Of a stretch of DNA of 64,000 nt, positions 1 to 64,000 are shown piece after piece. Origin of the DNA: an uncultured Acidobacteriota bacterium (GTDB taxonomy: Bacteria; Acidobacteriota; Terriglobia; Acidiferrales; UBA7541); assembly GCA_963804535.1 (NCBI GenBank), contig CAWDQT010000011.1, positions 26,011 to 90,010 on the forward strand. The letters run 5' to 3'. Every line of letters starts with the position of its first letter. Positions within the stretch are counted from its first letter, which is position 1. A program made the position numbers and the translations under genes. The notes under the pieces were generated by a model. It did not search any database, was not told the DNA's origin, and worked only from the letters and a program-made list of their open reading frames with translations.

Positions 1-100
1 GGGCTGCCTTCCCGCAACTTCTCGCGTCATGCCTGCTTCGGCACTGCAGCGCTAATTGATATCGATAACAGCGGGGTCCAAAGCGCCTTTTGTGTACGGA

Positions 101-1042
101 TTAGAGCTGGTGCGCCGCTTGCACTTGTTCGAAGGCGTGGTAGGAAGAGCGAACGAGCGGGCCTGATTCCACGTGACGAAAGCCCATCTCCTGGCCGACC
201 TGCTTGTATTCGGCGAATTCCTGCGGATGGACGAAGCGGACGACTGGCAAATGGTCCCGCGTGGGCTGTAAGTATTGCCCGAGAGTAAGAATATCGGTGC
301 CTTGCGCTGCAAGATCGCTCATCGCTTGCAGCACTTCCTCGCGGACCTCGCCGAGTCCGAGCATCATCCCCGTTTTCACGGGCATATGGGGCGACAGCTT
401 CTTGGCTCGCCGCAGCAGCTCTAACGAGCGCTCGTAAATCGCACCCGGCCGCACGCGCCGATAAAGCCGGGGCACCGTCTCCACATTGTGATTGAGAACG
501 TCGGGACTAGCTGCGACGACGACTTCCAAGGCTGCGCTATCTCCGCGAAAATCCGGAATCAAAACTTCCACTTTGCACTCTGGCACGCGCGCCCTTATCG
601 CCCCGATGGTGCGCGCAAAAATTTTAGCGCCGCCGTCCGGCTGATCGTCGCGGTTCACCGAAGTCACTACTGCATATTTCAGCCTCATCTGCTCGACGGC
701 CTGCGCCACGCGCTCCGGCTCATCTTCGTCGGGAGGACCTGCCGGGCGCCCCGAGGTGACCGCACAAAATCCGCACGCGCGGGTGCAAATGTCTCCGAGG
801 ATCATGAATGTGGCCGTGCGATGTTCCCAGCACTCACCTTGGTTTGGACATCGCGCGCTCTCGCACACCGTGTGCAGGCCGAGGCCGCGCATGATGCGCT
901 TCAGATCCTGATAATTCTCGCCGCCAAAAAAACGTACCTTGAGCCATGCCGGGCGCGGATGGATTTCCGCAGGCGGAACACTTCCGCCGCAACTCGGCGC
1001 GTTCACCGCTCCATCGCCCAGAATGTTGAAATGCGACGCCAT
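101..1042 (-). CDS. lipA: lipoyl synthase
   Basis: 313-aa ORF with Cys motifs 'CESARCPNQGEC' and 'CTRACGFCAV' typical of LipA radical-SAM/auxiliary clusters. Confidence 0.93.
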   Translation of the reverse strand: MASHFNILGDGAVNAPSCGGSVPPAEIHPRPAWLKVRFFGGENYQDLKRIMRGLGLHTVCESARCPNQGECWEHRTATFMILGDICTRACGFCAVTSGRPAGPPDEDEPERVAQAVEQMRLKYAVVTSVNRDDQPDGGAKIFARTIGAIRARVPECKVEVLIPDFRGDSAALEVVVAASPDVLNHNVETVPRLYRRVRPGAIYERSLELLRRAKKLSPHMPVKTGMMLGLGEVREEVLQAMSDLAAQGTDILTLGQYLQPTRDHLPVVRFVHPQEFAEYKQVGQEMGFRHVESGPLVRSSYHAFEQVQAAHQL

Positions 1043-1313
1043 AAACCAATGCGCGCGAACGTCATGGACATCAGGAGCTTCGCGCGCTTCAAGATGATTC
1101 TACGCCGTCGCCTCGGGAGCGCGCAATGCGGCTCCCCGTTGGCCTAAGGCGCGTTCCAGTAGTACTGAGTCCTGTACGCCACAATGAAACAGGCGTTTTG
1201 TTGTATATTTACCACATGGACTTCTAGGCACGACCAATGTTGCTTTCTAAGCACATGAATATAAATAGCTTGCAATCCAACCAAAAGGATAGCTAAATGC
1301 ACCTTAGAACATT

Positions 1314-2213
1314 ATGGCGAGTCAATCGACTATAGAGCGCCCCGTCGAAGCCGAGGGAATTGGTCTTCATACTGCCGTTCGCAGCCGCATCCGCCTGAAT
1401 CCCGCACCACCCGACACGGGCATTGTCTTCCGCCGCGTGGATCTCGACAATTTTGAAATTGAGGCTCACGGCCGCAACGTGGCGCGCGTCAGTTACGCCA
1501 CGAGCCTGATGAAGAAGGGCGTCCTGCTCTCCACTACTGAACATCTTCTTGCGGCTCTTTACGCTTGTGGCATCGATAACGTCTATTGCGATATCGACGC
1601 TATCGAAGTCCCCATTCTCGACGGCTCTTCGCAGCCGTTTATTGATATGTTGCAGGAAGCCGGCATTCGGCATCAGAGACGGCGGCGGCGTTACCTGAAG
1701 GTCTTGCGTCCTCTCGAGATTTGCGATGGCGATCGCTACATCGGTATCTATCCCTCGAACGAATTCAGAGTGCATTGCCTGGTCGACTATTCACATCCGA
1801 TGATTGGCCGCCAGGAGATCGAGATGGTGGTCAACCGCGAATCTTTCAGCCAACGGTTGGCCGGCGCGCGCACTTTTGGCTTTGTCGAGGAACTCGAAAA
1901 ACTTCGCGCTGTCGACCTGATCCGCGGAGGATCGCTCGAGAACGCCATCGTGCTCACCCGCGACGGCATCATGAATGGCGAATTACGCTATTCCGACGAG
2001 TTTGGCCGGCATAAGACTTTGGATTTGATCGGCGATCTCGCGTTGATCGGCCGGCCGCTATTGGCGCTCGTCAAAGCACACAAGGCCGGCCACGCCCTGC
2101 ATACCCAGTTGGTCTCGCGCCTGCTCGCGGATAAATCGCTCTGGACGCACACCACCGTCGCCATGCCACGGCGCGAACCGGTGCCCGCAACTCTGACGGC
2201 CATCCCTGCCTAG
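1314..2213 (+). CDS. lpxC: UDP-3-O-acyl-N-acetylglucosamine deacetylase
   Basis: 299-aa ORF. 'GIGLHTAVRSRIRLNPAPPDTGIVFRRVDL' and 'HKTLDLIGDLAL...KAGHALH' are LpxC hallmarks. Confidence 0.92.
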   Translation: MASQSTIERPVEAEGIGLHTAVRSRIRLNPAPPDTGIVFRRVDLDNFEIEAHGRNVARVSYATSLMKKGVLLSTTEHLLAALYACGIDNVYCDIDAIEVPILDGSSQPFIDMLQEAGIRHQRRRRRYLKVLRPLEICDGDRYIGIYPSNEFRVHCLVDYSHPMIGRQEIEMVVNRESFSQRLAGARTFGFVEELEKLRAVDLIRGGSLENAIVLTRDGIMNGELRYSDEFGRHKTLDLIGDLALIGRPLLALVKAHKAGHALHTQLVSRLLADKSLWTHTTVAMPRREPVPATLTAIPA

Positions 2214-2335
2214 CTCGCCGCCCATTCTGCGTCTGGGTCTCACTTTAAAGAGTAGGCCGTTTATCGTTTTTCCCTCTTTTCTGTCACATTTCTTGCTAAA
2301 GGGAATCCAAAGAACGGAGAATATCGTTACGAACT

Positions 2336-3908
2336 ATGGCTCTGCCTGATTTTGCTGTTGTGATTTTGGCTGCCGGTAAGGGGACGCGCCTGAAGTCCTC
2401 GCTCGCCAAGGTTTTGCATCGCGCAGGCGGGCGCACCCTCATCGAACACGTCGTCCGGGCCTGTCAGCCTCTGAAGCCGCGCGCGATTATTGCCGTCGTC
2501 GGACATCAGTCCGACGATGTTTCGGCGATTCTCGAACCATTTGGTGTACAGGCTATCGTCCAGCAGCCGCAGCGTGGGACGGGCCACGCCATGCTAGTCG
2601 CGCGGCGGGCGCTTGGCAGGCGCACCAAATACGCGATCGTGCTGCCCGGCGACGCGCCTTTGGTCCGGCCAGAAACGCTGTCAGAACTTGCCCGCATCCA
2701 CCGGCAAAGCAGCGCTGCGGCCACAATTCTGTCCGCCCAGATACCGCAACCGGCCGGCTACGGGCGCATTGTTCGCCGGGACGACGGCAGCGTCGACGCC
2801 ATCGTCGAGGATTCCGCGCTCACCGACGATCAGCGCAGCATCAACGAAATCAATTCGAGTATTTACGCCTTCACGCTGGATAAGCTTTGGCCTTGTCTCG
2901 CCCGCCTTCGCCCCGACAATGCGCATCGCGAGCTTTACCTCACCGACGCCATTGCCATGCTGCGCTCGCAGGGCGATGCCGTCCAAGCTGTTGTTGCGGC
3001 GGACGCCGATGAAGTGCTTGGCTGCAATACCCGCGCCGATTTGGCCGCCGTGGACTTGGCTTTCCGCCGCCGCAAGCGCGCCCAACTGATGGCCGCCGGC
3101 GTGAGCATGCTGATGCCGGAATCGATCTTGATCGATCCGGACGTGACTGGTCGGCGCGGACACGCTTCTCGAACCCGGAGTGCAATTGCTCGGCAAATCG
3201 CGCATCGGCGCGAGTTGCACGATCCGCACCGGAAGCCTCCTGAGTGACGTCACCATAGAAGACGGCGTTCTGGTGAAGCCTTATTCCGTGATCTCCTCGA
3301 GCTATCTTTCGGCGGAGACTCAGGTCGGCCCATTCGCCCACCTGCGCGACGATGCGCGCCTGCTCGAAGGTGCCCGCGTGGGGAATTTCGTCGAAGTGAA
3401 GAAGAGTGTGCTTGGAGAGCGCGCCAAGGCCATGCACCTTACCTACCTCGGCGACGCGCGCATCGGCAGCGAAACCAACGTCGGCGCTGGCACCATCACG
3501 TGCAATTACGATGGCGTGAACAAAAATCCCACCACCATCGGCCGTCGCGTTTTCATCGGCAGCGATACGGCGCTGGTAGCTCCCGTAAGAGTCGGAGACG
3601 GCGCCTACATCGGCGCGGGCTCAACGATTACCGAAAATATTCCTGCGGATGCCCTTGCCATCGCCCGCGGCCGCCAGGTCAACAAGCCCGGCTGGGCTGC
3701 GGCGCGCCGACGCAAAATGGCCGCGCCGCGAAGCGCACGCCAAACCGCAAGCCGAAGCGAAAAGCTTCCGCGAAGGCACGCCACCGCTCCCGCGCTCGCT
3801 CGGCGCGCGTTTCCCGCGGCAAAGTCGCCGCCGCGGCCAAGCGCCGAAATAAGGTTTAAACGTAGAGCCGCGGTCTTTAGCGCGGCAGCCTTGGTCTTCG
3901 TATTTTGA
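2336..3908 (+). CDS. glmU: bifunctional GlcNAc-1-P uridyltransferase / GlcN-1-P acetyltransferase, frameshifted as sequenced
   Basis: N-terminal ORF 2336..3247 ('[12 protein letters not shown]') and left-handed beta-helix ORF 3180..3908 ('[13 protein letters not shown]') join if one extra G near 3149 is removed (DPDVT|[15 protein letters not shown]). The C-terminal end is ambiguous (3859 or 3908) because all three frames are open in the basic tail. Confidence 0.85.
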
Positions 3909-4163
3909 TGTGCTTATCTTATCGGCGGAAGAACAGTTAACCGCCGTGCCCGCGCCGACCGCGGCTAACTTTAGTTCTCGCCTATCCGACCGAGTGCTAA
4001 ATCGCCCGGCGATCATGGTCTCTCTGCGTCCGGTGCAGCAGGGAGCAACCTGACTTTTCAACAGGCGGGCCGTCAGTTGTGAAATCGGGTCACAACACCG
4101 CCATCGACTGCATTAAAATACACGGTGCCACTCATGCCAGACTCGGCGAGCCCTCCGGCAACC

Positions 4164-4172
4164 TGCTATAAT
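4164..4172 (+). promoter_or_regulatory. candidate extended -10 promoter element (TGcTATAAT) upstream of purQ
   Basis: 'tgctataat' sits 24 nt upstream of GTG 4196, followed by RBS 'aggaga' at 4184-4189. No good -35 was seen. Confidence 0.35.
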
Positions 4173-4195
4173 TTAGTTTCCCCAGGAGAAGCAGC

Positions 4196-4913
4196 GTGAC
4201 GAAAATTGGTGTCGTCGTATTTCCCGGATCGAACTGCGATCACGATGCCCTGCACGCTATAAACGAAATCCTTCACATACCGGCCGAGTCCATCTGGCAC
4301 CAATCTCAGGACCTCTCCGGTTTCGACGCCGTGATTTTGCCTGGCGGCTTCTCCTATGGCGATTATCTGCGCACCGGCGCGATCGCCCGCTTTTCGCCGG
4401 TAATGAACGCCATCGCGCGATTCGCCCGTTCCGGAGGGCTCGTCCTCGGCATTTGCAATGGCTTTCAGATTCTCTGCGAAGCCGGGCTTCTGCCCGGCGC
4501 TTTAATGCGCAATCAAGGATTGCGCTTCATCTGCCGTCACGTGCACATTCGCGTGGAAACGACGGCCACTCCGTTTACCTCCGCGGCACCACAGGGGCAA
4601 GTGCTTCGCCTTCCGATCGCGCATGCCGAAGGCAGCTACGTCTGCGATCCCGCCACTCTCGCGGAGCTACGAAACAATGACCAGATCGTTTTCCGCTACT
4701 GCGCGCCCGATGGGCGCCTCGACCCAGCGGCGAATCCCAACGGCTCGCTCGACGCCATTGCCGGCATCTGCAATCGCGAGCGCAACGTGATGGGCATGAT
4801 GCCGCATCCCGAGCGCGCCGCTCGAAGCCGCGCTCGGCTCAACCGACGGCTTGGTCGTCCTCCATTCGCTCGTACAATCTCTCGCGCGGCAACCTGCCGT
4901 CGCCGTGAGCTGA
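4196..4913 (+). CDS. purQ: phosphoribosylformylglycinamidine synthase subunit PurQ (glutaminase), frameshifted as sequenced
   Basis: '[12 protein letters not shown]', 'GICNGFQIL' and 'MMPHPERA' are present. After HPERA the native tail '[20 protein letters not shown]...' continues in the +1 frame to TGA 4911-4913 (extra base about 4820-4823). Confidence 0.88.
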
Positions 4914-4943
4914 CGCTTGTCGCACGCGGCCCGCACGCCATCC

Positions 4944-7277
<2,334 letters not shown>

Positions 7278-7281
<4 letters not shown>

Positions 7282-8815
7282 TCCATCTCGACGACGATCG
7301 GTTTCACGACCACTGCGGTGTCGCTGGCGTCTTCGGTCATCTCGAAGCGGCCAAGCTCGCCTATCTGGGTCTGTATGCTCTTCAGCACCGCGGCCAGGAA
7401 TCGGCGGGCATCGTCTCTTCCGATGGCGTCGACTTGCATCTCGAGAAGGGCATGGGCCTCGTTCAGGAAGTCTTCCAACCGCAAATTCTGGCGCGCCTTC
7501 CGGGAACGGCCGCGGTTGGGTCACACGCGCTACTCGACCGCGGGTGACACGTCGCTTACTGAATGCGCAGCCGATCGTCATCGATTGCAATAAAGGCAAG
7601 CTGGCCTTGGCGCACAACGGCAATCTCACCAACGCCGCCAAATTGCGCCGCAACCTCGAGCATCGCGGCTCGATTTTCCAAACGACCAGCGATACCGAAG
7701 TCATCGTGCATCTCGTGGCTCGCAGCTCGGCCCACAATCTGGAAGGCGCTCTCGGCGACGCGCTCAATCAGGTCGAAGGCGCGTATTCGCTGCTCGTGCT
7801 CACGCGCGATGAGCTTTTCGCCATTCGCGATCCCCGCGGTTTTCGCCCGCTCTGCCTCGGCCGCCTCGGCGACTCCTGGCTGGTAGCCTCGGAGACCACC
7901 GCCTTCGACCTCATCGATGCGCAATACATCCGCGAAATCGAGCCCGGCGAACTGGTGCGCATCTCCCGAGCCGGCGTGGAATCGCTGCACTTCGCTCCGC
8001 AAAAGCAGCATCAGTTTTGCGTCTTTGAACACGTTTATTTCTCGCGGCCTGATAGTCTCGTCTTCGGACGCCCCGTCGATCGCAGCCGCGAGATGCTGGG
8101 CCGCTTGTTGGCTCGCGAACAGCCCGCGGACGCCGATCTCGTCGTGCCTGTGCCGGATTCCGGCGTTCCCGCGGCCATCGGCTACGCGCTCGAATCGGGC
8201 TTGCCCTTTCGCATGGGCTTGATTCGAAATCACTATATCGGCCGCACGTTCATCGAGCCCGAGCAGGCCATCCGCGATTTCGGCGTCAAGCTGAAGCTCA
8301 ATCCCGTGCGCGCGTTGCTCGAAGGCAAGCGCGTCGTCCTGGTCGACGACTCCATCGTTCGCGGCACCACCAGCCGCAAGATCGTGCGCATGATGCGCGA
8401 AGCGGGCGCCACGCAGGTGCATATGCGCATCAGTTGTCCGCCCACGATTTCGCCGTGCTATTACGGCGTCGATACGCCCACGCGCGAGGAACTGCTCGCC
8501 GCGGATGCCTCCTGCATTCGCCCGCGGCTGCCCGAAGGAAGCCGCCTCGATCTTTCCGGCGCCGCTCGTACGCTCGAAGAGATTCGCCTCTTCCTGGACG
8601 CCGATTCGGTCGGCTATCTCTCTCTCGAAAGCCTGCGCCGCGCCGTGAGCGACACCACCGGCAGCTTCTGTACTTCCTGTTACACCGGCTCCTACGTGCG
8701 CGAAAACGTGCAGCTCGAAGTCGGCGTGCCCGCTGGTAGTCGCGAACAAGTTACAGTTCTCGAAGCCGAAGGCCCTAACGAAGGCCAAAGAGAAGGCCCT
8801 AAAGTAAGGCCCTGA
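7278..8815 (+). CDS. purF: amidophosphoribosyltransferase, two frameshifts as sequenced
   Basis: N-terminus 'DHCGVAGVFGH...LYALQHRGQESAGI' lies in ORF 7278..7547, 'GHTRYSTAGDTSL' in a second frame, and 'NAQPIVIDCNKGKLALAHNGNL...' in ORF 7217..8815. Extra bases lie about 7518-7520 and 7558. ATGA overlap with the purL stop. Confidence 0.9.
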
Positions 8816-8832
8816 ATAAGCCCTGAATAAGG
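8766..8832. repeat. about 5.5 copies of a 12-nt tandem repeat (gaaggccctaaN) spanning the purF stop and the lepB RBS region
   Basis: The read is 'cgaaggccctaa cgaaggccaaag agaaggccctaa agtaaggccctg aataagccctg aataagg'. It encodes the purF tail 'EGPNEGQREGPKVRP*'. Confidence 0.65.
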
Positions 8833-8840
8833 AAAGTTCC

Positions 8841-9605
8841 GTGAACGATGATTTCACCACTACCGGCCCGATAAGCCCGGACGCGGGAACCAATCTTTCC
8901 GCCGGCCCGCAATTGGCCACCCCCAGCGCTCCGAGTTCGTCGGCCGTTGAGTCCAACACCTTCCGCCAGCGCTTGGTTCGCGAACTGCTCTCCTGGGTTT
9001 GGGTGGCGCTCGCGTTTTTCCTGATTACCGGCACGATGGTGCAGGCCCGCGTGATTCCCTCCGCTTCCATGGAGGGCACGCTGCTTATCGGCGATCATTT
9101 GCTCATGAGCCGGTTCGGCTACGACATCGGGTTGCCTTTCACGCGCTATCACATCCGCCTCTGGCGCGAACCGCGCCGCCAGCAGGTGGTGATCTTCCAT
9201 GCGCCTCTTCCGGACCGCGATGAAGATTTCATCAAGCGCCTGATCGGAATGCCCGGAGACAGCGTACAAATCAGCCAGGGCCGCGTCTTCGTTAACGGCG
9301 AAGCCATCAGCGAGCCGTACCGCCATGATCCGCCGAACCCGGTCGACAACTTCGGCCCGGTTACCGTTCCCACGCGCAGCTACTTCGTTCTTGGCGATAA
9401 TCGCGAAGATTCCTGGGATAGCCGCGACTGGGGCTTTGTGCCCGAGTCCAATATCATCGGCACGCCGGTGGTGATTTACATGTCCGTACAGGCGAGTGAG
9501 GACGCTTGGCAGCCGGGTCAGGTGCGCGAACGATTTTACGCTTATGCCAACGCCTTGCTTCACCCGCGGTTGGTGCGCTGGCGTCGCCTGCTTACGACTT
9601 TTTAG
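8841..9605 (+). CDS. lepB: signal peptidase I
   Basis: 254-aa ORF with 'IPSASMEGTLLIGDHLL', 'FIKRLIGMPGD' and 'GDNREDSWDSRDWGFVP' boxes. Confidence 0.9.
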   Translation: MNDDFTTTGPISPDAGTNLSAGPQLATPSAPSSSAVESNTFRQRLVRELLSWVWVALAFFLITGTMVQARVIPSASMEGTLLIGDHLLMSRFGYDIGLPFTRYHIRLWREPRRQQVVIFHAPLPDRDEDFIKRLIGMPGDSVQISQGRVFVNGEAISEPYRHDPPNPVDNFGPVTVPTRSYFVLGDNREDSWDSRDWGFVPESNIIGTPVVIYMSVQASEDAWQPGQVRERFYAYANALLHPRLVRWRRLLTTF

Positions 9606-9715
9606 CCACGGGTAGGCCCAGTTTTGTACCAGTCTCGTAGCCCAGGGTGCGCTCACGATGGCGCTCGAGCGCCTGTGAATGAAGACGTGAGCGCATCCTG
9701 GGGTTTTGTTTGTAG

Positions 9716-9767
9716 GTCGTGGCTTTAGCCACGACATAAGGACCGTGCCCCGGGGCGTTAGCCCCGG
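9716..9767. repeat. two REP-like GC-rich hairpins in the lepB-purM spacer
   Basis: 'gtcgtggct-tt-agccacgac' (9716-9735) and 'ccggggc-gtta-gccccgg' (9750-9767). A partial copy 'tttagccacg' lies at 9601-9610. Confidence 0.5.
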
Positions 9768-9802
9768 TGTAGACTGTCGCCCGTTTCGAGACTCAAGGCT
9801 CA

Positions 9803-10855
9803 ATGCACATGCGCTATGCCGACGCTGGCGTGGATATCTCTCGCGCCGAACAAGCCAAAGAACGGATTCGCCGCATGGCTTCGCGTACCTTCACCCGCGG
9901 AGTCGTCGGCGGCATCGGAGCCTTCGGCGGGCTGTTTGCTCTCGACGTCAAGCGCTGGCGCGAGCCTGTGCTCGTCTCCAGCACTGACGGCGTCGGCACC
10001 AAGCTGAAAATCGCCGCGGCCACGGGCATTCACTCCAGTGTGGGCGGCGATCTCGTAAACCACTGCGTCAATGACATCCTCACGCTGGGCGCCGAGCCGC
10101 TCTTCTTCCTCGATTATCTGGCCCTCGGCAGCATGGATCCCGACGTCGTCGAGCAACTGGTCGACGGCATCACCCGCGCCTGCCATCAAGCCGATTGCGC
10201 CTTGGTCGGAGGCGAAACGGCCGAACTGCCCGACACCTATGCCCCCGGCGAGTACGATCTTGCCGGCTTCATCGTCGGCGTCGTGGAACGCAGCCGCATC
10301 CCCAAGCCCAGCGCAGTTCACGCCGGCGACGTTCTCCTGGCCTTGCCGTCGCTCGGCCTGCACACGAATGGCTATTCGCTCGCCCGCAAATTGATTTTCC
10401 AGACCGCCGGTTTGGCTACCGACGCCTACGTCGCCGAAGTCGGCAACAAAATCGGCGCCGAGTTGCTGATGCCGCACCGCTGCTATTGGCCCATGCTGAA
10501 AAATATCGTCGCGCAGGGCCTCGTCACCGGCATGGCCCACATCACCGGCGGCGGCATTGCGGGCAACCTGCCGCGCGTTCTGCCGCGCAGTACGCAAGCC
10601 GTCGTCGAGCTCGGCTCCTGGCCTGTGCTGCCCATCTTTTCGTATCTCGCCAAACTCGGGCAGATTGAGCGCGAGGAACTGCTGCGCACGTTCAATCTTG
10701 GTGTCGGCATGATCCTGATCGTTCCGCCCGCCAATCTGCGCGCGGTCGAAACCGAGCTGAAGCGCCGCCGCGAGAAGTACTACCGTATCGGCGAAATCCG
10801 CAACGCCGACTCCCGTAAAGCCCCCATCGTATTCACCGGCTCGCTGCCGATCTGA
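9803..10855 (+). CDS. purM: phosphoribosylformylglycinamidine cyclo-ligase
   Basis: 350-aa ORF with 'YADAGVDI', 'DGVGTKL' and 'GGETAELP'. Confidence 0.92.
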   Translation: MHMRYADAGVDISRAEQAKERIRRMASRTFTRGVVGGIGAFGGLFALDVKRWREPVLVSSTDGVGTKLKIAAATGIHSSVGGDLVNHCVNDILTLGAEPLFFLDYLALGSMDPDVVEQLVDGITRACHQADCALVGGETAELPDTYAPGEYDLAGFIVGVVERSRIPKPSAVHAGDVLLALPSLGLHTNGYSLARKLIFQTAGLATDAYVAEVGNKIGAELLMPHRCYWPMLKNIVAQGLVTGMAHITGGGIAGNLPRVLPRSTQAVVELGSWPVLPIFSYLAKLGQIEREELLRTFNLGVGMILIVPPANLRAVETELKRRREKYYRIGEIRNADSRKAPIVFTGSLPI

Positions 10856-10866
10856 ACTCCGCGCTT

Positions 10867-11349
10867 ATGCTCTCCATCCGCCCCGCCACGATCAAAGACG
10901 CCTCGCTGCTCGCTTCCATGATTCTCGAGCTCGCGCAGTACGAGAAGCTCGATCATGAAGCCGCCGTCACCGCGGAGTCCATCGCCCGCGACGGCTTTGG
11001 CCCGCATCCCAAATTTCGCGCCATCATCGCCGAAGTGGATGGAAAAGCCGCCGGCTATGCCGTGTTCTTCGGGTTCTACTCCACTTTTCAGGGTCGCGCC
11101 GGATTGTTTCTCGAAGATATCTACGTCCGGCCGTCCCTTCGAAAGCAGGGCATCGGCCAGGCTTTGCTCAACTATGTAGCGCGTATCGCCTGGGAGGAAG
11201 ACTACTTCTGCATGCGCTGGGAAGTGCTGGACTGGAATAAGCCCGCCATCGATTTTTATCGCCGCCTCGGCGCCGTCTTCCTCGACGAGTGGAAAGCCGT
11301 CATGCTCATCGGCGACCCCCTCCAAGCCGCCGCCGACTCCGCCAAGTAA
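10867..11349 (+). CDS. GNAT family N-acetyltransferase
   Basis: 160-aa ORF with acetyl-CoA motif 'VRPSLRKQGIGQALL' and 'NKPAIDFYRRLGA'. Confidence 0.8.
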   Translation: MLSIRPATIKDASLLASMILELAQYEKLDHEAAVTAESIARDGFGPHPKFRAIIAEVDGKAAGYAVFFGFYSTFQGRAGLFLEDIYVRPSLRKQGIGQALLNYVARIAWEEDYFCMRWEVLDWNKPAIDFYRRLGAVFLDEWKAVMLIGDPLQAAADSAK

Positions 11350-11397
11350 CTTCGCTTACTTCGCCATCATTGCGCCAGATGGATCTTTAGGGATAAT

Positions 11398-12259
11398 GTG
11401 TATGTGGCGAATATAAGGCGAAATAACAGGATGCCCAGCCCCCTCCAATTCGACGAAATTGGCATCTGGTCCGAGATCAAGCTCGCGATCATACGAGAGT
11501 ACGCAAAAGCCTATTCCACAATCCTTTCAGCACAAACCAACGCGCGCTTCTCTCATGTGTACATCGACGCATTCGCCGGAGCCGGCCAGCACATTTCGAG
11601 ATCCACGCACGAACTCATCCCCGGGAGCCCCCTCAACGCTCTTGCACGTGGAGCCGCGTTTCGATGAGTTCTACCTTATCGACATAAAGCCGGAGAAAAT
11701 CGACAACCTGCGCGAACTAATCGGCGATCGCAAGGACGTCCACCTTCTCCAGGGCGACTGTAACGAGATTCTTTTGCGCGATGTTTTTCCACACGTTCAG
11801 TATGCTGACTATCGTCGCGGCCTGTGTGTACTTGATCCATATGGACTGCATCTCGACTGGAAAGCAATCTCCACGGCAGGGCAAATGAAAACACTGGACG
11901 TTTTCCTCAACTTCCCGGTTCAAGACATGAATCGTAATGTGTTCTGGCGTAACCCTGATCGTGTAGACCAAGCCCAAATCCAGCGAATGAACGCGTTCTG
12001 GGGTGACAAATCCTGGCAGAATATCGCCTACGACACAAAACACAACCTCTTTGGATTTCCTGAAAAGGAACCGAATGAGATCATTGCTGAGGCGTTCCGG
12101 AAGAGATTATCGGAGGTCGCGGCTTTTCGCCACGTTCCTGAGCCGATACCGATGCGAAACTCTACTCGGGCAACTATCTATTACTTATATTTTGCCTCGC
12201 AAAACGAGACCGCCGCAAAAATAGCGCGTCAGATTTTCGCCAAGTATCGGAGTCAATAA
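11398..12259 (+). CDS. tcmP: three-Cys-motif partner protein (TcmP-like, methyltransferase-like fold), frameshifted as sequenced
   Basis: ORFs 11398..11667 and 11459..12259 join near 11625-11650 ('GSPLNAL|HVEPRFDEFYLIDI'). SAM-MTase-like motifs 'YIDAFAGAG' and 'VLDPYG' are present. Alternative start is ATG 11431. The family name is from memory of NCBIfam TIGR04474. Confidence 0.6.
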
Positions 12260-13085
12260 TGTCGGCAGAATCTTCCATTGAATGGACGGACGCCACGTGG
12301 AACCCAGTTCGAGGCTGTACCAAGATCGGCCCCGGCTGCACCCATTGCTATGCAGAAACGTTCGCGGAGCGATTCCGGGGCGTGAAAGGACACCCCTACG
12401 AGCAAGGATTTGACCTTCGCCTCGTCCCCAACAAGCTTTGTGAACCCCTTCGCTGGCGCACGCCCAAAATGATCTTCGCCAATTCAATGAGTGATCTGTT
12501 TCATGAGCAGGTGCCGGAGGACTACATCCTTGCAGTCGCGAGGGTAATGGTGGCGGCCAACTGGCACACTTATCAGGTTTTGACGAAGCGCTCCGAACGC
12601 CTCCGTGAACTTCTTAATACAAAATTGTCATTCGCTGCGAAACAGCCGCATATCTGGTGGGGAGTCAGCGTCGAGAATCGCATGTACGGCTTTCCCCGCC
12701 TGCGGGACTTGCAGCTCGCAGAAGCGTCTACCCGATTCCTCTCGGTCGAACCGCTGCTCGAAGCTCTCGGAAGCCTTGATTTAACCGGCATCGATTGGGT
12801 GATCGTAGGAGGCGAAAGCGGTCCGGGCGCCACGGCCAATGCAAACAGAATGGGTCACTTCCATTCGAGATCAATGCAAGAAGGCGGAGGTTCCGTTTTT
12901 TCTTCAAGCAATGGGGTGGGGTACGAAAGTCGCTCGCCGGCAGAAAGCTTCAAGGACGGACATACGACGAGTTTCCCCGCCGCGTAGAACATCCCGTCGC
13001 CCCAGCCAATAAATGCATGGCTTTAATCTCCCAAATCGAACCCCAGTTCCTAAAGGAGCGGGATCTTCAATCTGCATTTTGCTAG
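12259..13085 (+). CDS. DUF5131 / phage Gp37-Gp68-like three-Cys protein, two frameshifts as sequenced
   Basis: N-terminus 'IEWTDATWNPVRGCTKIGPGCTHCYAE' (C-x7-C-x2-C) and 'VGGESGPGA'. The sequence then reads 'RPMQTEWVTSIRDQCKKAEVPFF' in the +1 frame (extra A at 12842) and 'FKQWGGVRKSLAGRKLQGRTYDEFP' in the next frame (T-run 12896-12901). Its start overlaps the tcmP stop. Confidence 0.65.
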
Positions 13086-13156
13086 AACTAGGTTCGTTCG
13101 AACTCCAAGGTAAATGTTTTCCACTTCGTTCGAATGACTCAGATAGTAAATAGTAA

Positions 13157-13185
13157 TTGACTGCTCAGTACTTACTTGTTATAAT
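13157..13185 (+). promoter_or_regulatory. near-consensus sigma70-type promoter with no obvious downstream gene
   Basis: TTGACT (13157-13162), 17-nt spacer, TATAAT (13180-13185). Confidence 0.45.
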
Positions 13186-13364
13186 CACACATGTTTGCCC
13201 CGAGCCAGACCTCTGCCTCTCGACTGCCCCTTTTATCCAAGCTTGCTCACACGGCGCTGTCCGCCCCTGACCGGCCGCCTGAAGTTTTCTCCTCGCCAAC
13301 GAACAGAGCTACAAATCCGCCGCTTGCGTACGACCGCCAGATCGTCAGACCTAAACCCATTGGA

Positions 13365-13520
13365 ATGAACACTTGCACAAAAAAGGGGGGGGGGGGAGGT
13401 TTCGAGAGTGATTTGGATAGGAACTTCTGTGCCTCCCATAACTCTCTTGGAATCATACTCTTGCACAAAAACAATGAACAACTCCCATGAAATCATACTC
13501 TTTCAAAAAAACCGGGGGGT
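13365..13520. repeat. three degenerate copies of an about 25-nt unit ending in an A-run plus G-run, including a G12 homopolymer
   Basis: 'gaatgaacacttgcacaaaaaagggggggggggg' (13365-13396), 'gaatcatactcttgcacaaaaac' (13450-13472) and 'gaaatcatactctttcaaaaaaaccgggggg' (13489-13519). Confidence 0.55.
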
Positions 13521-13851
13521 GAGGGTGCCCCTGAAGCTCTACTTGAAGTCCTGAGTTTCCGGCTGGCGACGGGGTTGCCAGCATGATTTGCTCGCGAGAA
13601 AAAATGACGTGCTCTCAACCGCCAGCTCCGATTTTGACAACCCGTGCTAGTGGCATCGCGGCACGCGCGGCGACGGTAAGGGCATATGCTCCGCGAGTCT
13701 ATGCAACCCACACGAGCTGAGACGCCGCCGTGAGTTTATCGTGAGCGGAATTTATAAACTTGACACGCCAATCGCAGTGAGTGGATCATACGGCCATAAA
13801 TTCACTCTCTAGGGAAATAACTTGGCAACATCGCAGATGCTGAGAAGGCAT

Positions 13852-14923
13852 ATGAATTTTCTCTCATCCAAGCCGCGGCTGATACGCATCGTGTCGATGC
13901 TGCTTTTCCTGGGAGCGAGTGGGATCAGTGCGGTTTGCCTGCGCGCAGGAAAACCGCGGCCGCCAAGGCGCTGCAAATAGTGCTCGACAAAGTGGAAGCC
14001 CCAACGCGGGCGAGGTCCACATCCTGCCTGTTCAAGGCAATATCAGCATGCTCGTAGGCGCCGGTGGCAACATCACCGTGCAGGCAGGAGATGAGGGAAT
14101 CCTGTTAGTGGATAGTGGCGTGGCCGCGATGAGCGATAAGGTGCTGGAAGCGATCCGGCCTTTATCGAAAAGGCCCCTGGTTTACATCATTAATAGTGAC
14201 GACCGGCTCGATCACATAGGCGGCAACGAAAATCTCGGCAAGGAAGGCCGGCCCGTTCCCACAGACTCGCAGCGATACGCCGTCACAGACCGAGTTGCAG
14301 CCTCGCATGCCTATATCATTTCATTTCAGACCGTTCTGGATAGGATGAGCGCGCCGACCGGCCAAGCTAGTGCCATGCCCCAAGAGGCCTGGCCAAACGA
14401 TACGTACTCAGTGCCTCAGAAGAATCTCTATTTCAACGGCGAAGCTGTGGAGATATTTCACCAGCCGGCGACGACTGATGGCAACAGCATCGTGCTGTTT
14501 CGCCGTTCCGACGTGATCAGCGCGGGCGATATCTTCGATCCCGCGGAATATCCCATCATCGACGTGAAGAACGGCGGAAGCATTCAGGGCGTCCTCGACG
14601 GTTTGAATCGCCTGAAGGAGATGGTCATCCCGGCGGACCACCAGGAAGGCGGCACTCTGATAATCCCCGGTCATGGAAGGCTGAGTGATGCCGCCGATTT
14701 GGCTGTCTATCAGCAAATGGTCACCATCGTTCGAGACCGCCTGAAGGACATGATCAAGCGAGGCATGACGCTCGAGCAGGTGAAGGCGGCTCAACCGACG
14801 CGGGATTACGATCCGATCTATGGCAGCACTACAGGCAGTTGGACAACGGATATGTTTATTGAGGCGGCATACAAGAGCCTCAGCGGCAAACAGCAAACTT
14901 CACAGAGCCATGGAGCGAACTAG
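13852..14923 (+). CDS. secreted MBL-fold metallo-hydrolase, N-terminal frameshift as sequenced
   Basis: The body ORF 13919..14923 has a 'DHIGGNENL' metallo-beta-lactamase His motif. The signal peptide 'MNFLSSKPRLIRIVSMLLFLGASGISAV' starts at ATG 13852 (RBS 'gaagg') in the -1 frame. One extra base lies about 13937. Confidence 0.75.
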
Positions 14924-14989
14924 GAGCCATTCAGCCGGCGATTTTTCAAGGGCCCAGGGATTCTCTGACGCGCGTACCAGGAGAGGGTT

Positions 14990-15382
14990 ATGAAACGCAC
15001 ATTGGCAATCTTGTTGGGAGTTGTGACATTACTGACGGCGGGCAGCAGTCAGCTCCTCGCTCATCATGCTTTTTACTCGGTCTACGACCGCGAAAAAACT
15101 GTAAAGATCGAAGGAACGCTGAAAGAGTTCATCTGGCGCAATCCGCATTCTTTCGTCAGGGTGGAAGCCCCGGACGAAAAGGGAGATGTGCAGAGCTGGG
15201 TGATCGAATGGGCGGCGCCTGCGCAATTGACCGAGAAGGGCGTATCCAGTGCCACGCTTCGCCCTGGCGATAAGATCGTCATTACGGGCCACCCCGGGCG
15301 CGTCGCTGAAAACCATAGGCTCCAACTGATGAAGGTGGAGCGGCCGTCGGACGGCTTTAAGTGGGAAGGTAACATTCAGTAA
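14990..15382 (+). CDS. small secreted protein, DUF6152-like, copy 1 (predicted mature N-terminus His-His)
   Basis: 130 aa. Signal peptide ends 'SQLLA|HHAFYSVYD', with conserved 'W.NPH' ('WRNPHSF'), 'WVIEW' and 'LRPGDKIVITG'. Confidence 0.8.
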   Translation: MKRTLAILLGVVTLLTAGSSQLLAHHAFYSVYDREKTVKIEGTLKEFIWRNPHSFVRVEAPDEKGDVQSWVIEWAAPAQLTEKGVSSATLRPGDKIVITGHPGRVAENHRLQLMKVERPSDGFKWEGNIQ

Positions 15383-15445
15383 GCGGTCATTATTGCCCGA
15401 AAGTTAGAGATAAGAAAATGAAGACACTACTGCCCGAAAGCGCTC

Positions 15446-16320
15446 ATGCGAATTGGCCAGACGTTCCTGTTTGCAGCAGCCTTTGCACTCGTGCTGGCGG
15501 CTCATCTCGGCGCCCAGGATACGGATGCTGCGCCGCAGGTGCTGGGGCTCAAGGCGCAGTGAATCTCCAAATTGGGGCGGCCCGAACCCCGCGGGCAGCT
15601 TCGCCGCAGGATTTGACCGGCTATTGGGAATCGATCGTCACCGAGTATTGGCGCTACCGTATGGTGATTCCGGACAAAAGCGACTACGTCATCGTTCCCC
15701 TCAATGCCGAGGCACGTAAGATCGCGGACGCCTGGGATCCGGCCAAGGATAAGGCCGAAGGCAATGAATGCAAGGGCTACGGTGCCGCCGCGATCATGCA
15801 GGTTCCGGGCCGGCTGCACATTTATTGGCAGGACGACAATACGCTGCGAATCGATGCCGATTCTGGGACCCAGACGCGTCTGTTGCATTTCGGCGGTTCC
15901 GCACCAGCGAATGCCGCGGCTGACTGGCAGGGATATTCGGTAGCCTTGTGGGAGGGATACGAACCCGATAATCAGCGAAACGGCGGTGGCGGGCCAATAC
16001 GGGATCCCAGAGATCTCGCCAAGGTTGTGCCCAGAGAGGTGGGCGGGGTGGTCCCCGGATATCTCAAGGTTCTCACCACCCATATGCGTCCTGGGTATCT
16101 GCGAAAGAATGGCGTTCCTTATGGTGCGAACGCGACAGTCGAAGAATCTTTCGATCGCTTTTCCGATCCCTATTCTCATGAGAATTGGCTGGTAGTTACG
16201 ACCGTCGTAACGGATCCCCAATACCTCATGGAGCCTTACGTCACCCATGCACACTTCAAGAAGATTGCAGATGGGTCTGGATGGGATCCGACGCCATGCC
16301 GGAGCGATGAGCCCCGCTGA
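15446..16320 (+). CDS. secreted lipocalin-like family protein (divergent member), N-terminal frameshift as sequenced
   Basis: Signal peptide 'MRIGQTFLFAAAFALVLAAHLGA' from ATG 15446 is out of frame with body ORF 15418..16320 (indel(s) about 15540-15605). The body has 'DLTGYWES', a Cys pair and 'DPQYLMEPY'. Confidence 0.7.
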
Positions 16321-16375
16321 TTATTCTTTGAGGGTGCCGTTTTAAGGTTCGGTTTTTCGCAGTGAGGATGAGCCA

Positions 16376-17266
16376 ATGAGATTTGCAAACATCAGCAGCA
16401 GGAAAGTGAAGCGCCTCTGGTTCCCTGTGCTGCTGCTCTTGGTCTTACCGAGCCGGTCGCTCTGGGCGCAGGTCGATCTTACTGGTGAGTGGTCCCCGAG
16501 GATCTATAACGACGGCAGAGACATCGGCGACTACACGGGAATTCCACTGAATGAAGCGGGCCGGCTGAGAGCCGAGAGTTTTCACCCGGAACAGTTTGAT
16601 CTTCCGGAAAATATCTGCAGACCACACGCGTTCGATATTGGATTGCGCGTTGCTCCGGCGCAGCTCTATATCTCCACCGAACTGGATAATGCTACACAAC
16701 TGGTCGTTGACTATCACTTCCACGCGTACTGGTCCGATTTCAGGATTTGGATGGATGGCCGTCCGCACCCGCCCGAGTACGCAGCTCACAAGTTCTCGGG
16801 ATTCTCGACCGGGCATTGGGAAGGCAGCACGCTGGTATTCACAACCGACCATCTTAAGGAAGGGTTCATTACCCGCACGGGAGCGCCACTCACGGAAAAA
16901 GCTACCGTGACCACTCGCGTCAATCGCTACGGCAATGTTTTGACGATGGTTTTTATTATCAATGATCCAGCTTACTTGAGTGAGCCCTACATTCGGGAAT
17001 CCAGTTGGTACTACGATCCGAAGCAGGTGATTCCGGCGTTCCCCTGCGAGCCGTCTCCAGAAGGAACACTAATACCGGCGGGCCAAGTGCCCAGTTTTAT
17101 GCCGGGAAAAAACGACATTCTTACCGACTTCGCTAAGGAGTACGGAATACCTCCCGAAGCTGCGCTAGGCGGCGCGGAAACGACGCATCCCGACTACATC
17201 AAGAAAATGAAAGACATGAAGAAGCTGCCGCGCACCAGCACGAAGCATTTCATACGGCAGGGTTAA
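16376..17266 (+). CDS. secreted lipocalin-like family protein (divergent member)
   Basis: 296 aa with a signal peptide, 'VDLTGEW', 'FSGFSTGHWEGSTLVFTTDHL' and 'INDPAYLSEPY'. Confidence 0.8.
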   Translation: MRFANISSRKVKRLWFPVLLLLVLPSRSLWAQVDLTGEWSPRIYNDGRDIGDYTGIPLNEAGRLRAESFHPEQFDLPENICRPHAFDIGLRVAPAQLYISTELDNATQLVVDYHFHAYWSDFRIWMDGRPHPPEYAAHKFSGFSTGHWEGSTLVFTTDHLKEGFITRTGAPLTEKATVTTRVNRYGNVLTMVFIINDPAYLSEPYIRESSWYYDPKQVIPAFPCEPSPEGTLIPAGQVPSFMPGKNDILTDFAKEYGIPPEAALGGAETTHPDYIKKMKDMKKLPRTSTKHFIRQG

Positions 17267-17271
17267 CTCGG

Positions 17272-18294
17272 TTATTTGCCTCCGCGGCTCTTGATTCCCT
17301 GCGCGACCATTTGCACTTTGAAAACGGCTCCGCCGCCCACCACGTAAAGCGTCTTCATATCAGGACCGGCGAACGTGAGATTTTGTGGCCGTCGAGATGT
17401 CGGAATTTTGCCTAAGAGCTGGCCCTGCGGGCTGAAGACTTGAACTGATCCGCCGGCTGCGGCGTAGATGCGGCCCTTGGTATCGACCGTGAAGCCGTCT
17501 CCTCCTCCGCCGACTTTTCCGCCAGTGATCGTAAGGTCTTCGTATTTGCCAAAATTGCGGCGATTGCGCAGCGTTCCGTCTTTTTGCACGTCAAAGGCGA
17601 TGATGTATTCACCGGCGGTATCGTTTACGTAGACAACTTTCTGATCGAGGCTCATCGTAACGCCGTTGGGAAATTCTATTCCGTCCGCGACCTTGATTAC
17701 TTTGCCGCCGCCCGGAGCAATGTAATAGACCGCGGGTGGCATCGGCGGATTCGGGACATTCGCCGGATCGGTGAAGTAGACGCCGCCTTTCTTATCGGCA
17801 AACAGATCGTTGGGCCGCACGAAAGGCTTGCCTTCAAACTTATCGGCAAGCACCGCTTCGCTGCCCTTGGGGTAGATTGCTTGCACTCCCATGTGTCCCG
17901 GCGCGGTGGTTGCTCCAATCAGGCGGCCCTTGGAATCCCAGGCGAGGCCATTCGGACCGTTGGCGATATTCGCGTCCACGAAGACGGACTCTTTGCCGTC
18001 TTTATCGACTTTCGCAACTCGGCCCAAGATCGTTTCGCAAAAGACCATGGTGCCATCGGGCAAAGCGATCGGACCTTCTGTGCCCTGCACTGCGACGCCG
18101 GGAGTTCCGTGGCCGGGAACGGACGCTATGACGACTTGGATCTTCGTTCCGCCGCTGATCACGCCAGGAATATCCTTGGCGACCGTATCGGTAGGCGGAG
18201 CCTCGGCAGGTCGTGGCTGACCTTGTTCCTGCGCGGATGACCTCCCGCAAATTGAAAGAGCCAAGAGTGCGAGAATTATCGCCTTCAGTTTCAT
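17272..18294 (-). CDS. SMP-30/gluconolactonase/LRE-like six-bladed beta-propeller, secreted
   Basis: Start ATG 18294 (RBS 'aagggag') and signal peptide 'MKLKAIILALLALSICG'. Blade motifs 'GPNGLAWDSKGRL', 'FPNGVTMS' and 'GDGFTVDTKGRIY'. Confidence 0.8.
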   Translation of the reverse strand: MKLKAIILALLALSICGRSSAQEQGQPRPAEAPPTDTVAKDIPGVISGGTKIQVVIASVPGHGTPGVAVQGTEGPIALPDGTMVFCETILGRVAKVDKDGKESVFVDANIANGPNGLAWDSKGRLIGATTAPGHMGVQAIYPKGSEAVLADKFEGKPFVRPNDLFADKKGGVYFTDPANVPNPPMPPAVYYIAPGGGKVIKVADGIEFPNGVTMSLDQKVVYVNDTAGEYIIAFDVQKDGTLRNRRNFGKYEDLTITGGKVGGGGDGFTVDTKGRIYAAAGGSVQVFSPQGQLLGKIPTSRRPQNLTFAGPDMKTLYVVGGGAVFKVQMVAQGIKSRGGK

Positions 18295-18479
18295 AAGCAC
18301 TCCCTTTGGACTGCTGACCACGCAAGGCTATACGCCAGCCGCGTTTGGAGTGTCAAGGCCAGTTCTTCGCGGCGCAAATTGGTGGGCGCACGAAAAGTGT
18401 GGCGGCACTGGATTCGTCTGGTGTATAAGCAGCGCCAAGAGCTGAGAATCGAATACTGAGCCATCAGCGGGAGAAGTCG

Positions 18480-19295
18480 ATGAAAAACACGAAATGCTTG
18501 CTTTCAGCGGGTTTTGTCACCGCGCTTGTGTTTGGCGGTTGGATCAACGCGCGGGCCCAGAGTGAGATCACACTCCTGGCACCCACGATTGCGCGCAAGC
18601 CAATCGATACGATCCTCGCGAATTTCCAGGCCAAAGGAAGCTACAAGGTAAAAGTGACTTACGTCAACGGAACGGCTACACGGCAAACGGTTGCGAAAGG
18701 CCAGCCTGGAGATGTGTCGCTCATCATCGGGCCCTTCCCCGGAGCGATTGCTTCGGGGACCATAATCCCGAGCAGCGCGACACCGATTGCGAACTTTGTG
18801 ATAGGCGTCGCCGTGCCGAAGGGCAAACCGAAGCCGGATGTCTCATCGCCCGCCGCGGTCAAAAAAGCGCTACTCGCAGCGAAATCCATTGGATATGAGG
18901 ACCCGGACTTCACGGTTGCAGGTCAATGCCCCTGGGAGGCGCTGAATAAGCTCGGCATCGCCGATCAGGTCGCCACCAAGAGTCAGGTCATGCTCGGCCC
19001 CGGCGGCCAAGGGATAGCCCCGAGCGCCACAGCTAACGCCACCACCACCTACCAACGGCTCGAAAGCGGCAATATTGATATTGGCTTGCTCATGCTGAGC
19101 GACGAGCTTCCCTACAAAGATAAGTTCGACGTTGCAGGCGTTTTGCCGCGGAAACTTTGCACGCCTACTCCACTGGTGGGCTTCATCTCCACTCATGCCA
19201 GCGATCCTGCAGCCGCAAAGGCGCTCCTGCAGTTTCTGACGGCGCCCGAAGCGCAGGCAATATTTAAGGAAGCGGGACTCGAGCCGCACAGTTAA
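18480..19295 (+). CDS. periplasmic substrate-binding protein (ModA/PBP2-like), orphan
   Basis: 271 aa with a signal peptide and a type-2 periplasmic-binding-fold look ('ITLLAP...', 'IDIGLLMLSD'). No permease or ATPase gene is adjacent. Confidence 0.6.
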   Translation: MKNTKCLLSAGFVTALVFGGWINARAQSEITLLAPTIARKPIDTILANFQAKGSYKVKVTYVNGTATRQTVAKGQPGDVSLIIGPFPGAIASGTIIPSSATPIANFVIGVAVPKGKPKPDVSSPAAVKKALLAAKSIGYEDPDFTVAGQCPWEALNKLGIADQVATKSQVMLGPGGQGIAPSATANATTTYQRLESGNIDIGLLMLSDELPYKDKFDVAGVLPRKLCTPTPLVGFISTHASDPAAAKALLQFLTAPEAQAIFKEAGLEPHS

Positions 19296-19323
19296 ACTTG
19301 GCTCGCGCACACCGGAAGGCCTG

Positions 19324-20370
19324 CTACTGCTTGACGTATTTCTTCAAATCCTTTGGGCCAACCTCCGCGCCATAGATTACGCCTTTGGTGTCCGCGGCAA
19401 CTCCCTCTGCTGCGCTGGTCCCGGTGTAGTTAGGATCAGCGTTCGGGTCAGGAATGAATGCTTTGAGGGAGCCATCTTTGGCGCTTCCGACTCTTATGCC
19501 TCTCTTCCAGGCGCCATGATCTTTGGCAACCGAGCCTGACTCCGAATCGGCCACGTAAATCACATCGTTCTTATCAATGAAGAGCCCGCTGGGCCGGCTG
19601 AACTGCTGCCACTGATCGATGAATTTTCCGTTCTGATCGAAGATCTGAATGCGATTGTTGCCGCGGTCCGCCACAAACAATCGCCCTTTGGAGTCAAAGG
19701 CAAGCGCGTGCGGGATGTTGAGTTCGCCGGGCGCCGATCCCTTTTTTCCCCACGTCATGATGAACTTGCCATCTTTCGAGAATTTCACGATGCGCGCGTT
19801 GCTCTCTCCGCCATGTCCATCCGCGATGAAAATGTCGCCGTTCGTCGCAATGGCAACGGCTGACGGCTTGTTGAATGTATCCTCGCTGTTGCCCGCTACT
19901 CCCGCCTTGCCGAGCGTCATCAAAACTTTTCCTGCCGGGCTGAACTTGAAAACCTGATGGCCCTTGCCATCTTTTCCGTCACCATCGGTAACCCATATGT
20001 TGCCGTCCCGGTCCGCGGTAATTCCGTGAGGAAAGACAAACATCTCCGCGCCGAAGCTGGTCAGAAGTTTGCCGGAAGGATCAAACTCCAAAATCGGCGC
20101 TAGTTTAGAGCCTGCGCAGCTATTGGCGCCGCATCGTTCGGCTACCCAGATATTGCCTTTACGGTCGACCGCTACTCCGGCAGTCGATCCCCACGGCCTG
20201 CCCTCGGGAAGCTTTGCCCAATTCTCGATTGTGCGATAAGGGTCGGGCAGAGAATTCGTGGGCTGAATGTCCGCCGCCGCGACATGTATCCTGCCCGCGG
20301 ATATCGTTCCCAGAATGGCGATGATCGCGCCGATTAGGATCAGGTTAAGTCCGCGCGCGCTTGTTTTCAC
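19324..20370 (-). CDS. NHL-repeat six-bladed beta-propeller (peptidyl-alpha-hydroxyglycine lyase-like), secreted
   Basis: 348 aa with 'HQVFKFSPAGKVLMTLG', 'ARIVKFSKDGKFIMTWG' and 'NNRIQIFDQNGKFIDQW'. Confidence 0.8.
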   Translation of the reverse strand: MKTSARGLNLILIGAIIAILGTISAGRIHVAAADIQPTNSLPDPYRTIENWAKLPEGRPWGSTAGVAVDRKGNIWVAERCGANSCAGSKLAPILEFDPSGKLLTSFGAEMFVFPHGITADRDGNIWVTDGDGKDGKGHQVFKFSPAGKVLMTLGKAGVAGNSEDTFNKPSAVAIATNGDIFIADGHGGESNARIVKFSKDGKFIMTWGKKGSAPGELNIPHALAFDSKGRLFVADRGNNRIQIFDQNGKFIDQWQQFSRPSGLFIDKNDVIYVADSESGSVAKDHGAWKRGIRVGSAKDGSLKAFIPDPNADPNYTGTSAAEGVAADTKGVIYGAEVGPKDLKKYVKQ

Positions 20371-20381
20371 AAACTCTCCTT

Positions 20382-21405
20382 TCAGCCGAGAAAATTGCCT
20401 AGTTCAGACAACAGCATTTCCGGTATCTCCTCGGCGATGAAATGGCTGCTCGGAAGCGGTTTACCGGAAGCGTTGGAAGCCCGCTCCTTCCACGTATCGA
20501 GGACGTTGTACTGCCGGTGCATCGCACCTCTTTCGGCCCACAGCGCCAAAACCGGGCAACTGATTTTGCGCTGCAGATCCGCATCATCATGCATCAGGTC
20601 GATGGAAGCGCCCGCGCGGTAGTCCTCGCAAGTCGCGTGAATCATCTCCGGAGTGCGGAAGGATCGGAGATATTCGGCAAAGGCTTCTTTGCTGATCGCG
20701 CCGGGAGGAAGACCATTGAAGCGCGATTTGAGCCAAAACTCGGCGCTATTGCCGATCATCGTTTCCGGGAGCGGCTCCGGTTGGATCAGGAAGAACCAGT
20801 GAAAATTAGATGTGGCGAGTTCCTTGGTGACGGTATGAAAGACCTTGTACGTGGGCACGATATCGAGGACTACGAGCTTTTGCACGCTGTCGGAGTGGTC
20901 GAGAGCCATGCCGATGCGCCACTCGCCCGCCGCGATCATGACCCACCACCAGAAATTTCTGGAATCCGAGGCTGTTCATCACCTCGACCTGGTCTTGAGC
21001 CATGGCCCGTTTTGAATAAGCAGCATGATCTCCGCCACCGGCAGGTTTGCTGCTGTCGCCATACCCGCGAAGATCGGCGGCCACTACGGTGAACTTTTTC
21101 GCAAGTTGTGGCGCAACCTTGCGCCACATGAGGTGCGTTTCCGGATAACCATGCATAAGCAAAAGCGGCGGGCCGCTGCCGGCAGTTACAAAGTTGATGG
21201 TAGCGCCTGAGGTTTGTTTCGTGAGCCGCTTGAAGCCCGGAAAAAAGTCCGCTGTGGCTGCGCTCTGATCCGTTTGTCCCGCCAGCCGATCTGTTTGTTC
21301 CGACAACCGCTCGGTGCGAGCGAGCGCATCCTGAGTCGAAACAATAGCGCCAAGTCCCAATGCAGCTGCTTTCTTGAGAATATCTCGACGGCTGTCATCG
21401 GCCAT
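20382..21405 (-). CDS. Tat-exported alpha/beta hydrolase (haloacetate dehalogenase/epoxide hydrolase-like), frameshifted as sequenced
   Basis: Tat motif '[15 protein letters not shown]' and '[14 protein letters not shown]'. The nucleophile elbow '[13 protein letters not shown]' joins '|[20 protein letters not shown]' if the extra C near 20911 is removed (ORFs 20806..21405 and 20382..20939). Confidence 0.8.
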
Positions 21406-21467
21406 AACTTCGACCCTCCGGAGGTCTCAGTAACTACACGTTCGTTTGCCGGGATGCAAGCCCGGGA

Positions 21468-23354
21468 TTATCGCGAAGACGCGCGGGTCACCGTGTTTTT
21501 CTGGGCCGTGGGCGGCACGATGGCCGGCATGGAATCTTCCCAACGGCTATAGGTGAGCGCGTGCTGGCCGGAACCATCCGCCTTCATGATGAAGATCTGC
21601 GCGAAGGGCTGGAAGGAATTGTCATACAGCGGCGCTTCGTCTTTGAATCCATAGCGCGCGCTGGACCAGAGAATATACTTACCGTCGGGCGACCAGGAAG
21701 AGTGGCTGTCATTCCCCGGCGTGGTGGTCAATCGTTTTACGTCCGTGCCGTCGGGGCGCATGGTGAAGATATCGTAGTCCAGCGTTTTTGCGTCGCGGCG
21801 CGTAAAGGTGAGCAGGTCGCCGCTCGGCGAGTACGCCGGGAAATTATCCAGTTCCGTGGTTAATGTCTTGATCGAGCCGTCGTCAAGATTCAATACACGC
21901 AGGCCGTATTCGCCCGCTCCCCAGACACGGTAGATGATTTTTTTCCCGTCGGGCGACCAGGTCGGGAATCCGCTATTGGGCAGACCCTTGGTGAGATCCT
22001 TGGATTCTTGCGAACCATCGGCCCGCACCATCATCAATTTGGCGGGGGTGGTTTCGCGCGCGCCAAAAAATCCTCCGAATCCGAAAGCGATCCACTGCCC
22101 GTCGGGAGACCATGTGGGCACGAAGGCCGCTCCGTTCTTGTCTGAGAAGACCACTTTCTTGCCGGACCCGTCCGCGTTCATTACAGAGATCGACGCGGTT
22201 GACGTTGTGGCCAGGTTCCTGATGTCGCTGATGGCCAGCTTGCCGTCGCGAGAAAATCTGGGGAAGACGTCGGTGTACTGAATGTCCATATCCGGATCCC
22301 AGCTGTAGAGCGGCTGATTTTGAGGCCGCGCCGTGAAATCCACCTTCTGATAGACCACCTGTTTGCCATCCGGCGACCAGGCCGGATTGCGCACCATCCC
22401 CTTCATTCCCGACTCACCTGAGGTGAAGGCCAGTCCGGCATTCGGCCCGGCCTTGACTAGATATGCGATCTTATCCGCGCTCAAGTATTGCGGTCCTACT
22501 TTCAGACCGGGGCCAGAGGTCTGCTCGACCCTGGCGCCAGTGGCGATATCCACTGAGACAATCTGCGAGGTGACCATCCCCTGCGCGTAAATCCGGGCCG
22601 CGAAGGTATGCGCGGTGGGCACTTCATAAAACACCACGCGCTTGCTATCGGGCGACCACTTTGGCGATCCGGTTGAAACGCCTTCCTTCGTTGTCAATCT
22701 GCGCAAACCCTGGCCGTCCGGATGGATGATGTAGATGCTCAACTCCTGCGGATGCTCCCATCCCGGCTGCGGAAATTCGTGCGGCTTGAAATCAAAATTT
22801 CGGTCCGATGAAAACGCGATCCATTGCCCGTCGGGCGACCAGGCCGGCCGGAAAAAACCGTCCAATTTGCCCGGCCGCGCTTGCAAAGCGGGACCGCCCG
22901 TCAAATTGCGGAGCTTGCGCGTCTTGAGATCCAAAATCCAGATATTGGCGGTATGTGCGCCGCGCGTCGAGACAAAGGCGACCTGATTCCCGTCGGGAGA
23001 AAATGCCGCCTGATCGTCGAGCGTTGGATCGTCAGTGAGGCGCTCGAGTCCCGAGCCATCCACGCGCACGCGATAAAGATCGGCTTGCCCGGAGCCGTTG
23101 CGCTCGGACGTAAACACGATCCATTTACCGTCGGGCGAGAACGATGCGTTGTAGTCGAATCCGGAGGAGGGAAACAGCGGATGTTCGCCGGAGCCATCGG
23201 CATTGGCGATGTAGAGCGTCATCTGGGAGGGCCCCAGACGGTTCATGAGCATGGTTTGCTTGGGCCCGGCATGCAACGATAAGGCGGCCGTGAATGCCAA
23301 GCCGATAGAAAAGGCCACGAACTTCATTTTCATCTTCGTTTTCACTGTTTTCAC
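21468..23354 (-). CDS. TolB-like PD40/WD40 beta-propeller repeat protein, secreted
   Basis: Many 'FSPDGK.I.F.S.R' PD40 repeats. GTG 23354 is 7 nt after GGAGG and gives signal peptide 'KMKMKFVAFSIGLAFTAALSLHA'. Confidence 0.8.
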   Translation of the reverse strand: MKTVKTKMKMKFVAFSIGLAFTAALSLHAGPKQTMLMNRLGPSQMTLYIANADGSGEHPLFPSSGFDYNASFSPDGKWIVFTSERNGSGQADLYRVRVDGSGLERLTDDPTLDDQAAFSPDGNQVAFVSTRGAHTANIWILDLKTRKLRNLTGGPALQARPGKLDGFFRPAWSPDGQWIAFSSDRNFDFKPHEFPQPGWEHPQELSIYIIHPDGQGLRRLTTKEGVSTGSPKWSPDSKRVVFYEVPTAHTFAARIYAQGMVTSQIVSVDIATGARVEQTSGPGLKVGPQYLSADKIAYLVKAGPNAGLAFTSGESGMKGMVRNPAWSPDGKQVVYQKVDFTARPQNQPLYSWDPDMDIQYTDVFPRFSRDGKLAISDIRNLATTSTASISVMNADGSGKKVVFSDKNGAAFVPTWSPDGQWIAFGFGGFFGARETTPAKLMMVRADGSQESKDLTKGLPNSGFPTWSPDGKKIIYRVWGAGEYGLRVLNLDDGSIKTLTTELDNFPAYSPSGDLLTFTRRDAKTLDYDIFTMRPDGTDVKRLTTTPGNDSHSSWSPDGKYILWSSARYGFKDEAPLYDNSFQPFAQIFIMKADGSGQHALTYSRWEDSMPAIVPPTAQKNTVTRASSR

Positions 23355-23514
23355 TTTGGGGCCTCCAGATATGGAGACAGCCTGCACCCGGATGGAATAT
23401 GCGCATTGTACAGCACTCCTTGGCCGTCTGGTGGCAGTGAATCCTGTTCCATTCGCCGACGGCAATGCTGTACACTCTGCCTACTAGAACTCGCCTTGGA
23501 TGGAGGCAATCGCA

Positions 23515-23994
23515 ATGCGAAATCGGCATATTTTGCCAGTGGTTTTGACACTCGGCCTTTTGGTCGCGTCTGCTCCTCTATTCGCACATCACGCGAATGC
23601 CGTTTTTGATACGACGAAAACCGTTACCGTAAAAGGGGCAGTCACAGAATGGTTTTGGGCCAATCCGCATTGCCTTTTGAGGTTCGACGTAACAGACGAC
23701 TCTGGCCAGGTGGCGCATTGGGTCGGGGAGACTCAGGCTCCGATCAATATGATCGGAAACGGCTGGAGACGAGACTCGTTCAAGCCTGGGGATGAAATTA
23801 CCGTCAGTCTCCGGCCACTCCGGAACGGCAGGCCCGGCGGCAGCATTCAATCGGTCGTCCTTGCCGATGGTAAGACACTAAAGGCGGGAGCAGGAACCGA
23901 GTACGTCAAACCGGGCGGGCCGGCGCCCGACGGGGCTCAACCCGATGGAACTCGACCTGAGGGCACCAACCCCGAGGGGAACTCCAAGCCTTAA
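23515..23994 (+). CDS. small secreted protein, DUF6152-like, copy 2
   Basis: Signal peptide ends 'APLFA|HHANAVFD', with 'WANPHCL', 'WVGE' and 'FKPGDEITVS'. The C-terminal tail has four P(D/E)G pentapeptide repeats. Confidence 0.8.
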   Translation: MRNRHILPVVLTLGLLVASAPLFAHHANAVFDTTKTVTVKGAVTEWFWANPHCLLRFDVTDDSGQVAHWVGETQAPINMIGNGWRRDSFKPGDEITVSLRPLRNGRPGGSIQSVVLADGKTLKAGAGTEYVKPGGPAPDGAQPDGTRPEGTNPEGNSKP

Positions 23995-24074
23995 GAGCGC
24001 TCCGCGCGGCAGACTGTGCAAGTGTCGTAGCGTTACCTGAGCGCTTTTGGCGCGCAGCAAGCGAGAAGCGCAAA

Positions 24075-25031
24075 ATGCAAACGGAAAGGCATGTCGCGAT
24101 GTCAACCCGTTTAGGATCTCTCTCAATCACACGTGTGGCGGCATTCGTAATTGCGGCATTGGTCTTCGCGCCTCTCACCCATGCACAGACCGTGGTAATC
24201 CCTTTTACGCGGGAACCAGGAGCGGTCTATGACCCTGACGTTCCGAATGAGAAGCCGGGGCCTGCTCCACGCCGCGATTTGTCCGGCATTTGGGAGCCTG
24301 CCCGCTCGCTGGCGGACGACGTTGGGGCGGATGGGGCGAAAGCAATACCGGCGGATGGAAAGCCGGGCCACGAGCCGCCTTTTACCCCCGAAGGCCAGAA
24401 AGCATACATGGCCACCAAGCCGACCTTCGGCTACAGACAAGTCCCGCCTGTGCAAACAAACGATCCAATGCCTGGATGCGATCCCCAGGGGTTTCCGCGC
24501 GTCGCTCTGCATAACTTCCGAACGAGTTGGATCATCCAGAATCCGAGTAATGTGGTGATTCTGTATGAGTTCAACAAAAAGTGGCGGGTGATCTGGACCG
24601 ACGGGCGCGCGCTCCCCAAGAATGCCGAGGACCCGAGCTGGAGTTATATGCCGGATCTTTCGGAGTCAAGATGGTGGGGATACTCGGTGGGCAAATGGAT
24701 CGATGATTATACGTTTGAAGCCGAGTCGAACGGATTCAACGACAAGACCTGGCTCGATAACGCCGGCCGGCCCCACAGCACCGCTTTGCGCGTGATCGAA
24801 CGCTATCACCGCGTGGACGCAAAACACCTGGAAATGACCATCACAATCGATGACCCGAAGTATTACACGAAGCCCTGGGTCGCTTTGGACCGTTTGTCTT
24901 TGAGATTGCAATCACCCAGCTTCGATTTCTTTGAGCAGGAATGCTCGCCCTCTCAGACCAAGGAATATAACGAATTCTATGGCGAGCCCGCCTCCGAGAA
25001 TTTAGGCAAACCTCCCGACAAAGCCAAGTAG
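24075..25031 (+). CDS. secreted lipocalin-like family protein (short form)
   Basis: 318 aa with 'RRDLSGIWEP', 'FTPEGQ', 'PGCDPQGFP', 'WGYSVGKW', 'GFNDKTWLDNAGRPHSTALRVIERY' and 'DDPKYYTKPW'. Confidence 0.85.
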   Translation: MQTERHVAMSTRLGSLSITRVAAFVIAALVFAPLTHAQTVVIPFTREPGAVYDPDVPNEKPGPAPRRDLSGIWEPARSLADDVGADGAKAIPADGKPGHEPPFTPEGQKAYMATKPTFGYRQVPPVQTNDPMPGCDPQGFPRVALHNFRTSWIIQNPSNVVILYEFNKKWRVIWTDGRALPKNAEDPSWSYMPDLSESRWWGYSVGKWIDDYTFEAESNGFNDKTWLDNAGRPHSTALRVIERYHRVDAKHLEMTITIDDPKYYTKPWVALDRLSLRLQSPSFDFFEQECSPSQTKEYNEFYGEPASENLGKPPDKAK

Positions 25032-25143
25032 GTCTTGGACCCGCTCCCTGTGGATCAGACTGGTCTTAGCGGGTGAGCTTCTCTTGACCTCGACGACGGG
25101 CCGCAGTAGCATCCAGCGAAGCAGCATCCATAAGGTCGATTCA

Positions 25144-25950
25144 ATGCCACGCAAGAATGCGCATGCGTTCGGTTCTTTTCGTGAGCGGACTATCGGATTG
25201 ACCGCGCTCTTGATTGCGCTCGCGTCCGCGGTCTCCATGCGTGCGCAAGCGTCTGCCCCGGCCCAAACCGCAACAACAGAGCCTGCACTGCGCCCGCGCG
25301 ACCTTACAGGTCTATGGTTCGGCGGAGTCGGAGGAGGCTTGCGCGTGAAGGGGACGGTGGCTCCGCTGACGCCGGAGGGCCAGACCAGATTCAATGCCAA
25401 TACCGCGGAACTGAAGAGCGACCGTACCATCAGCGCCGATCCCACCTTTCGCTGCGAGCCGCCCGGCTTGCCGCATATCTACGGGATCGGCGGCTATTCG
25501 ATCGAATTCATGCAGACTCCGGCGCGGATCGTGATCTTCTACGAGTCGATACACACATTTCGCACCATCTGGATGGACGGCCGGAAGCCGCCGCAAGATG
25601 CCGATCCAATGTGGATGGGATTTTCCGTGGGACACTGGGACGGAAACGATCTGGTCGTGGATACAACCGGGTTCAACGACAAAACCTGGCTGAATGGAGC
25701 GGGATATCCACACAGTGAAGCGCTTCACATAATCGAGCGCTTCCATCGCGCCGACGTGAAGCACATGCAACTCGATATCACCATCGACGATCCAAAGTCG
25801 TACACGCAGCCTTGGCATATGGGAATCAATTTCACGCTTCAGCCGACATGGGAGTTTGGGGAATCTTTCTGTATTCCCACGAACCAGGAGAATTTCAAAT
25901 CGGAAATCATTGAGCAAAACGACAAGGACAAACCGGCCCCAAAGAAATAG
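25144..25950 (+). CDS. secreted lipocalin-like family protein (short form)
   Basis: 'RDLTGLW', 'LTPEGQ', 'FRCEPPGLP', 'MGFSVGHWDGNDLVVDTTGFNDKTWLNGAGYPHSEALHIIERF' and 'DDPKSYTQPW'. ATG 25144 is preferred (signal peptide). Confidence 0.85.
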   Translation: MPRKNAHAFGSFRERTIGLTALLIALASAVSMRAQASAPAQTATTEPALRPRDLTGLWFGGVGGGLRVKGTVAPLTPEGQTRFNANTAELKSDRTISADPTFRCEPPGLPHIYGIGGYSIEFMQTPARIVIFYESIHTFRTIWMDGRKPPQDADPMWMGFSVGHWDGNDLVVDTTGFNDKTWLNGAGYPHSEALHIIERFHRADVKHMQLDITIDDPKSYTQPWHMGINFTLQPTWEFGESFCIPTNQENFKSEIIEQNDKDKPAPKK

Positions 25951-25991
25951 TCGCTGGTAATTACTTGTTGCGCGCGAGGAGGTTCCGCGAA

Positions 25992-26420
25992 ATGCACTTC
26001 ACAACGAAGACCAGAGTTCTAGCCTGTTGCGCCGTAGCGGCGCTGGCCGCTATTGGCCCCAGGGCCGTCTTCGCCCATCACGGGTCGGCGGCATACGATA
26101 TGTCCAAATCGCTCACGCTCGATGGCACCGTAACGAGCCTGGACTGGAACAATCCGCATTGCCTGCTTCATTTCGACGCCAAGGATGAGAAAGGCGAAGT
26201 GCAGCACTGGACGATCGAACTTTACAATCCCCTGTGGATGACGCGCGCCGGATGGACACGAACCAGCCTGAAAGCCGGCGACCCGATCAACATCACCTTC
26301 CACGGAACCAAGAGCGGCGCGCCGAATGGCTACATTCGTGACGGCGACGGGAAACTGACCTCGAACGGTAAGGAACTCGCGTTTCATCAGGCCGGAGACG
26401 AGCGAACCACGGAACGCTAG
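25992..26420 (+). CDS. small secreted protein, DUF6152-like, copy 3
   Basis: RBS 'gaggagg'. Signal peptide ends 'PRAVFA|HHGSAAYD', with 'WNNPHCL', 'WTIEL' and 'LKAGDPINITF'. Confidence 0.8.
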   Translation: MHFTTKTRVLACCAVAALAAIGPRAVFAHHGSAAYDMSKSLTLDGTVTSLDWNNPHCLLHFDAKDEKGEVQHWTIELYNPLWMTRAGWTRTSLKAGDPINITFHGTKSGAPNGYIRDGDGKLTSNGKELAFHQAGDERTTER

Positions 26421-26487
26421 CGCCGTCCGCCTCCGTCGCGCTACGGATGGCGGCTAACGATTGAGAAACCTTCGAGGCGAGCGCGTC

Positions 26488-27609
26488 ATGCGCAAATACA
26501 CCGACAAACTGTCTGCCGACCTGCCGAAGCGCGACTCGGATTCTCTCTCGCATTTCCGGACTTCACGGCGGAAGTTTGTCGGGTCCGTTCTCGTCGCCGG
26601 CGCAGGTGCGGTGTTCTCCTCATCCCCGTTTTTGTCGCCATTGAGCGCGCAGAGCACGCCGGCGGTACGCGGTGCAAAGGCGGGACGCATTGATGTCCAC
26701 TATCACCTCACTCCCCCGGCCTTGATTCAGGCGTTTGGGGCAAAGCCGTTCGCAAACGCCGCAAACTCGGCCAACTGGACAATCGAGAACACGCTCATGG
26801 ACATGGAGCGAAACGGAGTGGCTGCGGTCATGTGCTCGATTGCGCCTCAGGCCGATCCCTTCGCGGACGTATCAAAAGCGGTGGGATTGACGCGTGAGTG
26901 CAATGAATACTTCGCTCGGGTTATGACGGATCATCCCGGCCGATTCGGACTATTCGCCTCTGTGCCGCTGCCCAATGTGGATGCCGCGCTCCGCGAGATC
27001 GATTATGCCCTCGGCACGCTCAAGGCCGACGGCATCGCTCTGTTCACCGTCTACGGAGACAAGTGGCTCGGCGATAAGGCGTTCGACCCGATTTTCGAAG
27101 AACTCAACCGCCGCAAGGCGGTTCTCTTCACCCATCCCAACACTGCAAATTGCTGCAGGAATCTTTTGCCCAATATCGCCGAGGGGACGATCGAGTGGGG
27201 CACGGATACTACTCGCGCCATTTCCAATGTGCTGTTCAATGGCACCGCCGCGCGCTGCCCCGACGTTCGTATGATTTTTTCACACGGGGGCGGCACGATG
27301 CCCTATCTGGTCGAGCGCTTCGAGTCGCTGGCTAAGACACCCAAATTTGCCCTGCAATTTCCTGGAGGGTTTGCGCCGGCGGCCGGCAAGTTCTACTACG
27401 ACACGGCGTGGACGACGAATCCCGAAGCGATGTCGGCTCTCAGCAAACTCGTTCCCGTTTCGCAGATCTTGTTCGGAACGGATTTCCCGTATTTAACGGC
27501 CGCGGACCAGATCAGGGATCTGAAAGCGTGTGGCGCATTCAGTGCCGCCGATCTCGAAAAAATCGAGAGCCGGAACGCGCTCCCGCTTTTGCCGCGATTC
27601 AAAGTTTAG
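26488..27609 (+). CDS. Tat-exported amidohydrolase-2 family protein (ACMSD/decarboxylase-like metal hydrolase)
   Basis: Tat motif 'SRRKFVGSVLVAGAGA', 'RIDVHYHL' metal-binding start, 'FSHGGG' and 'GTDFPY'. Confidence 0.78.
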   Translation: MRKYTDKLSADLPKRDSDSLSHFRTSRRKFVGSVLVAGAGAVFSSSPFLSPLSAQSTPAVRGAKAGRIDVHYHLTPPALIQAFGAKPFANAANSANWTIENTLMDMERNGVAAVMCSIAPQADPFADVSKAVGLTRECNEYFARVMTDHPGRFGLFASVPLPNVDAALREIDYALGTLKADGIALFTVYGDKWLGDKAFDPIFEELNRRKAVLFTHPNTANCCRNLLPNIAEGTIEWGTDTTRAISNVLFNGTAARCPDVRMIFSHGGGTMPYLVERFESLAKTPKFALQFPGGFAPAAGKFYYDTAWTTNPEAMSALSKLVPVSQILFGTDFPYLTAADQIRDLKACGAFSAADLEKIESRNALPLLPRFKV

Positions 27610-27627
27610 GTGGAAAGGAAGGTTGCC

Positions 27628-28701
27628 ATGCGTCTAACGCTTCTCTCTTTCGTTGCGATAATCGGCTCGAGTCTGCTTTGCACGCCCGCTTTCAGCCAGG
27701 AGAAAGGTGGGGACGACCGCACCGGTCCCTACGACGCCGTCCAAGGCTGGCCCCACCCATTGCCAGACAAGGGGTACATTTGGGGATCGACCGGTGGCAT
27801 CTTCGCCGAAACGCCCAACAGAATCTTCATTGCTAACCGCGGTGAATTGAAACTGCCGGATAAACTGCCTCGCAATTTCAATGGTTTCTCGGGCTCCCTT
27901 GGGCTGGCGGCCACAGGCCTGGTGCCCGTGTTCAAAAATTGCATCGCCATTGTCGATGCCGACGGCACGCTGATCGAGGCATGGACCCAATGGGATCATC
28001 TTTTCGAGGATGGCCGCGGGCCGCACTCCGTCCTCATCAGTCCTTACGATCCTGAACACAACGTTTGGGTCGTTGACGACATCCATCATCAGGTCTTCAA
28101 ATTCACCAATGATGGCAAGAAGCTGCTCATGACTCTTGGCGTGAGGGACGAACCCGGCAATGACGACAAGCATTTCAAGCGTCCTACCGACATCGCCTGG
28201 CTGCCTGACGGCACATTCTTCATCAGCGATGGTTACGGCAATACGCGCGTCGTAAAATTCGACAAGAACGGAAAGTTTCTGCTGACTTGGGGAACACCGG
28301 GCACGGGGAATAGCCAGTTCAACACGCCGCATTCGATCACCGTCGACCGCAATCGCCGCGTGTACGTCTCCGATCGGGCCAACAACCGCGTTCAGGTCTT
28401 CGATGAGAATGGCAAGTACCTCGACCAGTTTCCCAATATCGCGCAGCCTTACCACATTCGCATTAGCAACGATGGTTACCTGTGGGCCTTTTCGGGTCCG
28501 CTCGATAAATTCTTGAAATACGATCTGCAGGGCCATCTGTTGTATGCCTGGGGCACACACGGCACCGAGCCGGGCCTGTTCTGGGCCGTTCACCAATTTT
28601 CGTCAGACAGCGAGGGCAATCTCTATACCGCCGAAGTTTTCGGAGGGCGGCCACAGAAGTTCCGCCCGCGAGCCCGGAGCCGACCCGTCGCATTTTTTTA
28701 A
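27628..28701 (+). CDS. NHL-repeat six-bladed beta-propeller (PAL-like), secreted, paralogue of 19324..20370
   Basis: 'HQVFKFTNDGKKLLMTLG', 'TRVVKFDKNGKFLLTWG' and 'NNRVQVFDENGKYLDQF'. The stop lies in a T7 run, so the true end might be 28735. Confidence 0.8.
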   Translation: MRLTLLSFVAIIGSSLLCTPAFSQEKGGDDRTGPYDAVQGWPHPLPDKGYIWGSTGGIFAETPNRIFIANRGELKLPDKLPRNFNGFSGSLGLAATGLVPVFKNCIAIVDADGTLIEAWTQWDHLFEDGRGPHSVLISPYDPEHNVWVVDDIHHQVFKFTNDGKKLLMTLGVRDEPGNDDKHFKRPTDIAWLPDGTFFISDGYGNTRVVKFDKNGKFLLTWGTPGTGNSQFNTPHSITVDRNRRVYVSDRANNRVQVFDENGKYLDQFPNIAQPYHIRISNDGYLWAFSGPLDKFLKYDLQGHLLYAWGTHGTEPGLFWAVHQFSSDSEGNLYTAEVFGGRPQKFRPRARSRPVAFF

Positions 28702-28770
28702 GCAAGTGCCGCTCATGCCGAAGAAATCGAGTTGAGCTGCCGGTCGATCGTTGAAGAAGGAGAGAACCAT

Positions 28771-29292
28771 ATGGCTAAGCGAAATCTGCCGTTGCTGCTC
28801 ATCTTTACTCTAGCTCTGCCGGTAATCTCACGCGCCCAGGCAATGCCAAACTTCTCCGGAAACTGGAAACTCGCCCAGATCGAGCCACCCGTCGATCCCC
28901 GAAACGGCCGCCCGCCGTCCGCCGGTGGTGGCCTGGGCGGAGGTGGAGACGCGGACAATGCCTATGGGGCGAGCATCCGCGAAATTTTTGCTCAAGCGCC
29001 GCAGACGATCATGATCACGCAGACAGCGAACCAAATCGCCGTACAAATTGGATCGGAAAAAGAGTCTTATACGCTGGATGACAAGCAAACGGTGACTCCG
29101 GCCGGCGATCCCAACGCCTTGAAGACTTGGGCGCACTGGGACGGAACGAAGCTGCACCTGCACTTCAAAAAAGGAATGAACTGGGGCAGGGACATCCTCA
29201 GCTTGAGCGATGGAAAACTCGTCGTGCTGCGCGATGTTGAATCGGGTGGCGGATCGACGACTTTTAGCATTACGTACTCCAAGACCGAGTGA
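28771..29292 (+). CDS. small secreted lipocalin-like protein (mini version of the expanded family)
   Basis: 173 aa with signal peptide 'LALPVISRAQA'. 'PNFSGNWKL' and 'AHWDGTKLHLHF' echo 'PNFSGIWEA' and 'GHWDGDTLVVDV' of the larger paralogues. Confidence 0.7.
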   Translation: MAKRNLPLLLIFTLALPVISRAQAMPNFSGNWKLAQIEPPVDPRNGRPPSAGGGLGGGGDADNAYGASIREIFAQAPQTIMITQTANQIAVQIGSEKESYTLDDKQTVTPAGDPNALKTWAHWDGTKLHLHFKKGMNWGRDILSLSDGKLVVLRDVESGGGSTTFSITYSKTE

Positions 29293-29352
29293 ATAATTCC
29301 TCGCTCAATATTTCAGAAATCCGCAGAGCGTGTTTCGAGCTAGGTCTCGTAG

Positions 29353-30201
29353 ATGGATAAATCGACCCTTTTATTGGCTGCGATCATACTGGCTGTGTTC
29401 GGGGCTTCTGTCGCAGCCGGTCATCCCCACTGGGGCACGTTCACCGGCATCGCCATCATTCTGCTGGCCGCGGGCCTTGGGGCTGGAACGCTACCGCTTC
29501 GCTCACAGGATTTTGTCGAAGAGCGAACAAGCCCCACCCAGAGAATCTCGAACGGCCTGATTACCTTGAGTTCCGCCGCCATCGTTGCTATCTACGCTGC
29601 GGGCTATCACCGAACGAGTCCTGCGGCGCATCGGTTTGATTCGCAGATACCGCAGCAGAGAACGTCCGCTACGATTGCGATCGCGACACCTCCACCCGCT
29701 GCAAACCCAGGCTCCTCCGCGGCTCCGCCGGTTTCGTCTTCTGCGGCTCCTGCGAGCAAGAAAAATACCAAGAGGCCTTCGACTCCGTCTCGCAAAGCGG
29801 CGCCTAGTAGCGCCAGCGATTCAGCAGGGTCATCCTCCGCACCATCGCCGGCGTCAGCGACTAATCCGCCTATCGAAGCGGCCGCGCCGCCTGCGGGCGC
29901 AGCAAAGAGCGCGTACAAAGACGGCGTCTACTTGGGATGGGGCAGTTGCCGTCACGGTGATATCGAAGCATCCGTTACGATTCAGGACGGCAAGATCGCT
30001 CTCGTCGCGATTTCGCAATGCCTGACGCGCTACTCCTGCGGTTGGATCGCGCCAAAAATTCCGGGCGCCGGATTGCCCGACTTACCCTCACAGGTGGTCG
30101 AAAGGCAGGGCCCGAAGGTCGATTACGTCTCAGGAGCCACTGAGAGCAGCTATGCATTCGCTGATGCAGTCGTCGCAGCACTATCCAAAGCCACAGAGTA
30201 A
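29353..30201 (+). CDS. membrane-anchored FMN-binding domain protein (RnfG/NqrC-like) with flavinylation motif
   Basis: Three N-terminal TM helices, a P/S/A-rich linker, then an FMN_bind-like domain ending 'KVDYVSGATESSYAF'. The S-G-A-T motif is at nt 30130-30141. Confidence 0.8.
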   Translation: MDKSTLLLAAIILAVFGASVAAGHPHWGTFTGIAIILLAAGLGAGTLPLRSQDFVEERTSPTQRISNGLITLSSAAIVAIYAAGYHRTSPAAHRFDSQIPQQRTSATIAIATPPPAANPGSSAAPPVSSSAAPASKKNTKRPSTPSRKAAPSSASDSAGSSSAPSPASATNPPIEAAAPPAGAAKSAYKDGVYLGWGSCRHGDIEASVTIQDGKIALVAISQCLTRYSCGWIAPKIPGAGLPDLPSQVVERQGPKVDYVSGATESSYAFADAVVAALSKATE

Positions 30202-31136
30202 CGAGGTCGTCCGCACCGTCGCCCTGATGGGTACCTTTGTGACGATCCACGTCGTGGGCCATGTAGTGGGAGACATGGCCGGTCACAAAGGGGAGACGGA
30301 GAGGACTGAGCGCGAGCGAGCGGTCGACCGCGCGCTTGATTGGTTTTACAAAATTGAGGAATGTTGCACGCGATTCGAGTCCAGCAGCGAAGTGATGCGG
30401 CTCGCGACCCAGGTGGGCGTGCCCGTTCCAGTCAGCACGATCCTTTTCGAAGCGGTGCAATTCGCGTTGGCCGTAGCGGAAGCAACTGAAGGCGCGTTCG
30501 ATCCGACGGTCGGCTACGCCATGGAATCGCTCGGTTTCAATCGCGAATACCGCACCGGTCAAACGATCCGAACTCCTCTCGATTCCAATTTCCCTGTCAG
30601 CTACCGGGATGTTCGCCTCGACGCGGAAGGCCAGACGATCACCTTGCATCGTCCGCTGATTCTTGATCTTGGCGCCGTCGCGAAGGGGTTGGCGGTTGAT
30701 CTCGCCGCACGCGAGCTTCAATCGTTCAAAAATTTTGCGATCAACGCGGGTGGCGATCTCTATCTCGGAGGATGCAATCCCAGTGGCGAGCCATGGTCCG
30801 ATCGGAATCCGCCATCCGCGAAACGATGGGGAATTGATTGATTCGATCCGAGTCTCAAACCGCGCCGTCTGCACCTCAGGCGACTACGAAAAACGGGCGA
30901 ACGACGAGCAAGGCCATCATATTCTCGATCCGCGCACAGGATCGTCAGCCAACGCCGTGGCCAGCGTGACGGTTATCGCACTTACAGCGATGCTGGCCGA
31001 TGCGCTCGCAACGGCCGCTTTCGTTCTGGGTCCGTCTGATGGGATTCAACTATTCCATCGTTTGGGCGTGGATGGGCTGATCATTTCCCCGACCCTGGAA
31101 CTATATGCAACTCGAGGGTTCCGTGAGTACCACTAG
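30152..31136 (+). CDS. apbE: FAD:protein FMN transferase (ApbE), frameshifted as sequenced
   Basis: 'VALMGTFVTI', 'AFDPTVG' and 'LDLGAVAKGLAVD' in ORF 30152..30841. 'IGIRHPR...AVCTSGDYE...HILDPRTG' lies in ORF 30663..31136. They join at 'GEPWS|IGIRHP' if the extra C near 30799 is removed. Confidence 0.82.
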
Positions 31137-31944
31137 CTCTGCGATTTGGCGATTCTTTCAGACGCCCAAGGGTCTTCTCATCATCGTGCTGGTGATTCTG
31201 GTTGCGGTAGCCGCCCCGCACGAGGGGATCGCATTAGTAGCGCCCGGTCTCGCAACTGCGGTTTTGGTCGCTAGTGCGATCGACGTGCTGATTCTCCGAA
31301 AAATTCGAGGCGCCTGGGAATTTCCCAGTGGCGCAGTTCTCACGGGTCTGATTGTTGCAATGATATTGACTCCACAGGAGCCTTGGTACGTCACCGCTTG
31401 CACCTCGGCCATAGCGATTGCGAGTAAGTACGTCGCCCGGACTCGCTCGGCCAACATCTTTAATCCGGCCGCACTGGCTCTGGTTGCTACCTTTTACATT
31501 TTCAATACGGGACAGAGTTGGTGGGGCGCCTTGCCTGAAATTTCACCCTACGCTCTGATCGTGCTTGTGGCGACCGGCGCGTTCATCGCGGATCGCGTCA
31601 ACAAGATTCCCTTGGTTCTCGTTTTCCTGTTTACCTACTTTGGGCTATTTACGCTCACGAGCTTCGCCGGCGATCCGGGAAAGGTCGCCGAAATGTTTCG
31701 CGCGCCCGATCTCCACGCCGTGCTCTTCTTTGCGTTCTTCATCTTGACCGATCCGCCAACTTCGCCCGTGAGGTATCCCGATCAGATTGTGTGCGGAGTG
31801 CTTGTCGCCTTGGCCAGTTACGCGACCTTTGAGTGGGTGGGTGCGGCCCATTATCTTCTTGCGGGCGTTCTCGTCGGCAACATCTGGGAAGCTTGGCACC
31901 GCTCGCAATTTTTGCGCCGGCGCGTGCCGTCGCCGGCCACATAG
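31105..31944 (+). CDS. RnfD/NqrB-like polytopic membrane protein (short, without its own SGAT site)
   Basis: 279 aa with 'SGAVLTGLIVAMILTP', 'NIFNPAALALV' and 'FFILTDPPTSP', which resemble conserved RnfD/NqrB blocks. Confidence 0.65.
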   Translation: MQLEGSVSTTSSAIWRFFQTPKGLLIIVLVILVAVAAPHEGIALVAPGLATAVLVASAIDVLILRKIRGAWEFPSGAVLTGLIVAMILTPQEPWYVTACTSAIAIASKYVARTRSANIFNPAALALVATFYIFNTGQSWWGALPEISPYALIVLVATGAFIADRVNKIPLVLVFLFTYFGLFTLTSFAGDPGKVAEMFRAPDLHAVLFFAFFILTDPPTSPVRYPDQIVCGVLVALASYATFEWVGAAHYLLAGVLVGNIWEAWHRSQFLRRRVPSPAT

Positions 31945-31978
31945 CGGCAAAGCACGAAGCAGGGAAGCAAAGCGTTCC

Positions 31979-32455
31979 CTACGAAAATCCGATCCAGCGC
32001 CCGCCGATTCCTACACCCGCCCACAGCAAGACCGAAACCACTGCCACTACTTTGCTCCAAACGGGGCTCACTCGAGTCTCGTCGGTCATGGTCACTTTGC
32101 GTTGGATTGTAAAAGTGAAGACGATCGCCAGAAACAGACACGACATCTTGAACCAAAAGGCGTCATGGTAATAACACTTGATCGCTTCGGAGAGGAAGAG
32201 CAGGCCACCCGTGATGATCATTAATACGAGGCTGCCGACGAGCCAGGGCTGCGCGTTGCGAGTGAGCTCTGCGGCGGACTGCCGCTTCAATCCAAGACCT
32301 AAGAGACGCATGTCCACAACCAACACCGCTCCCCCGATCACTCCCAGGCCAAGGAGGTGAATTGCCTCGATCACCGGAAATAACCAGGATGACTTTCGGA
32401 TCGTTTCGCCGATTCCCGAAGCTTCGCACCACTGAAAGAAGGCCAGCAGCGACAT
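31979..32455 (-). CDS. 4-TM membrane protein, function unknown (DUF6644/CopD-like?)
   Basis: ATG 32455 overlaps the upstream stop (TAATG). 'WLFPVIEAIHLLGLGVIGGAVLVVDMRLLG' is paralogous to the upstream gene. Confidence 0.7.
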   Translation of the reverse strand: MSLLAFFQWCEASGIGETIRKSSWLFPVIEAIHLLGLGVIGGAVLVVDMRLLGLGLKRQSAAELTRNAQPWLVGSLVLMIITGGLLFLSEAIKCYYHDAFWFKMSCLFLAIVFTFTIQRKVTMTDETRVSPVWSKVVAVVSVLLWAGVGIGGRWIGFS

Positions 32456-33120
32456 TAGTGTTCCGCCTGGGTTGGCACGCAACTGGTGAGGAAATTAACG
32501 ATCGCCGGTTGCGGCTGCCTATCGCAGTCGAACCAGTTATACGCGATCATTCTTCCCGAAAGAACGATGCAGACCCATAGCACCAGCGAAAGCGCGCCGG
32601 CAACTCTGGCTGCCTTGGGCGTTACATTATCCACATCCCACGTTGTCACCCGGCGATAAACGCCCGAATGAAAGATCCACACGTTCAGGCCCGCCAGCAA
32701 CAGCATGATCATTTTGGCGCGGAAGAAAATATTCTGATAGGAGCGCAGCGGTATGGCCGAAAACAGGAGCGTTCCACTGATGACCATGACGACGAATCCA
32801 ACTGCGGTCCAAGGCAGCAGGCGCCGGGCAACTTCGGATACGGGCACGCTCTTCATCGTCCAGCCGAGGAGGCGGAAATCGAACATCACGGCCAAGCCGA
32901 AGAATAGGCACAGCGCCCATACATGGACCGATTCGATCAGGTCGTAAGCATAGCGGGATTCGTGCAGGCCGGTGCTCCACGATGAATCGCCCATCCGTTG
33001 GAAGAAATCGAGAAGGGTCCCTCCGATCCCGCCGCCTCCTTCATTACTTTCGTTGGCAGCCGACTGCAATGATGCTGCGTCGAATGGGCCGCTCGCGAAA
33101 AATTGGCCAGGCGCGCCCAT
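32455..33120 (-). CDS. 4-TM membrane protein, paralogue of 31979..32455, function unknown
   Basis: 'YAYDLIESVHVWALCLFFGLAVMFDFRLLG'. It may extend to ATG 33272 (signal-like 'MKRVLIGLFCILTLALC') if an indel lies near 33120. Confidence 0.65.
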   Translation of the reverse strand: MGAPGQFFASGPFDAASLQSAANESNEGGGGIGGTLLDFFQRMGDSSWSTGLHESRYAYDLIESVHVWALCLFFGLAVMFDFRLLGWTMKSVPVSEVARRLLPWTAVGFVVMVISGTLLFSAIPLRSYQNIFFRAKMIMLLLAGLNVWIFHSGVYRRVTTWDVDNVTPKAARVAGALSLVLWVCIVLSGRMIAYNWFDCDRQPQPAIVNFLTSCVPTQAEH

Positions 33121-33403
33121 TTTTCGGAGCCAGGGTCCGGCGGAATCAAGTGGATGTGAACTGCCGCTTCACTCGACCTCTGTACTCTGTAGGCGGCTTG
33201 AGTAGGCGAGGTCACCAAATAGCAGAGAGCCAACGTCAAAATACAGAAGAGCCCGATCAGAACGCGCTTCATTTGGAAATTCGTTCTTATCCGATTTCAA
33301 GCATTGGGGATCCACTCATGCGCAATCCCGAGCGTAAACAAGGAAAAGGCTGCGCGGATCGGGTACGATCCGCGCGCCAATGCAAACGCGGGCGCCGCGT
33401 CCG

Positions 33404-33856
33404 TTATTTCTTGCTCTCCGGCGACAACTCGTATGGCGCGCCGGTTCCGGACGAGCCGAGGAACAGTTTTCGCCCATCAGGGAACGTAAGATCCCTGCCG
33501 TTGGCTCGGTGCGACCCGTCTTTCGCCTGGTATCCATCGACCACCACTTCGGTGCCGGGCAGCAGGGATTCCTTGGTGAACCCGCGCCGGAAAAGGACGT
33601 TCGGCGTGCCCGCTTCGACGGCCCAGTTCTCAACCGTGCCATCGGGCTTCTTCACGTCGACGTGCATCCAGGTGTGGGGATTTACCCATTCCATTTTCGT
33701 GATGGTCCCCTTGAAACTCACCGGTTTATTCGCGTCGAACTCCGCCGCAAACGCGTGGTGCGCCGAGACTGACGCCGCACCTCCCAGGATTGCGAAACCC
33801 ACGACGGCGACTACCGTTGCAATTTTCGTTCGCATCGACTTCAGCCTCCTCCGCAT
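33404..33856 (-). CDS. small secreted protein, DUF6152-like, copy 4
   Basis: Signal peptide ends 'AASVSA|HHAFAAEFD', with 'WVNPHTW', 'WAVEA' and 'LLPGTEVVVDG'. Confidence 0.8.
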   Translation of the reverse strand: MRRRLKSMRTKIATVVAVVGFAILGGAASVSAHHAFAAEFDANKPVSFKGTITKMEWVNPHTWMHVDVKKPDGTVENWAVEAGTPNVLFRRGFTKESLLPGTEVVVDGYQAKDGSHRANGRDLTFPDGRKLFLGSSGTGAPYELSPESKK

Positions 33857-33924
33857 GTAGAACCAAAATGAACCGGGCCCGCGGCGGCTCGACTATCCCG
33901 AATCAGGATAAGCGGCGTCCGCCC

Positions 33925-34911
33925 CTATTGCTTACCGCCGTACCACTCATAGAACTTATCACCGGACGGCACCTTGCGGGTGATATCGACCGCCATGGTT
34001 TCGCCTTCCCAGTGCTTCACCAACTGCTGCTTGCGAAGACCTCCGTACATGAACTCTTCGACGAATTCATTGCAGCGAAACTCGAGAAGCTGCATGTTCG
34101 GTTCCACGCGGCGATAGAGCGGCATGGCGATCCGCCAGGGCCGCGTAAAAACCTTCGGGTCTTCGATCGTCACTTCGTAACGAATGATATCAGGCGACAT
34201 CAGCGTGAAGCGCTCGGTAAGGTGCAGCGCGTCGCTATGGAAATTGCCGGCGCGGTCAAACCAGCTGCGGTCGTTGAAATTTGTGACGTCGACGACGAGC
34301 GTGTCTCCATCCCAATGTCCGACGGAGTGGCCCATCCAGGTGTCATCGGGCGGCCCTGCGACCTTGTCCAAATGGATCGTGCGCGCCGTATTCGAGAATT
34401 CGTAGGCCATGTGAATCTTGTTCGTGCCTTGCGTGATCTGGAAGGGATAAGGCATGTACATCGCGCGCGGAATGCCCGGCAGGTAACACTTCAGTTCCGG
34501 GTCGCGGTCAATCCAATGTTCCGCGTTGTCTTTCTTCATCAGCAAAGCTTCCGGCTTGTAGGGGATTTGCCCGTCGCCCTGCACCACGCCGAGCGATCCG
34601 GGTACCGCGCCCGCGGCGCCCAGCGCGAGAACCGGAGCTGCGGGCACTCGCGCGTAGTCGTAAGGATAAACGCCCGGCTGCGTGACTGCGGCGGGAAGCG
34701 CCGCATGCGCCTGCAAATCCCAGTTGGCCTCGTTATTGGCTTCCCAGATGCCGCTGAAGTTAGGCTTGCCGCCGACGCGGGCTGGCCGCGCCGCGGGAGC
34801 GGCCGGAGCCTGAGCCGACGTGCGCGTGATGGACACGGAGACGATCGCGCCGACTGCAGCCGCGGCAATGGCGACCGTTATCATCGAACCTGAGAATCGG
34901 CCGCGCATCAT
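33925..34911 (-). CDS. secreted lipocalin-like family protein (short form)
   Basis: 328 aa with 'KPNFSGIWEA', 'LKCYLPGIPR', 'MGHSVGHWDGDTLVVDVTNFNDRSWFDRAGNFHSDALHLTERF' and 'EDPKVFTRPW'. Confidence 0.88.
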   Translation of the reverse strand: MMRGRFSGSMITVAIAAAAVGAIVSVSITRTSAQAPAAPAARPARVGGKPNFSGIWEANNEANWDLQAHAALPAAVTQPGVYPYDYARVPAAPVLALGAAGAVPGSLGVVQGDGQIPYKPEALLMKKDNAEHWIDRDPELKCYLPGIPRAMYMPYPFQITQGTNKIHMAYEFSNTARTIHLDKVAGPPDDTWMGHSVGHWDGDTLVVDVTNFNDRSWFDRAGNFHSDALHLTERFTLMSPDIIRYEVTIEDPKVFTRPWRIAMPLYRRVEPNMQLLEFRCNEFVEEFMYGGLRKQQLVKHWEGETMAVDITRKVPSGDKFYEWYGGKQ

Positions 34912-34935
34912 GTCCTCCTCTTGCTCCTGTCGTCG

Positions 34936-36171
34936 CTACTGCAACGGATCGTCTTCGACGCCCACAAAATCCGTGGCGTTGTCGCTTATTCCCGGGTCGG
35001 GACCTTGTCCCTCCGCAAAGGCGGCCTCTGCCATGCGCTGTCCGCGCATCAAGCCCGGGGAAGCATAGTTTCCTTCGATGCAGCGAGGCTCGTAATAAAT
35101 TCGGTTCTCCTGCTCGCTCTGCCTGGTGAACTCCTGCTTGACGGTCCATGGCCGCGTCCACACGGTCGGATCTTCGATCGTGACCACGTATTCGAGCGTG
35201 TTCGGCCCGGTGCGCGTCCAGCGCTCCACCAGGTGCAGGTTTTCCCGCGAACCCTGGTAATCGGTCTTTGGACTGAAGTTCGTCACGTCGATGACCAGCG
35301 TGTTGCCTTCCCAGTGACCGCGCGAATCGCCATACCACTGGCGGATATTGGCCGGCAAGTGCGGGCTTCCGTTCATAACGATATTTCGCTGCCAGCCTTG
35401 TCCCTGACCGACGTCGTAGAACATCGAGATGCCGCCGGGCGTCTGCACAATGCGGCGGAAGCTGCCGGTCGCGCCTCCGAATTCGGGCAGCCCGCCGGTC
35501 AGGCAGCGGTCCGGCAACGCGCCATCCTCCGGATTATCACGGCGATTCATGCGCGCCGTGTTGTAGCGGGGAGGAGGCTCGGCAAATCGCGGCGAGGGCG
35601 TCGGATCGTATTTCCCGCCGGCACATGCCACCGACTTGTTCTTGCAAGTCTGCGTCGCTTGCAGCAGTGCGAGACGAAATTCCCGCTCGGCGGCGGCCAT
35701 CTTCTGTGCCTCCGGCGTGAGCGGCGGGATTCGGCCGTTGGGCGGATCCACAATCAGCGACGTCCGCGCACCGGTGTGCTTGACGGACATAAACTGCGCG
35801 TTATAGGCGCCGGCGACGTCGAGCTCGGTGCCGCGCTCCACACGCCTGTCCCGGCCGAGCAGCGCCGCTCGTTCTTTGTCCAATTCGGCCCGCTGCGCTT
35901 CGGTGAAAAATTCCTGGTTCGCATACTTGGGAGAGCGCTGCAACGGCGTGTCCGATTCGTCGGTCCAGATGCCTTGCAGATCCGGTTCACCCCACGGCGT
36001 TTTCAGCGCTGGAGCTGTCGCCGACGACTTCGCTGAAGCAGTGTGCGCCGTTGCGGAAGCCGTTTGAGTCTGCGCCGACGTACGCGTGATGGATACGGAA
36101 ATGATCGCGCCGGCCGCAGCCGCGGCAATGGCGAGAGTTATCATGGAGCGTGAAAACCGGTCGCGCATCAT
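34936..36171 (-). CDS. secreted lipocalin-like family protein (long form), tandem copy 2
   Basis: Start ATGATG 36171 after 'aggagg'. 'LKTPWGEPDLQGIW', 'YGDSRGHWEGNTLVIDVTNFSPKTDYQGSRENLHLVERW' and 'EDPTVWTRPW'. It ends 'SDNATDFVGVEDDPLQ'. Confidence 0.88.
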   Translation of the reverse strand: MMRDRFSRSMITLAIAAAAAGAIISVSITRTSAQTQTASATAHTASAKSSATAPALKTPWGEPDLQGIWTDESDTPLQRSPKYANQEFFTEAQRAELDKERAALLGRDRRVERGTELDVAGAYNAQFMSVKHTGARTSLIVDPPNGRIPPLTPEAQKMAAAEREFRLALLQATQTCKNKSVACAGGKYDPTPSPRFAEPPPRYNTARMNRRDNPEDGALPDRCLTGGLPEFGGATGSFRRIVQTPGGISMFYDVGQGQGWQRNIVMNGSPHLPANIRQWYGDSRGHWEGNTLVIDVTNFSPKTDYQGSRENLHLVERWTRTGPNTLEYVVTIEDPTVWTRPWTVKQEFTRQSEQENRIYYEPRCIEGNYASPGLMRGQRMAEAAFAEGQGPDPGISDNATDFVGVEDDPLQ

Positions 36172-36196
36172 CTCCTCCTGAATCTTCCGCGATGCC

Positions 36197-37402
36197 TCAC
36201 TGCAACGGATCGTCTTCAACGCCGACAAAGTCCGTGGCATTGTCACTTAACGCCGGATCAGGACCTTTCCCCTGCGCAAAGGCGCGGTCTGCCATACGCG
36301 CTGACAGCATCAGCGAGGGGAGAGCATAGTTTCCTTCGACGCAGCGCGGCTCGTAATAAATTTTGTTTTCCTGCTCGCTCTGCTTGGTGAACTCTTGCTT
36401 GACGGTCCACGGCCGCGTCCACACGGTCGGATCTTCGACGGTGACCACGTATTCGAGCGTGGTTGGCCCCTTTCGCGTCCAGCGTTCGACCAGATGCAGG
36501 TTCTCGCGCGAGCCCCGAAAGTCCGTTTTCGGGCTGAAGTTCGAAACGTCGATCACGAGCGTATTGCCTTCCCAATGGCCGCGCGAATCGCCAAACCACT
36601 GGCGGATGCTCGGCGGCAAGTGCGGGCTTCCATTCATGACGATGTTTCGCTGCCAGCCTTGCCCCTGGCCGACATCGTAGAACATCGCGATGCCGCCCGG
36701 CGTCTGCACGATTCGGCGGAAGCTCCCACCGTAGGCTGTTCCAAATTCGGGCAACCCGCCGGTCAGGCAACGGTCCGGCAACGCTCCGTCCTCCGGCCCA
36801 TCGTGGCGATTCATGCGTGCCGTGTTGTAGCGAGCGGGAAGCTCGGCGCGGCGCGTCGAAGGCGTGGGATCGTATTTGCCGCCTTCACAGGCCACCGACT
36901 TGTTCTTGCAGGTTTCGGTAGATTGCAGCAAGGCGAGACGTAACGCCCGGTCCGCAGCGGCAATCTTCTGCGCCTCCGGCGTCAGCGGCGGAATCCGGCC
37001 GTTCGGCGGATCGACAATCAGCGACGTGCGCACGCCCGTGCGCTTGATGGACATAAACGCCGCATTATACGCGCCGGCGACGTCGAGCTCTGTGCCGCGC
37101 TCCACGCGCTTATCGCGCCCGAGCAGCGCCGCTCGCTCTTTATCCAATTCGGCCCGTTGCGCCTCGGTGAAAAATTCCTGGTTCGCATACTTGGCGGGAC
37201 GCTGTAAGGGAGTGTCGGATTCGTCCATCCAAATGCCCTGCAGATCCGGTTCGCCCCACGGCGTTTTCAGCGTTGGGGCTGCCGCCGTCGCGGAAGCCGT
37301 CGGACCCTCTTGCGCGACCGTCACCTGCGCCGGTTTCAAAAACACGAGTGCCGACATGATCGCGGCCAGCGCCACGATGGACTTTAAGAGCCGAGTGCGC
37401 AT
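36197..37402 (-). CDS. secreted lipocalin-like family protein (long form), tandem copy 1
   Basis: 401 aa, roughly 85% identical by eye to 34936..36171, with the same C-terminus 'SDNATDFVGVEDDPLQ'. Confidence 0.88.
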   Translation of the reverse strand: MRTRLLKSIVALAAIMSALVFLKPAQVTVAQEGPTASATAAAPTLKTPWGEPDLQGIWMDESDTPLQRPAKYANQEFFTEAQRAELDKERAALLGRDKRVERGTELDVAGAYNAAFMSIKRTGVRTSLIVDPPNGRIPPLTPEAQKIAAADRALRLALLQSTETCKNKSVACEGGKYDPTPSTRRAELPARYNTARMNRHDGPEDGALPDRCLTGGLPEFGTAYGGSFRRIVQTPGGIAMFYDVGQGQGWQRNIVMNGSPHLPPSIRQWFGDSRGHWEGNTLVIDVSNFSPKTDFRGSRENLHLVERWTRKGPTTLEYVVTVEDPTVWTRPWTVKQEFTKQSEQENKIYYEPRCVEGNYALPSLMLSARMADRAFAQGKGPDPALSDNATDFVGVEDDPLQ

Positions 37403-37586
37403 TTGAGACCTCCCGCTAAACCCAAACGGAGGGGTATTCGAAGACCAGTGCGGTTCGAAACCGCCAGATGTGCGCCATTATCTTCAAGGATCGCGTCACT
37501 GTCCAGAAGATTGAGCGCGCGTGGTTGACGCGACGCTCTTACCTCGCTAACTTATGCGCCGATTACCACAGCAGGAGACCCCGAAT

Positions 37587-38561
37587 ATGCGAATCGGATT
37601 TAACCGCCCGACTGCTTTGATTGCCAGCGCCGCGATTGCCGCCGTGTTTTCTTTGGCTGCCATCCGAATGACCGGCCAGGCGGCCCGCACGACTCAGGCG
37701 ACTCGGCCAGCGCAGGCGACGCGCGCGGCGCGGACTCCTGACGGCCATCCCAACTTGAACGGCATCTGGCAGGCGACTACGACGGCGAATTGGGACCTGC
37801 TGGCTCATACGATGCGTCCGGCCGTCGCGCAGCCCGGTGTATATCCCGATGTGCCCGTGCTGGCCGCTCCAGTTCTGGCGCTCGGCGCGGACGGCGGCGT
37901 TCCGCCCGGCCCCGGCGTCGTGGAAGGCAACGAGATCCCGTACAAGCCCGAAGCCGCGGCGAAAAAGAAAGACAACGCCGAACACTGGCTGGATCGCGAT
38001 CCTGAAGTCCGCTGCTATACGCCCGGAATTCCCCGGGCCATGTACATGCCCTATCCGTTCCGGATCACGCAGGGCACGAACAAAATCGAAATGTCATTCG
38101 AGTTTGCAGGCGCCAGCCGCACCATTCACCTCGATCCTGTTGATCCGCCGCCCGCCGATACCTGGATGGGCCATTCGGTTGGCCACTGGGAAGGCAACAC
38201 GCTGGTCGTCGATGTGAGCCACTTCAACGATCGCACCTGGTTTTCGCGCTCCGGCGATTTCCATAGCGACGCGCTGCACGTCGTCGAGCGCTTTACGCCA
38301 ATTACCCCCGACGCGCTGCGCTACGAGGTCACGATTGAGGATCCGAACGTCTTTACCCGCCCGTGGAAGATGAGCATGGTCCTCTACCGTCAGCTCGAAG
38401 CCAACGCGCAGTTGATGGAATACAAATGCGTTGAGCTGGCGGAGGAAACCTTCCTGGGTCATCTGCGCAAGAAGCAACTCGTGAAGCACTGGGAGGGCGA
38501 CACCATCGTGATCGACGTCACCCGCAAAATCCCGCCGGGCGACAAACTTTACGAACGTTGA
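37587..38561 (+). CDS. secreted lipocalin-like family protein (short form), close paralogue of 33925..34911
   Basis: RBS 'aggaga' before ATG 37587. 'HPNLNGIWQA', 'MGHSVGHWEGNTLVVDVSHFNDRTWFSRSGDFHSDALHVVERF' and 'EDPNVFTRPW'. Confidence 0.88.
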   Translation: MRIGFNRPTALIASAAIAAVFSLAAIRMTGQAARTTQATRPAQATRAARTPDGHPNLNGIWQATTTANWDLLAHTMRPAVAQPGVYPDVPVLAAPVLALGADGGVPPGPGVVEGNEIPYKPEAAAKKKDNAEHWLDRDPEVRCYTPGIPRAMYMPYPFRITQGTNKIEMSFEFAGASRTIHLDPVDPPPADTWMGHSVGHWEGNTLVVDVSHFNDRTWFSRSGDFHSDALHVVERFTPITPDALRYEVTIEDPNVFTRPWKMSMVLYRQLEANAQLMEYKCVELAEETFLGHLRKKQLVKHWEGDTIVIDVTRKIPPGDKLYER

Positions 38562-38651
38562 GAATCGGGAATTTAACACAGAGCGCACAGAGGAACTGAG
38601 TTCACCGAGAAAACGCGGATCAGGGACGCAGGGCAATGGCAAAAAAATGAG

Positions 38652-39866
38652 CTATTGGTCGCCACCGCCGCCGGTCGCATTATCTTCCAGCGCGGGATCA
38701 GGCCCCTCGCCCTCGGCAAACGCCTTCTCCGCCGCTCGCGTGTTGGCGAGCATCCCAAGCAGCCCGTAATTGCCCTCGTGGCACCCGCCTTCGTACACCA
38801 TATTCGGTTTGTCGGCGTTCTTCCGCAGCTCCTGCACAAACGTGAAAGGCTTGACCCAAGTCGTCGGGTCCTCAGCGGTTGTAGTGATCTGCAGCGTTTT
38901 GGCATCGATGCGCTTGTAGCGCTCGGTCAAGTGGAGGTTTTCGCGCGAGCCGCGGAACTCGGTCTCCTGGCTGAAATTCGTGACGTCAACCACCAGCGTA
39001 TCGCCTTCCCATCGCCCGATCGAATCGCCCCAGTATTGGTGAATGTTCTTGGGCAGATGCTGCCGGCCCGTGATGGGGATTGGGCGATTGAAGCCCGTGC
39101 CCTGCCCGATGTCGTAATAGATGTCGACGGAATCAGGGCTCTCGACGATGCGCAACACGCCGCCGAAATTGCCGTAGGGCCGGCCATCCGGCGTCAAAAT
39201 TCCTGCCGGGAGAATCACAGGAAGTCCATTGAGCAGACAGCGCTCGACGCTGCTGCGGTCCTCAGGACCATCCGAGCGATTCATGCGCTCGAGGTTGTAG
39301 TCAGGCGGAGGCGCGTTTCGCAGCGGAGAAATCGGTCCAGGCTTGCCACCCGACGTGCCTTGCAGGAGCGCCTCGAGGTACTCACGCCTCTTGGTGATTC
39401 GCGCCTGCGCTTCCGGAGTGTAGGCAGGCATTTTGCCATCGGGCGGATCGATAATCATCGACGTGCGGCGGCCTACTTCCGTCGGCTTATCGCCGAACCA
39501 GTGCTCGTTGTAAGCGCGCGCGACGTCCTTTTCCGTGCCGCGAATGTCCTTGCCGTTGCTTTCGCGGCTGTCTCGGCCCGGGAGCGCGTCGCGCCTGAGC
39601 AGTTCATCTTCGGCTTTCTGATGCTCGGCCTCGGTCATGAACTCCCGATTGCCAAACTGTGCCGGGCGCTGGAATGGGACGACCGTCGTATTACTCCACG
39701 TGCCTTGCAGGTCCGGAGCGCCCCACGGGGTTTTTAAAGTGGCTGCAGCCGATGAAGTATTCGAAGCCGTTTGGCCGATAACTTTCGTGCTCGTCAAGCC
39801 AACGGCAATTAGTATCGCGGCGCTCAGTGCGATTGCCAACAAATGCGAACGAGCTCGAATTCTCAC
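38652..39866 (-). CDS. secreted lipocalin-like family protein (long form), divergent copy
   Basis: 404 aa with 'LKTPWGAPDLQGTW', 'WGDSIGRWEGDTLVVDVTNFSQETEFRGSRENLHLTERY' and 'EDPTTWVKPF'. Confidence 0.85.
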   Translation of the reverse strand: MRIRARSHLLAIALSAAILIAVGLTSTKVIGQTASNTSSAAATLKTPWGAPDLQGTWSNTTVVPFQRPAQFGNREFMTEAEHQKAEDELLRRDALPGRDSRESNGKDIRGTEKDVARAYNEHWFGDKPTEVGRRTSMIIDPPDGKMPAYTPEAQARITKRREYLEALLQGTSGGKPGPISPLRNAPPPDYNLERMNRSDGPEDRSSVERCLLNGLPVILPAGILTPDGRPYGNFGGVLRIVESPDSVDIYYDIGQGTGFNRPIPITGRQHLPKNIHQYWGDSIGRWEGDTLVVDVTNFSQETEFRGSRENLHLTERYKRIDAKTLQITTTAEDPTTWVKPFTFVQELRKNADKPNMVYEGGCHEGNYGLLGMLANTRAAEKAFAEGEGPDPALEDNATGGGGDQ

Positions 39867-39950
39867 GGCGGCCTCCTACACGAAGTAGGCCGATGGTAGC
39901 ACTGGTTTATCGCGTCGCGCCACCTGAGGCGATTTGAACTTGATCGTTGT

Positions 39951-41204
39951 TTGAGTCCCAACCTGGCCTTGAGCCCCAACCTGGCGAACTTACTTGCCGT
40001 AGCTTCCCGGCATCTAAAAACTGCGGTTGTCCTGGTGCTGAATTTGCCGGAGTCGCTTGATAAGGGTACGAATTTGGCTGAGACGCGACAAAGATCGCAA
40101 GTTGCTAAAAAGCGCTGGGGAAAATCTCCGTGGACGATCGATTTTCATCCGTCATCGGCTGCTCTTTCCGAGGAAGTCGATTTCGCCGTAATCGGCGGCG
40201 GATTTACAGGCCTCGCAGCCGCGGCCTGGCTGCGTCATTTGGCGCCGGATAAAACCGTAAGCGTATTCGAAGCGGAGCAAATCGGGGCCGGCGCCAGCGG
40301 GAATACAGGCGCTATGGTCTTGGCGGAAACCTCGGCAGGTGATCTTCCGGGGCTGGGCGACGTTTTGGGCGGCTTTGGTCAGACGATCGCAGAACTCGGA
40401 GTGAAGTGCGATTTCGACCTTCGTGGGGCGTGGGAAATTGGGCGACGCGGTGCGCGCCCAGACTCGCCGATTTCCTGGTCCGATTCCGGCGCGCTGCGCG
40501 TCGTTGCTGAGGTTGCGGGAGGAACGGTTGACGCAGGCAAGCTCATTAGCCAACTGGCGCGCACGGCCGATCGTCTGGGCGCGCAGATTCATGAAGACAC
40601 GCGGGTCGACGAGATCGCTTTTCAAAATCGGCTATGCCTGACGGTGGGCACGAAGCAGATTTACGCCGAAAACGCCCTGATCGCCACGAATGCGCTGTCG
40701 CTCGAACTGAATGTGCTCGTTGGCCGTGCTGAGCCGAAGTTCACGCTGGCGGTCGCAACCGAGCCTCTAACGCGGGCGCAGCTCAAAGATATTGGACTGG
40801 GTTCGGGAAGGTCATTCTATACCGTGGATCTTCCCTATCTTTGGGGACGAACGTTGCCGACCGGCGGAATCATTTTTGGAGGCGGTCTGATCGGCGTGGA
40901 GAATTGGCGCGAACTCTACGAGATCGACATCGACTCGGGCGAGGCGGCCGAACTCATCGCCCGGCTTGAGCGGCGAGTGCGCGGATTGCATCCGGCTCTG
41001 AAATCAGTTGGATTCACAAACCGTTGGGGCGGCCCGATCTTGATCGCCGAAGACTGGAGCCCGGTGTTCACGCACCATCCGCAGAGTGATCGCGCGATTG
41101 TCCTGGGCGCATATGCAGGTCAAGGCGTGGCGCTATCGGTTTATCTGGGCCGATGGGCCGCGGAAGCCATGCTTGGTCTCCGCGAATTGCCGAATTGGGG
41201 ATGA
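39951..41204 (+). CDS. FAD-dependent oxidoreductase (DAO family)
   Basis: Rossmann motif 'DFAVIGGGFTGLAAAAWL'. The start codon is uncertain (non-ATG; no in-frame ATG before the GxGxxG). Confidence 0.65.
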   Translation: MSPNLALSPNLANLLAVASRHLKTAVVLVLNLPESLDKGTNLAETRQRSQVAKKRWGKSPWTIDFHPSSAALSEEVDFAVIGGGFTGLAAAAWLRHLAPDKTVSVFEAEQIGAGASGNTGAMVLAETSAGDLPGLGDVLGGFGQTIAELGVKCDFDLRGAWEIGRRGARPDSPISWSDSGALRVVAEVAGGTVDAGKLISQLARTADRLGAQIHEDTRVDEIAFQNRLCLTVGTKQIYAENALIATNALSLELNVLVGRAEPKFTLAVATEPLTRAQLKDIGLGSGRSFYTVDLPYLWGRTLPTGGIIFGGGLIGVENWRELYEIDIDSGEAAELIARLERRVRGLHPALKSVGFTNRWGGPILIAEDWSPVFTHHPQSDRAIVLGAYAGQGVALSVYLGRWAAEAMLGLRELPNWG

Positions 41205-41299
41205 CGTGCTCGGAAGAGTTAGAATCTAGTTCGGCCTGACAATGCCCATCGCAGAAAGCTCCAGCCATCACTTGCCCCTCGAAATCAGCGCATAAATAA

Positions 41300-43978
41300 A
41301 TGACCCGCGAAGATCAAAGGCTCGAGGACGTGCGACTGGGCAAAGCGCAATGGAGGCATTGGGGGCCCTATCTAAGCGAGCGCCAATGGGGGACGGTTCG
41401 CGAGGATTACAGCTCCAATGGCACGGCTTGGGAATATTTTCCGCACGACCACGCCCGTTCCCGCGCCTATCGCTGGGGCGAAGACGGCATCGCGGGAATC
41501 TGCGATAGCCATCAGCATATCTGCTTCGCGCCGGCATTCTGGAACCGGCGCGATCCGATCCTCAAGGAACGGCTGTTTGGCCTGACCGGTCACGAAGGCA
41601 ATCACGGCGAAGACGTAAAGGAATGCTATTTCTACCTCGACGCCACACCAACGCACTCCTACTTGAAGATGCTCTACAAGTATCCCCAGTCCGAATTCCC
41701 CTACGCGCGGCTGGTCTCCGAGAACGGCCGCCGGACGAAAGCCGATCCCGAATTCGAGCTGCTCGATACCGGTGTGTTCGATGGCAATCGCTATTTCGAT
41801 ATCTTCGTGGAGTACGCAAAGGCGACGGCGGGAGACATCTTAATTCGCGTCACAGCATGGAATCGCGGAAGCGATTCCGCTCCCCTTGACCTGCTCCCGA
41901 CGATTTGGTTTCGCAATACGTGGTCCTGGCGCGACGAAACGCAGCGGCCCAAGCTCTGGCGAGTGCGTGACCAGCTCGGCTACGAATGTATTCGCCTTCA
42001 GGCTGCGGACGATGTACAGCATTGGCTTATTGCGGAAGGCGCACCTAAATTGCTATTCACCGACAATGAGACCAACTTTAAGCGCCTGTTTGGAGTTGAG
42101 AACCGTGCCACATACCTGAAAGACGCCTTTCACGATTACCTGATCGCCGAGAATGAATCCGCGGTGAATCCTGACGAAACAGGCACCAAGGCCGCGGCAC
42201 TCTATCGCTTCGAAATACCGGCAGGCGGCTCCGCAACGGTTCAGTTACGCCTCACAGATCAGAACCCCGATGTTGCTTTTAGTCAGCCGCCCTTCGGCCA
42301 GGCGCCCTTCAGCGAAGTGTTCGATGAGGTGTTCCGCGCGCGCATCGCGGAAGCCGACGAGTTCTACGCCCAGTATGCCTCCCGCAAAATGACGGATGAT
42401 GCCCGGCAGGTACAAAGGCAGGCTTTCGCCGGCCTGCTGTGGTCGCAGCAGTCTTACCACTACGACGTGGACGCTTGGCTGCACGGCGATCCGGCCTTTC
42501 CTGGGTGTCCGGCAGAACGCAAAAAGGGACGTAATTATCGATGGAAGCACTTTCACGCCGCCGATGTACTGTCCATGCCCGATAAATGGGAATATCCCTG
42601 GTTTGCGTCCTGGGATTCCGCCTTTCATTGCGTGGCGCTAGCCGTAATCGATCCGGAATTCGCCAAGGAACAGCTCATTCTTCTGCTGCGCGAATGGTAT
42701 ATGCATCCGAATGGACAATTGCCGGCCTATGAGTGGGCGTTTGACGACGTTAATCCGCCTGTGCACGCCTGGGCGGCATGGCGCGTATATAAAATCGAAA
42801 AACGCGTGCGTGGCCGCGCCGATCGCGCCTTCCTGGAACGCGTTTTTCAAAAGCTGCTGATCAATTTCACATGGTGGGTGAATCGCAAGGATCCTGACGG
42901 TCTGAACGTATTTGAGGGCGGATTTCTGGGGCTGGATAACGTCGGGGTCTTTGACCGTTCAGCGCCTTTGCCCACGGGCGGTCATTTGGAGCAAGCGGAC
43001 GGCACAAGTTGGATGGGTACGTATTGCTTGAACATGCTGGCGATGGCCCTGGAGCTGTCGCGAGAAGATCGGGTTTACGGAAGCGTTGCCAGCAAGTTTT
43101 TCGAACACTTCATCTATATAACCCAGGCGATGAACGATCTTGGCGGCGAAGGCATCGCGCTCTGGGATGAGGAAGACGGTTTCTACTACGACGTCTTGCA
43201 TCTGCCGGACGGCTCACAGAGCTTCCTGAAAGTTCGTTCCATGGTCGGGCTGGCTCCGCTTTTTGCCGTGGAGACGCTGGAGCCCGAAATGCTCGTGAAC
43301 TTGCCTCATTTCCGCGAACGCGTGCAGTGGTTCCTGGAAAACGTGCCCGCTGCCTCTCGTCACCTTGATATGAGCCAGAAATCGCCTAACGGCCACCGAC
43401 AGCTGCTTTCTCTCGTGAATCGCGAACGCCTGCTGCGCGTCCTGAGTTACATGCTGGACGAGAAGGAGTTTCTCTCGCCGTACGGCATCCGCTCGCTTTC
43501 CCGCTTTCATCTGGACCATCCTTACACTTTGAGCATGATGGGAAACGAATATCGGGTTGGCTACGAACCGGCCGAGTCTCGCACCGGCACATTCGGCGGA
43601 AACTCGAATTGGAGAGGGCCGATATGGTTCCCCATGAATTTTCTGATCATCGAATCCCTGCAAAGATTCCACTACTATTATGGCGATGAGTTGCAGGTTG
43701 ATTTTCCAACGGGTTCGGGGCGCAAGCTGACGCTCTGGCAAATTGCGGCGGAGCTCTCCATGTCGCTGAGCAGCATCTTTTTGCGCGACAAGAATGGGCG
43801 CCGCGCGGTATGCGGCTCGATCGAGCAACTTCAGTCTGATCCTTACTGGCGCAATCTTGTGCTCTTCTTCGAATATTTTCACGGCGAGACAGGTGCTGGG
43901 TTGGGCGCTTCGCACCAAACGGGATGGACCGCATTGGTGGCCAAGCTACTCGAACAAAGCGGGGCACACGCAAGCTAG
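41300..43978 (+). CDS. GH63-like glucosidase (MGH1-like glycoside hydrolase)
   Basis: 892-aa intact ORF. The (alpha/alpha)6-barrel region has '[14 protein letters not shown]' and '[15 protein letters not shown]', typical of bacterial GH63-like enzymes. Confidence 0.7.
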
Positions 43979-44025
43979 AGCGAAACAGAAAACGAAAAGA
44001 AGAAGAGGAGGCATCTAATTCTTCA

Positions 44026-44751
44026 ATGACGCCAGAACTTCGCTTTAAAGATAAAGTCGCGCTGATCGCCGGTGGCACCGGCGCGTTGGGTCGCGCAGTA
44101 GCGACAGCTTTCGCGCGTGAAGGCGCGCGAGTCATCGTGACGTACCGGCACCAGCAGGAATTCGACGCATTCATTTCTCAATCGAAGACCGACGGCTACG
44201 AGGCAACAGGCGTAATGGTCGATGCGACCGATCCTGTCAGCGTCGCGCGGATGGTCGAGGACATTCTTGCGAAACGCGGCGCGCTCGACATTCTGGTGAA
44301 CACCATCGGCGCCTACCACGGCGGCAAGCGAATCTGGGAAGAGGAACCCTCAGCCTACGAGCAGATGATGTCCCTCAATCTGAAAGCTGGATTTGCGCTC
44401 GCTCGCGCCGTGATCCCGGCGATGATCCGGCAGAACCGCGGCTGGATCGTCAACGTGGCATCGCGGGCAGCTTACGGCAACTCTCCCGGCGCCGCTCTAT
44501 ATGCCGCATCAAAGGCCGGGGCGCTCGCGCTGTTCGATTCGCTCGCCGAGGAAGTCAAACCTTATCCCATCTCCGTCAATTCTGTCGTACCCAGCATCTT
44601 TGACACTCCCGCAAATCGACAGGCCATGCCTAAAGCGGATTATGCGAACTGGCCCAAGCCGGAAGAGATTGCCGACGTAATTCTGTTCCTGTGCTCACCG
44701 CAGGCCCGCATCGTTCACGGCGCCGCCATTCCCGTCTATGGCAGGACGTAA
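44026..44751 (+). CDS. SDR family oxidoreductase
   Basis: 'ALIAGGTGALGRAV' (TGxxxGxG) and 'YAASKAG' (YxxxK). ATG 44026 is preferred. Confidence 0.85.
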   Translation: MTPELRFKDKVALIAGGTGALGRAVATAFAREGARVIVTYRHQQEFDAFISQSKTDGYEATGVMVDATDPVSVARMVEDILAKRGALDILVNTIGAYHGGKRIWEEEPSAYEQMMSLNLKAGFALARAVIPAMIRQNRGWIVNVASRAAYGNSPGAALYAASKAGALALFDSLAEEVKPYPISVNSVVPSIFDTPANRQAMPKADYANWPKPEEIADVILFLCSPQARIVHGAAIPVYGRT

Positions 44752-44754
44752 GGC

Positions 44755-46781
44755 TTGAGCGCGCCGATCGTCGTCAAATTTGGCTCGGAAATTTGCGGCT
44801 CACTCGATGTCGGGAACGAACGCGAGTGGCTGGCGACGAATGGGCTGGGCGGGTTTGCTTCCGGCACGGTCACTGGCGTACTGACGCGGCGCTACCACGG
44901 CCTATTGATTGCTGCCGTTCCTGAGTTGGGCCGAGTTCTCCTGATCCCAAAAGCCGAAGAAATCCTCCGCTATGCAGGCCGCGATTACGCCCTGGGGGCT
45001 AATCGTTGGTCGAGCGGCAGCGTCGAGCCGCAGGGATTTCGACTCATCGAGCAATTTCGTCTTGCGGGATCGGTGCCTGTGTGGAGATTCGCCTGCGCCG
45101 ACGCGATATTCGAAAAGCGCGTATGGATGCAGGACGGCGCGAACACAACTTTCATCCGCTACGAACTTGTCTATGCCTCCGAACCCGCGGAATTGGAAAT
45201 CAAAATTCTCGTGAACTATCGCGATATTCACGCCACGACGCAGGCAGGCGACTGGAAGACATCTGTGACGCCGGTTCCAGGCGGTCTGTGCGTTGTCGCT
45301 CGCGAGGGAGCCATTCCCGTTTACTTGCTCAGCGATGTCGCAGCAGGGAGAGGCTCGCAGCGAATGGTATCGAAATTACGATCTGGCTGTGGAACGCGAG
45401 CGCGGGCTGGACCATCGCGAGGACCACTTGCTCGCGGCAGTTTTCAAGACGCGCCTCGCGCCTGGCGGCTCGGTGACGTTTGCGTTCAGCACCGATCCCA
45501 AACCGCAGCTCGAGAATCGCGCGGCGCTCACCGCGCGCGAGGACTTGGACCAGAAGCTGCTCGAATGCTGGATCGCTGCGCATCCGCGAGCGGCCCTCGA
45601 AGCTCCGCACTGGATTTGGCAACTGGTATTGGCGGCAGCTCAATTTCCAGCACGCCGTCGCACTTCAGATGGACGCGAGAGATGGTCGATTGTGGCCGGT
45701 TACCCCTGGTTCGGCGAATGGGGCCGGGACGCGATGATTGCGCTCCCCGGTTTGGCGTTGGAGACCGGCCGGCCCGAGATAGCACGATCCGTGCTGCACG
45801 AATTTCCGAGCTTCGCGCAACAGGGCCTGCTTCCCAACACGTTTTCGGAGAAAGGCGAACCCGCGGCCTATAACACCGTGGATTCGATGCTTTGGTACTT
45901 TCAGGCTCTGCGGGAATACGTGGCCCAGACCTCAGACCTGAGCATCGTTCGAGAGGTTTTCGAGGTACTCGCCGCCGCCGTCGATTGGTACGTGCGCGGG
46001 ACGCGATATGGCATTCACGTGGATCCTGCCGACGGTTTGCTTTGCGCAGGAGAGCCCGGAAGCCAAATTACGTGGATGGATGCAAAAGTTGGCGATCGCC
46101 CGATTACCCCGCGCATAGGCAAGCCCGTGGAGATCAACGCGCTTTGGTTCAACGCCCTTCATACGATGGCGCGGTTCGCCCCGGAACTGGGAAAGCGGGC
46201 AGACGAATATAAAGGCCTCGCCGAGCGCGTGAAGAAAAGTTTCGCGCGCTATTGGAACGAGGAGCGCCAATGCTGCTTTGATGTAATCGACGGCCCGCAG
46301 GGAAATGATAGTTCGCTGCGCCCAAATCAAATTTTTGCGGTCTCGCTACCCGAGAGCCCACTGAACGCGGATCAGAGAAAACAGGTCTTAGATTGCCTGC
46401 GCGCTACATCTGCTAACGCCACACGGATTGCGCAGCCTGGACGCTGCCGATCCGAGTTATTGCGGCCGTTATGAAGGCCCGCAGTCGGAGCGCGACGCCG
46501 CTTACCACCAGGGGACCGTGTGGTCCTGGCTGCTCGGCCCTTTTGTCCTGGCCCACCTGCGCGTTTACCAGAATCCGCAGCAAGCCTTCGCGTTCCTCGA
46601 ACCCATGGCCCACCATCTTTCGGCAGCCGGGCTGGGCACCATCAGCGAGATCTTCGATGGCGACGCGCCTTACCTCCCGCGCGGTGCGTTTGCGCAGGCC
46701 TGGAGCGTGGCGGAAATCTTGCGCGCGTGGCGCGCCTGTCACGACGCCGGCCTCAAAGAGAAGAACGTGCTGAAGCCCTGA
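44755..46781 (+). CDS. glycogen debranching enzyme (GDE N-terminal domain plus amylo-alpha-1,6-glucosidase), two frameshifts as sequenced
   Basis: ORFs 44755.., 45293..46474 and 46428..46781 join at 'DVAAG|[11 protein letters not shown]' (extra A about 45349) and 'LRA|[16 protein letters not shown]' (about 46406). '[14 protein letters not shown]' and '[15 protein letters not shown]' are present. Confidence 0.82.
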
Positions 46782-47398
46782 AGCATCATGCTCACGCGCT
46801 TCTTTGCCTTCTTCGGAGATTCCACCAGCTCGATTAAAAGCTTGCGATTGTCTGCGATGGGCACGAGAAAGAAGTTCACTCGCGTTTGGTTCGCGCCCGC
46901 GCGAATCTGGGGATAAATCGGCTGAACTTGGAAGCGCTGTTGCAGGATTTCCGTAGCGCGCGAGGCGTCACGCACATCGCATTCGACCTGCTGGATGCCT
47001 TCGCCAAAGCGCGCGAGAAATTTCGCGATGGCACCCTCTCCTGTCGCCGTGCGCGGCGTAATCACATCCAGCCGCACGCCATGAGCAAAGCTCAATTCAA
47101 ATTCGAGCACGTCCTGATCCGCGGGAACTTCCGCGAGTGGCGGCTGCCCGAAACGCGCACGAATCGCTTCGAAGGTCGGCGGCTGAACCGCCAGGCCCAC
47201 CGTGAGCAGGACACCTCCGCGAGGAACCAGCGCGCGGAACTCCGGATCGGCGAACCATTTTTTCAGCACCGGTTCAGCGCTGGCGCAGCCTAGCCGAAAT
47301 AGCGCATAAGCGGCCGCTTCTCGCTCTTTGGCATCAGCTCCTGCCAATTTCGCAATATTGGCGGCGATACTTTCAGGAGATGGAGATGCGGAACTCAT
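46739..47398 (-). CDS. hypothetical protein, possible VOC/glyoxalase-like domain
   Basis: 219-aa ORF with codon usage like its neighbours. Only a weak resemblance to the VOC fold ('GIQQVECDV','LIELVE'). Confidence 0.45.
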
Positions 47399-47467
47399 GC
47401 TGGAAGGCTTCAGTGTACCGCCAATGTCTTAGAGGGATTGCGCGAACGAGGGAGAAGGAGTTTTAGA

Positions 47468-48334
47468 TCACTGCGCGTTTTGCTCTGAAGTTTCGACTGC
47501 GTTCAAATTCGAGAGTTCAACACGAGCCGTTTTTGCCGGCGGGACGGATATAGCGACATCCCACTGGAGGCGGAGATCGCCGGCCAAAGCGGGAATATCG
47601 AGATTGGTAATCCAGTACTCTCCGGCAGGGACGTTGTCAAAAGCCGCGTGACCGCTGAGATTGCTGACCGCCGTCGCCACCAGATAACGTGTTTGCGCGA
47701 GTTGCATGACTCGCTTTTCGAGATGGCGCTGCTGTTCACCTTGAACCTTGGCCCAGCGTGGATACGGATTTACATCCCTGAGCTCGGCGTCGATTCCCTC
47801 TATGGAATCTACGTTCGCCTGAATATAACGGCGAAGCGCCTGCCGATATTGCTCGCGGTCCTCCTTATATTTTTCCGGATTCTTCTGCTCTTCGCCCTTC
47901 TTGTACTTGGGTTCCGGAATAACGGCGTGCAAGGCCGCGCCATTCTGGCTCGTATAGGCGGTCAGAAATTCGGGCACCTTGACAACGTCATCCGGACTAA
48001 CTTCCTTCGTGAAATCTGTGCCGGCGAGATCGACGCGCCGATGTTTTGATATCCAATCCTTCAATTCCGCGGAGACGTCAAGCTGGGCGACGAAATGATC
48101 GAGATCCACCATGCTGTCGGCTGTTGCGACTTCCTTGCGTATATCGGAAAGGCTTCTCGATAAGAGATAGAAGGTCATTCCGCGCACCGGTTCCGGCTGC
48201 GCTTGGGATGCTCTTACATAAGCATTCAATTCGACACTGCCCGTCGCGCTGGCTTGTGCGGCCGCGGTTTGGGCAGCCGGAATTAACAAGGCGCTAAGGG
48301 CACAGGCAAAAGCAAGTGGGCGTAGATTTCGCAC
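47468..48334 (-). CDS. secreted hypothetical protein
   Basis: 288 aa with signal peptide 'LAFACALSALLIPAAQTAAA'. No family was recognised. Confidence 0.6.
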   Translation of the reverse strand: MRNLRPLAFACALSALLIPAAQTAAAQASATGSVELNAYVRASQAQPEPVRGMTFYLLSRSLSDIRKEVATADSMVDLDHFVAQLDVSAELKDWISKHRRVDLAGTDFTKEVSPDDVVKVPEFLTAYTSQNGAALHAVIPEPKYKKGEEQKNPEKYKEDREQYRQALRRYIQANVDSIEGIDAELRDVNPYPRWAKVQGEQQRHLEKRVMQLAQTRYLVATAVSNLSGHAAFDNVPAGEYWITNLDIPALAGDLRLQWDVAISVPPAKTARVELSNLNAVETSEQNAQ

Positions 48335-48435
48335 GCCGAAATGCTAACAGATCAAATCGGAATGAAACCGAGATCAAAGAACAAGGGTGCGCGTAAAGGT
48401 ACTGGCGCCTGTTTTGGTGAGAACTGCTCTATTGG

Positions 48436-49639
48436 TTAGAGGAGACGGAAATTGACTTCGATCGGCGTAATCGTCGCTACCGGCGTGCCATTGGGACCGA
48501 TTGCCGGCTTGAAGCGCCAGGTACGCACGGCTTCGATTGCCTTCTCGTCCAGTCCGAGACCCGCGCCCTTCACCACCTGGATGTTGGTCGCATGGCCGTC
48601 CGGCTGGATGATCACCTGCAGGACCACAATTCCCTGGAACTTGGCTTTGCGCGCGTCTTCCGAATACTGCGGCTCGGGGCAATACAGGCAGGCCGGGTAA
48701 CCGACTCCACCCGTTCCCGGACGAAAAGCGCCGCCGCCGGTGCCGCCGCCGGAGCCCGGGCCTAACCCACCGCCGCTTCCGCTGCCGATTCCGCCACCAT
48801 CACCCGTGCCCATTCCTCCGCCGCCACCGGCACCCGCGGAGACGCTCATCATGGCTGCCAGCGGATCGCCGAAGTTCGGATCGTTCGGACTTGGAATCTT
48901 CAGCTCCGGCGGACCCAGGAGAGTTGGCTCAGAAGCCAGCTGCGGATTGGGATGTGGAGTCACCAGAGGCGGAGTAATCCGCGTCATGCTCCACTTTGGC
49001 AGTTTGCCCTGCGTATCGGGTAGCTGCTTGTGTTCGCCTCCTCCGCCTCCGCCGCCCGCTCTTTCTTTTCCAGGAGGCAGCTTGGAAAGGTAAGGCGAAA
49101 TATCAATCACCTCCGTGCTGGCCTGCACGGGCGGCTGCACCATATGGTGAAAGAGGGGCACGAGGATCAATATGGCAATCACGGCATGCACGCCGATCGA
49201 GATCATCTGCGCCGTGCTGTATTCGCGCCGCTTGACCCAGAGCGGCCTCACCGGCACGGGCTTGCTGGTGAGCTTCAGCGGCGGCAACTTGGGCGGCGAA
49301 ATCAGATCGTGCAAGTTGCGCCAAAACACGCGGTACGTGGGCTCGAGGTCCACGATCATGCCCGACGCGGCCGCGCCCGTAACCTTTGGCGAGGGACGGA
49401 AAAACGACTTCAGGCTTTCGGAAAAGCTGCTGTCCACACCTTCGGTATAAAAAACTTGCTGCCGCGCGTTGCGCGGAATACGGATGGATCGTCTCCGTTA
49501 GAAAGTCCTTAAGGTTGGTCCAGAAGCTGGATGACTGGAGCTGCCGGCTCGGGGCAAACGAAGGCGTCGGGCCGCTACCGAGATTCAAGTGCGCGGTCTG
49601 CGGATCGCGTGTCGTGGGGTTCAGGTTCAGTCGTTGCAT
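48436..49639 (-). CDS. tonB: energy transducer TonB, probable N-terminal frameshift as sequenced
   Basis: C-terminal TonB domain 'FQGIVVLQVIIQPDGHATNIQVVKGAGLGLDEKAIEAVRTWRFKPA' and a Gly-rich linker. Upstream ORF 49103..49639 ('SSFWTNLKDFLTE') joins 'RRSIRIPRNARQQVFYTEGVDSSFSE' with one base removed about 49490. Confidence 0.75.
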
Positions 49640-49866
49640 ACGTGACTCTGCCTAGGCTCCACCAAAGGAGTTAGATTCATCGGCGGCCAAAAGGATGTCC
49701 TGGTCACGAGGCTGACTTGGCCAAAAATAAATTGTACCATATGACTTTTCACCTTGTGCACCGCCGTTTGGTATGTTGAGTACTTAGAATTACCCGACCT
49801 AAAAGAGCCAGCCGCTCGGGTCGTAATGGCCCCGAACTGCCGCGGAAGTACGGAGTTCTCTGACAG

Positions 49867-52740
49867 ATGTCTAAACCCGTCAACCTGAAAACTACGCTGA
49901 ATCTCCCGCGGACGGATTTCCCCATGAAGGCGAACCTTCCGCAAAACGAACCGCGGATTCTCGCGCAATGGGAGGAGGGCAAGCTTTACGAGCGGATTCA
50001 GGAGGCGCGAAAACAGGCGCCGGCCTACGTTCTGCATGACGGTCCGCCTTATCCTACGGGCACGATCCATCTCGGGACCGCCCTGAACAAAATTCTCAAG
50101 GACATGGTGGTGAAGTCGAAAACCATGGCCGGTTTTCGAGCGCCTTACGTTCCGGGCTGGGATTGCCACGGCTTGCCCATTGAAACGCAAGTCGAGAAAG
50201 AACTCGGCGGCAAAAAGGGCCGCGTCACTCCCGTGGAGTTTCGGCGTATCTGCCGCGAATTCGCCTTGCGCTACGTCGATCAGCATCGTCGCGATTTCAA
50301 ACGCTTGGGTGTTTTGGGCCGTTGGGATGATCCATATCTTACGATGTCCAAAAGCTACGAAGCGTGCATCGCGGACGCATTTTTAACGTTTTTAGAGAAG
50401 GGATACGTCTTTCGCGGGCTGAAGCCGGTCTACTGGTGCATCTATGACCGTACCGCCTTGGCCGAAGCCGAAGTGGAGTACGAAAACCATTCCAGCCCTT
50501 CGATTTGGGTGCGTTATCGAGTAGTGGAATCCCCGGAGAAGCCCCGAACTTCAGATGGGGGCTTTTACGCTCTGGTCTGGACTACCACCCCATGGACGCT
50601 GCCCGCTAGCATGGCGCTGGCTTTCAATCCTCAACTTAAATATGTACTGGCTTCGGATGACCGGGGTGATACCTACATCATTGCTGAAGAGATGGTTAGC
50701 AGCGTCGAGAAGGAGACAGGGATGCGCTTTGGGGCCCGTGCCGGCCCATTTCCGGGCAGTATTTTTGCTCAAGCCAAGTTCCAGCATCCCTTCCTCGATC
50801 GCGTCGTTCCCGGAGTACTCGGCGAACACGTCACGCTGGAACAAGGCAGCGGCATCGTGCATACCGCTCCGGGTCATGGCGCCGAAGACTTTGCCGTGGG
50901 CCAGCAATATGGCCTCGAAACTTACGCGCCACTCGACGATCAGGGCCGTTTCACCGAAGGCCTGCCCGAATATAAGGGCAAGACCGTATTCGAGGCCAAT
51001 CCGGCCATTATCGAACTGCTGAAGTCGCGCGGGGCACTGGTCGCCGAAAGCAAACTTCACCATAGCTACCCGCACTGCTGGCGCTGCCACAATCCGGTGA
51101 TCTTTCGGGCCACCGAGCAGTGGTTTATACAACTCGATAACGGAAGTGCATCGGTTCCGGCTCCCAAAGCTCCGCCTTTACGCAAGCTGGCGCTCGACGA
51201 AATTCCCAAGGTGAAATGGACGCCCGAATGGGGCCGGGAACGCATTCACGAGATGATTGCGCATCGTCCCGACTGGTGTATTTCGCGGCAACGCGTATGG
51301 GGCGTGCCTCTGGTGATTTTCTATTGCGATAAATGCGGCCAGAGGCTCGAAGACTTTGCCGCGCTTCGCCGCGTCATTGACTGGTTTGAGCGCGAAGGCG
51401 CGGACGCCTGGTACACGCATTCCGCCGAGGAACTGCTTCCCAAAGGGACGGCTTGCGCGTGCGGTTCCGCAAAATGGCGCAAGGAAACAGATATTCTCGA
51501 CGTCTGGTTCGACTCCGGATCGTCGCATCTCGCCGTGCTCGACCCTCCGGGCAAACCAAACGCCGAATTGCCTTGGCCTGCGGACATGTATCTGGAAGGC
51601 CCGGATCAATATCGCGGCTGGTTCCATAGCTCTTTGCTGATCAGCGTCGGGATTCGCGAGCGCGCTCCCTATCGCCAGGTGCTCACGCATGGCTGGACGC
51701 TCGATGAGCAGGGCCGGCCCATGTCCAAATCGCTGGGCAATGTGATCTTGCCTACGGAAATCTGCGACAAATGGGGAGCCGACCTGCTGAGGCTGTGGGT
51801 AGCTTCGCAGGATTATCACAGCGACGTTCGTATGTCCCAGAACGTGATGACGCAGCTCTCCGAGGCTTATTTCAAGATTCGCAATACCTTCCGATTCGCT
51901 CTCGGTAATCTTTCTGACTTCGATCCCTCGCGTGATTCGGTCGCGGAAGACTCGCTGGAAGAATTGGACCGCTGGATGTTGGGAAGGACCAATCAGCTGG
52001 TCGCCAAGTGTCTGGAATTCTATGAAAGCTTCGATTTTCATCGCGTCTATCACGCTCTGTACAACTTCTGCGTTGTAGACCTGAGCGCCTTTTATTTCGA
52101 TATTCTCAAGGACCGGCTTTACACGTTTGCGGCGAAAGGCTCTGCCCGGCGCTCCGCGCAGACTGCCATCTACCGCATTGCCAGCGCTCTGGCGCGACTA
52201 CTGGCTCCGATTCTGGTCTATACAACGGATGAGCTCTGGAAATATCTGCCGCGCGAAGCGGGCGCGCCGGCCGAAGTTCATCTGTCGCTGTTTCCGCGTC
52301 CGGATGAATGCCTCCGGCGCCCCGACGAAGCACTGGAGGCCCGCTGGTCGAATTTGCTCGAAGTCCGTAATGCCGTGCTGAAATCTCTGGAGCGGGCGCG
52401 CAGTGCCAAGGAAATCAATAGCGGTCTCGAAGCTCGCGTCGAGCTTTCCGCCGATAGCAAATTGGCGCCGCTGCTTAGGGATTACGCAGCCTGGTTGCCG
52501 GCGTTGTTTATTGTTTCTCAAGTGGAGCTGACAAACGGAAACTCTCCAGCCGGTGGCTCGGGAACGCCGCCTGGCCTCGGCGTGACCATTCATCGCGCGC
52601 AGGGCAAGAAATGCGAGCGCTGCTGGAACTATTCGGTCAGAGTCGGTGAGAGCGCGGATTACCCTACCATCTGCGAGCGCTGCGTTGCGGCTCTTAAGGA
52701 AATCGATGGCGCCGATGGAACCGCCGGCGCGAAGTCCTGA
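49867..52740 (+). CDS. ileS: isoleucine--tRNA ligase
   Basis: 957-aa intact ORF with 'PPYPTGTIHLGT' (HIGH) and 'KMSKSLGN' (KMSKS). The C-terminal Zn motif is 'CERCWNY...CERC'. Confidence 0.95.
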   Translation: MSKPVNLKTTLNLPRTDFPMKANLPQNEPRILAQWEEGKLYERIQEARKQAPAYVLHDGPPYPTGTIHLGTALNKILKDMVVKSKTMAGFRAPYVPGWDCHGLPIETQVEKELGGKKGRVTPVEFRRICREFALRYVDQHRRDFKRLGVLGRWDDPYLTMSKSYEACIADAFLTFLEKGYVFRGLKPVYWCIYDRTALAEAEVEYENHSSPSIWVRYRVVESPEKPRTSDGGFYALVWTTTPWTLPASMALAFNPQLKYVLASDDRGDTYIIAEEMVSSVEKETGMRFGARAGPFPGSIFAQAKFQHPFLDRVVPGVLGEHVTLEQGSGIVHTAPGHGAEDFAVGQQYGLETYAPLDDQGRFTEGLPEYKGKTVFEANPAIIELLKSRGALVAESKLHHSYPHCWRCHNPVIFRATEQWFIQLDNGSASVPAPKAPPLRKLALDEIPKVKWTPEWGRERIHEMIAHRPDWCISRQRVWGVPLVIFYCDKCGQRLEDFAALRRVIDWFEREGADAWYTHSAEELLPKGTACACGSAKWRKETDILDVWFDSGSSHLAVLDPPGKPNAELPWPADMYLEGPDQYRGWFHSSLLISVGIRERAPYRQVLTHGWTLDEQGRPMSKSLGNVILPTEICDKWGADLLRLWVASQDYHSDVRMSQNVMTQLSEAYFKIRNTFRFALGNLSDFDPSRDSVAEDSLEELDRWMLGRTNQLVAKCLEFYESFDFHRVYHALYNFCVVDLSAFYFDILKDRLYTFAAKGSARRSAQTAIYRIASALARLLAPILVYTTDELWKYLPREAGAPAEVHLSLFPRPDECLRRPDEALEARWSNLLEVRNAVLKSLERARSAKEINSGLEARVELSADSKLAPLLRDYAAWLPALFIVSQVELTNGNSPAGGSGTPPGLGVTIHRAQGKKCERCWNYSVRVGESADYPTICERCVAALKEIDGADGTAGAKS

Positions 52741-53237
52741 TGGCCGCCCCGAGCGCGCGCTGGCTCTGGCTGGCAATGGCGGTCGTGGCAGCCGATCGCG
52801 CCACTAAATATGCCGTCGAAAGGCTCACGACCGAGGGCTTCCGGCGGCCGCTCGTCCCCAATTTCGCGGATCTCGTTCACAGCCAGAATTCAGGAATCGC
52901 TTTCGGCCTGTTTTCGGAATTGGCTTCCAAGTGGATCTCTTTCCTGCTGGTATTGAGTTCTGCAGCCGTAATTATTCTGCTCGTCTGGTTGCTGCTTGCG
53001 GGGCACGTGGGAAGGACAGAGAGCCAGGCCGGCATCGCCTTGATCGCGGGAGGAGCGGCGGGAAACCTGCTCGACCGGCTCCTGCACGGCGGCGTCACGG
53101 ATTTTCTCGAATTGCGCGCCGGCAATTTTCGCTGGCCCGCCTTCAATCTTGCCGATTCAGCCATTACCATCGGAGCGGCTCTGATTATTTTTGAAGTTTT
53201 GGCCGGCGAGAAGCATGCAACCAGAGCCCGATCGTAG
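52740..53237 (+). CDS. lspA: signal peptidase II
   Basis: 165 aa with 'NSGIAFGL', 'AGNLLDRL' and 'WPAFNLADS'. TGATG overlap with ileS. Confidence 0.9.
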   Translation: MAAPSARWLWLAMAVVAADRATKYAVERLTTEGFRRPLVPNFADLVHSQNSGIAFGLFSELASKWISFLLVLSSAAVIILLVWLLLAGHVGRTESQAGIALIAGGAAGNLLDRLLHGGVTDFLELRAGNFRWPAFNLADSAITIGAALIIFEVLAGEKHATRARS

Positions 53238-54249
53238 TCCGTCTGAAAGAGCTCCCGCACAGGACGTTGTGTTGCGCCGGTTTATCGCGTCAGCGGAGGA
53301 TGCCGGCCGCCGTCTCGACCTCTACCTCGCTTCGCGCCTTCCGGACCTCAGCCGCACTCGCATTCAGGAATTGATCGACCAGGGCCGTGTTCGTGTCAGC
53401 GAACGCCTGGCACGCCGGGCGCAGCTGGTGATGGCAGGCGACACCATAGAAATTGAAGTTTTGCCCCGCCCGCCATTGCGGGCTGCGCCCGAAGAGATAC
53501 CAATTGACGTGCTCTACGAGGACGAAGACGTCATCGCGGTGAATAAGCCTGCGGGAATGGTCGTTCACGCCGGAGCCGGGGCGACGCGAGGCACGCTCGT
53601 CAACGCTTTGCTCCATCACTTCGGAACGCTATCAACGGTTGGCGGAAATCTTCGTCCGGGAATCGTGCACCGGCTGGACCGCGGCACCTCCGGAGCCATG
53701 ATCGTAGCGCGCAATGATGTCGCCCATCGCGTTCTCGGCGAGCAGTTCCGCTCGCGCGCAGTCAAAAAGACATATATTGCCTTGCTTCATGGCCGGCTGG
53801 CCCGGGATGCCGGAACAATCGAGCGCCCGATCACGCGCGATCCGCAACGCCGAACGCGCATGACCGCACACCTCGCGCATGGCCGCGCGGCCCAGACGGA
53901 TTGGCGCGTGCTGCTGCGCCTGGGAAATTTCACGCTGGTCGAAGCCCAGCCGCGCACCGGGCGCACGCACCAGATTCGCGCGCATTTTGTTGCGATAGGA
54001 CATCCGTTGGTGGGGGACACGCTATATGGCGCACCACGCCAGGTTCGCGCCGGCGGAGCTTCTCTCAAACCACTGGGGCGCGTGTTCCTACATGCGGCGC
54101 GCCTGAGCTTCGCTCATCCGCGTACAGGCGCATCCATCGAAATCCGGGCGCCGCTCGACGCCGGATTGCGTAATTATCTGAACGAGTTAGCCCTGGGCAC
54201 GGATATCGACACACGAAAGGTTGACGCCGCTTTACGCCGGTACCTATAA
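53215..54249 (+). CDS. rluD: RluA-family 23S rRNA pseudouridine synthase (RluD-like)
   Basis: S4 domain 'RLDLYLA' and catalytic 'HRLDRGTSGAMIVA', with 'GRTHQIRAHF'. Confidence 0.88.
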   Translation: MQPEPDRSPSERAPAQDVVLRRFIASAEDAGRRLDLYLASRLPDLSRTRIQELIDQGRVRVSERLARRAQLVMAGDTIEIEVLPRPPLRAAPEEIPIDVLYEDEDVIAVNKPAGMVVHAGAGATRGTLVNALLHHFGTLSTVGGNLRPGIVHRLDRGTSGAMIVARNDVAHRVLGEQFRSRAVKKTYIALLHGRLARDAGTIERPITRDPQRRTRMTAHLAHGRAAQTDWRVLLRLGNFTLVEAQPRTGRTHQIRAHFVAIGHPLVGDTLYGAPRQVRAGGASLKPLGRVFLHAARLSFAHPRTGASIEIRAPLDAGLRNYLNELALGTDIDTRKVDAALRRYL

Positions 54250-54257
54250 TTTCACCA

Positions 54258-55300
54258 ATGCGTCTTCGTATTACCTCCGCAGTTCTGGCCGTAGCGATAG
54301 TGTGTTGCGCAAACCTGTATGCCCAGCAGCCGTCACAGCCGGTACGCCTCCGCCGGCGCCGCCTGAACCTCCGTTAAATGCAAAGCAGTCCATCCGCCAG
54401 AACGTAAATCTCGTTGATGTTTTGTTCACGGTCCTCAATAAGCAGAACAAGATCGTGGGGGACCTGAACCGGGACAATTTCACGGTCTTCGATGACGGTG
54501 CGCAGCAGGATATACGGTTTTTCAACCGGCAGACGGACATGCCTTTGCGCGTCGGGTTGCTCATGGACACTTCCAATAGTATTCGCGACCGGCTTAAGTT
54601 TGAGCAGCAGGCGGCCATTGATTTTCTTTACAACGTGATCCGGCGCGATAAGGACAAGGCGTTTCTGATGACCGTCGATGATGAGCCGGAGATGGTCCAA
54701 GGATTTACCGGTGACCTCGACGCCATTCGCGAGGTCATCCTGAAGCAGCGGGCCGGAGGCGGAACAGCGCTTTATGACGCGATCTATCAGGCCTGCCAGC
54801 AACTGCTCAAGCTGCCGCCAATAGTCGGCGATCCAGACAAGGACGTTCGCCCTGTTCTGGTTGTCATCAGCGATGGCGACGATAATCTAAGCCGCCATTC
54901 GCGCGGTGAGGCGCTGGAGATTGCCACGCGAGCCGGCATCGTCATTTACACCATCAGCACAAGCACGAACTGGATCCTCACCGATCAGGAAGTTGGCCAC
55001 GGCGATCCTTCCAATCGGAAATATATGAAGGACGAGGGCGACAAAGTTCTGCAGCAGTTTTCTGACGATAGCGGCGGCCGCGCCTTCTTCCCCTATCGCG
55101 TTGACGACCTGGCCCAGTCGTTTGCCTATATCGGAGATGAACTCCGCAGCCAGTATTCCCTAGCATACGTCCCCATGCGCCCCGCCGACGGCAAGTTCCA
55201 CAAGATTCGCGTTGAAGTGAATGCTAAAAACCTTCAGGTGCGCGCGCGCAAAGGCTACTACGCGGCCCCAATTGAAGCGTCTGCCGCTACGGCCCGCTGA
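54258..55300 (+). CDS. secreted VWA domain protein (acidobacterial VWFA-related type), N-terminal frameshift as sequenced
   Basis: Signal peptide 'MRLRITSAVLAVAIVCCANLYAQQ' from ATG 54258 is out of frame with body ORF 54221..55300 (indel about 54325-54345). 'VGLLMDTSNSI' MIDAS and 'YSLAYVP' are present. Confidence 0.8.
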
Positions 55301-55308
55301 ATCAGATC

Positions 55309-56271
55309 TTAATTTTTGGGGGCGTAATATCCACGTCGCGCGAGAACATCCAGGTCTTTGCGCGTCGTGTCCACTTTGATCTTGCGGTAGCTTCCGTCCC
55401 GTGCTGTGTTGGTTGAATAGTAGCCTACCGTGTACTGGCTGCGCAGTTCTTGGCTGATCTGATCGAAGGCTTGCTCCAGATTCTTTTCGTTCCGAACGAC
55501 AATCGTCCGGCCGCCGGTTTCGTCGGTCAGTTTCTTGGCGACACTTTCGTTGCCGCCGCCGTAGTGAGGATCGGCAACGAGCAGGATGTGCACGACGGTA
55601 TCGGTCCGCTGTGCAGCCTCGATGGCGTCCTGCAGTTTCAGCGTGCTGCCTTCGTCCTGAGCGTCCGTGAGGACTACGATAGCCTTGCGCCCGGCTTCTT
55701 CCGCGAGCCGGTCATGACAGGCGGCGTAAACGGCGTCGTAAAAAACGGTCCCTGGTATTGACTGCGCCAGCGGCCCTTGAGCGCCTGGCGAGTTGATGCG
55801 CGTGCGATTGATGGCGCGATCGAGCCTGCTCTGATCGTCGGTAAGATCGGCCAGCAGGTCCGAATCGGTGTCAAAGCTGACCACCATTGCCAGGTCGCCC
55901 TTGCGCAAGACGCGAGAAAGGAAGCGCACCGCAGCTTCCTGTTCGGCGCCCAGAGTGTTCGTTTCGCTCCCGCTGGTGTCAATCAAAAGGCCGAGCGTGA
56001 TCGGCAGGGTCGATTCTTTGGAAAAAAAGGAAATCTTCTGCTCGGCGCCGTCTTCGGTGACCTTGAAATCGCCCTGCTCGAGATTGGAAACGATCTGCTT
56101 GGTTTTCTTGTCACGCACGGTCGCGAACAGGTTGACCAGATTGACCTGCACGCGAATGCCGCCCTGCTGCAGTGGGTCCGAATTCTGCGCCGCCGGCACG
56201 CTGAGACCCGGGAGGAGGAGCGCCGCCAGTGCTCCGACTAAAACTTTGAGGCTGAGACGTTCCGACCTCAT
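55309..56271 (-). CDS. secreted VWA domain protein (acidobacterial VWFA-related type)
   Basis: 320 aa with 'LGLLIDTSGSE' and 'YTVGYYS...KIKVDT...LARRGYYA'. Confidence 0.85.
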   Translation of the reverse strand: MRSERLSLKVLVGALAALLLPGLSVPAAQNSDPLQQGGIRVQVNLVNLFATVRDKKTKQIVSNLEQGDFKVTEDGAEQKISFFSKESTLPITLGLLIDTSGSETNTLGAEQEAAVRFLSRVLRKGDLAMVVSFDTDSDLLADLTDDQSRLDRAINRTRINSPGAQGPLAQSIPGTVFYDAVYAACHDRLAEEAGRKAIVVLTDAQDEGSTLKLQDAIEAAQRTDTVVHILLVADPHYGGGNESVAKKLTDETGGRTIVVRNEKNLEQAFDQISQELRSQYTVGYYSTNTARDGSYRKIKVDTTRKDLDVLARRGYYAPKN

Positions 56272-56306
56272 CGTATAATCTCCATTGGAATTGACTTGCC
56301 CTTACG

Positions 56307-57449
56307 ATGCGCCATCGCCTCATGAAGGATGCGCGCCAGATTTCGTCCTCGTCTCGAAGACTGAGATCACCTTGGAATTGTCGGCCTGTGAGTCGCCTGC
56401 GTCAACCCGCGCTCTCGGCTTTAGTCATCGCTCTTGCGGTGTTCCTGGCGAAGGCCGCCCAAATTAGCCCTGCTGCGCCGCCAGCGCCCCAGGCGCAAGA
56501 GTCACCACAAAAACAGACGTCCGACCCGCGCGCCAGAATTCGCACTACCGTTGAGTTGGTCGTCGTGCCGGTGACAGTAAAAGACTCGAAAGGCAATCTT
56601 GTCGCTGATCTTGGGAAAAATGACTTCCGCGTCCTCGAAGATGGCGTCGAGCAACAGGTCTCGGTCTTTGCGACCGATGCCGTTCCGCTTTCCGCCGTGG
56701 TCCTGCTCGATGACGACCTCAAGCCCAAAGCCGCCGACCAGTTGCACAAGAGCCTGCTTGCCATCGCCGGCGCCTTCAGCGAATCCGACGAAGTAGGCCT
56801 GGCCAAATTCGCATCATTCTTCACGCCCGTTATGGACTTCACCAAAGACAATGATCAGCTGATGGCTGAGCTGAAGCGGATCATTTCAGGCGAAGACAGC
56901 TTACCCGACCCGGAATCGAACGCACCGCACCCCACAGCCGGCGACCATCCCATTCCCGGGTTCCCCACCGGCCCGCAGCAAGCAACAGTCGACAAGAGTA
57001 CGAAGCACATTGACGACGCCGTTCACGCCGCCGCCGAAGCTTTGCGCGTCCGTGATCGCGAACGGCGCAAGGTCATCATCCTGGTCTCCGACGGAGTGAA
57101 CGCCAAAACCAACACCTATAACTACGATCAGACACTGGCGCTGCTGCTCTCGTCCGATGTATCGGTCTATGCCATTGGCACCGATGCCGCACTGTTGCGC
57201 CGCGGCGCCAGCCCCCTTTCGCGTTATGCGCGCGCCACCGGCGGCGACACGTACTTCGTGAGCAATCAGGCCGCGCTTTCGCGTGCCTATTCCCAAGTTG
57301 CCGAACAAGCGCGCCACCAATACACGATTAGCTACGCGCCAATGGGGACCGATCGCACCCAGAATTATCACTCCATCGAAGTGCGCGTGGAGCGGCCCGG
57401 GCTCGAAGTGTTTTCACGCGACGGCTACTACCTCGCTCGCCTCCCTTGA
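56307..57449 (+). CDS. secreted VWA domain protein (acidobacterial VWFA-related type)
   Basis: 'VELVVVPVTVKDSKGN', 'YTISYAP' and 'SRDGYYLA'. Alternative start GTG 56388 gives a cleaner signal peptide. Confidence 0.8.
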   Translation: MRHRLMKDARQISSSSRRLRSPWNCRPVSRLRQPALSALVIALAVFLAKAAQISPAAPPAPQAQESPQKQTSDPRARIRTTVELVVVPVTVKDSKGNLVADLGKNDFRVLEDGVEQQVSVFATDAVPLSAVVLLDDDLKPKAADQLHKSLLAIAGAFSESDEVGLAKFASFFTPVMDFTKDNDQLMAELKRIISGEDSLPDPESNAPHPTAGDHPIPGFPTGPQQATVDKSTKHIDDAVHAAAEALRVRDRERRKVIILVSDGVNAKTNTYNYDQTLALLLSSDVSVYAIGTDAALLRRGASPLSRYARATGGDTYFVSNQAALSRAYSQVAEQARHQYTISYAPMGTDRTQNYHSIEVRVERPGLEVFSRDGYYLARLP

Positions 57450-57575
57450 TGTTGGCACGGCGCCGCACTTAGCACAGCGTTTCCTCCAGAGCCCGCTTGT
57501 CCTGAGCTTCGAAGGGTGCGGTCTGCGCCACAACTTTCGCTTGACATAAAAAGCCGTGGACCTTAGAAAGTATGG

Positions 57576-57741
57576 CAGCGCGTTTCGAACGAAACTTTTC
57601 GCGAAACGCGCGAGGATCCCGAAGGGGAGAAGCCTCTCAACGAGAGGCAATGCGCGGCAAGGCGGAAGAGACGGACCCGGAGCAGCCAACTTTCTCTTCC
57701 TGATATTTCAAAGCGGGGCGCTACGGGGCGTCCCGCTTTTT
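57576..57741 (+). ncRNA. candidate structured small RNA (or structured 3' UTR)
   Basis: TTGACA (57541-57546), 17 nt, TAGAAA (57564-57569). Three hairpins follow (57578-57611, 57632-57648, and 57664-57671 paired with 57693-57700), then an intrinsic terminator. No credible ORF. Confidence 0.3.
57710..57741. terminator. bidirectional intrinsic terminator between convergent VWA and helicase genes
   Basis: 9-bp GC-rich stem 'gcggggcgc/gcgtcccgc' with a 6-nt loop, flanked by AAA on the 5' side and TTTTT on the 3' side. It lies 22 nt past the helicase stop. Confidence 0.7.
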
Positions 57742-57762
57742 CGATTCTCACCAATTCCTGCT

Positions 57763-60700
57763 TTAATTTTGTTTCAGGGACGAACGAACGGCTTCTTGTT
57801 CTGCAGGCTTGCCGCTTTCGATTTGCACTGACCGCGATTCCTGCGCGGGGCACAAAAATCGATATTCGCAATATTTGCAGATGAAGCCCGGGCGCGCGGG
57901 AAATTCGCGCGCGCGAATATCGAACGCGACTTCCTGAATCGTCCCGTGCAGCTCTTGAAGCTGCTTCTCTTCGCGCGAAGCGAAAACGCACGTATTGTCT
58001 TGCAGGTTGTAATAAATCAGCCGGACCGGCTTTACATCGAGCACTTCGCGAGCCGCCAGTGCATAGACGCTCAGTTGCAAATCCTTCTGAGCGTGCGTCT
58101 CTGATTTCGGCTTTCCCGTCTTGTAATCGATAATTTCCACTTCGCCGGGAGCGACGCGATTGATCTGATCCATGCGGCCGATCAATTCAATCCCGTTCTC
58201 GCATTTGATGGTGAAGCGCTTTTCCTGCGCGGTCACGTGAGCCGGGGTGTCGAGCGCGGTCGTATGAAAGGCCCGCAGTTGCTCGATTCCATCATTGAGG
58301 TAAAGCTCTTCCTGGTGGCGGTCTTCGAAACCCGCCGAAGTCCACTCGCGCCTGAAAATCGCCACCACCTCTTCGAAGCTGAGCCGCAGGCCCTTGCGCA
58401 ACGCGGCGATGAATTGGCGGATCGTGTTGTGCATTACGCTGCCGAAAGTAGTTGCCGCGGCCGGACCGCCCCCGATGCCCCAGACTTTGCTGAAAAGATA
58501 TTTCTGCGGACATTTCTGATACGTCTCGATTCCCGAGGCGCTCAATTGCAATGGTTCGAAAACCGGCGGGCGGTAGCGCTCCGCCCATCGCGCGATCAAC
58601 GAATAGATCCGCGGCTCTGCGTCCGAAAAAAGCAGCGGCTCGGCAACTGCGGGCATGCGTGCCGCTTTCGCCGCAGGCGCAACCGGCGCGGCTTGCTCCA
58701 CATTTTGCTTCGCAACATGAGGCGCGCTCAAAATGTCTTCAAGGAAAACGGAAGGCCGCGAGCGCTTATGCACCACCGTCGTCAAAGTCAGCCGCTCGCG
58801 CGCTCTGGTGATGGCCACGTAAAACAGACGGCGCTCCTCCTGAATGTGGAAGTCGCCGCGCGGCAATTCCTCTTTCATCAGCGCTTCCGGAAACTCGAGC
58901 ACCGGGGCGCGCGGCGCCATGGGAAATCCGCGATGAGTCAGCCGCAAAACAAACACATGCTCGAATTCCAGCCCCTTCGCCGCATGCACGGTCATCAGTT
59001 GAACCGCGTCGCGCGAATCTTGCTCCAGATTGATTTGCCCGCCGGCCTGCATGAAGTAATCGAGATATTCGACAAATTCCGGCAGGCGCGAAGTTTCGCC
59101 CTTGGATTGCCATTCGCGAACAAATTGCGCGAGCCGCCGAATGTAGGGCCGATCGGCGGAACGAATGCTGAGCGGAAGTTCCAGCCATTTTTCCAGCGCT
59201 TCGAACAAATCCGTCGCATCGATCGCGCCGCTTCGCAGGCGCAGCTCGTTCAGTCCGGCGATTAAGTCATTCGTCGCAGGCGCGCGTCCGCTGAAAGACA
59301 GTTCGCCTTGCGGCGCTTGCAGCTCATCCCACAGCGAACGCCTGGCCTTGGCGGCGCGCTCGCACGTCCGTACCAGGTCCGCAGGATCGAGTCCCCACGC
59401 CGGCGCGGCCAGCACGCGCGCGCAGGCAATATTGTCGGCGGGATTTACGATCAGGCGCAGATAAGCCAGCAGATCGCGCACCAGCGGATGATCGAGAATC
59501 GAGAGATTGCGGATCACAAAGGGAATGCCGCGTTCTTCGAGCGCGCTGACCAGTTCCGCGCGATGTCCATGAATGCGATAGAGTGCGGCGAATTTCCGCC
59601 AGTTCAAGCCGGCCGCATGCAGGCGATCGATTTCCGCCGCGATCCACCGGGCTTCTTCCTGCGCGGACCCGAATTCCACGATGCGCACTTTTTCGCCGTC
59701 GGGTTTGTGCGGCACGAGCTCTTTCTTGGGCACGAGCGGCGAATGATCGATGAAAGAGACCACCTGGCCAGCCGTGCGCAGAATGCGCGCCGTGGACCGG
59801 TAGTTATCCACGAGCGGCTGAACAAATCGCGAGGCCCCGGCAGTATCGTTGCGAGGCACGCCGGCAAAACGCTCGAGGAAAATCGTGAAGCTCCCGAATG
59901 AGGCGCCGCGAAAACGGTAAATCGCCTGCGCGTTGTCCCCCACAGCGACGACGTTGCGATGATCCGCCGCGAGCTGCCAGAGCAATTCGATTTGGGCGAT
60001 GTTGGTGTCCTGGAATTCGTCCACCAGGATGTAGCGATAGCGCGCGCGCAGCGCCGCGGCAAAGTCGGAATCGCTGCGAAGCAAATGGACGGCGTCGAGC
60101 AACTGCATGCCGAACGTGAGCAGGTTGCGTTCGCGCAGCAGGCGGTCGCTGGCTCGATAAGCCCGGGCGATCTCGCGCTGTTCCGCGATCCCCTCTTCGC
60201 GCAGCCGCTGTTCGTCTTCAAGAAGTGTGTGTTTCTCTCTCGCATACTTGTCAGCCAACGATTCGACATACCGCTCGTAATCGTCCGGCGTAACCAATTC
60301 ATCCTGGCACCGTGAAAAGAACTTCACGAAGTCGCCCAGGAATTGGCCCGGTTCCGCCAGCCGCCGATAGCGTTCCAGCGCCAGCACCGAAAGATTTCGG
60401 CGCAGCAGAATCCAGTGATCGACGTCGTCGAGCGTCTGCAGCTTGGGATTGCGTTCCAGCAGCAGGGCATTGCAGAAGGCGTGAAAGGTTCCCACAAAAA
60501 CGCCTTGGCCACGCTCGCCCGCGGTACGAATCACGCGATGCTTCATCTCGCCCGCGGCCCTGTCCGTGAACGTTAACGCGAGAATAGATTCGCCCGGCAG
60601 CTTCGGATCGGTTTCCAGCAGGTGGCGGATTCGTTCCGTAATGACGCGCGTCTTGCCGGTGCCCGCGCCGGCAACCACCAGCAGCGGCCCTCCGCCGTGG

Positions 60701-60798
60701 TGCACAGCGGCGCGCTGTTGGCTGTTGAGGTCCTCGCCGAGTTTGGCCGCTGGCGAAGCTAAATCGAAGAGATTACCCACGCCGCCATCGTAGCCCAT
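57763..60798 (-). CDS. UvrD/PcrA-type helicase fused to a C-terminal PD-(D/E)XK (Cas4/AddB-like, Fe-S) nuclease
   Basis: 1011 aa with Walker A 'AGAGTGKT' and 'DEFQDTN'. C-terminus has 'IIDYKTGK' plus Cys set 'YQKCPQKY ... CKYCEYRFLC'. Confidence 0.85.
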   Translation of the reverse strand: MGYDGGVGNLFDLASPAAKLGEDLNSQQRAAVHHGGGPLLVVAGAGTGKTRVITERIRHLLETDPKLPGESILALTFTDRAAGEMKHRVIRTAGERGQGVFVGTFHAFCNALLLERNPKLQTLDDVDHWILLRRNLSVLALERYRRLAEPGQFLGDFVKFFSRCQDELVTPDDYERYVESLADKYAREKHTLLEDEQRLREEGIAEQREIARAYRASDRLLRERNLLTFGMQLLDAVHLLRSDSDFAAALRARYRYILVDEFQDTNIAQIELLWQLAADHRNVVAVGDNAQAIYRFRGASFGSFTIFLERFAGVPRNDTAGASRFVQPLVDNYRSTARILRTAGQVVSFIDHSPLVPKKELVPHKPDGEKVRIVEFGSAQEEARWIAAEIDRLHAAGLNWRKFAALYRIHGHRAELVSALEERGIPFVIRNLSILDHPLVRDLLAYLRLIVNPADNIACARVLAAPAWGLDPADLVRTCERAAKARRSLWDELQAPQGELSFSGRAPATNDLIAGLNELRLRSGAIDATDLFEALEKWLELPLSIRSADRPYIRRLAQFVREWQSKGETSRLPEFVEYLDYFMQAGGQINLEQDSRDAVQLMTVHAAKGLEFEHVFVLRLTHRGFPMAPRAPVLEFPEALMKEELPRGDFHIQEERRLFYVAITRARERLTLTTVVHKRSRPSVFLEDILSAPHVAKQNVEQAAPVAPAAKAARMPAVAEPLLFSDAEPRIYSLIARWAERYRPPVFEPLQLSASGIETYQKCPQKYLFSKVWGIGGGPAAATTFGSVMHNTIRQFIAALRKGLRLSFEEVVAIFRREWTSAGFEDRHQEELYLNDGIEQLRAFHTTALDTPAHVTAQEKRFTIKCENGIELIGRMDQINRVAPGEVEIIDYKTGKPKSETHAQKDLQLSVYALAAREVLDVKPVRLIYYNLQDNTCVFASREEKQLQELHGTIQEVAFDIRAREFPARPGFICKYCEYRFLCPAQESRSVQIESGKPAEQEAVRSSLKQN

Positions 60799-60994
60799 TT
60801 GCGCCCACCGCGCACGAAAGTCTGTCCTGCCAACGGGTCAGTTTTCCTCAAGCCGGCTGATTTGAAGTGAAAAAGATTAGCTAAATCTGCCTTAAACCGC
60901 TTTCGTTGCATCAGTTATTGGGTGATTTTGGTTATCCTCAGCTCCGACGAGGCGTTCTGCCGTTTATGGGAGGCTTACGAATGGTAAAGCGGAC

Positions 60995-62230
60995 GTGAAA
61001 ATTGGGATAAACCTCCTCGGGCTGCTGCCGGACGTCATCGGCGGCGGCGAGACCTACATCCGCGGCCTGCTGTACGGCCTGAATCGGCTTGATACCGACG
61101 ACGAATACGTCCTCTTTACCAACCGCGACAATCATCCGACATTCGCTGATGTCGGTCCGCGCTTCAGGCGCGTGCTGTACGATTTCTCCGCTCAATGGAA
61201 CGTGCCTGCTCTCGCGATGACCCGCGTAATCGGTGAGCAGTTCTATCTGCCGTGGCGGGCCGCCCTCGACCGGCTGGACGTGATCCATTCGACTCTCGAC
61301 ACGGTGCCGCTGTTCGCGCGCTGTCCGTCAGTAATGACCCTGCACGACGTCAACTTCGCCGCGATGCCCGAGGCCACCAACCCGGCTGAGAACCTCATCG
61401 CCCGCACTCTGGTAAAGACCTCGGCGCGACGCGCCCGCGCGATTCTGACGGTAAGCGAATTCAGCCGCCGCGACATAGCGACAACTCTCAACGTCGACCC
61501 CGCACGCATTTTCGCCGTGCACAATGGCGGGTTGAGGGACGTTCAGCGTTCGGTCCAACGGCCGCAGGTTGCAACCGGAGTCGATATCCAAAAGCCCTAC
61601 GTATTGGCCTTCAGTAGTGTCAATCCGCACAAAAATATCGGCAATTTGCTTCGAGCGTTCGCACGCGTACGACTGCCACCACAAGTGCAACTGGTGGTGA
61701 TAGGGAGAATGCCCCTGGGCGGAGAATCGCTTGCCGCGCTCGCGCGCACGCTTGGAATCGAGAAAAAAGTTTCATTCACCGGCTACCTGAAGGAAGAAGA
61801 GAAGTTGCAGGTGTTGCAGCATGCCCGAATGCTTGCGTTCCCATCTCTGTACGAGGGCTTTGGCCTGCCCGTGATCGAGGCGATGAGCTACGACGTCCCT
61901 GTGGCGTGCTCGAATGTCGCGGCATTGCCCGAAGTGGCTGGCGATGCGGCTCGGCTGTTCGACCCGCGGAACGTAAACGAAATCACCGCGGCCATCGAGG
62001 AAGTTTTCTCGGATGAAGCTCTGCGCGCGCGGCTGATCGCTGCCGGTCGCATCAACGCGCGGCGGTTTTGCTGGGAACGGACCGCGCGGCTGACCTCGCA
62101 GGTCTATCGCTACGCAGCAGGCGCCGAGTTCACGGAACACTTGCCTGCGGAACAATTGCCTGCCGAACCGTTGCCTGCGGGGCCGCCTTCCGAATGGGAG
62201 GAAGCAACTACCCCGGCAGCGGAAGGGTAG
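60995..62230 (+). CDS. glycosyltransferase family 4
   Basis: 411 aa with 'FPSLYEGFGLPVIEAM' (the E-x7-E region of GT4/GT-B enzymes). Confidence 0.82.
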   Translation: MKIGINLLGLLPDVIGGGETYIRGLLYGLNRLDTDDEYVLFTNRDNHPTFADVGPRFRRVLYDFSAQWNVPALAMTRVIGEQFYLPWRAALDRLDVIHSTLDTVPLFARCPSVMTLHDVNFAAMPEATNPAENLIARTLVKTSARRARAILTVSEFSRRDIATTLNVDPARIFAVHNGGLRDVQRSVQRPQVATGVDIQKPYVLAFSSVNPHKNIGNLLRAFARVRLPPQVQLVVIGRMPLGGESLAALARTLGIEKKVSFTGYLKEEEKLQVLQHARMLAFPSLYEGFGLPVIEAMSYDVPVACSNVAALPEVAGDAARLFDPRNVNEITAAIEEVFSDEALRARLIAAGRINARRFCWERTARLTSQVYRYAAGAEFTEHLPAEQLPAEPLPAGPPSEWEEATTPAAEG

Positions 62231-62244
62231 TAAGAAGCTAACTC

Positions 62245-63237
62245 GTGGGTAAACTCGGGCTGACAATGCGACGTTTCAATGGCGCCTTCGGCTGGCTCTC
62301 CCGGCTTTCTGCCAACACAGGCGCGCGCACCAAAACGTTGTTGGCATACCTCGCTGCGGGCGCGATCATTTGGTTTGTCAGCCGGGGGATTTCGCTCGCC
62401 GCAATGACGAACGCCATCAGCCATGCTCATCTGGCGCTGTTTCTATGCACTAGCGCAGGAGCACTAGCCGTCTGGCTGCTTGGGGAGACGCTGCTTTTTT
62501 CCCGCCTCTTCACCTACTTCCATCGGCGCACCGGCTTTCGTGAGGTCTTGATTCCCAACGCTACGCAGTATTTTCTGCAGATCGTCAATCTGGCCGTGGC
62601 CCACAGCGCGATGATCCTCTTGCTCAGCCGGCGCAAAGGCGTGCCGTTGCTTACCGCCGGCTGCACCATGCTGTTTCAGGGCTTCGTCGATTTCCAGGTG
62701 TTGGTGTTGATGGCGCTGGCCGGGCTGGCTCTCACGCCTTCATTTCCCGTGCGAGGGACAGCCTGGTATTTGATCGCCGTCCTTGCCGCGCTGTGCCTGG
62801 CAAGCTGGTTCTGGATGCGGGGCCGTCCCGCCTCGAGCTTGGCGCGTTATGTCTACGATTTGCCCGCCATGAGCGCTTTTCGCCGCGCGCAGCCGTGGCA
62901 TTACGTACGGCTGGTGGCGTTGCGCGCGCCGATCTTCGCGCTGCAAGGCCTGGTCCTGTATTTGCAGATGCTCGCTTTCCACATTCACGTTCCGATCGGT
63001 CTCGTAGTTGCGCTCACGCCGCTGATCATGCTCGTCACCAGCATTCCACTCACGCCCGTCGGGCTTGGTTCCGAGCAGGCCGCAATTCTCCTGTGCTTCC
63101 ACTCCTTTGGAACCCGCGCCGACTTGCTGGCCTTGTCCCTTGCCGTGAGTCTGACGAATTTGATATTCCGCATGGCGCTCGGCGTTGGTCTGGTCAAACC
63201 GCTGATCAACTCCATGCACGAAGCAACCGCTGGCTGA
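62245..63237 (+). CDS. flippase-like / lysylphosphatidylglycerol-synthase TM-domain membrane protein
   Basis: 330-aa polytopic membrane ORF directly after the GT4 gene. The family call is from overall look only. Confidence 0.5.
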   Translation: MGKLGLTMRRFNGAFGWLSRLSANTGARTKTLLAYLAAGAIIWFVSRGISLAAMTNAISHAHLALFLCTSAGALAVWLLGETLLFSRLFTYFHRRTGFREVLIPNATQYFLQIVNLAVAHSAMILLLSRRKGVPLLTAGCTMLFQGFVDFQVLVLMALAGLALTPSFPVRGTAWYLIAVLAALCLASWFWMRGRPASSLARYVYDLPAMSAFRRAQPWHYVRLVALRAPIFALQGLVLYLQMLAFHIHVPIGLVVALTPLIMLVTSIPLTPVGLGSEQAAILLCFHSFGTRADLLALSLAVSLTNLIFRMALGVGLVKPLINSMHEATAG

Positions 63238-63312
63238 GATCCTGCGTTGCGCCGCGTTATACTGATCGCTGAGCCCACGCAATTCGATGCGATTGCCCCT
63301 AGGAGTTGATTT

Positions 63313-64000
63313 ATGCAGCAGCAAAATCTCCGCCAGCCTGTGATCTTGAGCGCCGTGCGCACTCCAGTAGGGAAATTTCAGGGCGCGCTCTCTCGTTTTC
63401 CGCCACTGAACTTGGCGCTCGCGTGGTCGCCGAAGGTCACGCACCGGGCGCCGCAATCGAGTCCGACACGGTAGACGAAGTCATTATGGGCAACGTCGTT
63501 CAGGCGGGACTCGGCCAGAATCCGGCACGCCAGGCGGCAATTCGTGGAGGCGTAACTCCGCGGGCCGCGGCCATGACGATTAATAAAGTCTGCGGATCGG
63601 GGCTCAAGTCCGTTGCGCTTGCCGCTCAGAGCGTGATGCTCGGCGAAAGCGACATCATCGTCGCGGGCGGAATGGAATCGATGTCCAACTGCCCTTATTT
63701 GCTGCCGGGCGCACGCACTGGCTACCGGATTGGCGACGGCAAAATCATAGATTCCATGGTTCACGACGGGCTTTGGGATGTTTACGAAGATTTTCACATG
63801 GGCATGACCGCGGAGCTCGTGGCCGAGAAATACAAAATCTCGCGCGAAGAGCAGGATAGATTTGCCCTCGAAAGCCATCGGCGAGCCCTGCAGGCGATGA
63901 ACTCCTGCTTCATCGAATCGCAAATCTTGCCCATCGACATCCCGCAGAAAAAAGGGCGAGCCCATCGTATTGAAGCGCGATGAATCGCCGCGTGCCGACG
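63313..64000 (+). CDS. acetyl-CoA C-acetyltransferase (thiolase), 3'-partial and frameshifted as sequenced
   Basis: RBS 'aggag' and 'VILSAVRTPVGKFQGALS'. 'INKVCGSGLKSV' (active-site Cys) lies in ORF 63306..63983. Indels lie at T-run 63396-63399 and G-run about 63955. The gene runs off the window. Confidence 0.85.

Follow-up and report, generated by a model that had tools for sequence, protein, structure and literature searches.

A DUF6152–DUF6644 gene cluster in an uncultured acidobacterium: a widespread cell-envelope system with a possible role in metal and electron transfer

Organization of the locus

The analysed window is a stretch of 64,000 nucleotides from an uncultured Acidobacteriota bacterium (contig CAWDQT010000011.1). 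On its minus strand, it carries six clustered genes, A to F, encoding three members of a family termed LS here, a DUF6152 protein and two DUF6644 membrane proteins:

36197..37402, minus strand: gene A, LS long form, 401 aa, secreted, without a Pfam model
34936..36171, minus strand: gene B, LS long-form paralogue, 411 aa (LS HMM E = 1e-150)
33925..34911, minus strand: gene C, LS short-form paralogue, 328 aa
33404..33856, minus strand: gene D, DUF6152 (PF19649), predicted secreted OB-fold protein, mature N-terminus His33-His34
32455..33272, minus strand: gene E, first DUF6644 half (PF20349), 272 aa after restoring one base
31979..32455, minus strand: gene F, second DUF6644 half (PF20349), 158 aa, 4 TM
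37554..38561, plus strand: further LS paralogue of the short form, oriented divergently to A, 29% identical to A (LS HMM E = 2e-118)
38652..39866, minus strand: further long-form LS paralogue, 50% identical to A (LS HMM E = 4e-129)
37477..37505, minus strand: weak sigma-70-like promoter match upstream of A (10/12 hexamer positions)

ORF calling recovered all six reading frames where the original prediction had placed them, together with the intergenic gaps of 25, 24 and 68 nt and the TAATG overlap of E and F. The six genes it delimited are real, but the cluster does not end with them, as the two further LS paralogues lie directly upstream. Gene E, previously read as 32455-33120, is frameshifted: alignment to relatives and repair revealed a one-base deletion after 33088 in the window, and restoring the base yields a 272-aa frame from ATG 33272, with 251 of 272 residues identical to the orthologue in locus L004. 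The D–E gap, left out of the earlier account, measures 283 nt with the frames as read; since it is mostly coding once E is repaired, the true gap is 131 nt. The open frame of gene B extends to GTG 36246, and ATG 36171 fits its relatives (410 aa in L001). Sigma-70-like sites in the region (two found, 1.4 expected by chance) are not significantly enriched.

Two plus-strand modules elsewhere in the window combine DUF6152 and LS genes without a membrane pair:

23500..26420, plus strand: second module, DUF6152 (23500-23994), LS (24075-25031), LS (25084-25950) and DUF6152 (25965-26420); HMM E-values 6e-45 to 4e-73
14990..17266, plus strand: third module, DUF6152 (14990-15379) and divergent LS-like genes (15418-16320, 16376-17266); HMM E-values 3e-33 for DUF6152, 8e-15 and 5e-23 for the LS-like genes

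The LS-like gene at 15418-16320 also matches the LS gene at 25084-25950 by BLASTP (E = 6e-8), and the three DUF6152 copies other than D were detected with an HMM built in this analysis. The six genes do not make up a single invariable unit. With four DUF6152 and nine LS genes in the window, the element that repeats is DUF6152 plus LS genes, and the DUF6644 pair accompanies only one of the three modules. Because three of the four DUF6152 genes sit in modules lacking the pair, any dependence on it would be in trans or optional. RnfD, ApbE and FMN_bind genes adjoin the window cluster, a synteny shared by only 5 of 79 loci.

The secreted proteins

LS proteins, including C (27% identical to A, which is itself 81% identical to B), share a GHW(E/D)G-TLVVDVTNF block and two invariant cysteines; invariant positions of His, Met or free Cys are absent from their alignment. 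Gene A has at least 8000 relatives among 90%-identity clusters, and no sequence match to it was found in Pfam, NCBIfam or the PDB. An AF2 model of A, with a mean pLDDT of only 44, predicts a beta core of eight strands spanning residues 227-342. For this core, the top Foldseek hits are calycins throughout (FABP/UnaG, avidins and lipocalins), at E-values near 1e-2 and target-normalised TM-scores of 0.4-0.5 for this low-confidence query. A lipocalin-style G-x-W motif follows the signal peptide in every LS paralogue, and no LS protein matches a Pfam lipocalin family. LS is a large family without a Pfam model, whose members, judging from the predicted fold, are probably calycin-like barrels.

Gene D scores 113 bits against Pfam DUF6152 (cut-off 27; E = 7e-33). 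Its residues H33, H34, N59-P60-H61, W78 and E81 are invariant, and an A-x-A type cleavage site (VSA followed by HHAF) stands directly before the His-His in all 12 aligned sequences, making histidine the first residue past the predicted cut, as in CopC-type proteins. All 81 DUF6152 genes at the scored loci encode the His-His. In the AF2 model of D (mean pLDDT 80.7), strands and helix follow a beta1-3/alpha/beta4-5 layout, with the N-terminal arm modelled at a pLDDT of only about 60, and the leading Foldseek hits, namely SSB, PriB and LysRS OB domains, all have the OB-fold. By this model, D is a secreted OB-fold protein. CopC has a beta-sandwich fold, and D was rejected as a CopC (PF04234) on the lack of a Pfam CopC match and on the OB layout seen in the model and in Foldseek. 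H33, H34, H61 and E81, all invariant, are candidate metal ligands, and published work shows that proteins with histidine as the first residue past the signal peptide can be predicted to bind metal irrespective of their fold (PMC12537917). That paper and its supplements make no mention of DUF6152, and a literature search found none of either DUF6152 or DUF6644.

The DUF6644 membrane pair

Genes E and F score 48.6 bits (E = 1e-12) and 99.4 bits (E = 3e-28) against DUF6644, both above the Pfam cut-off of 27. A family with a known unrelated role had been named beforehand as a result that would count against the original prediction; the only match was DUF6644, a family of unknown function. E and F are paralogues, as proposed (31% identical across 161 residues, E = 4e-23). 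The shared motif described earlier exists, but its glycine lies at His+9 (H-8x-G-5x-D) rather than His+7, and its histidine sits about nine residues into TM1 rather than at the start. In each half, this invariant histidine follows a near-invariant glutamate (E-x-x-H), and an invariant lysine opens TM3; the corresponding H33 and K103 of gene F, together with G83, are invariant across 54 diverse relatives with a mean column identity of 36%, confirming the expected conservation of the histidine.

Gene E encodes a signal peptide and a periplasmic extension of about 65 aa ahead of its four TM helices. Tandem pairs occur at 78 of 80 loci, and in some relatives, such as P0245, both halves are fused into a single chain, which shows that E and F together make up a single inner-membrane unit of 4+4 TM helices. 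Basic residues of F concentrate in loops 1-2 and 3-4, so positive-inside counts put its N-terminus outside. Together with the signal peptide of E and the cytochrome c fused C-terminally in some relatives, which must be periplasmic, this suggests that both N-termini face the periplasm; the conserved His and Lys would then lie in the outer half of the membrane.

Weak Pfam matches among the 54 relatives involve DUF2214 (17 of 54, best E = 5e-7), CopD (3 of 54, best E = 1.8e-3), UPF0093/HemJ (3 of 54, best E = 0.026), DUF2269 (2 of 54), the copper chaperone PpoB2 (1 of 54, E = 2.8e-4) and Ferric_reduct (one match, E = 0.014). DUF2214 (PF09980), a predicted membrane protein, is the best secondary match, and two fused relatives reach about 19 bits against it, short of the 34.1-bit cut-off; being itself uncharacterised, it adds no function to DUF6644. 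The membrane pair may be a distant relative of the copper protein CopD and the haem protein HemJ. E and F themselves have no Pfam match to CopD at E <= 0.1 and none to HemJ/UPF0093 (PF03653). A profile comparison with CopD (PF05425), suggested in the original prediction, was not significant (hhalign against a YebZ/CopD/PcoD profile, E = 0.14, probability 0.4%), and the adjoining secreted His protein is a DUF6152 OB-fold rather than a CopC, in contrast to the copC-copD and pcoC-pcoD reference pairs; identity with CopD was therefore rejected. Cytochrome b561 carries four haem-ligand histidines in four TM helices. That family (PF01292), also put forward for checking, is absent from the 25 families listed for the 54 relatives, and DUF6644 has a single invariant histidine, so this candidate was rejected as well.

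Conservation and association with cytochrome c

At 69 of 80 species-level loci, a DUF6152 gene is found no more than 3 kb from the DUF6644 pair, at a median distance of 108 bp, bearing out the linkage expected in other genomes. Its placement relative to the pair varies: co-directional upstream (32), convergent downstream (27), co-directional downstream (7) or divergent upstream (3). Where DUF6152 adjoins the pair, 60 of 61 proteins belong to the subtype HHAF(A/G/S)AEFD, other subtypes not being adjacent. The linkage spans Acidobacteriota classes and Alphaproteobacteria, and cultured Sphingomonadales carry the same gene set at about 30% identity. At 12 of 80 loci there are genes for TonB-dependent receptors or CarboxypepD_reg-type outer-membrane barrels, and on two Sphingomonad plasmids a TonB-dependent receptor gene stands directly upstream of the pair. 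Among the neighbours examined, there were no copper homeostasis genes (copA, cusCBA, multicopper oxidase or metal regulator) and no haem-uptake, haem-degradation or Ccm genes.

In-frame fusions of DUF6644 to a CxxCH domain matching Pfam cytochrome c' (PF01322; 25-27 bits against a cut-off of 26.5) occur at 44 metagenome loci, 15 of which join both halves and the cytochrome in one chain. Five loci show the one-strand order DUF6152, DUF6644, DUF6644-cytochrome c, LS. A cytochrome of this type, always with CxxCH, is found at 24 of 79 genome loci, 13 of them with it within 1 kb of the pair. About two thirds of loci have no cytochrome c within 10 kb, and none lies near the window cluster or its closest relatives. 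This recurrent fusion and adjacency, which plain metal delivery would not predict, points to electron transfer by the membrane pair.

Comparison with known systems

The copper-uptake pairs CopC/CopD (PcoC/PcoD, E. coli YobA/YebZ) and B. subtilis YcnI/YcnJ likewise place a secreted protein whose mature chain starts with histidine beside a polytopic membrane protein with conserved TM histidines. E and F together give the eight TM helices of CopD, although the membrane unit here is split into two genes, and CopC and YcnI are beta-sandwiches whereas D is an OB-fold. CopCD offers no counterpart for the cytochrome c fusions or the LS partners, and the neighbours examined include no copper genes.

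MsrQ/MsrP, FoxB and YceJ/YceI feature membrane haem-b electron donors to periplasmic partners; in E. coli, the lipocalin-like YceI is paired with the cytochrome b561 homologue YceJ. These systems resemble the present one in encoding a small His-bearing helical membrane protein with secreted partners. YceI is a calycin-like barrel partner reminiscent of LS, and FoxB genes lie beside a TonB-dependent receptor. They differ in having 2-4 His ligands per chain, against one invariant His per DUF6644 half, and no sequence relation to DUF6644 was detected. Among small periplasmic OB-folds, CcmE is a haem chaperone with a C-terminal His and CusF uses Met and Trp ligands. Both recall D, whose likely ligand residues are partly on a flexible end, but their ligand residues differ, and the 50 best Foldseek matches of D include neither of them.

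HemJ/PgdH2 (UPF0093), the haem-b protoporphyrinogen oxidase, is reported to be a dimeric membrane b-type haem protein (PMC13564367). It shares with DUF6644 a small helical membrane architecture, a conserved TM1 His and dimerization, yet it is a homo-oligomer in haem biosynthesis rather than an obligate hetero-pair tied to secreted proteins, and neither E nor F itself matches it significantly. A similar logic is seen in the anglerase domains Ang-1/Ang-2 fused to HupE/UreJ permeases and in other signal-peptide-His1 metalloproteins, where removal of the signal peptide frees a histidine at the N-terminus that binds Cu or Ni and acts together with a membrane protein (PMC12537917). Anglerase domains are immunoglobulin-like, fused and linked to another membrane family, whereas DUF6152 is an OB-fold encoded separately.

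Proposed mechanism and alternatives

Our preferred reading, held tentatively, is that D, E and F form the core of a conserved cell-envelope module for metal and electron transfer, with A, B and C as its periplasmic partners. D would bind a transition metal through its N-terminal His, at a site resembling a histidine brace. The E/F pair would hold a redox cofactor, most likely a b-type haem with the two TM1 histidines as its ligands, by analogy with HemJ, which a few DUF6644 members match weakly (3 of 54); these histidines could instead ligate a metal ion. Indirect evidence for haem comes from the single invariant His per half, the obligate pairing and the cytochrome c fusions. The pair would pass electrons between the membrane and periplasmic partners, namely D in nearly all lineages and a fused or adjacent class II cytochrome c in about a third. 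The LS proteins, as putative calycin-like barrels, may capture the substrate or ligand that the metal centre works on.

The original prediction had likened the cluster to copC–copD and suggested metal delivery or uptake, a view that the evidence bears out in part. In a developed form of that idea, D takes up a metal, most probably copper, through its His-His and exchanges it with E/F as a permease or membrane chaperone, as in CopC/CopD or an anglerase-permease pair, leading to import or to the loading of periplasmic proteins such as LS. We consider this somewhat unlikely, though it is the nearest competitor. The parallel draws on the weak CopD and PpoB2 matches, the invariant TM1 His, which in F (H33) is placed by hhalign opposite the histidine conserved in the H-L-x-x-A-x-x-W-x-G helix of CopD, the invariant His-His right after the predicted cut, the DUF6152 linkage and the receptor gene upstream of the pair on the Sphingomonad plasmids. 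Precedents are provided by YcnI/YcnJ, by the E. coli yobA-yebZ-yebY operon and by N-terminal-His domains fused to HupE/UreJ permeases (PMC12537917). The parallel breaks down at the OB-fold of D, the non-significant CopD profile alignment, the absence of copper genes among the neighbours examined and the lack of invariant His, Met or free Cys in LS. Nor would a plain permease predict the cytochrome c fusions, which suggest that electrons are moved; reductive metal uptake would reconcile both.

Handling of haem, another tetrapyrrole or another hydrophobic ligand is distinctly less probable. Here, LS proteins would carry the ligand through the periplasm, D would act as an OB-fold His chaperone like CcmE, and HemJ-like E/F would bind or process it, with outer-membrane receptors supplying it in some lineages. 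The small-ligand-binding calycins matched by the LS core, the G-x-W motif, the HemJ matches and the receptor or barrel genes at 12 of 80 loci, adjoining the pair in Sphingomonads, fit this picture. It is weakened by the low-confidence LS fold, the absence of haem-uptake, haem-degradation and Ccm genes among the neighbours examined and the N-terminal position of the D histidines compared with the C-terminal His of CcmE, and it explains the subtype-specific pairing of D with E/F no better than the other views. That the genes form no functional unit, sharing only a region rich in paralogues of abundant families, is highly improbable. The four DUF6152 and nine LS genes do raise chance proximity above the usual, the pair occurs in just one window module, and the RnfD/ApbE/FMN_bind neighbourhood is synteny without broad conservation. 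Yet the linkage is kept in 69 of 80 species through four rearrangements at a median distance of 108 bp, a single DUF6152 subtype adjoins the pair, the set recurs in cultured Sphingomonadales at about 30% identity, and single-strand runs with all the families exist.

Collectively, the module probably handles a metal and electrons rather than performing plain copper uptake. The cluster belongs to a widespread, hitherto unstudied cell-envelope system of soil bacteria.

Conserved gene content

A two-part DUF6644 membrane unit and one subtype of DUF6152 protein form a conserved module, which usually occurs with genes of a long/short (LS) family of secreted proteins; about a third of lineages add a class II cytochrome c. 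In the window, the six minus-strand ORFs of the cluster were confirmed at exactly the positions originally predicted, as were the gaps of 25, 24 and 68 nt and the TAATG overlap of the last two genes. The genes, lettered A to F, are listed below, with E given from its repaired start.

Genes of the minus-strand cluster
36197-37402, minus strand: A, LS long form
34936-36171, minus strand: B, LS long form
33925-34911, minus strand: C, LS short form
33404-33856, minus strand: D, DUF6152 (Pfam, E = 7e-33)
32455-33272, minus strand: E, DUF6644 (Pfam, E = 1e-12)
31979-32455, minus strand: F, DUF6644 (Pfam, E = 3e-28)

E and F are paralogous, as predicted (31% identical, E = 4e-23), and A, B and C are mutually homologous. 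These three LS proteins matched nothing in Pfam, NCBIfam or the PDB by sequence or profile, and PDB searches of both kinds with all three families returned nothing better than E = 0.3. The host is an acidobacterium, its nearest relatives being metagenome-assembled Acidobacteriota and Candidatus Acidoferrales genomes.

DUF6152 and LS genes together are a repeated unit, with four DUF6152 genes and nine LS genes in the window; the DUF6644 pair is present in only one copy of the unit.

Copies of the DUF6152 and LS unit
14990, plus strand: DUF6152 gene, then two divergent LS genes
23500 and 25965, plus strand: two DUF6152 genes flanking two LS genes
33404-33856, minus strand: D, with five LS genes around it (A-C, 37554-38561 and 38652-39866)

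The two other modules (13919-17266 and 23500-28701, both plus strand) lie beside a metallo-beta-lactamase-fold gene (13919-14923), an Amidohydro_2 gene (26461-27609) and an NHL-repeat propeller gene (27610-28701). A second NHL propeller is encoded at 19324-20370 (minus strand), and metallo-beta-lactamase and NHL genes recur in 10-11 of 80 related loci. A 186-aa secreted protein at 28732-29292 (plus strand), without a Pfam match, begins with an LS-like P-N-F-S-G-x-W and may be a minimal barrel of the LS kind.

A frameshift in the first membrane gene

As the ORFs read, D and E are separated by 283 nt, a gap that the original prediction did not mention. Rfam gave no match for a regulatory RNA there, and alignment with nine relatives revealed a conserved coding pattern across it, so that the gap is the frameshifted 5' part of E. 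In ten loci (L004, L008, L009, L010, L012, L013, L017, L021, L022 and L024) the first DUF6644 gene is a single continuous ORF whose start lies about 150 nt farther 5' and whose first segment resembles a signal peptide. Relative to these orthologues, E lacks one base after 33088 (33087-33088, minus strand). Restoring it yields a 272-aa protein from the ATG at 33272, identical to the L004 orthologue at 251 of 272 positions; it bears a signal peptide as well as a conserved periplasmic extension carrying (V/Q)-I-H-(L/M)-I and W-A-R. Directly 3' of the D stop codon, a GC-rich hairpin, ACGCGGCGCCCGCGT (minus strand, 33386-33404), has a weak T-run and may act as an attenuator or partial terminator between D and E.

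A flavin-based set on the plus strand (29353-31944), comprising an FMN_bind protein, ApbE and a short RnfD/NqrB-like membrane protein of 279 aa, converges on F. Its ApbE gene, 2 kb from the break in E, is split into overlapping ORFs at 30152-30841 and 30663-31136 (plus strand, spanning 30152-31136). Since ApbE is one intact 332-aa gene in the close relative L001, both breaks are probably assembly errors, and together they suggest that the assembly is prone to indels; pseudogenes are a possible alternative.

Linkage across genomes

Scanning a single genome for each species yielded 80 loci with 53-95% identity to F, drawn from several Acidobacteriota classes and Alphaproteobacteria; the query was a narrow DUF6644 alignment, which limits the set to relatives with 53% identity to F or more. 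Four plasmid loci, three from Sphingomonads and one from S. meliloti, complete the genome sample, and locus counts were made with HMMs built for this analysis. A tandem DUF6644 pair occurs in 78 of the 80 loci and an LS gene within 5 kb in 67. Linkage to DUF6152, sought in other genomes, was found at up to 3 kb in 69 of the 80, at a median distance of 108 bp. Relative to the pair, the DUF6152 gene lies co-directionally upstream (32), convergently downstream (27), co-directionally downstream (7) or divergently upstream (3). Nearly all DUF6152 genes within 1.5 kb of the pair (60 of 61) belong to subtype HHAF(A/G/S)AEFD, that of D itself, and no other subtype adjoins the pair in the loci scored.

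Other neighbours were set aside. The RnfD-like, ApbE and FMN_bind genes are kept in only five of 79 loci, all close relatives, and their presence is therefore attributed to synteny only. PQQ dehydrogenases with cytochrome c (16 loci), metallo-beta-lactamases (11), NHL propellers (10-11) and outer-membrane barrels (12) vary in position and are not counted as core. The PQQ-dependent dehydrogenase has a cytochrome c domain and is sometimes accompanied by DUF3089; in 16 of the 80 loci (L083:5832-8861 and 15 others) it lies no more than 10 kb from the pair.

Plasmids of three cultured Sphingomonads, Sphingobium sp. TomTYG65, Novosphingobium sp. KACC 22771 and Novosphingobium sp. PP1Y, carry the set as well, with about 30% identity. 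On the TomTYG65 (L168) and KACC 22771 (L170) plasmids, a TonB-dependent receptor gene lies directly 5' of the pair, giving the order TonB-dependent receptor, DUF6644, DUF6644, then convergent DUF6152-LS-DUF6152-LS. Around both lie organosulfur genes (alkanesulfonate monooxygenase, tauD, sulfonate-binding protein, rhodanese), a peroxiredoxin and a cytochrome c; the organosulfur context of these two plasmids is absent among the recurrent Acidobacteriota neighbours and was not used for mechanism. In several Sinorhizobium meliloti strains, a large plasmid (pSymA in ml46, L169:7298-8459) carries a DUF6152-like gene beside a lone DUF6644 gene, with near-identical copies in SM11, Rm41 and RU11/001 and one about 91% identical in GR4. 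In the encoded DUF6152-like protein, HHGW follows a signal peptide, WGNPH comes after HHGW, and there is an insertion. No LS gene lies near this locus, and a search of strain 1021 for the DUF6644/DUF6152-like locus found none.

A class II cytochrome c partner

The DUF6644 representative P0355 consists of two DUF6644 halves and a C-terminal CESCH domain matching Pfam cytochrome c'. With P0355 as query, 44 metagenome loci were found to encode an in-frame DUF6644-cytochrome fusion, 15 of them with both halves in one chain. Twenty-six loci of 4 kb or more have a DUF6644-cytochrome c unit; 18 of them also contain DUF6152, and in five the gene order on one strand is DUF6152, DUF6644, DUF6644-cytochrome c, LS. 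In the genome sample, the cytochrome occurs in 24 of 79 loci, within 1 kb of the pair in 13 of these and with CxxCH in all; no such cytochrome c lies near the window's cluster. Many metagenome loci (L128, L129, L139, L142, L149-L158, L161 and others) encode a free-standing class II cytochrome c with about 70% identity to the fused domain and have no DUF6644 in the stretch covered, so the cytochrome exists as an independent protein as well.

Features of the three protein families

DUF6152 comprises at least 8000 clusters at 90% identity, with H33, H34, N59-P60-H61, W78 and E81 as its invariant residues. Immediately before His-His, all 12 aligned sequences have an A-x-A type signal-peptidase site, and the mature protein is therefore expected to start with histidine if cleaved as predicted. 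The AlphaFold2 model of D, built from a 53-sequence alignment, has a mean pLDDT of 80.7, exceeds 90 at residues 41-130 and adopts an OB-fold layout. In Foldseek, every top match of the model is an OB-fold protein (SSB, PriB or LysRS), the single-domain hits mostly having target-normalised TM-scores of 0.4-0.67; this rules out the CopC fold. In a 2025 study, a histidine that becomes exposed when the signal peptide is removed was predictive of metal binding irrespective of fold; the study also describes such N-terminal-His domains coupled to membrane permeases and does not mention DUF6152 (PMC12537917). D may well be a metalloprotein on this basis.

The DUF6644 family has about 4000 clusters at 50% identity. 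The predicted invariance of the TM1 histidine held among 54 diverse members, in which H33, G83 and K103 (F numbering) never vary. Proteins of E and F type alike retain an E-x-x-H within TM1, an R-L-x-G behind it, an F-x-x-K where TM3 begins and a C-terminal G-R; the Asp of the predicted D-x-R-L-L-G motif is invariant in the E-type only. Loops 1-2 and 3-4 contain 3.6 basic residues on average, versus 1.1-1.3 elsewhere. Together with the signal peptide of E and the C-terminal cytochrome c of some relatives, this charge pattern would orient both termini, as well as the histidine and lysine, towards the periplasm. Single-chain fusions of both DUF6644 halves were also found.

Secondary Pfam matches among the 54 members were to DUF2214 (17, best E = 5e-7), CopD (3), UPF0093/HemJ (3), DUF2269 (2) and PpoB2 (1); CopD, UPF0093/HemJ, DUF2214 and DUF2269 presumably belong to one Pfam clan. 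Compared by hhalign with a three-sequence CopD profile, DUF6644 gave no significant match; in that alignment, H33 pairs with the conserved CopD histidine.

The LS family also comprises at least 8000 clusters at 90% identity. Two Cys, two Arg, Glu, Asp, Gly and Pro are invariant, the two Cys probably forming a disulfide, and the alignment contains no conserved His or Met. Every paralogue has a lipocalin-style G-x-W after the signal peptide. The AlphaFold2 model of the long form (10 sequences) has a mean pLDDT of 44 and serves only as a hint; its eight-strand core matches calycins, among them FABP, avidins and lipocalins. LS proteins could be calycin-like barrels, an uncertain assignment.

Possible functions and significance

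These features tentatively favour a redox module, at somewhat short of an even chance, in which electrons would pass between membrane and periplasmic partners. E/F would carry a redox cofactor, most simply haem b ligated by the two histidines. A few DUF6644 members match HemJ weakly, and HemJ is reported to be a dimer that binds haem b (PMC13564367). The main rival, the metal delivery or uptake of the original prediction, is somewhat unlikely: it accounts for the His-His terminus and the CopD and PpoB2 matches but leaves the cytochrome fusions unexplained, and it would merge with the redox view if metal uptake were reductive. Handling of a ligand or of haem is distinctly improbable. That the genes merely lie together by coincidence is highly improbable, and the persistence of linkage through four rearrangements argues for function over inheritance.

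A four-part proposal, unlikely as a whole, envisages an undescribed periplasmic metallo-redox system. The histidine-brace-like His-His N-terminus of the OB-fold protein would be a catalytic or electron-accepting metal centre, which a dedicated two-gene DUF6644 unit, with weak CopD- and HemJ-like features and, in some lineages, a class II cytochrome c, would wire to the respiratory chain via haem b. The large, unnamed, calycin-like LS family would present substrate, and the DUF6152-plus-LS unit would be widely amplified in soil Acidobacteriota and Alphaproteobacteria. If correct, this would be a new enzyme class and not a metal-trafficking device.

The module follows a logic similar to CopC/CopD, YcnI/YcnJ and anglerase-permease fusions, yet differs from them in its folds, split membrane unit, cytochrome and LS partners. 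The literature searched held no paper naming DUF6152 or DUF6644. New here are the joining of three families in one system, the class II cytochrome c as a fourth component, and testable predictions for topology and ligand residues. Novosphingobium PP1Y and KACC 22771, Sphingobium TomTYG65 and several S. meliloti strains offer cultured hosts open to genetics. DUF6152, DUF6644 and LS are all large families, found mainly in soil bacteria that are themselves abundant. Should the redox reading hold, the module would represent a new way to power a periplasmic metal centre and would provide the first functional handle on DUF6644 and uncharacterised kin such as DUF2214.
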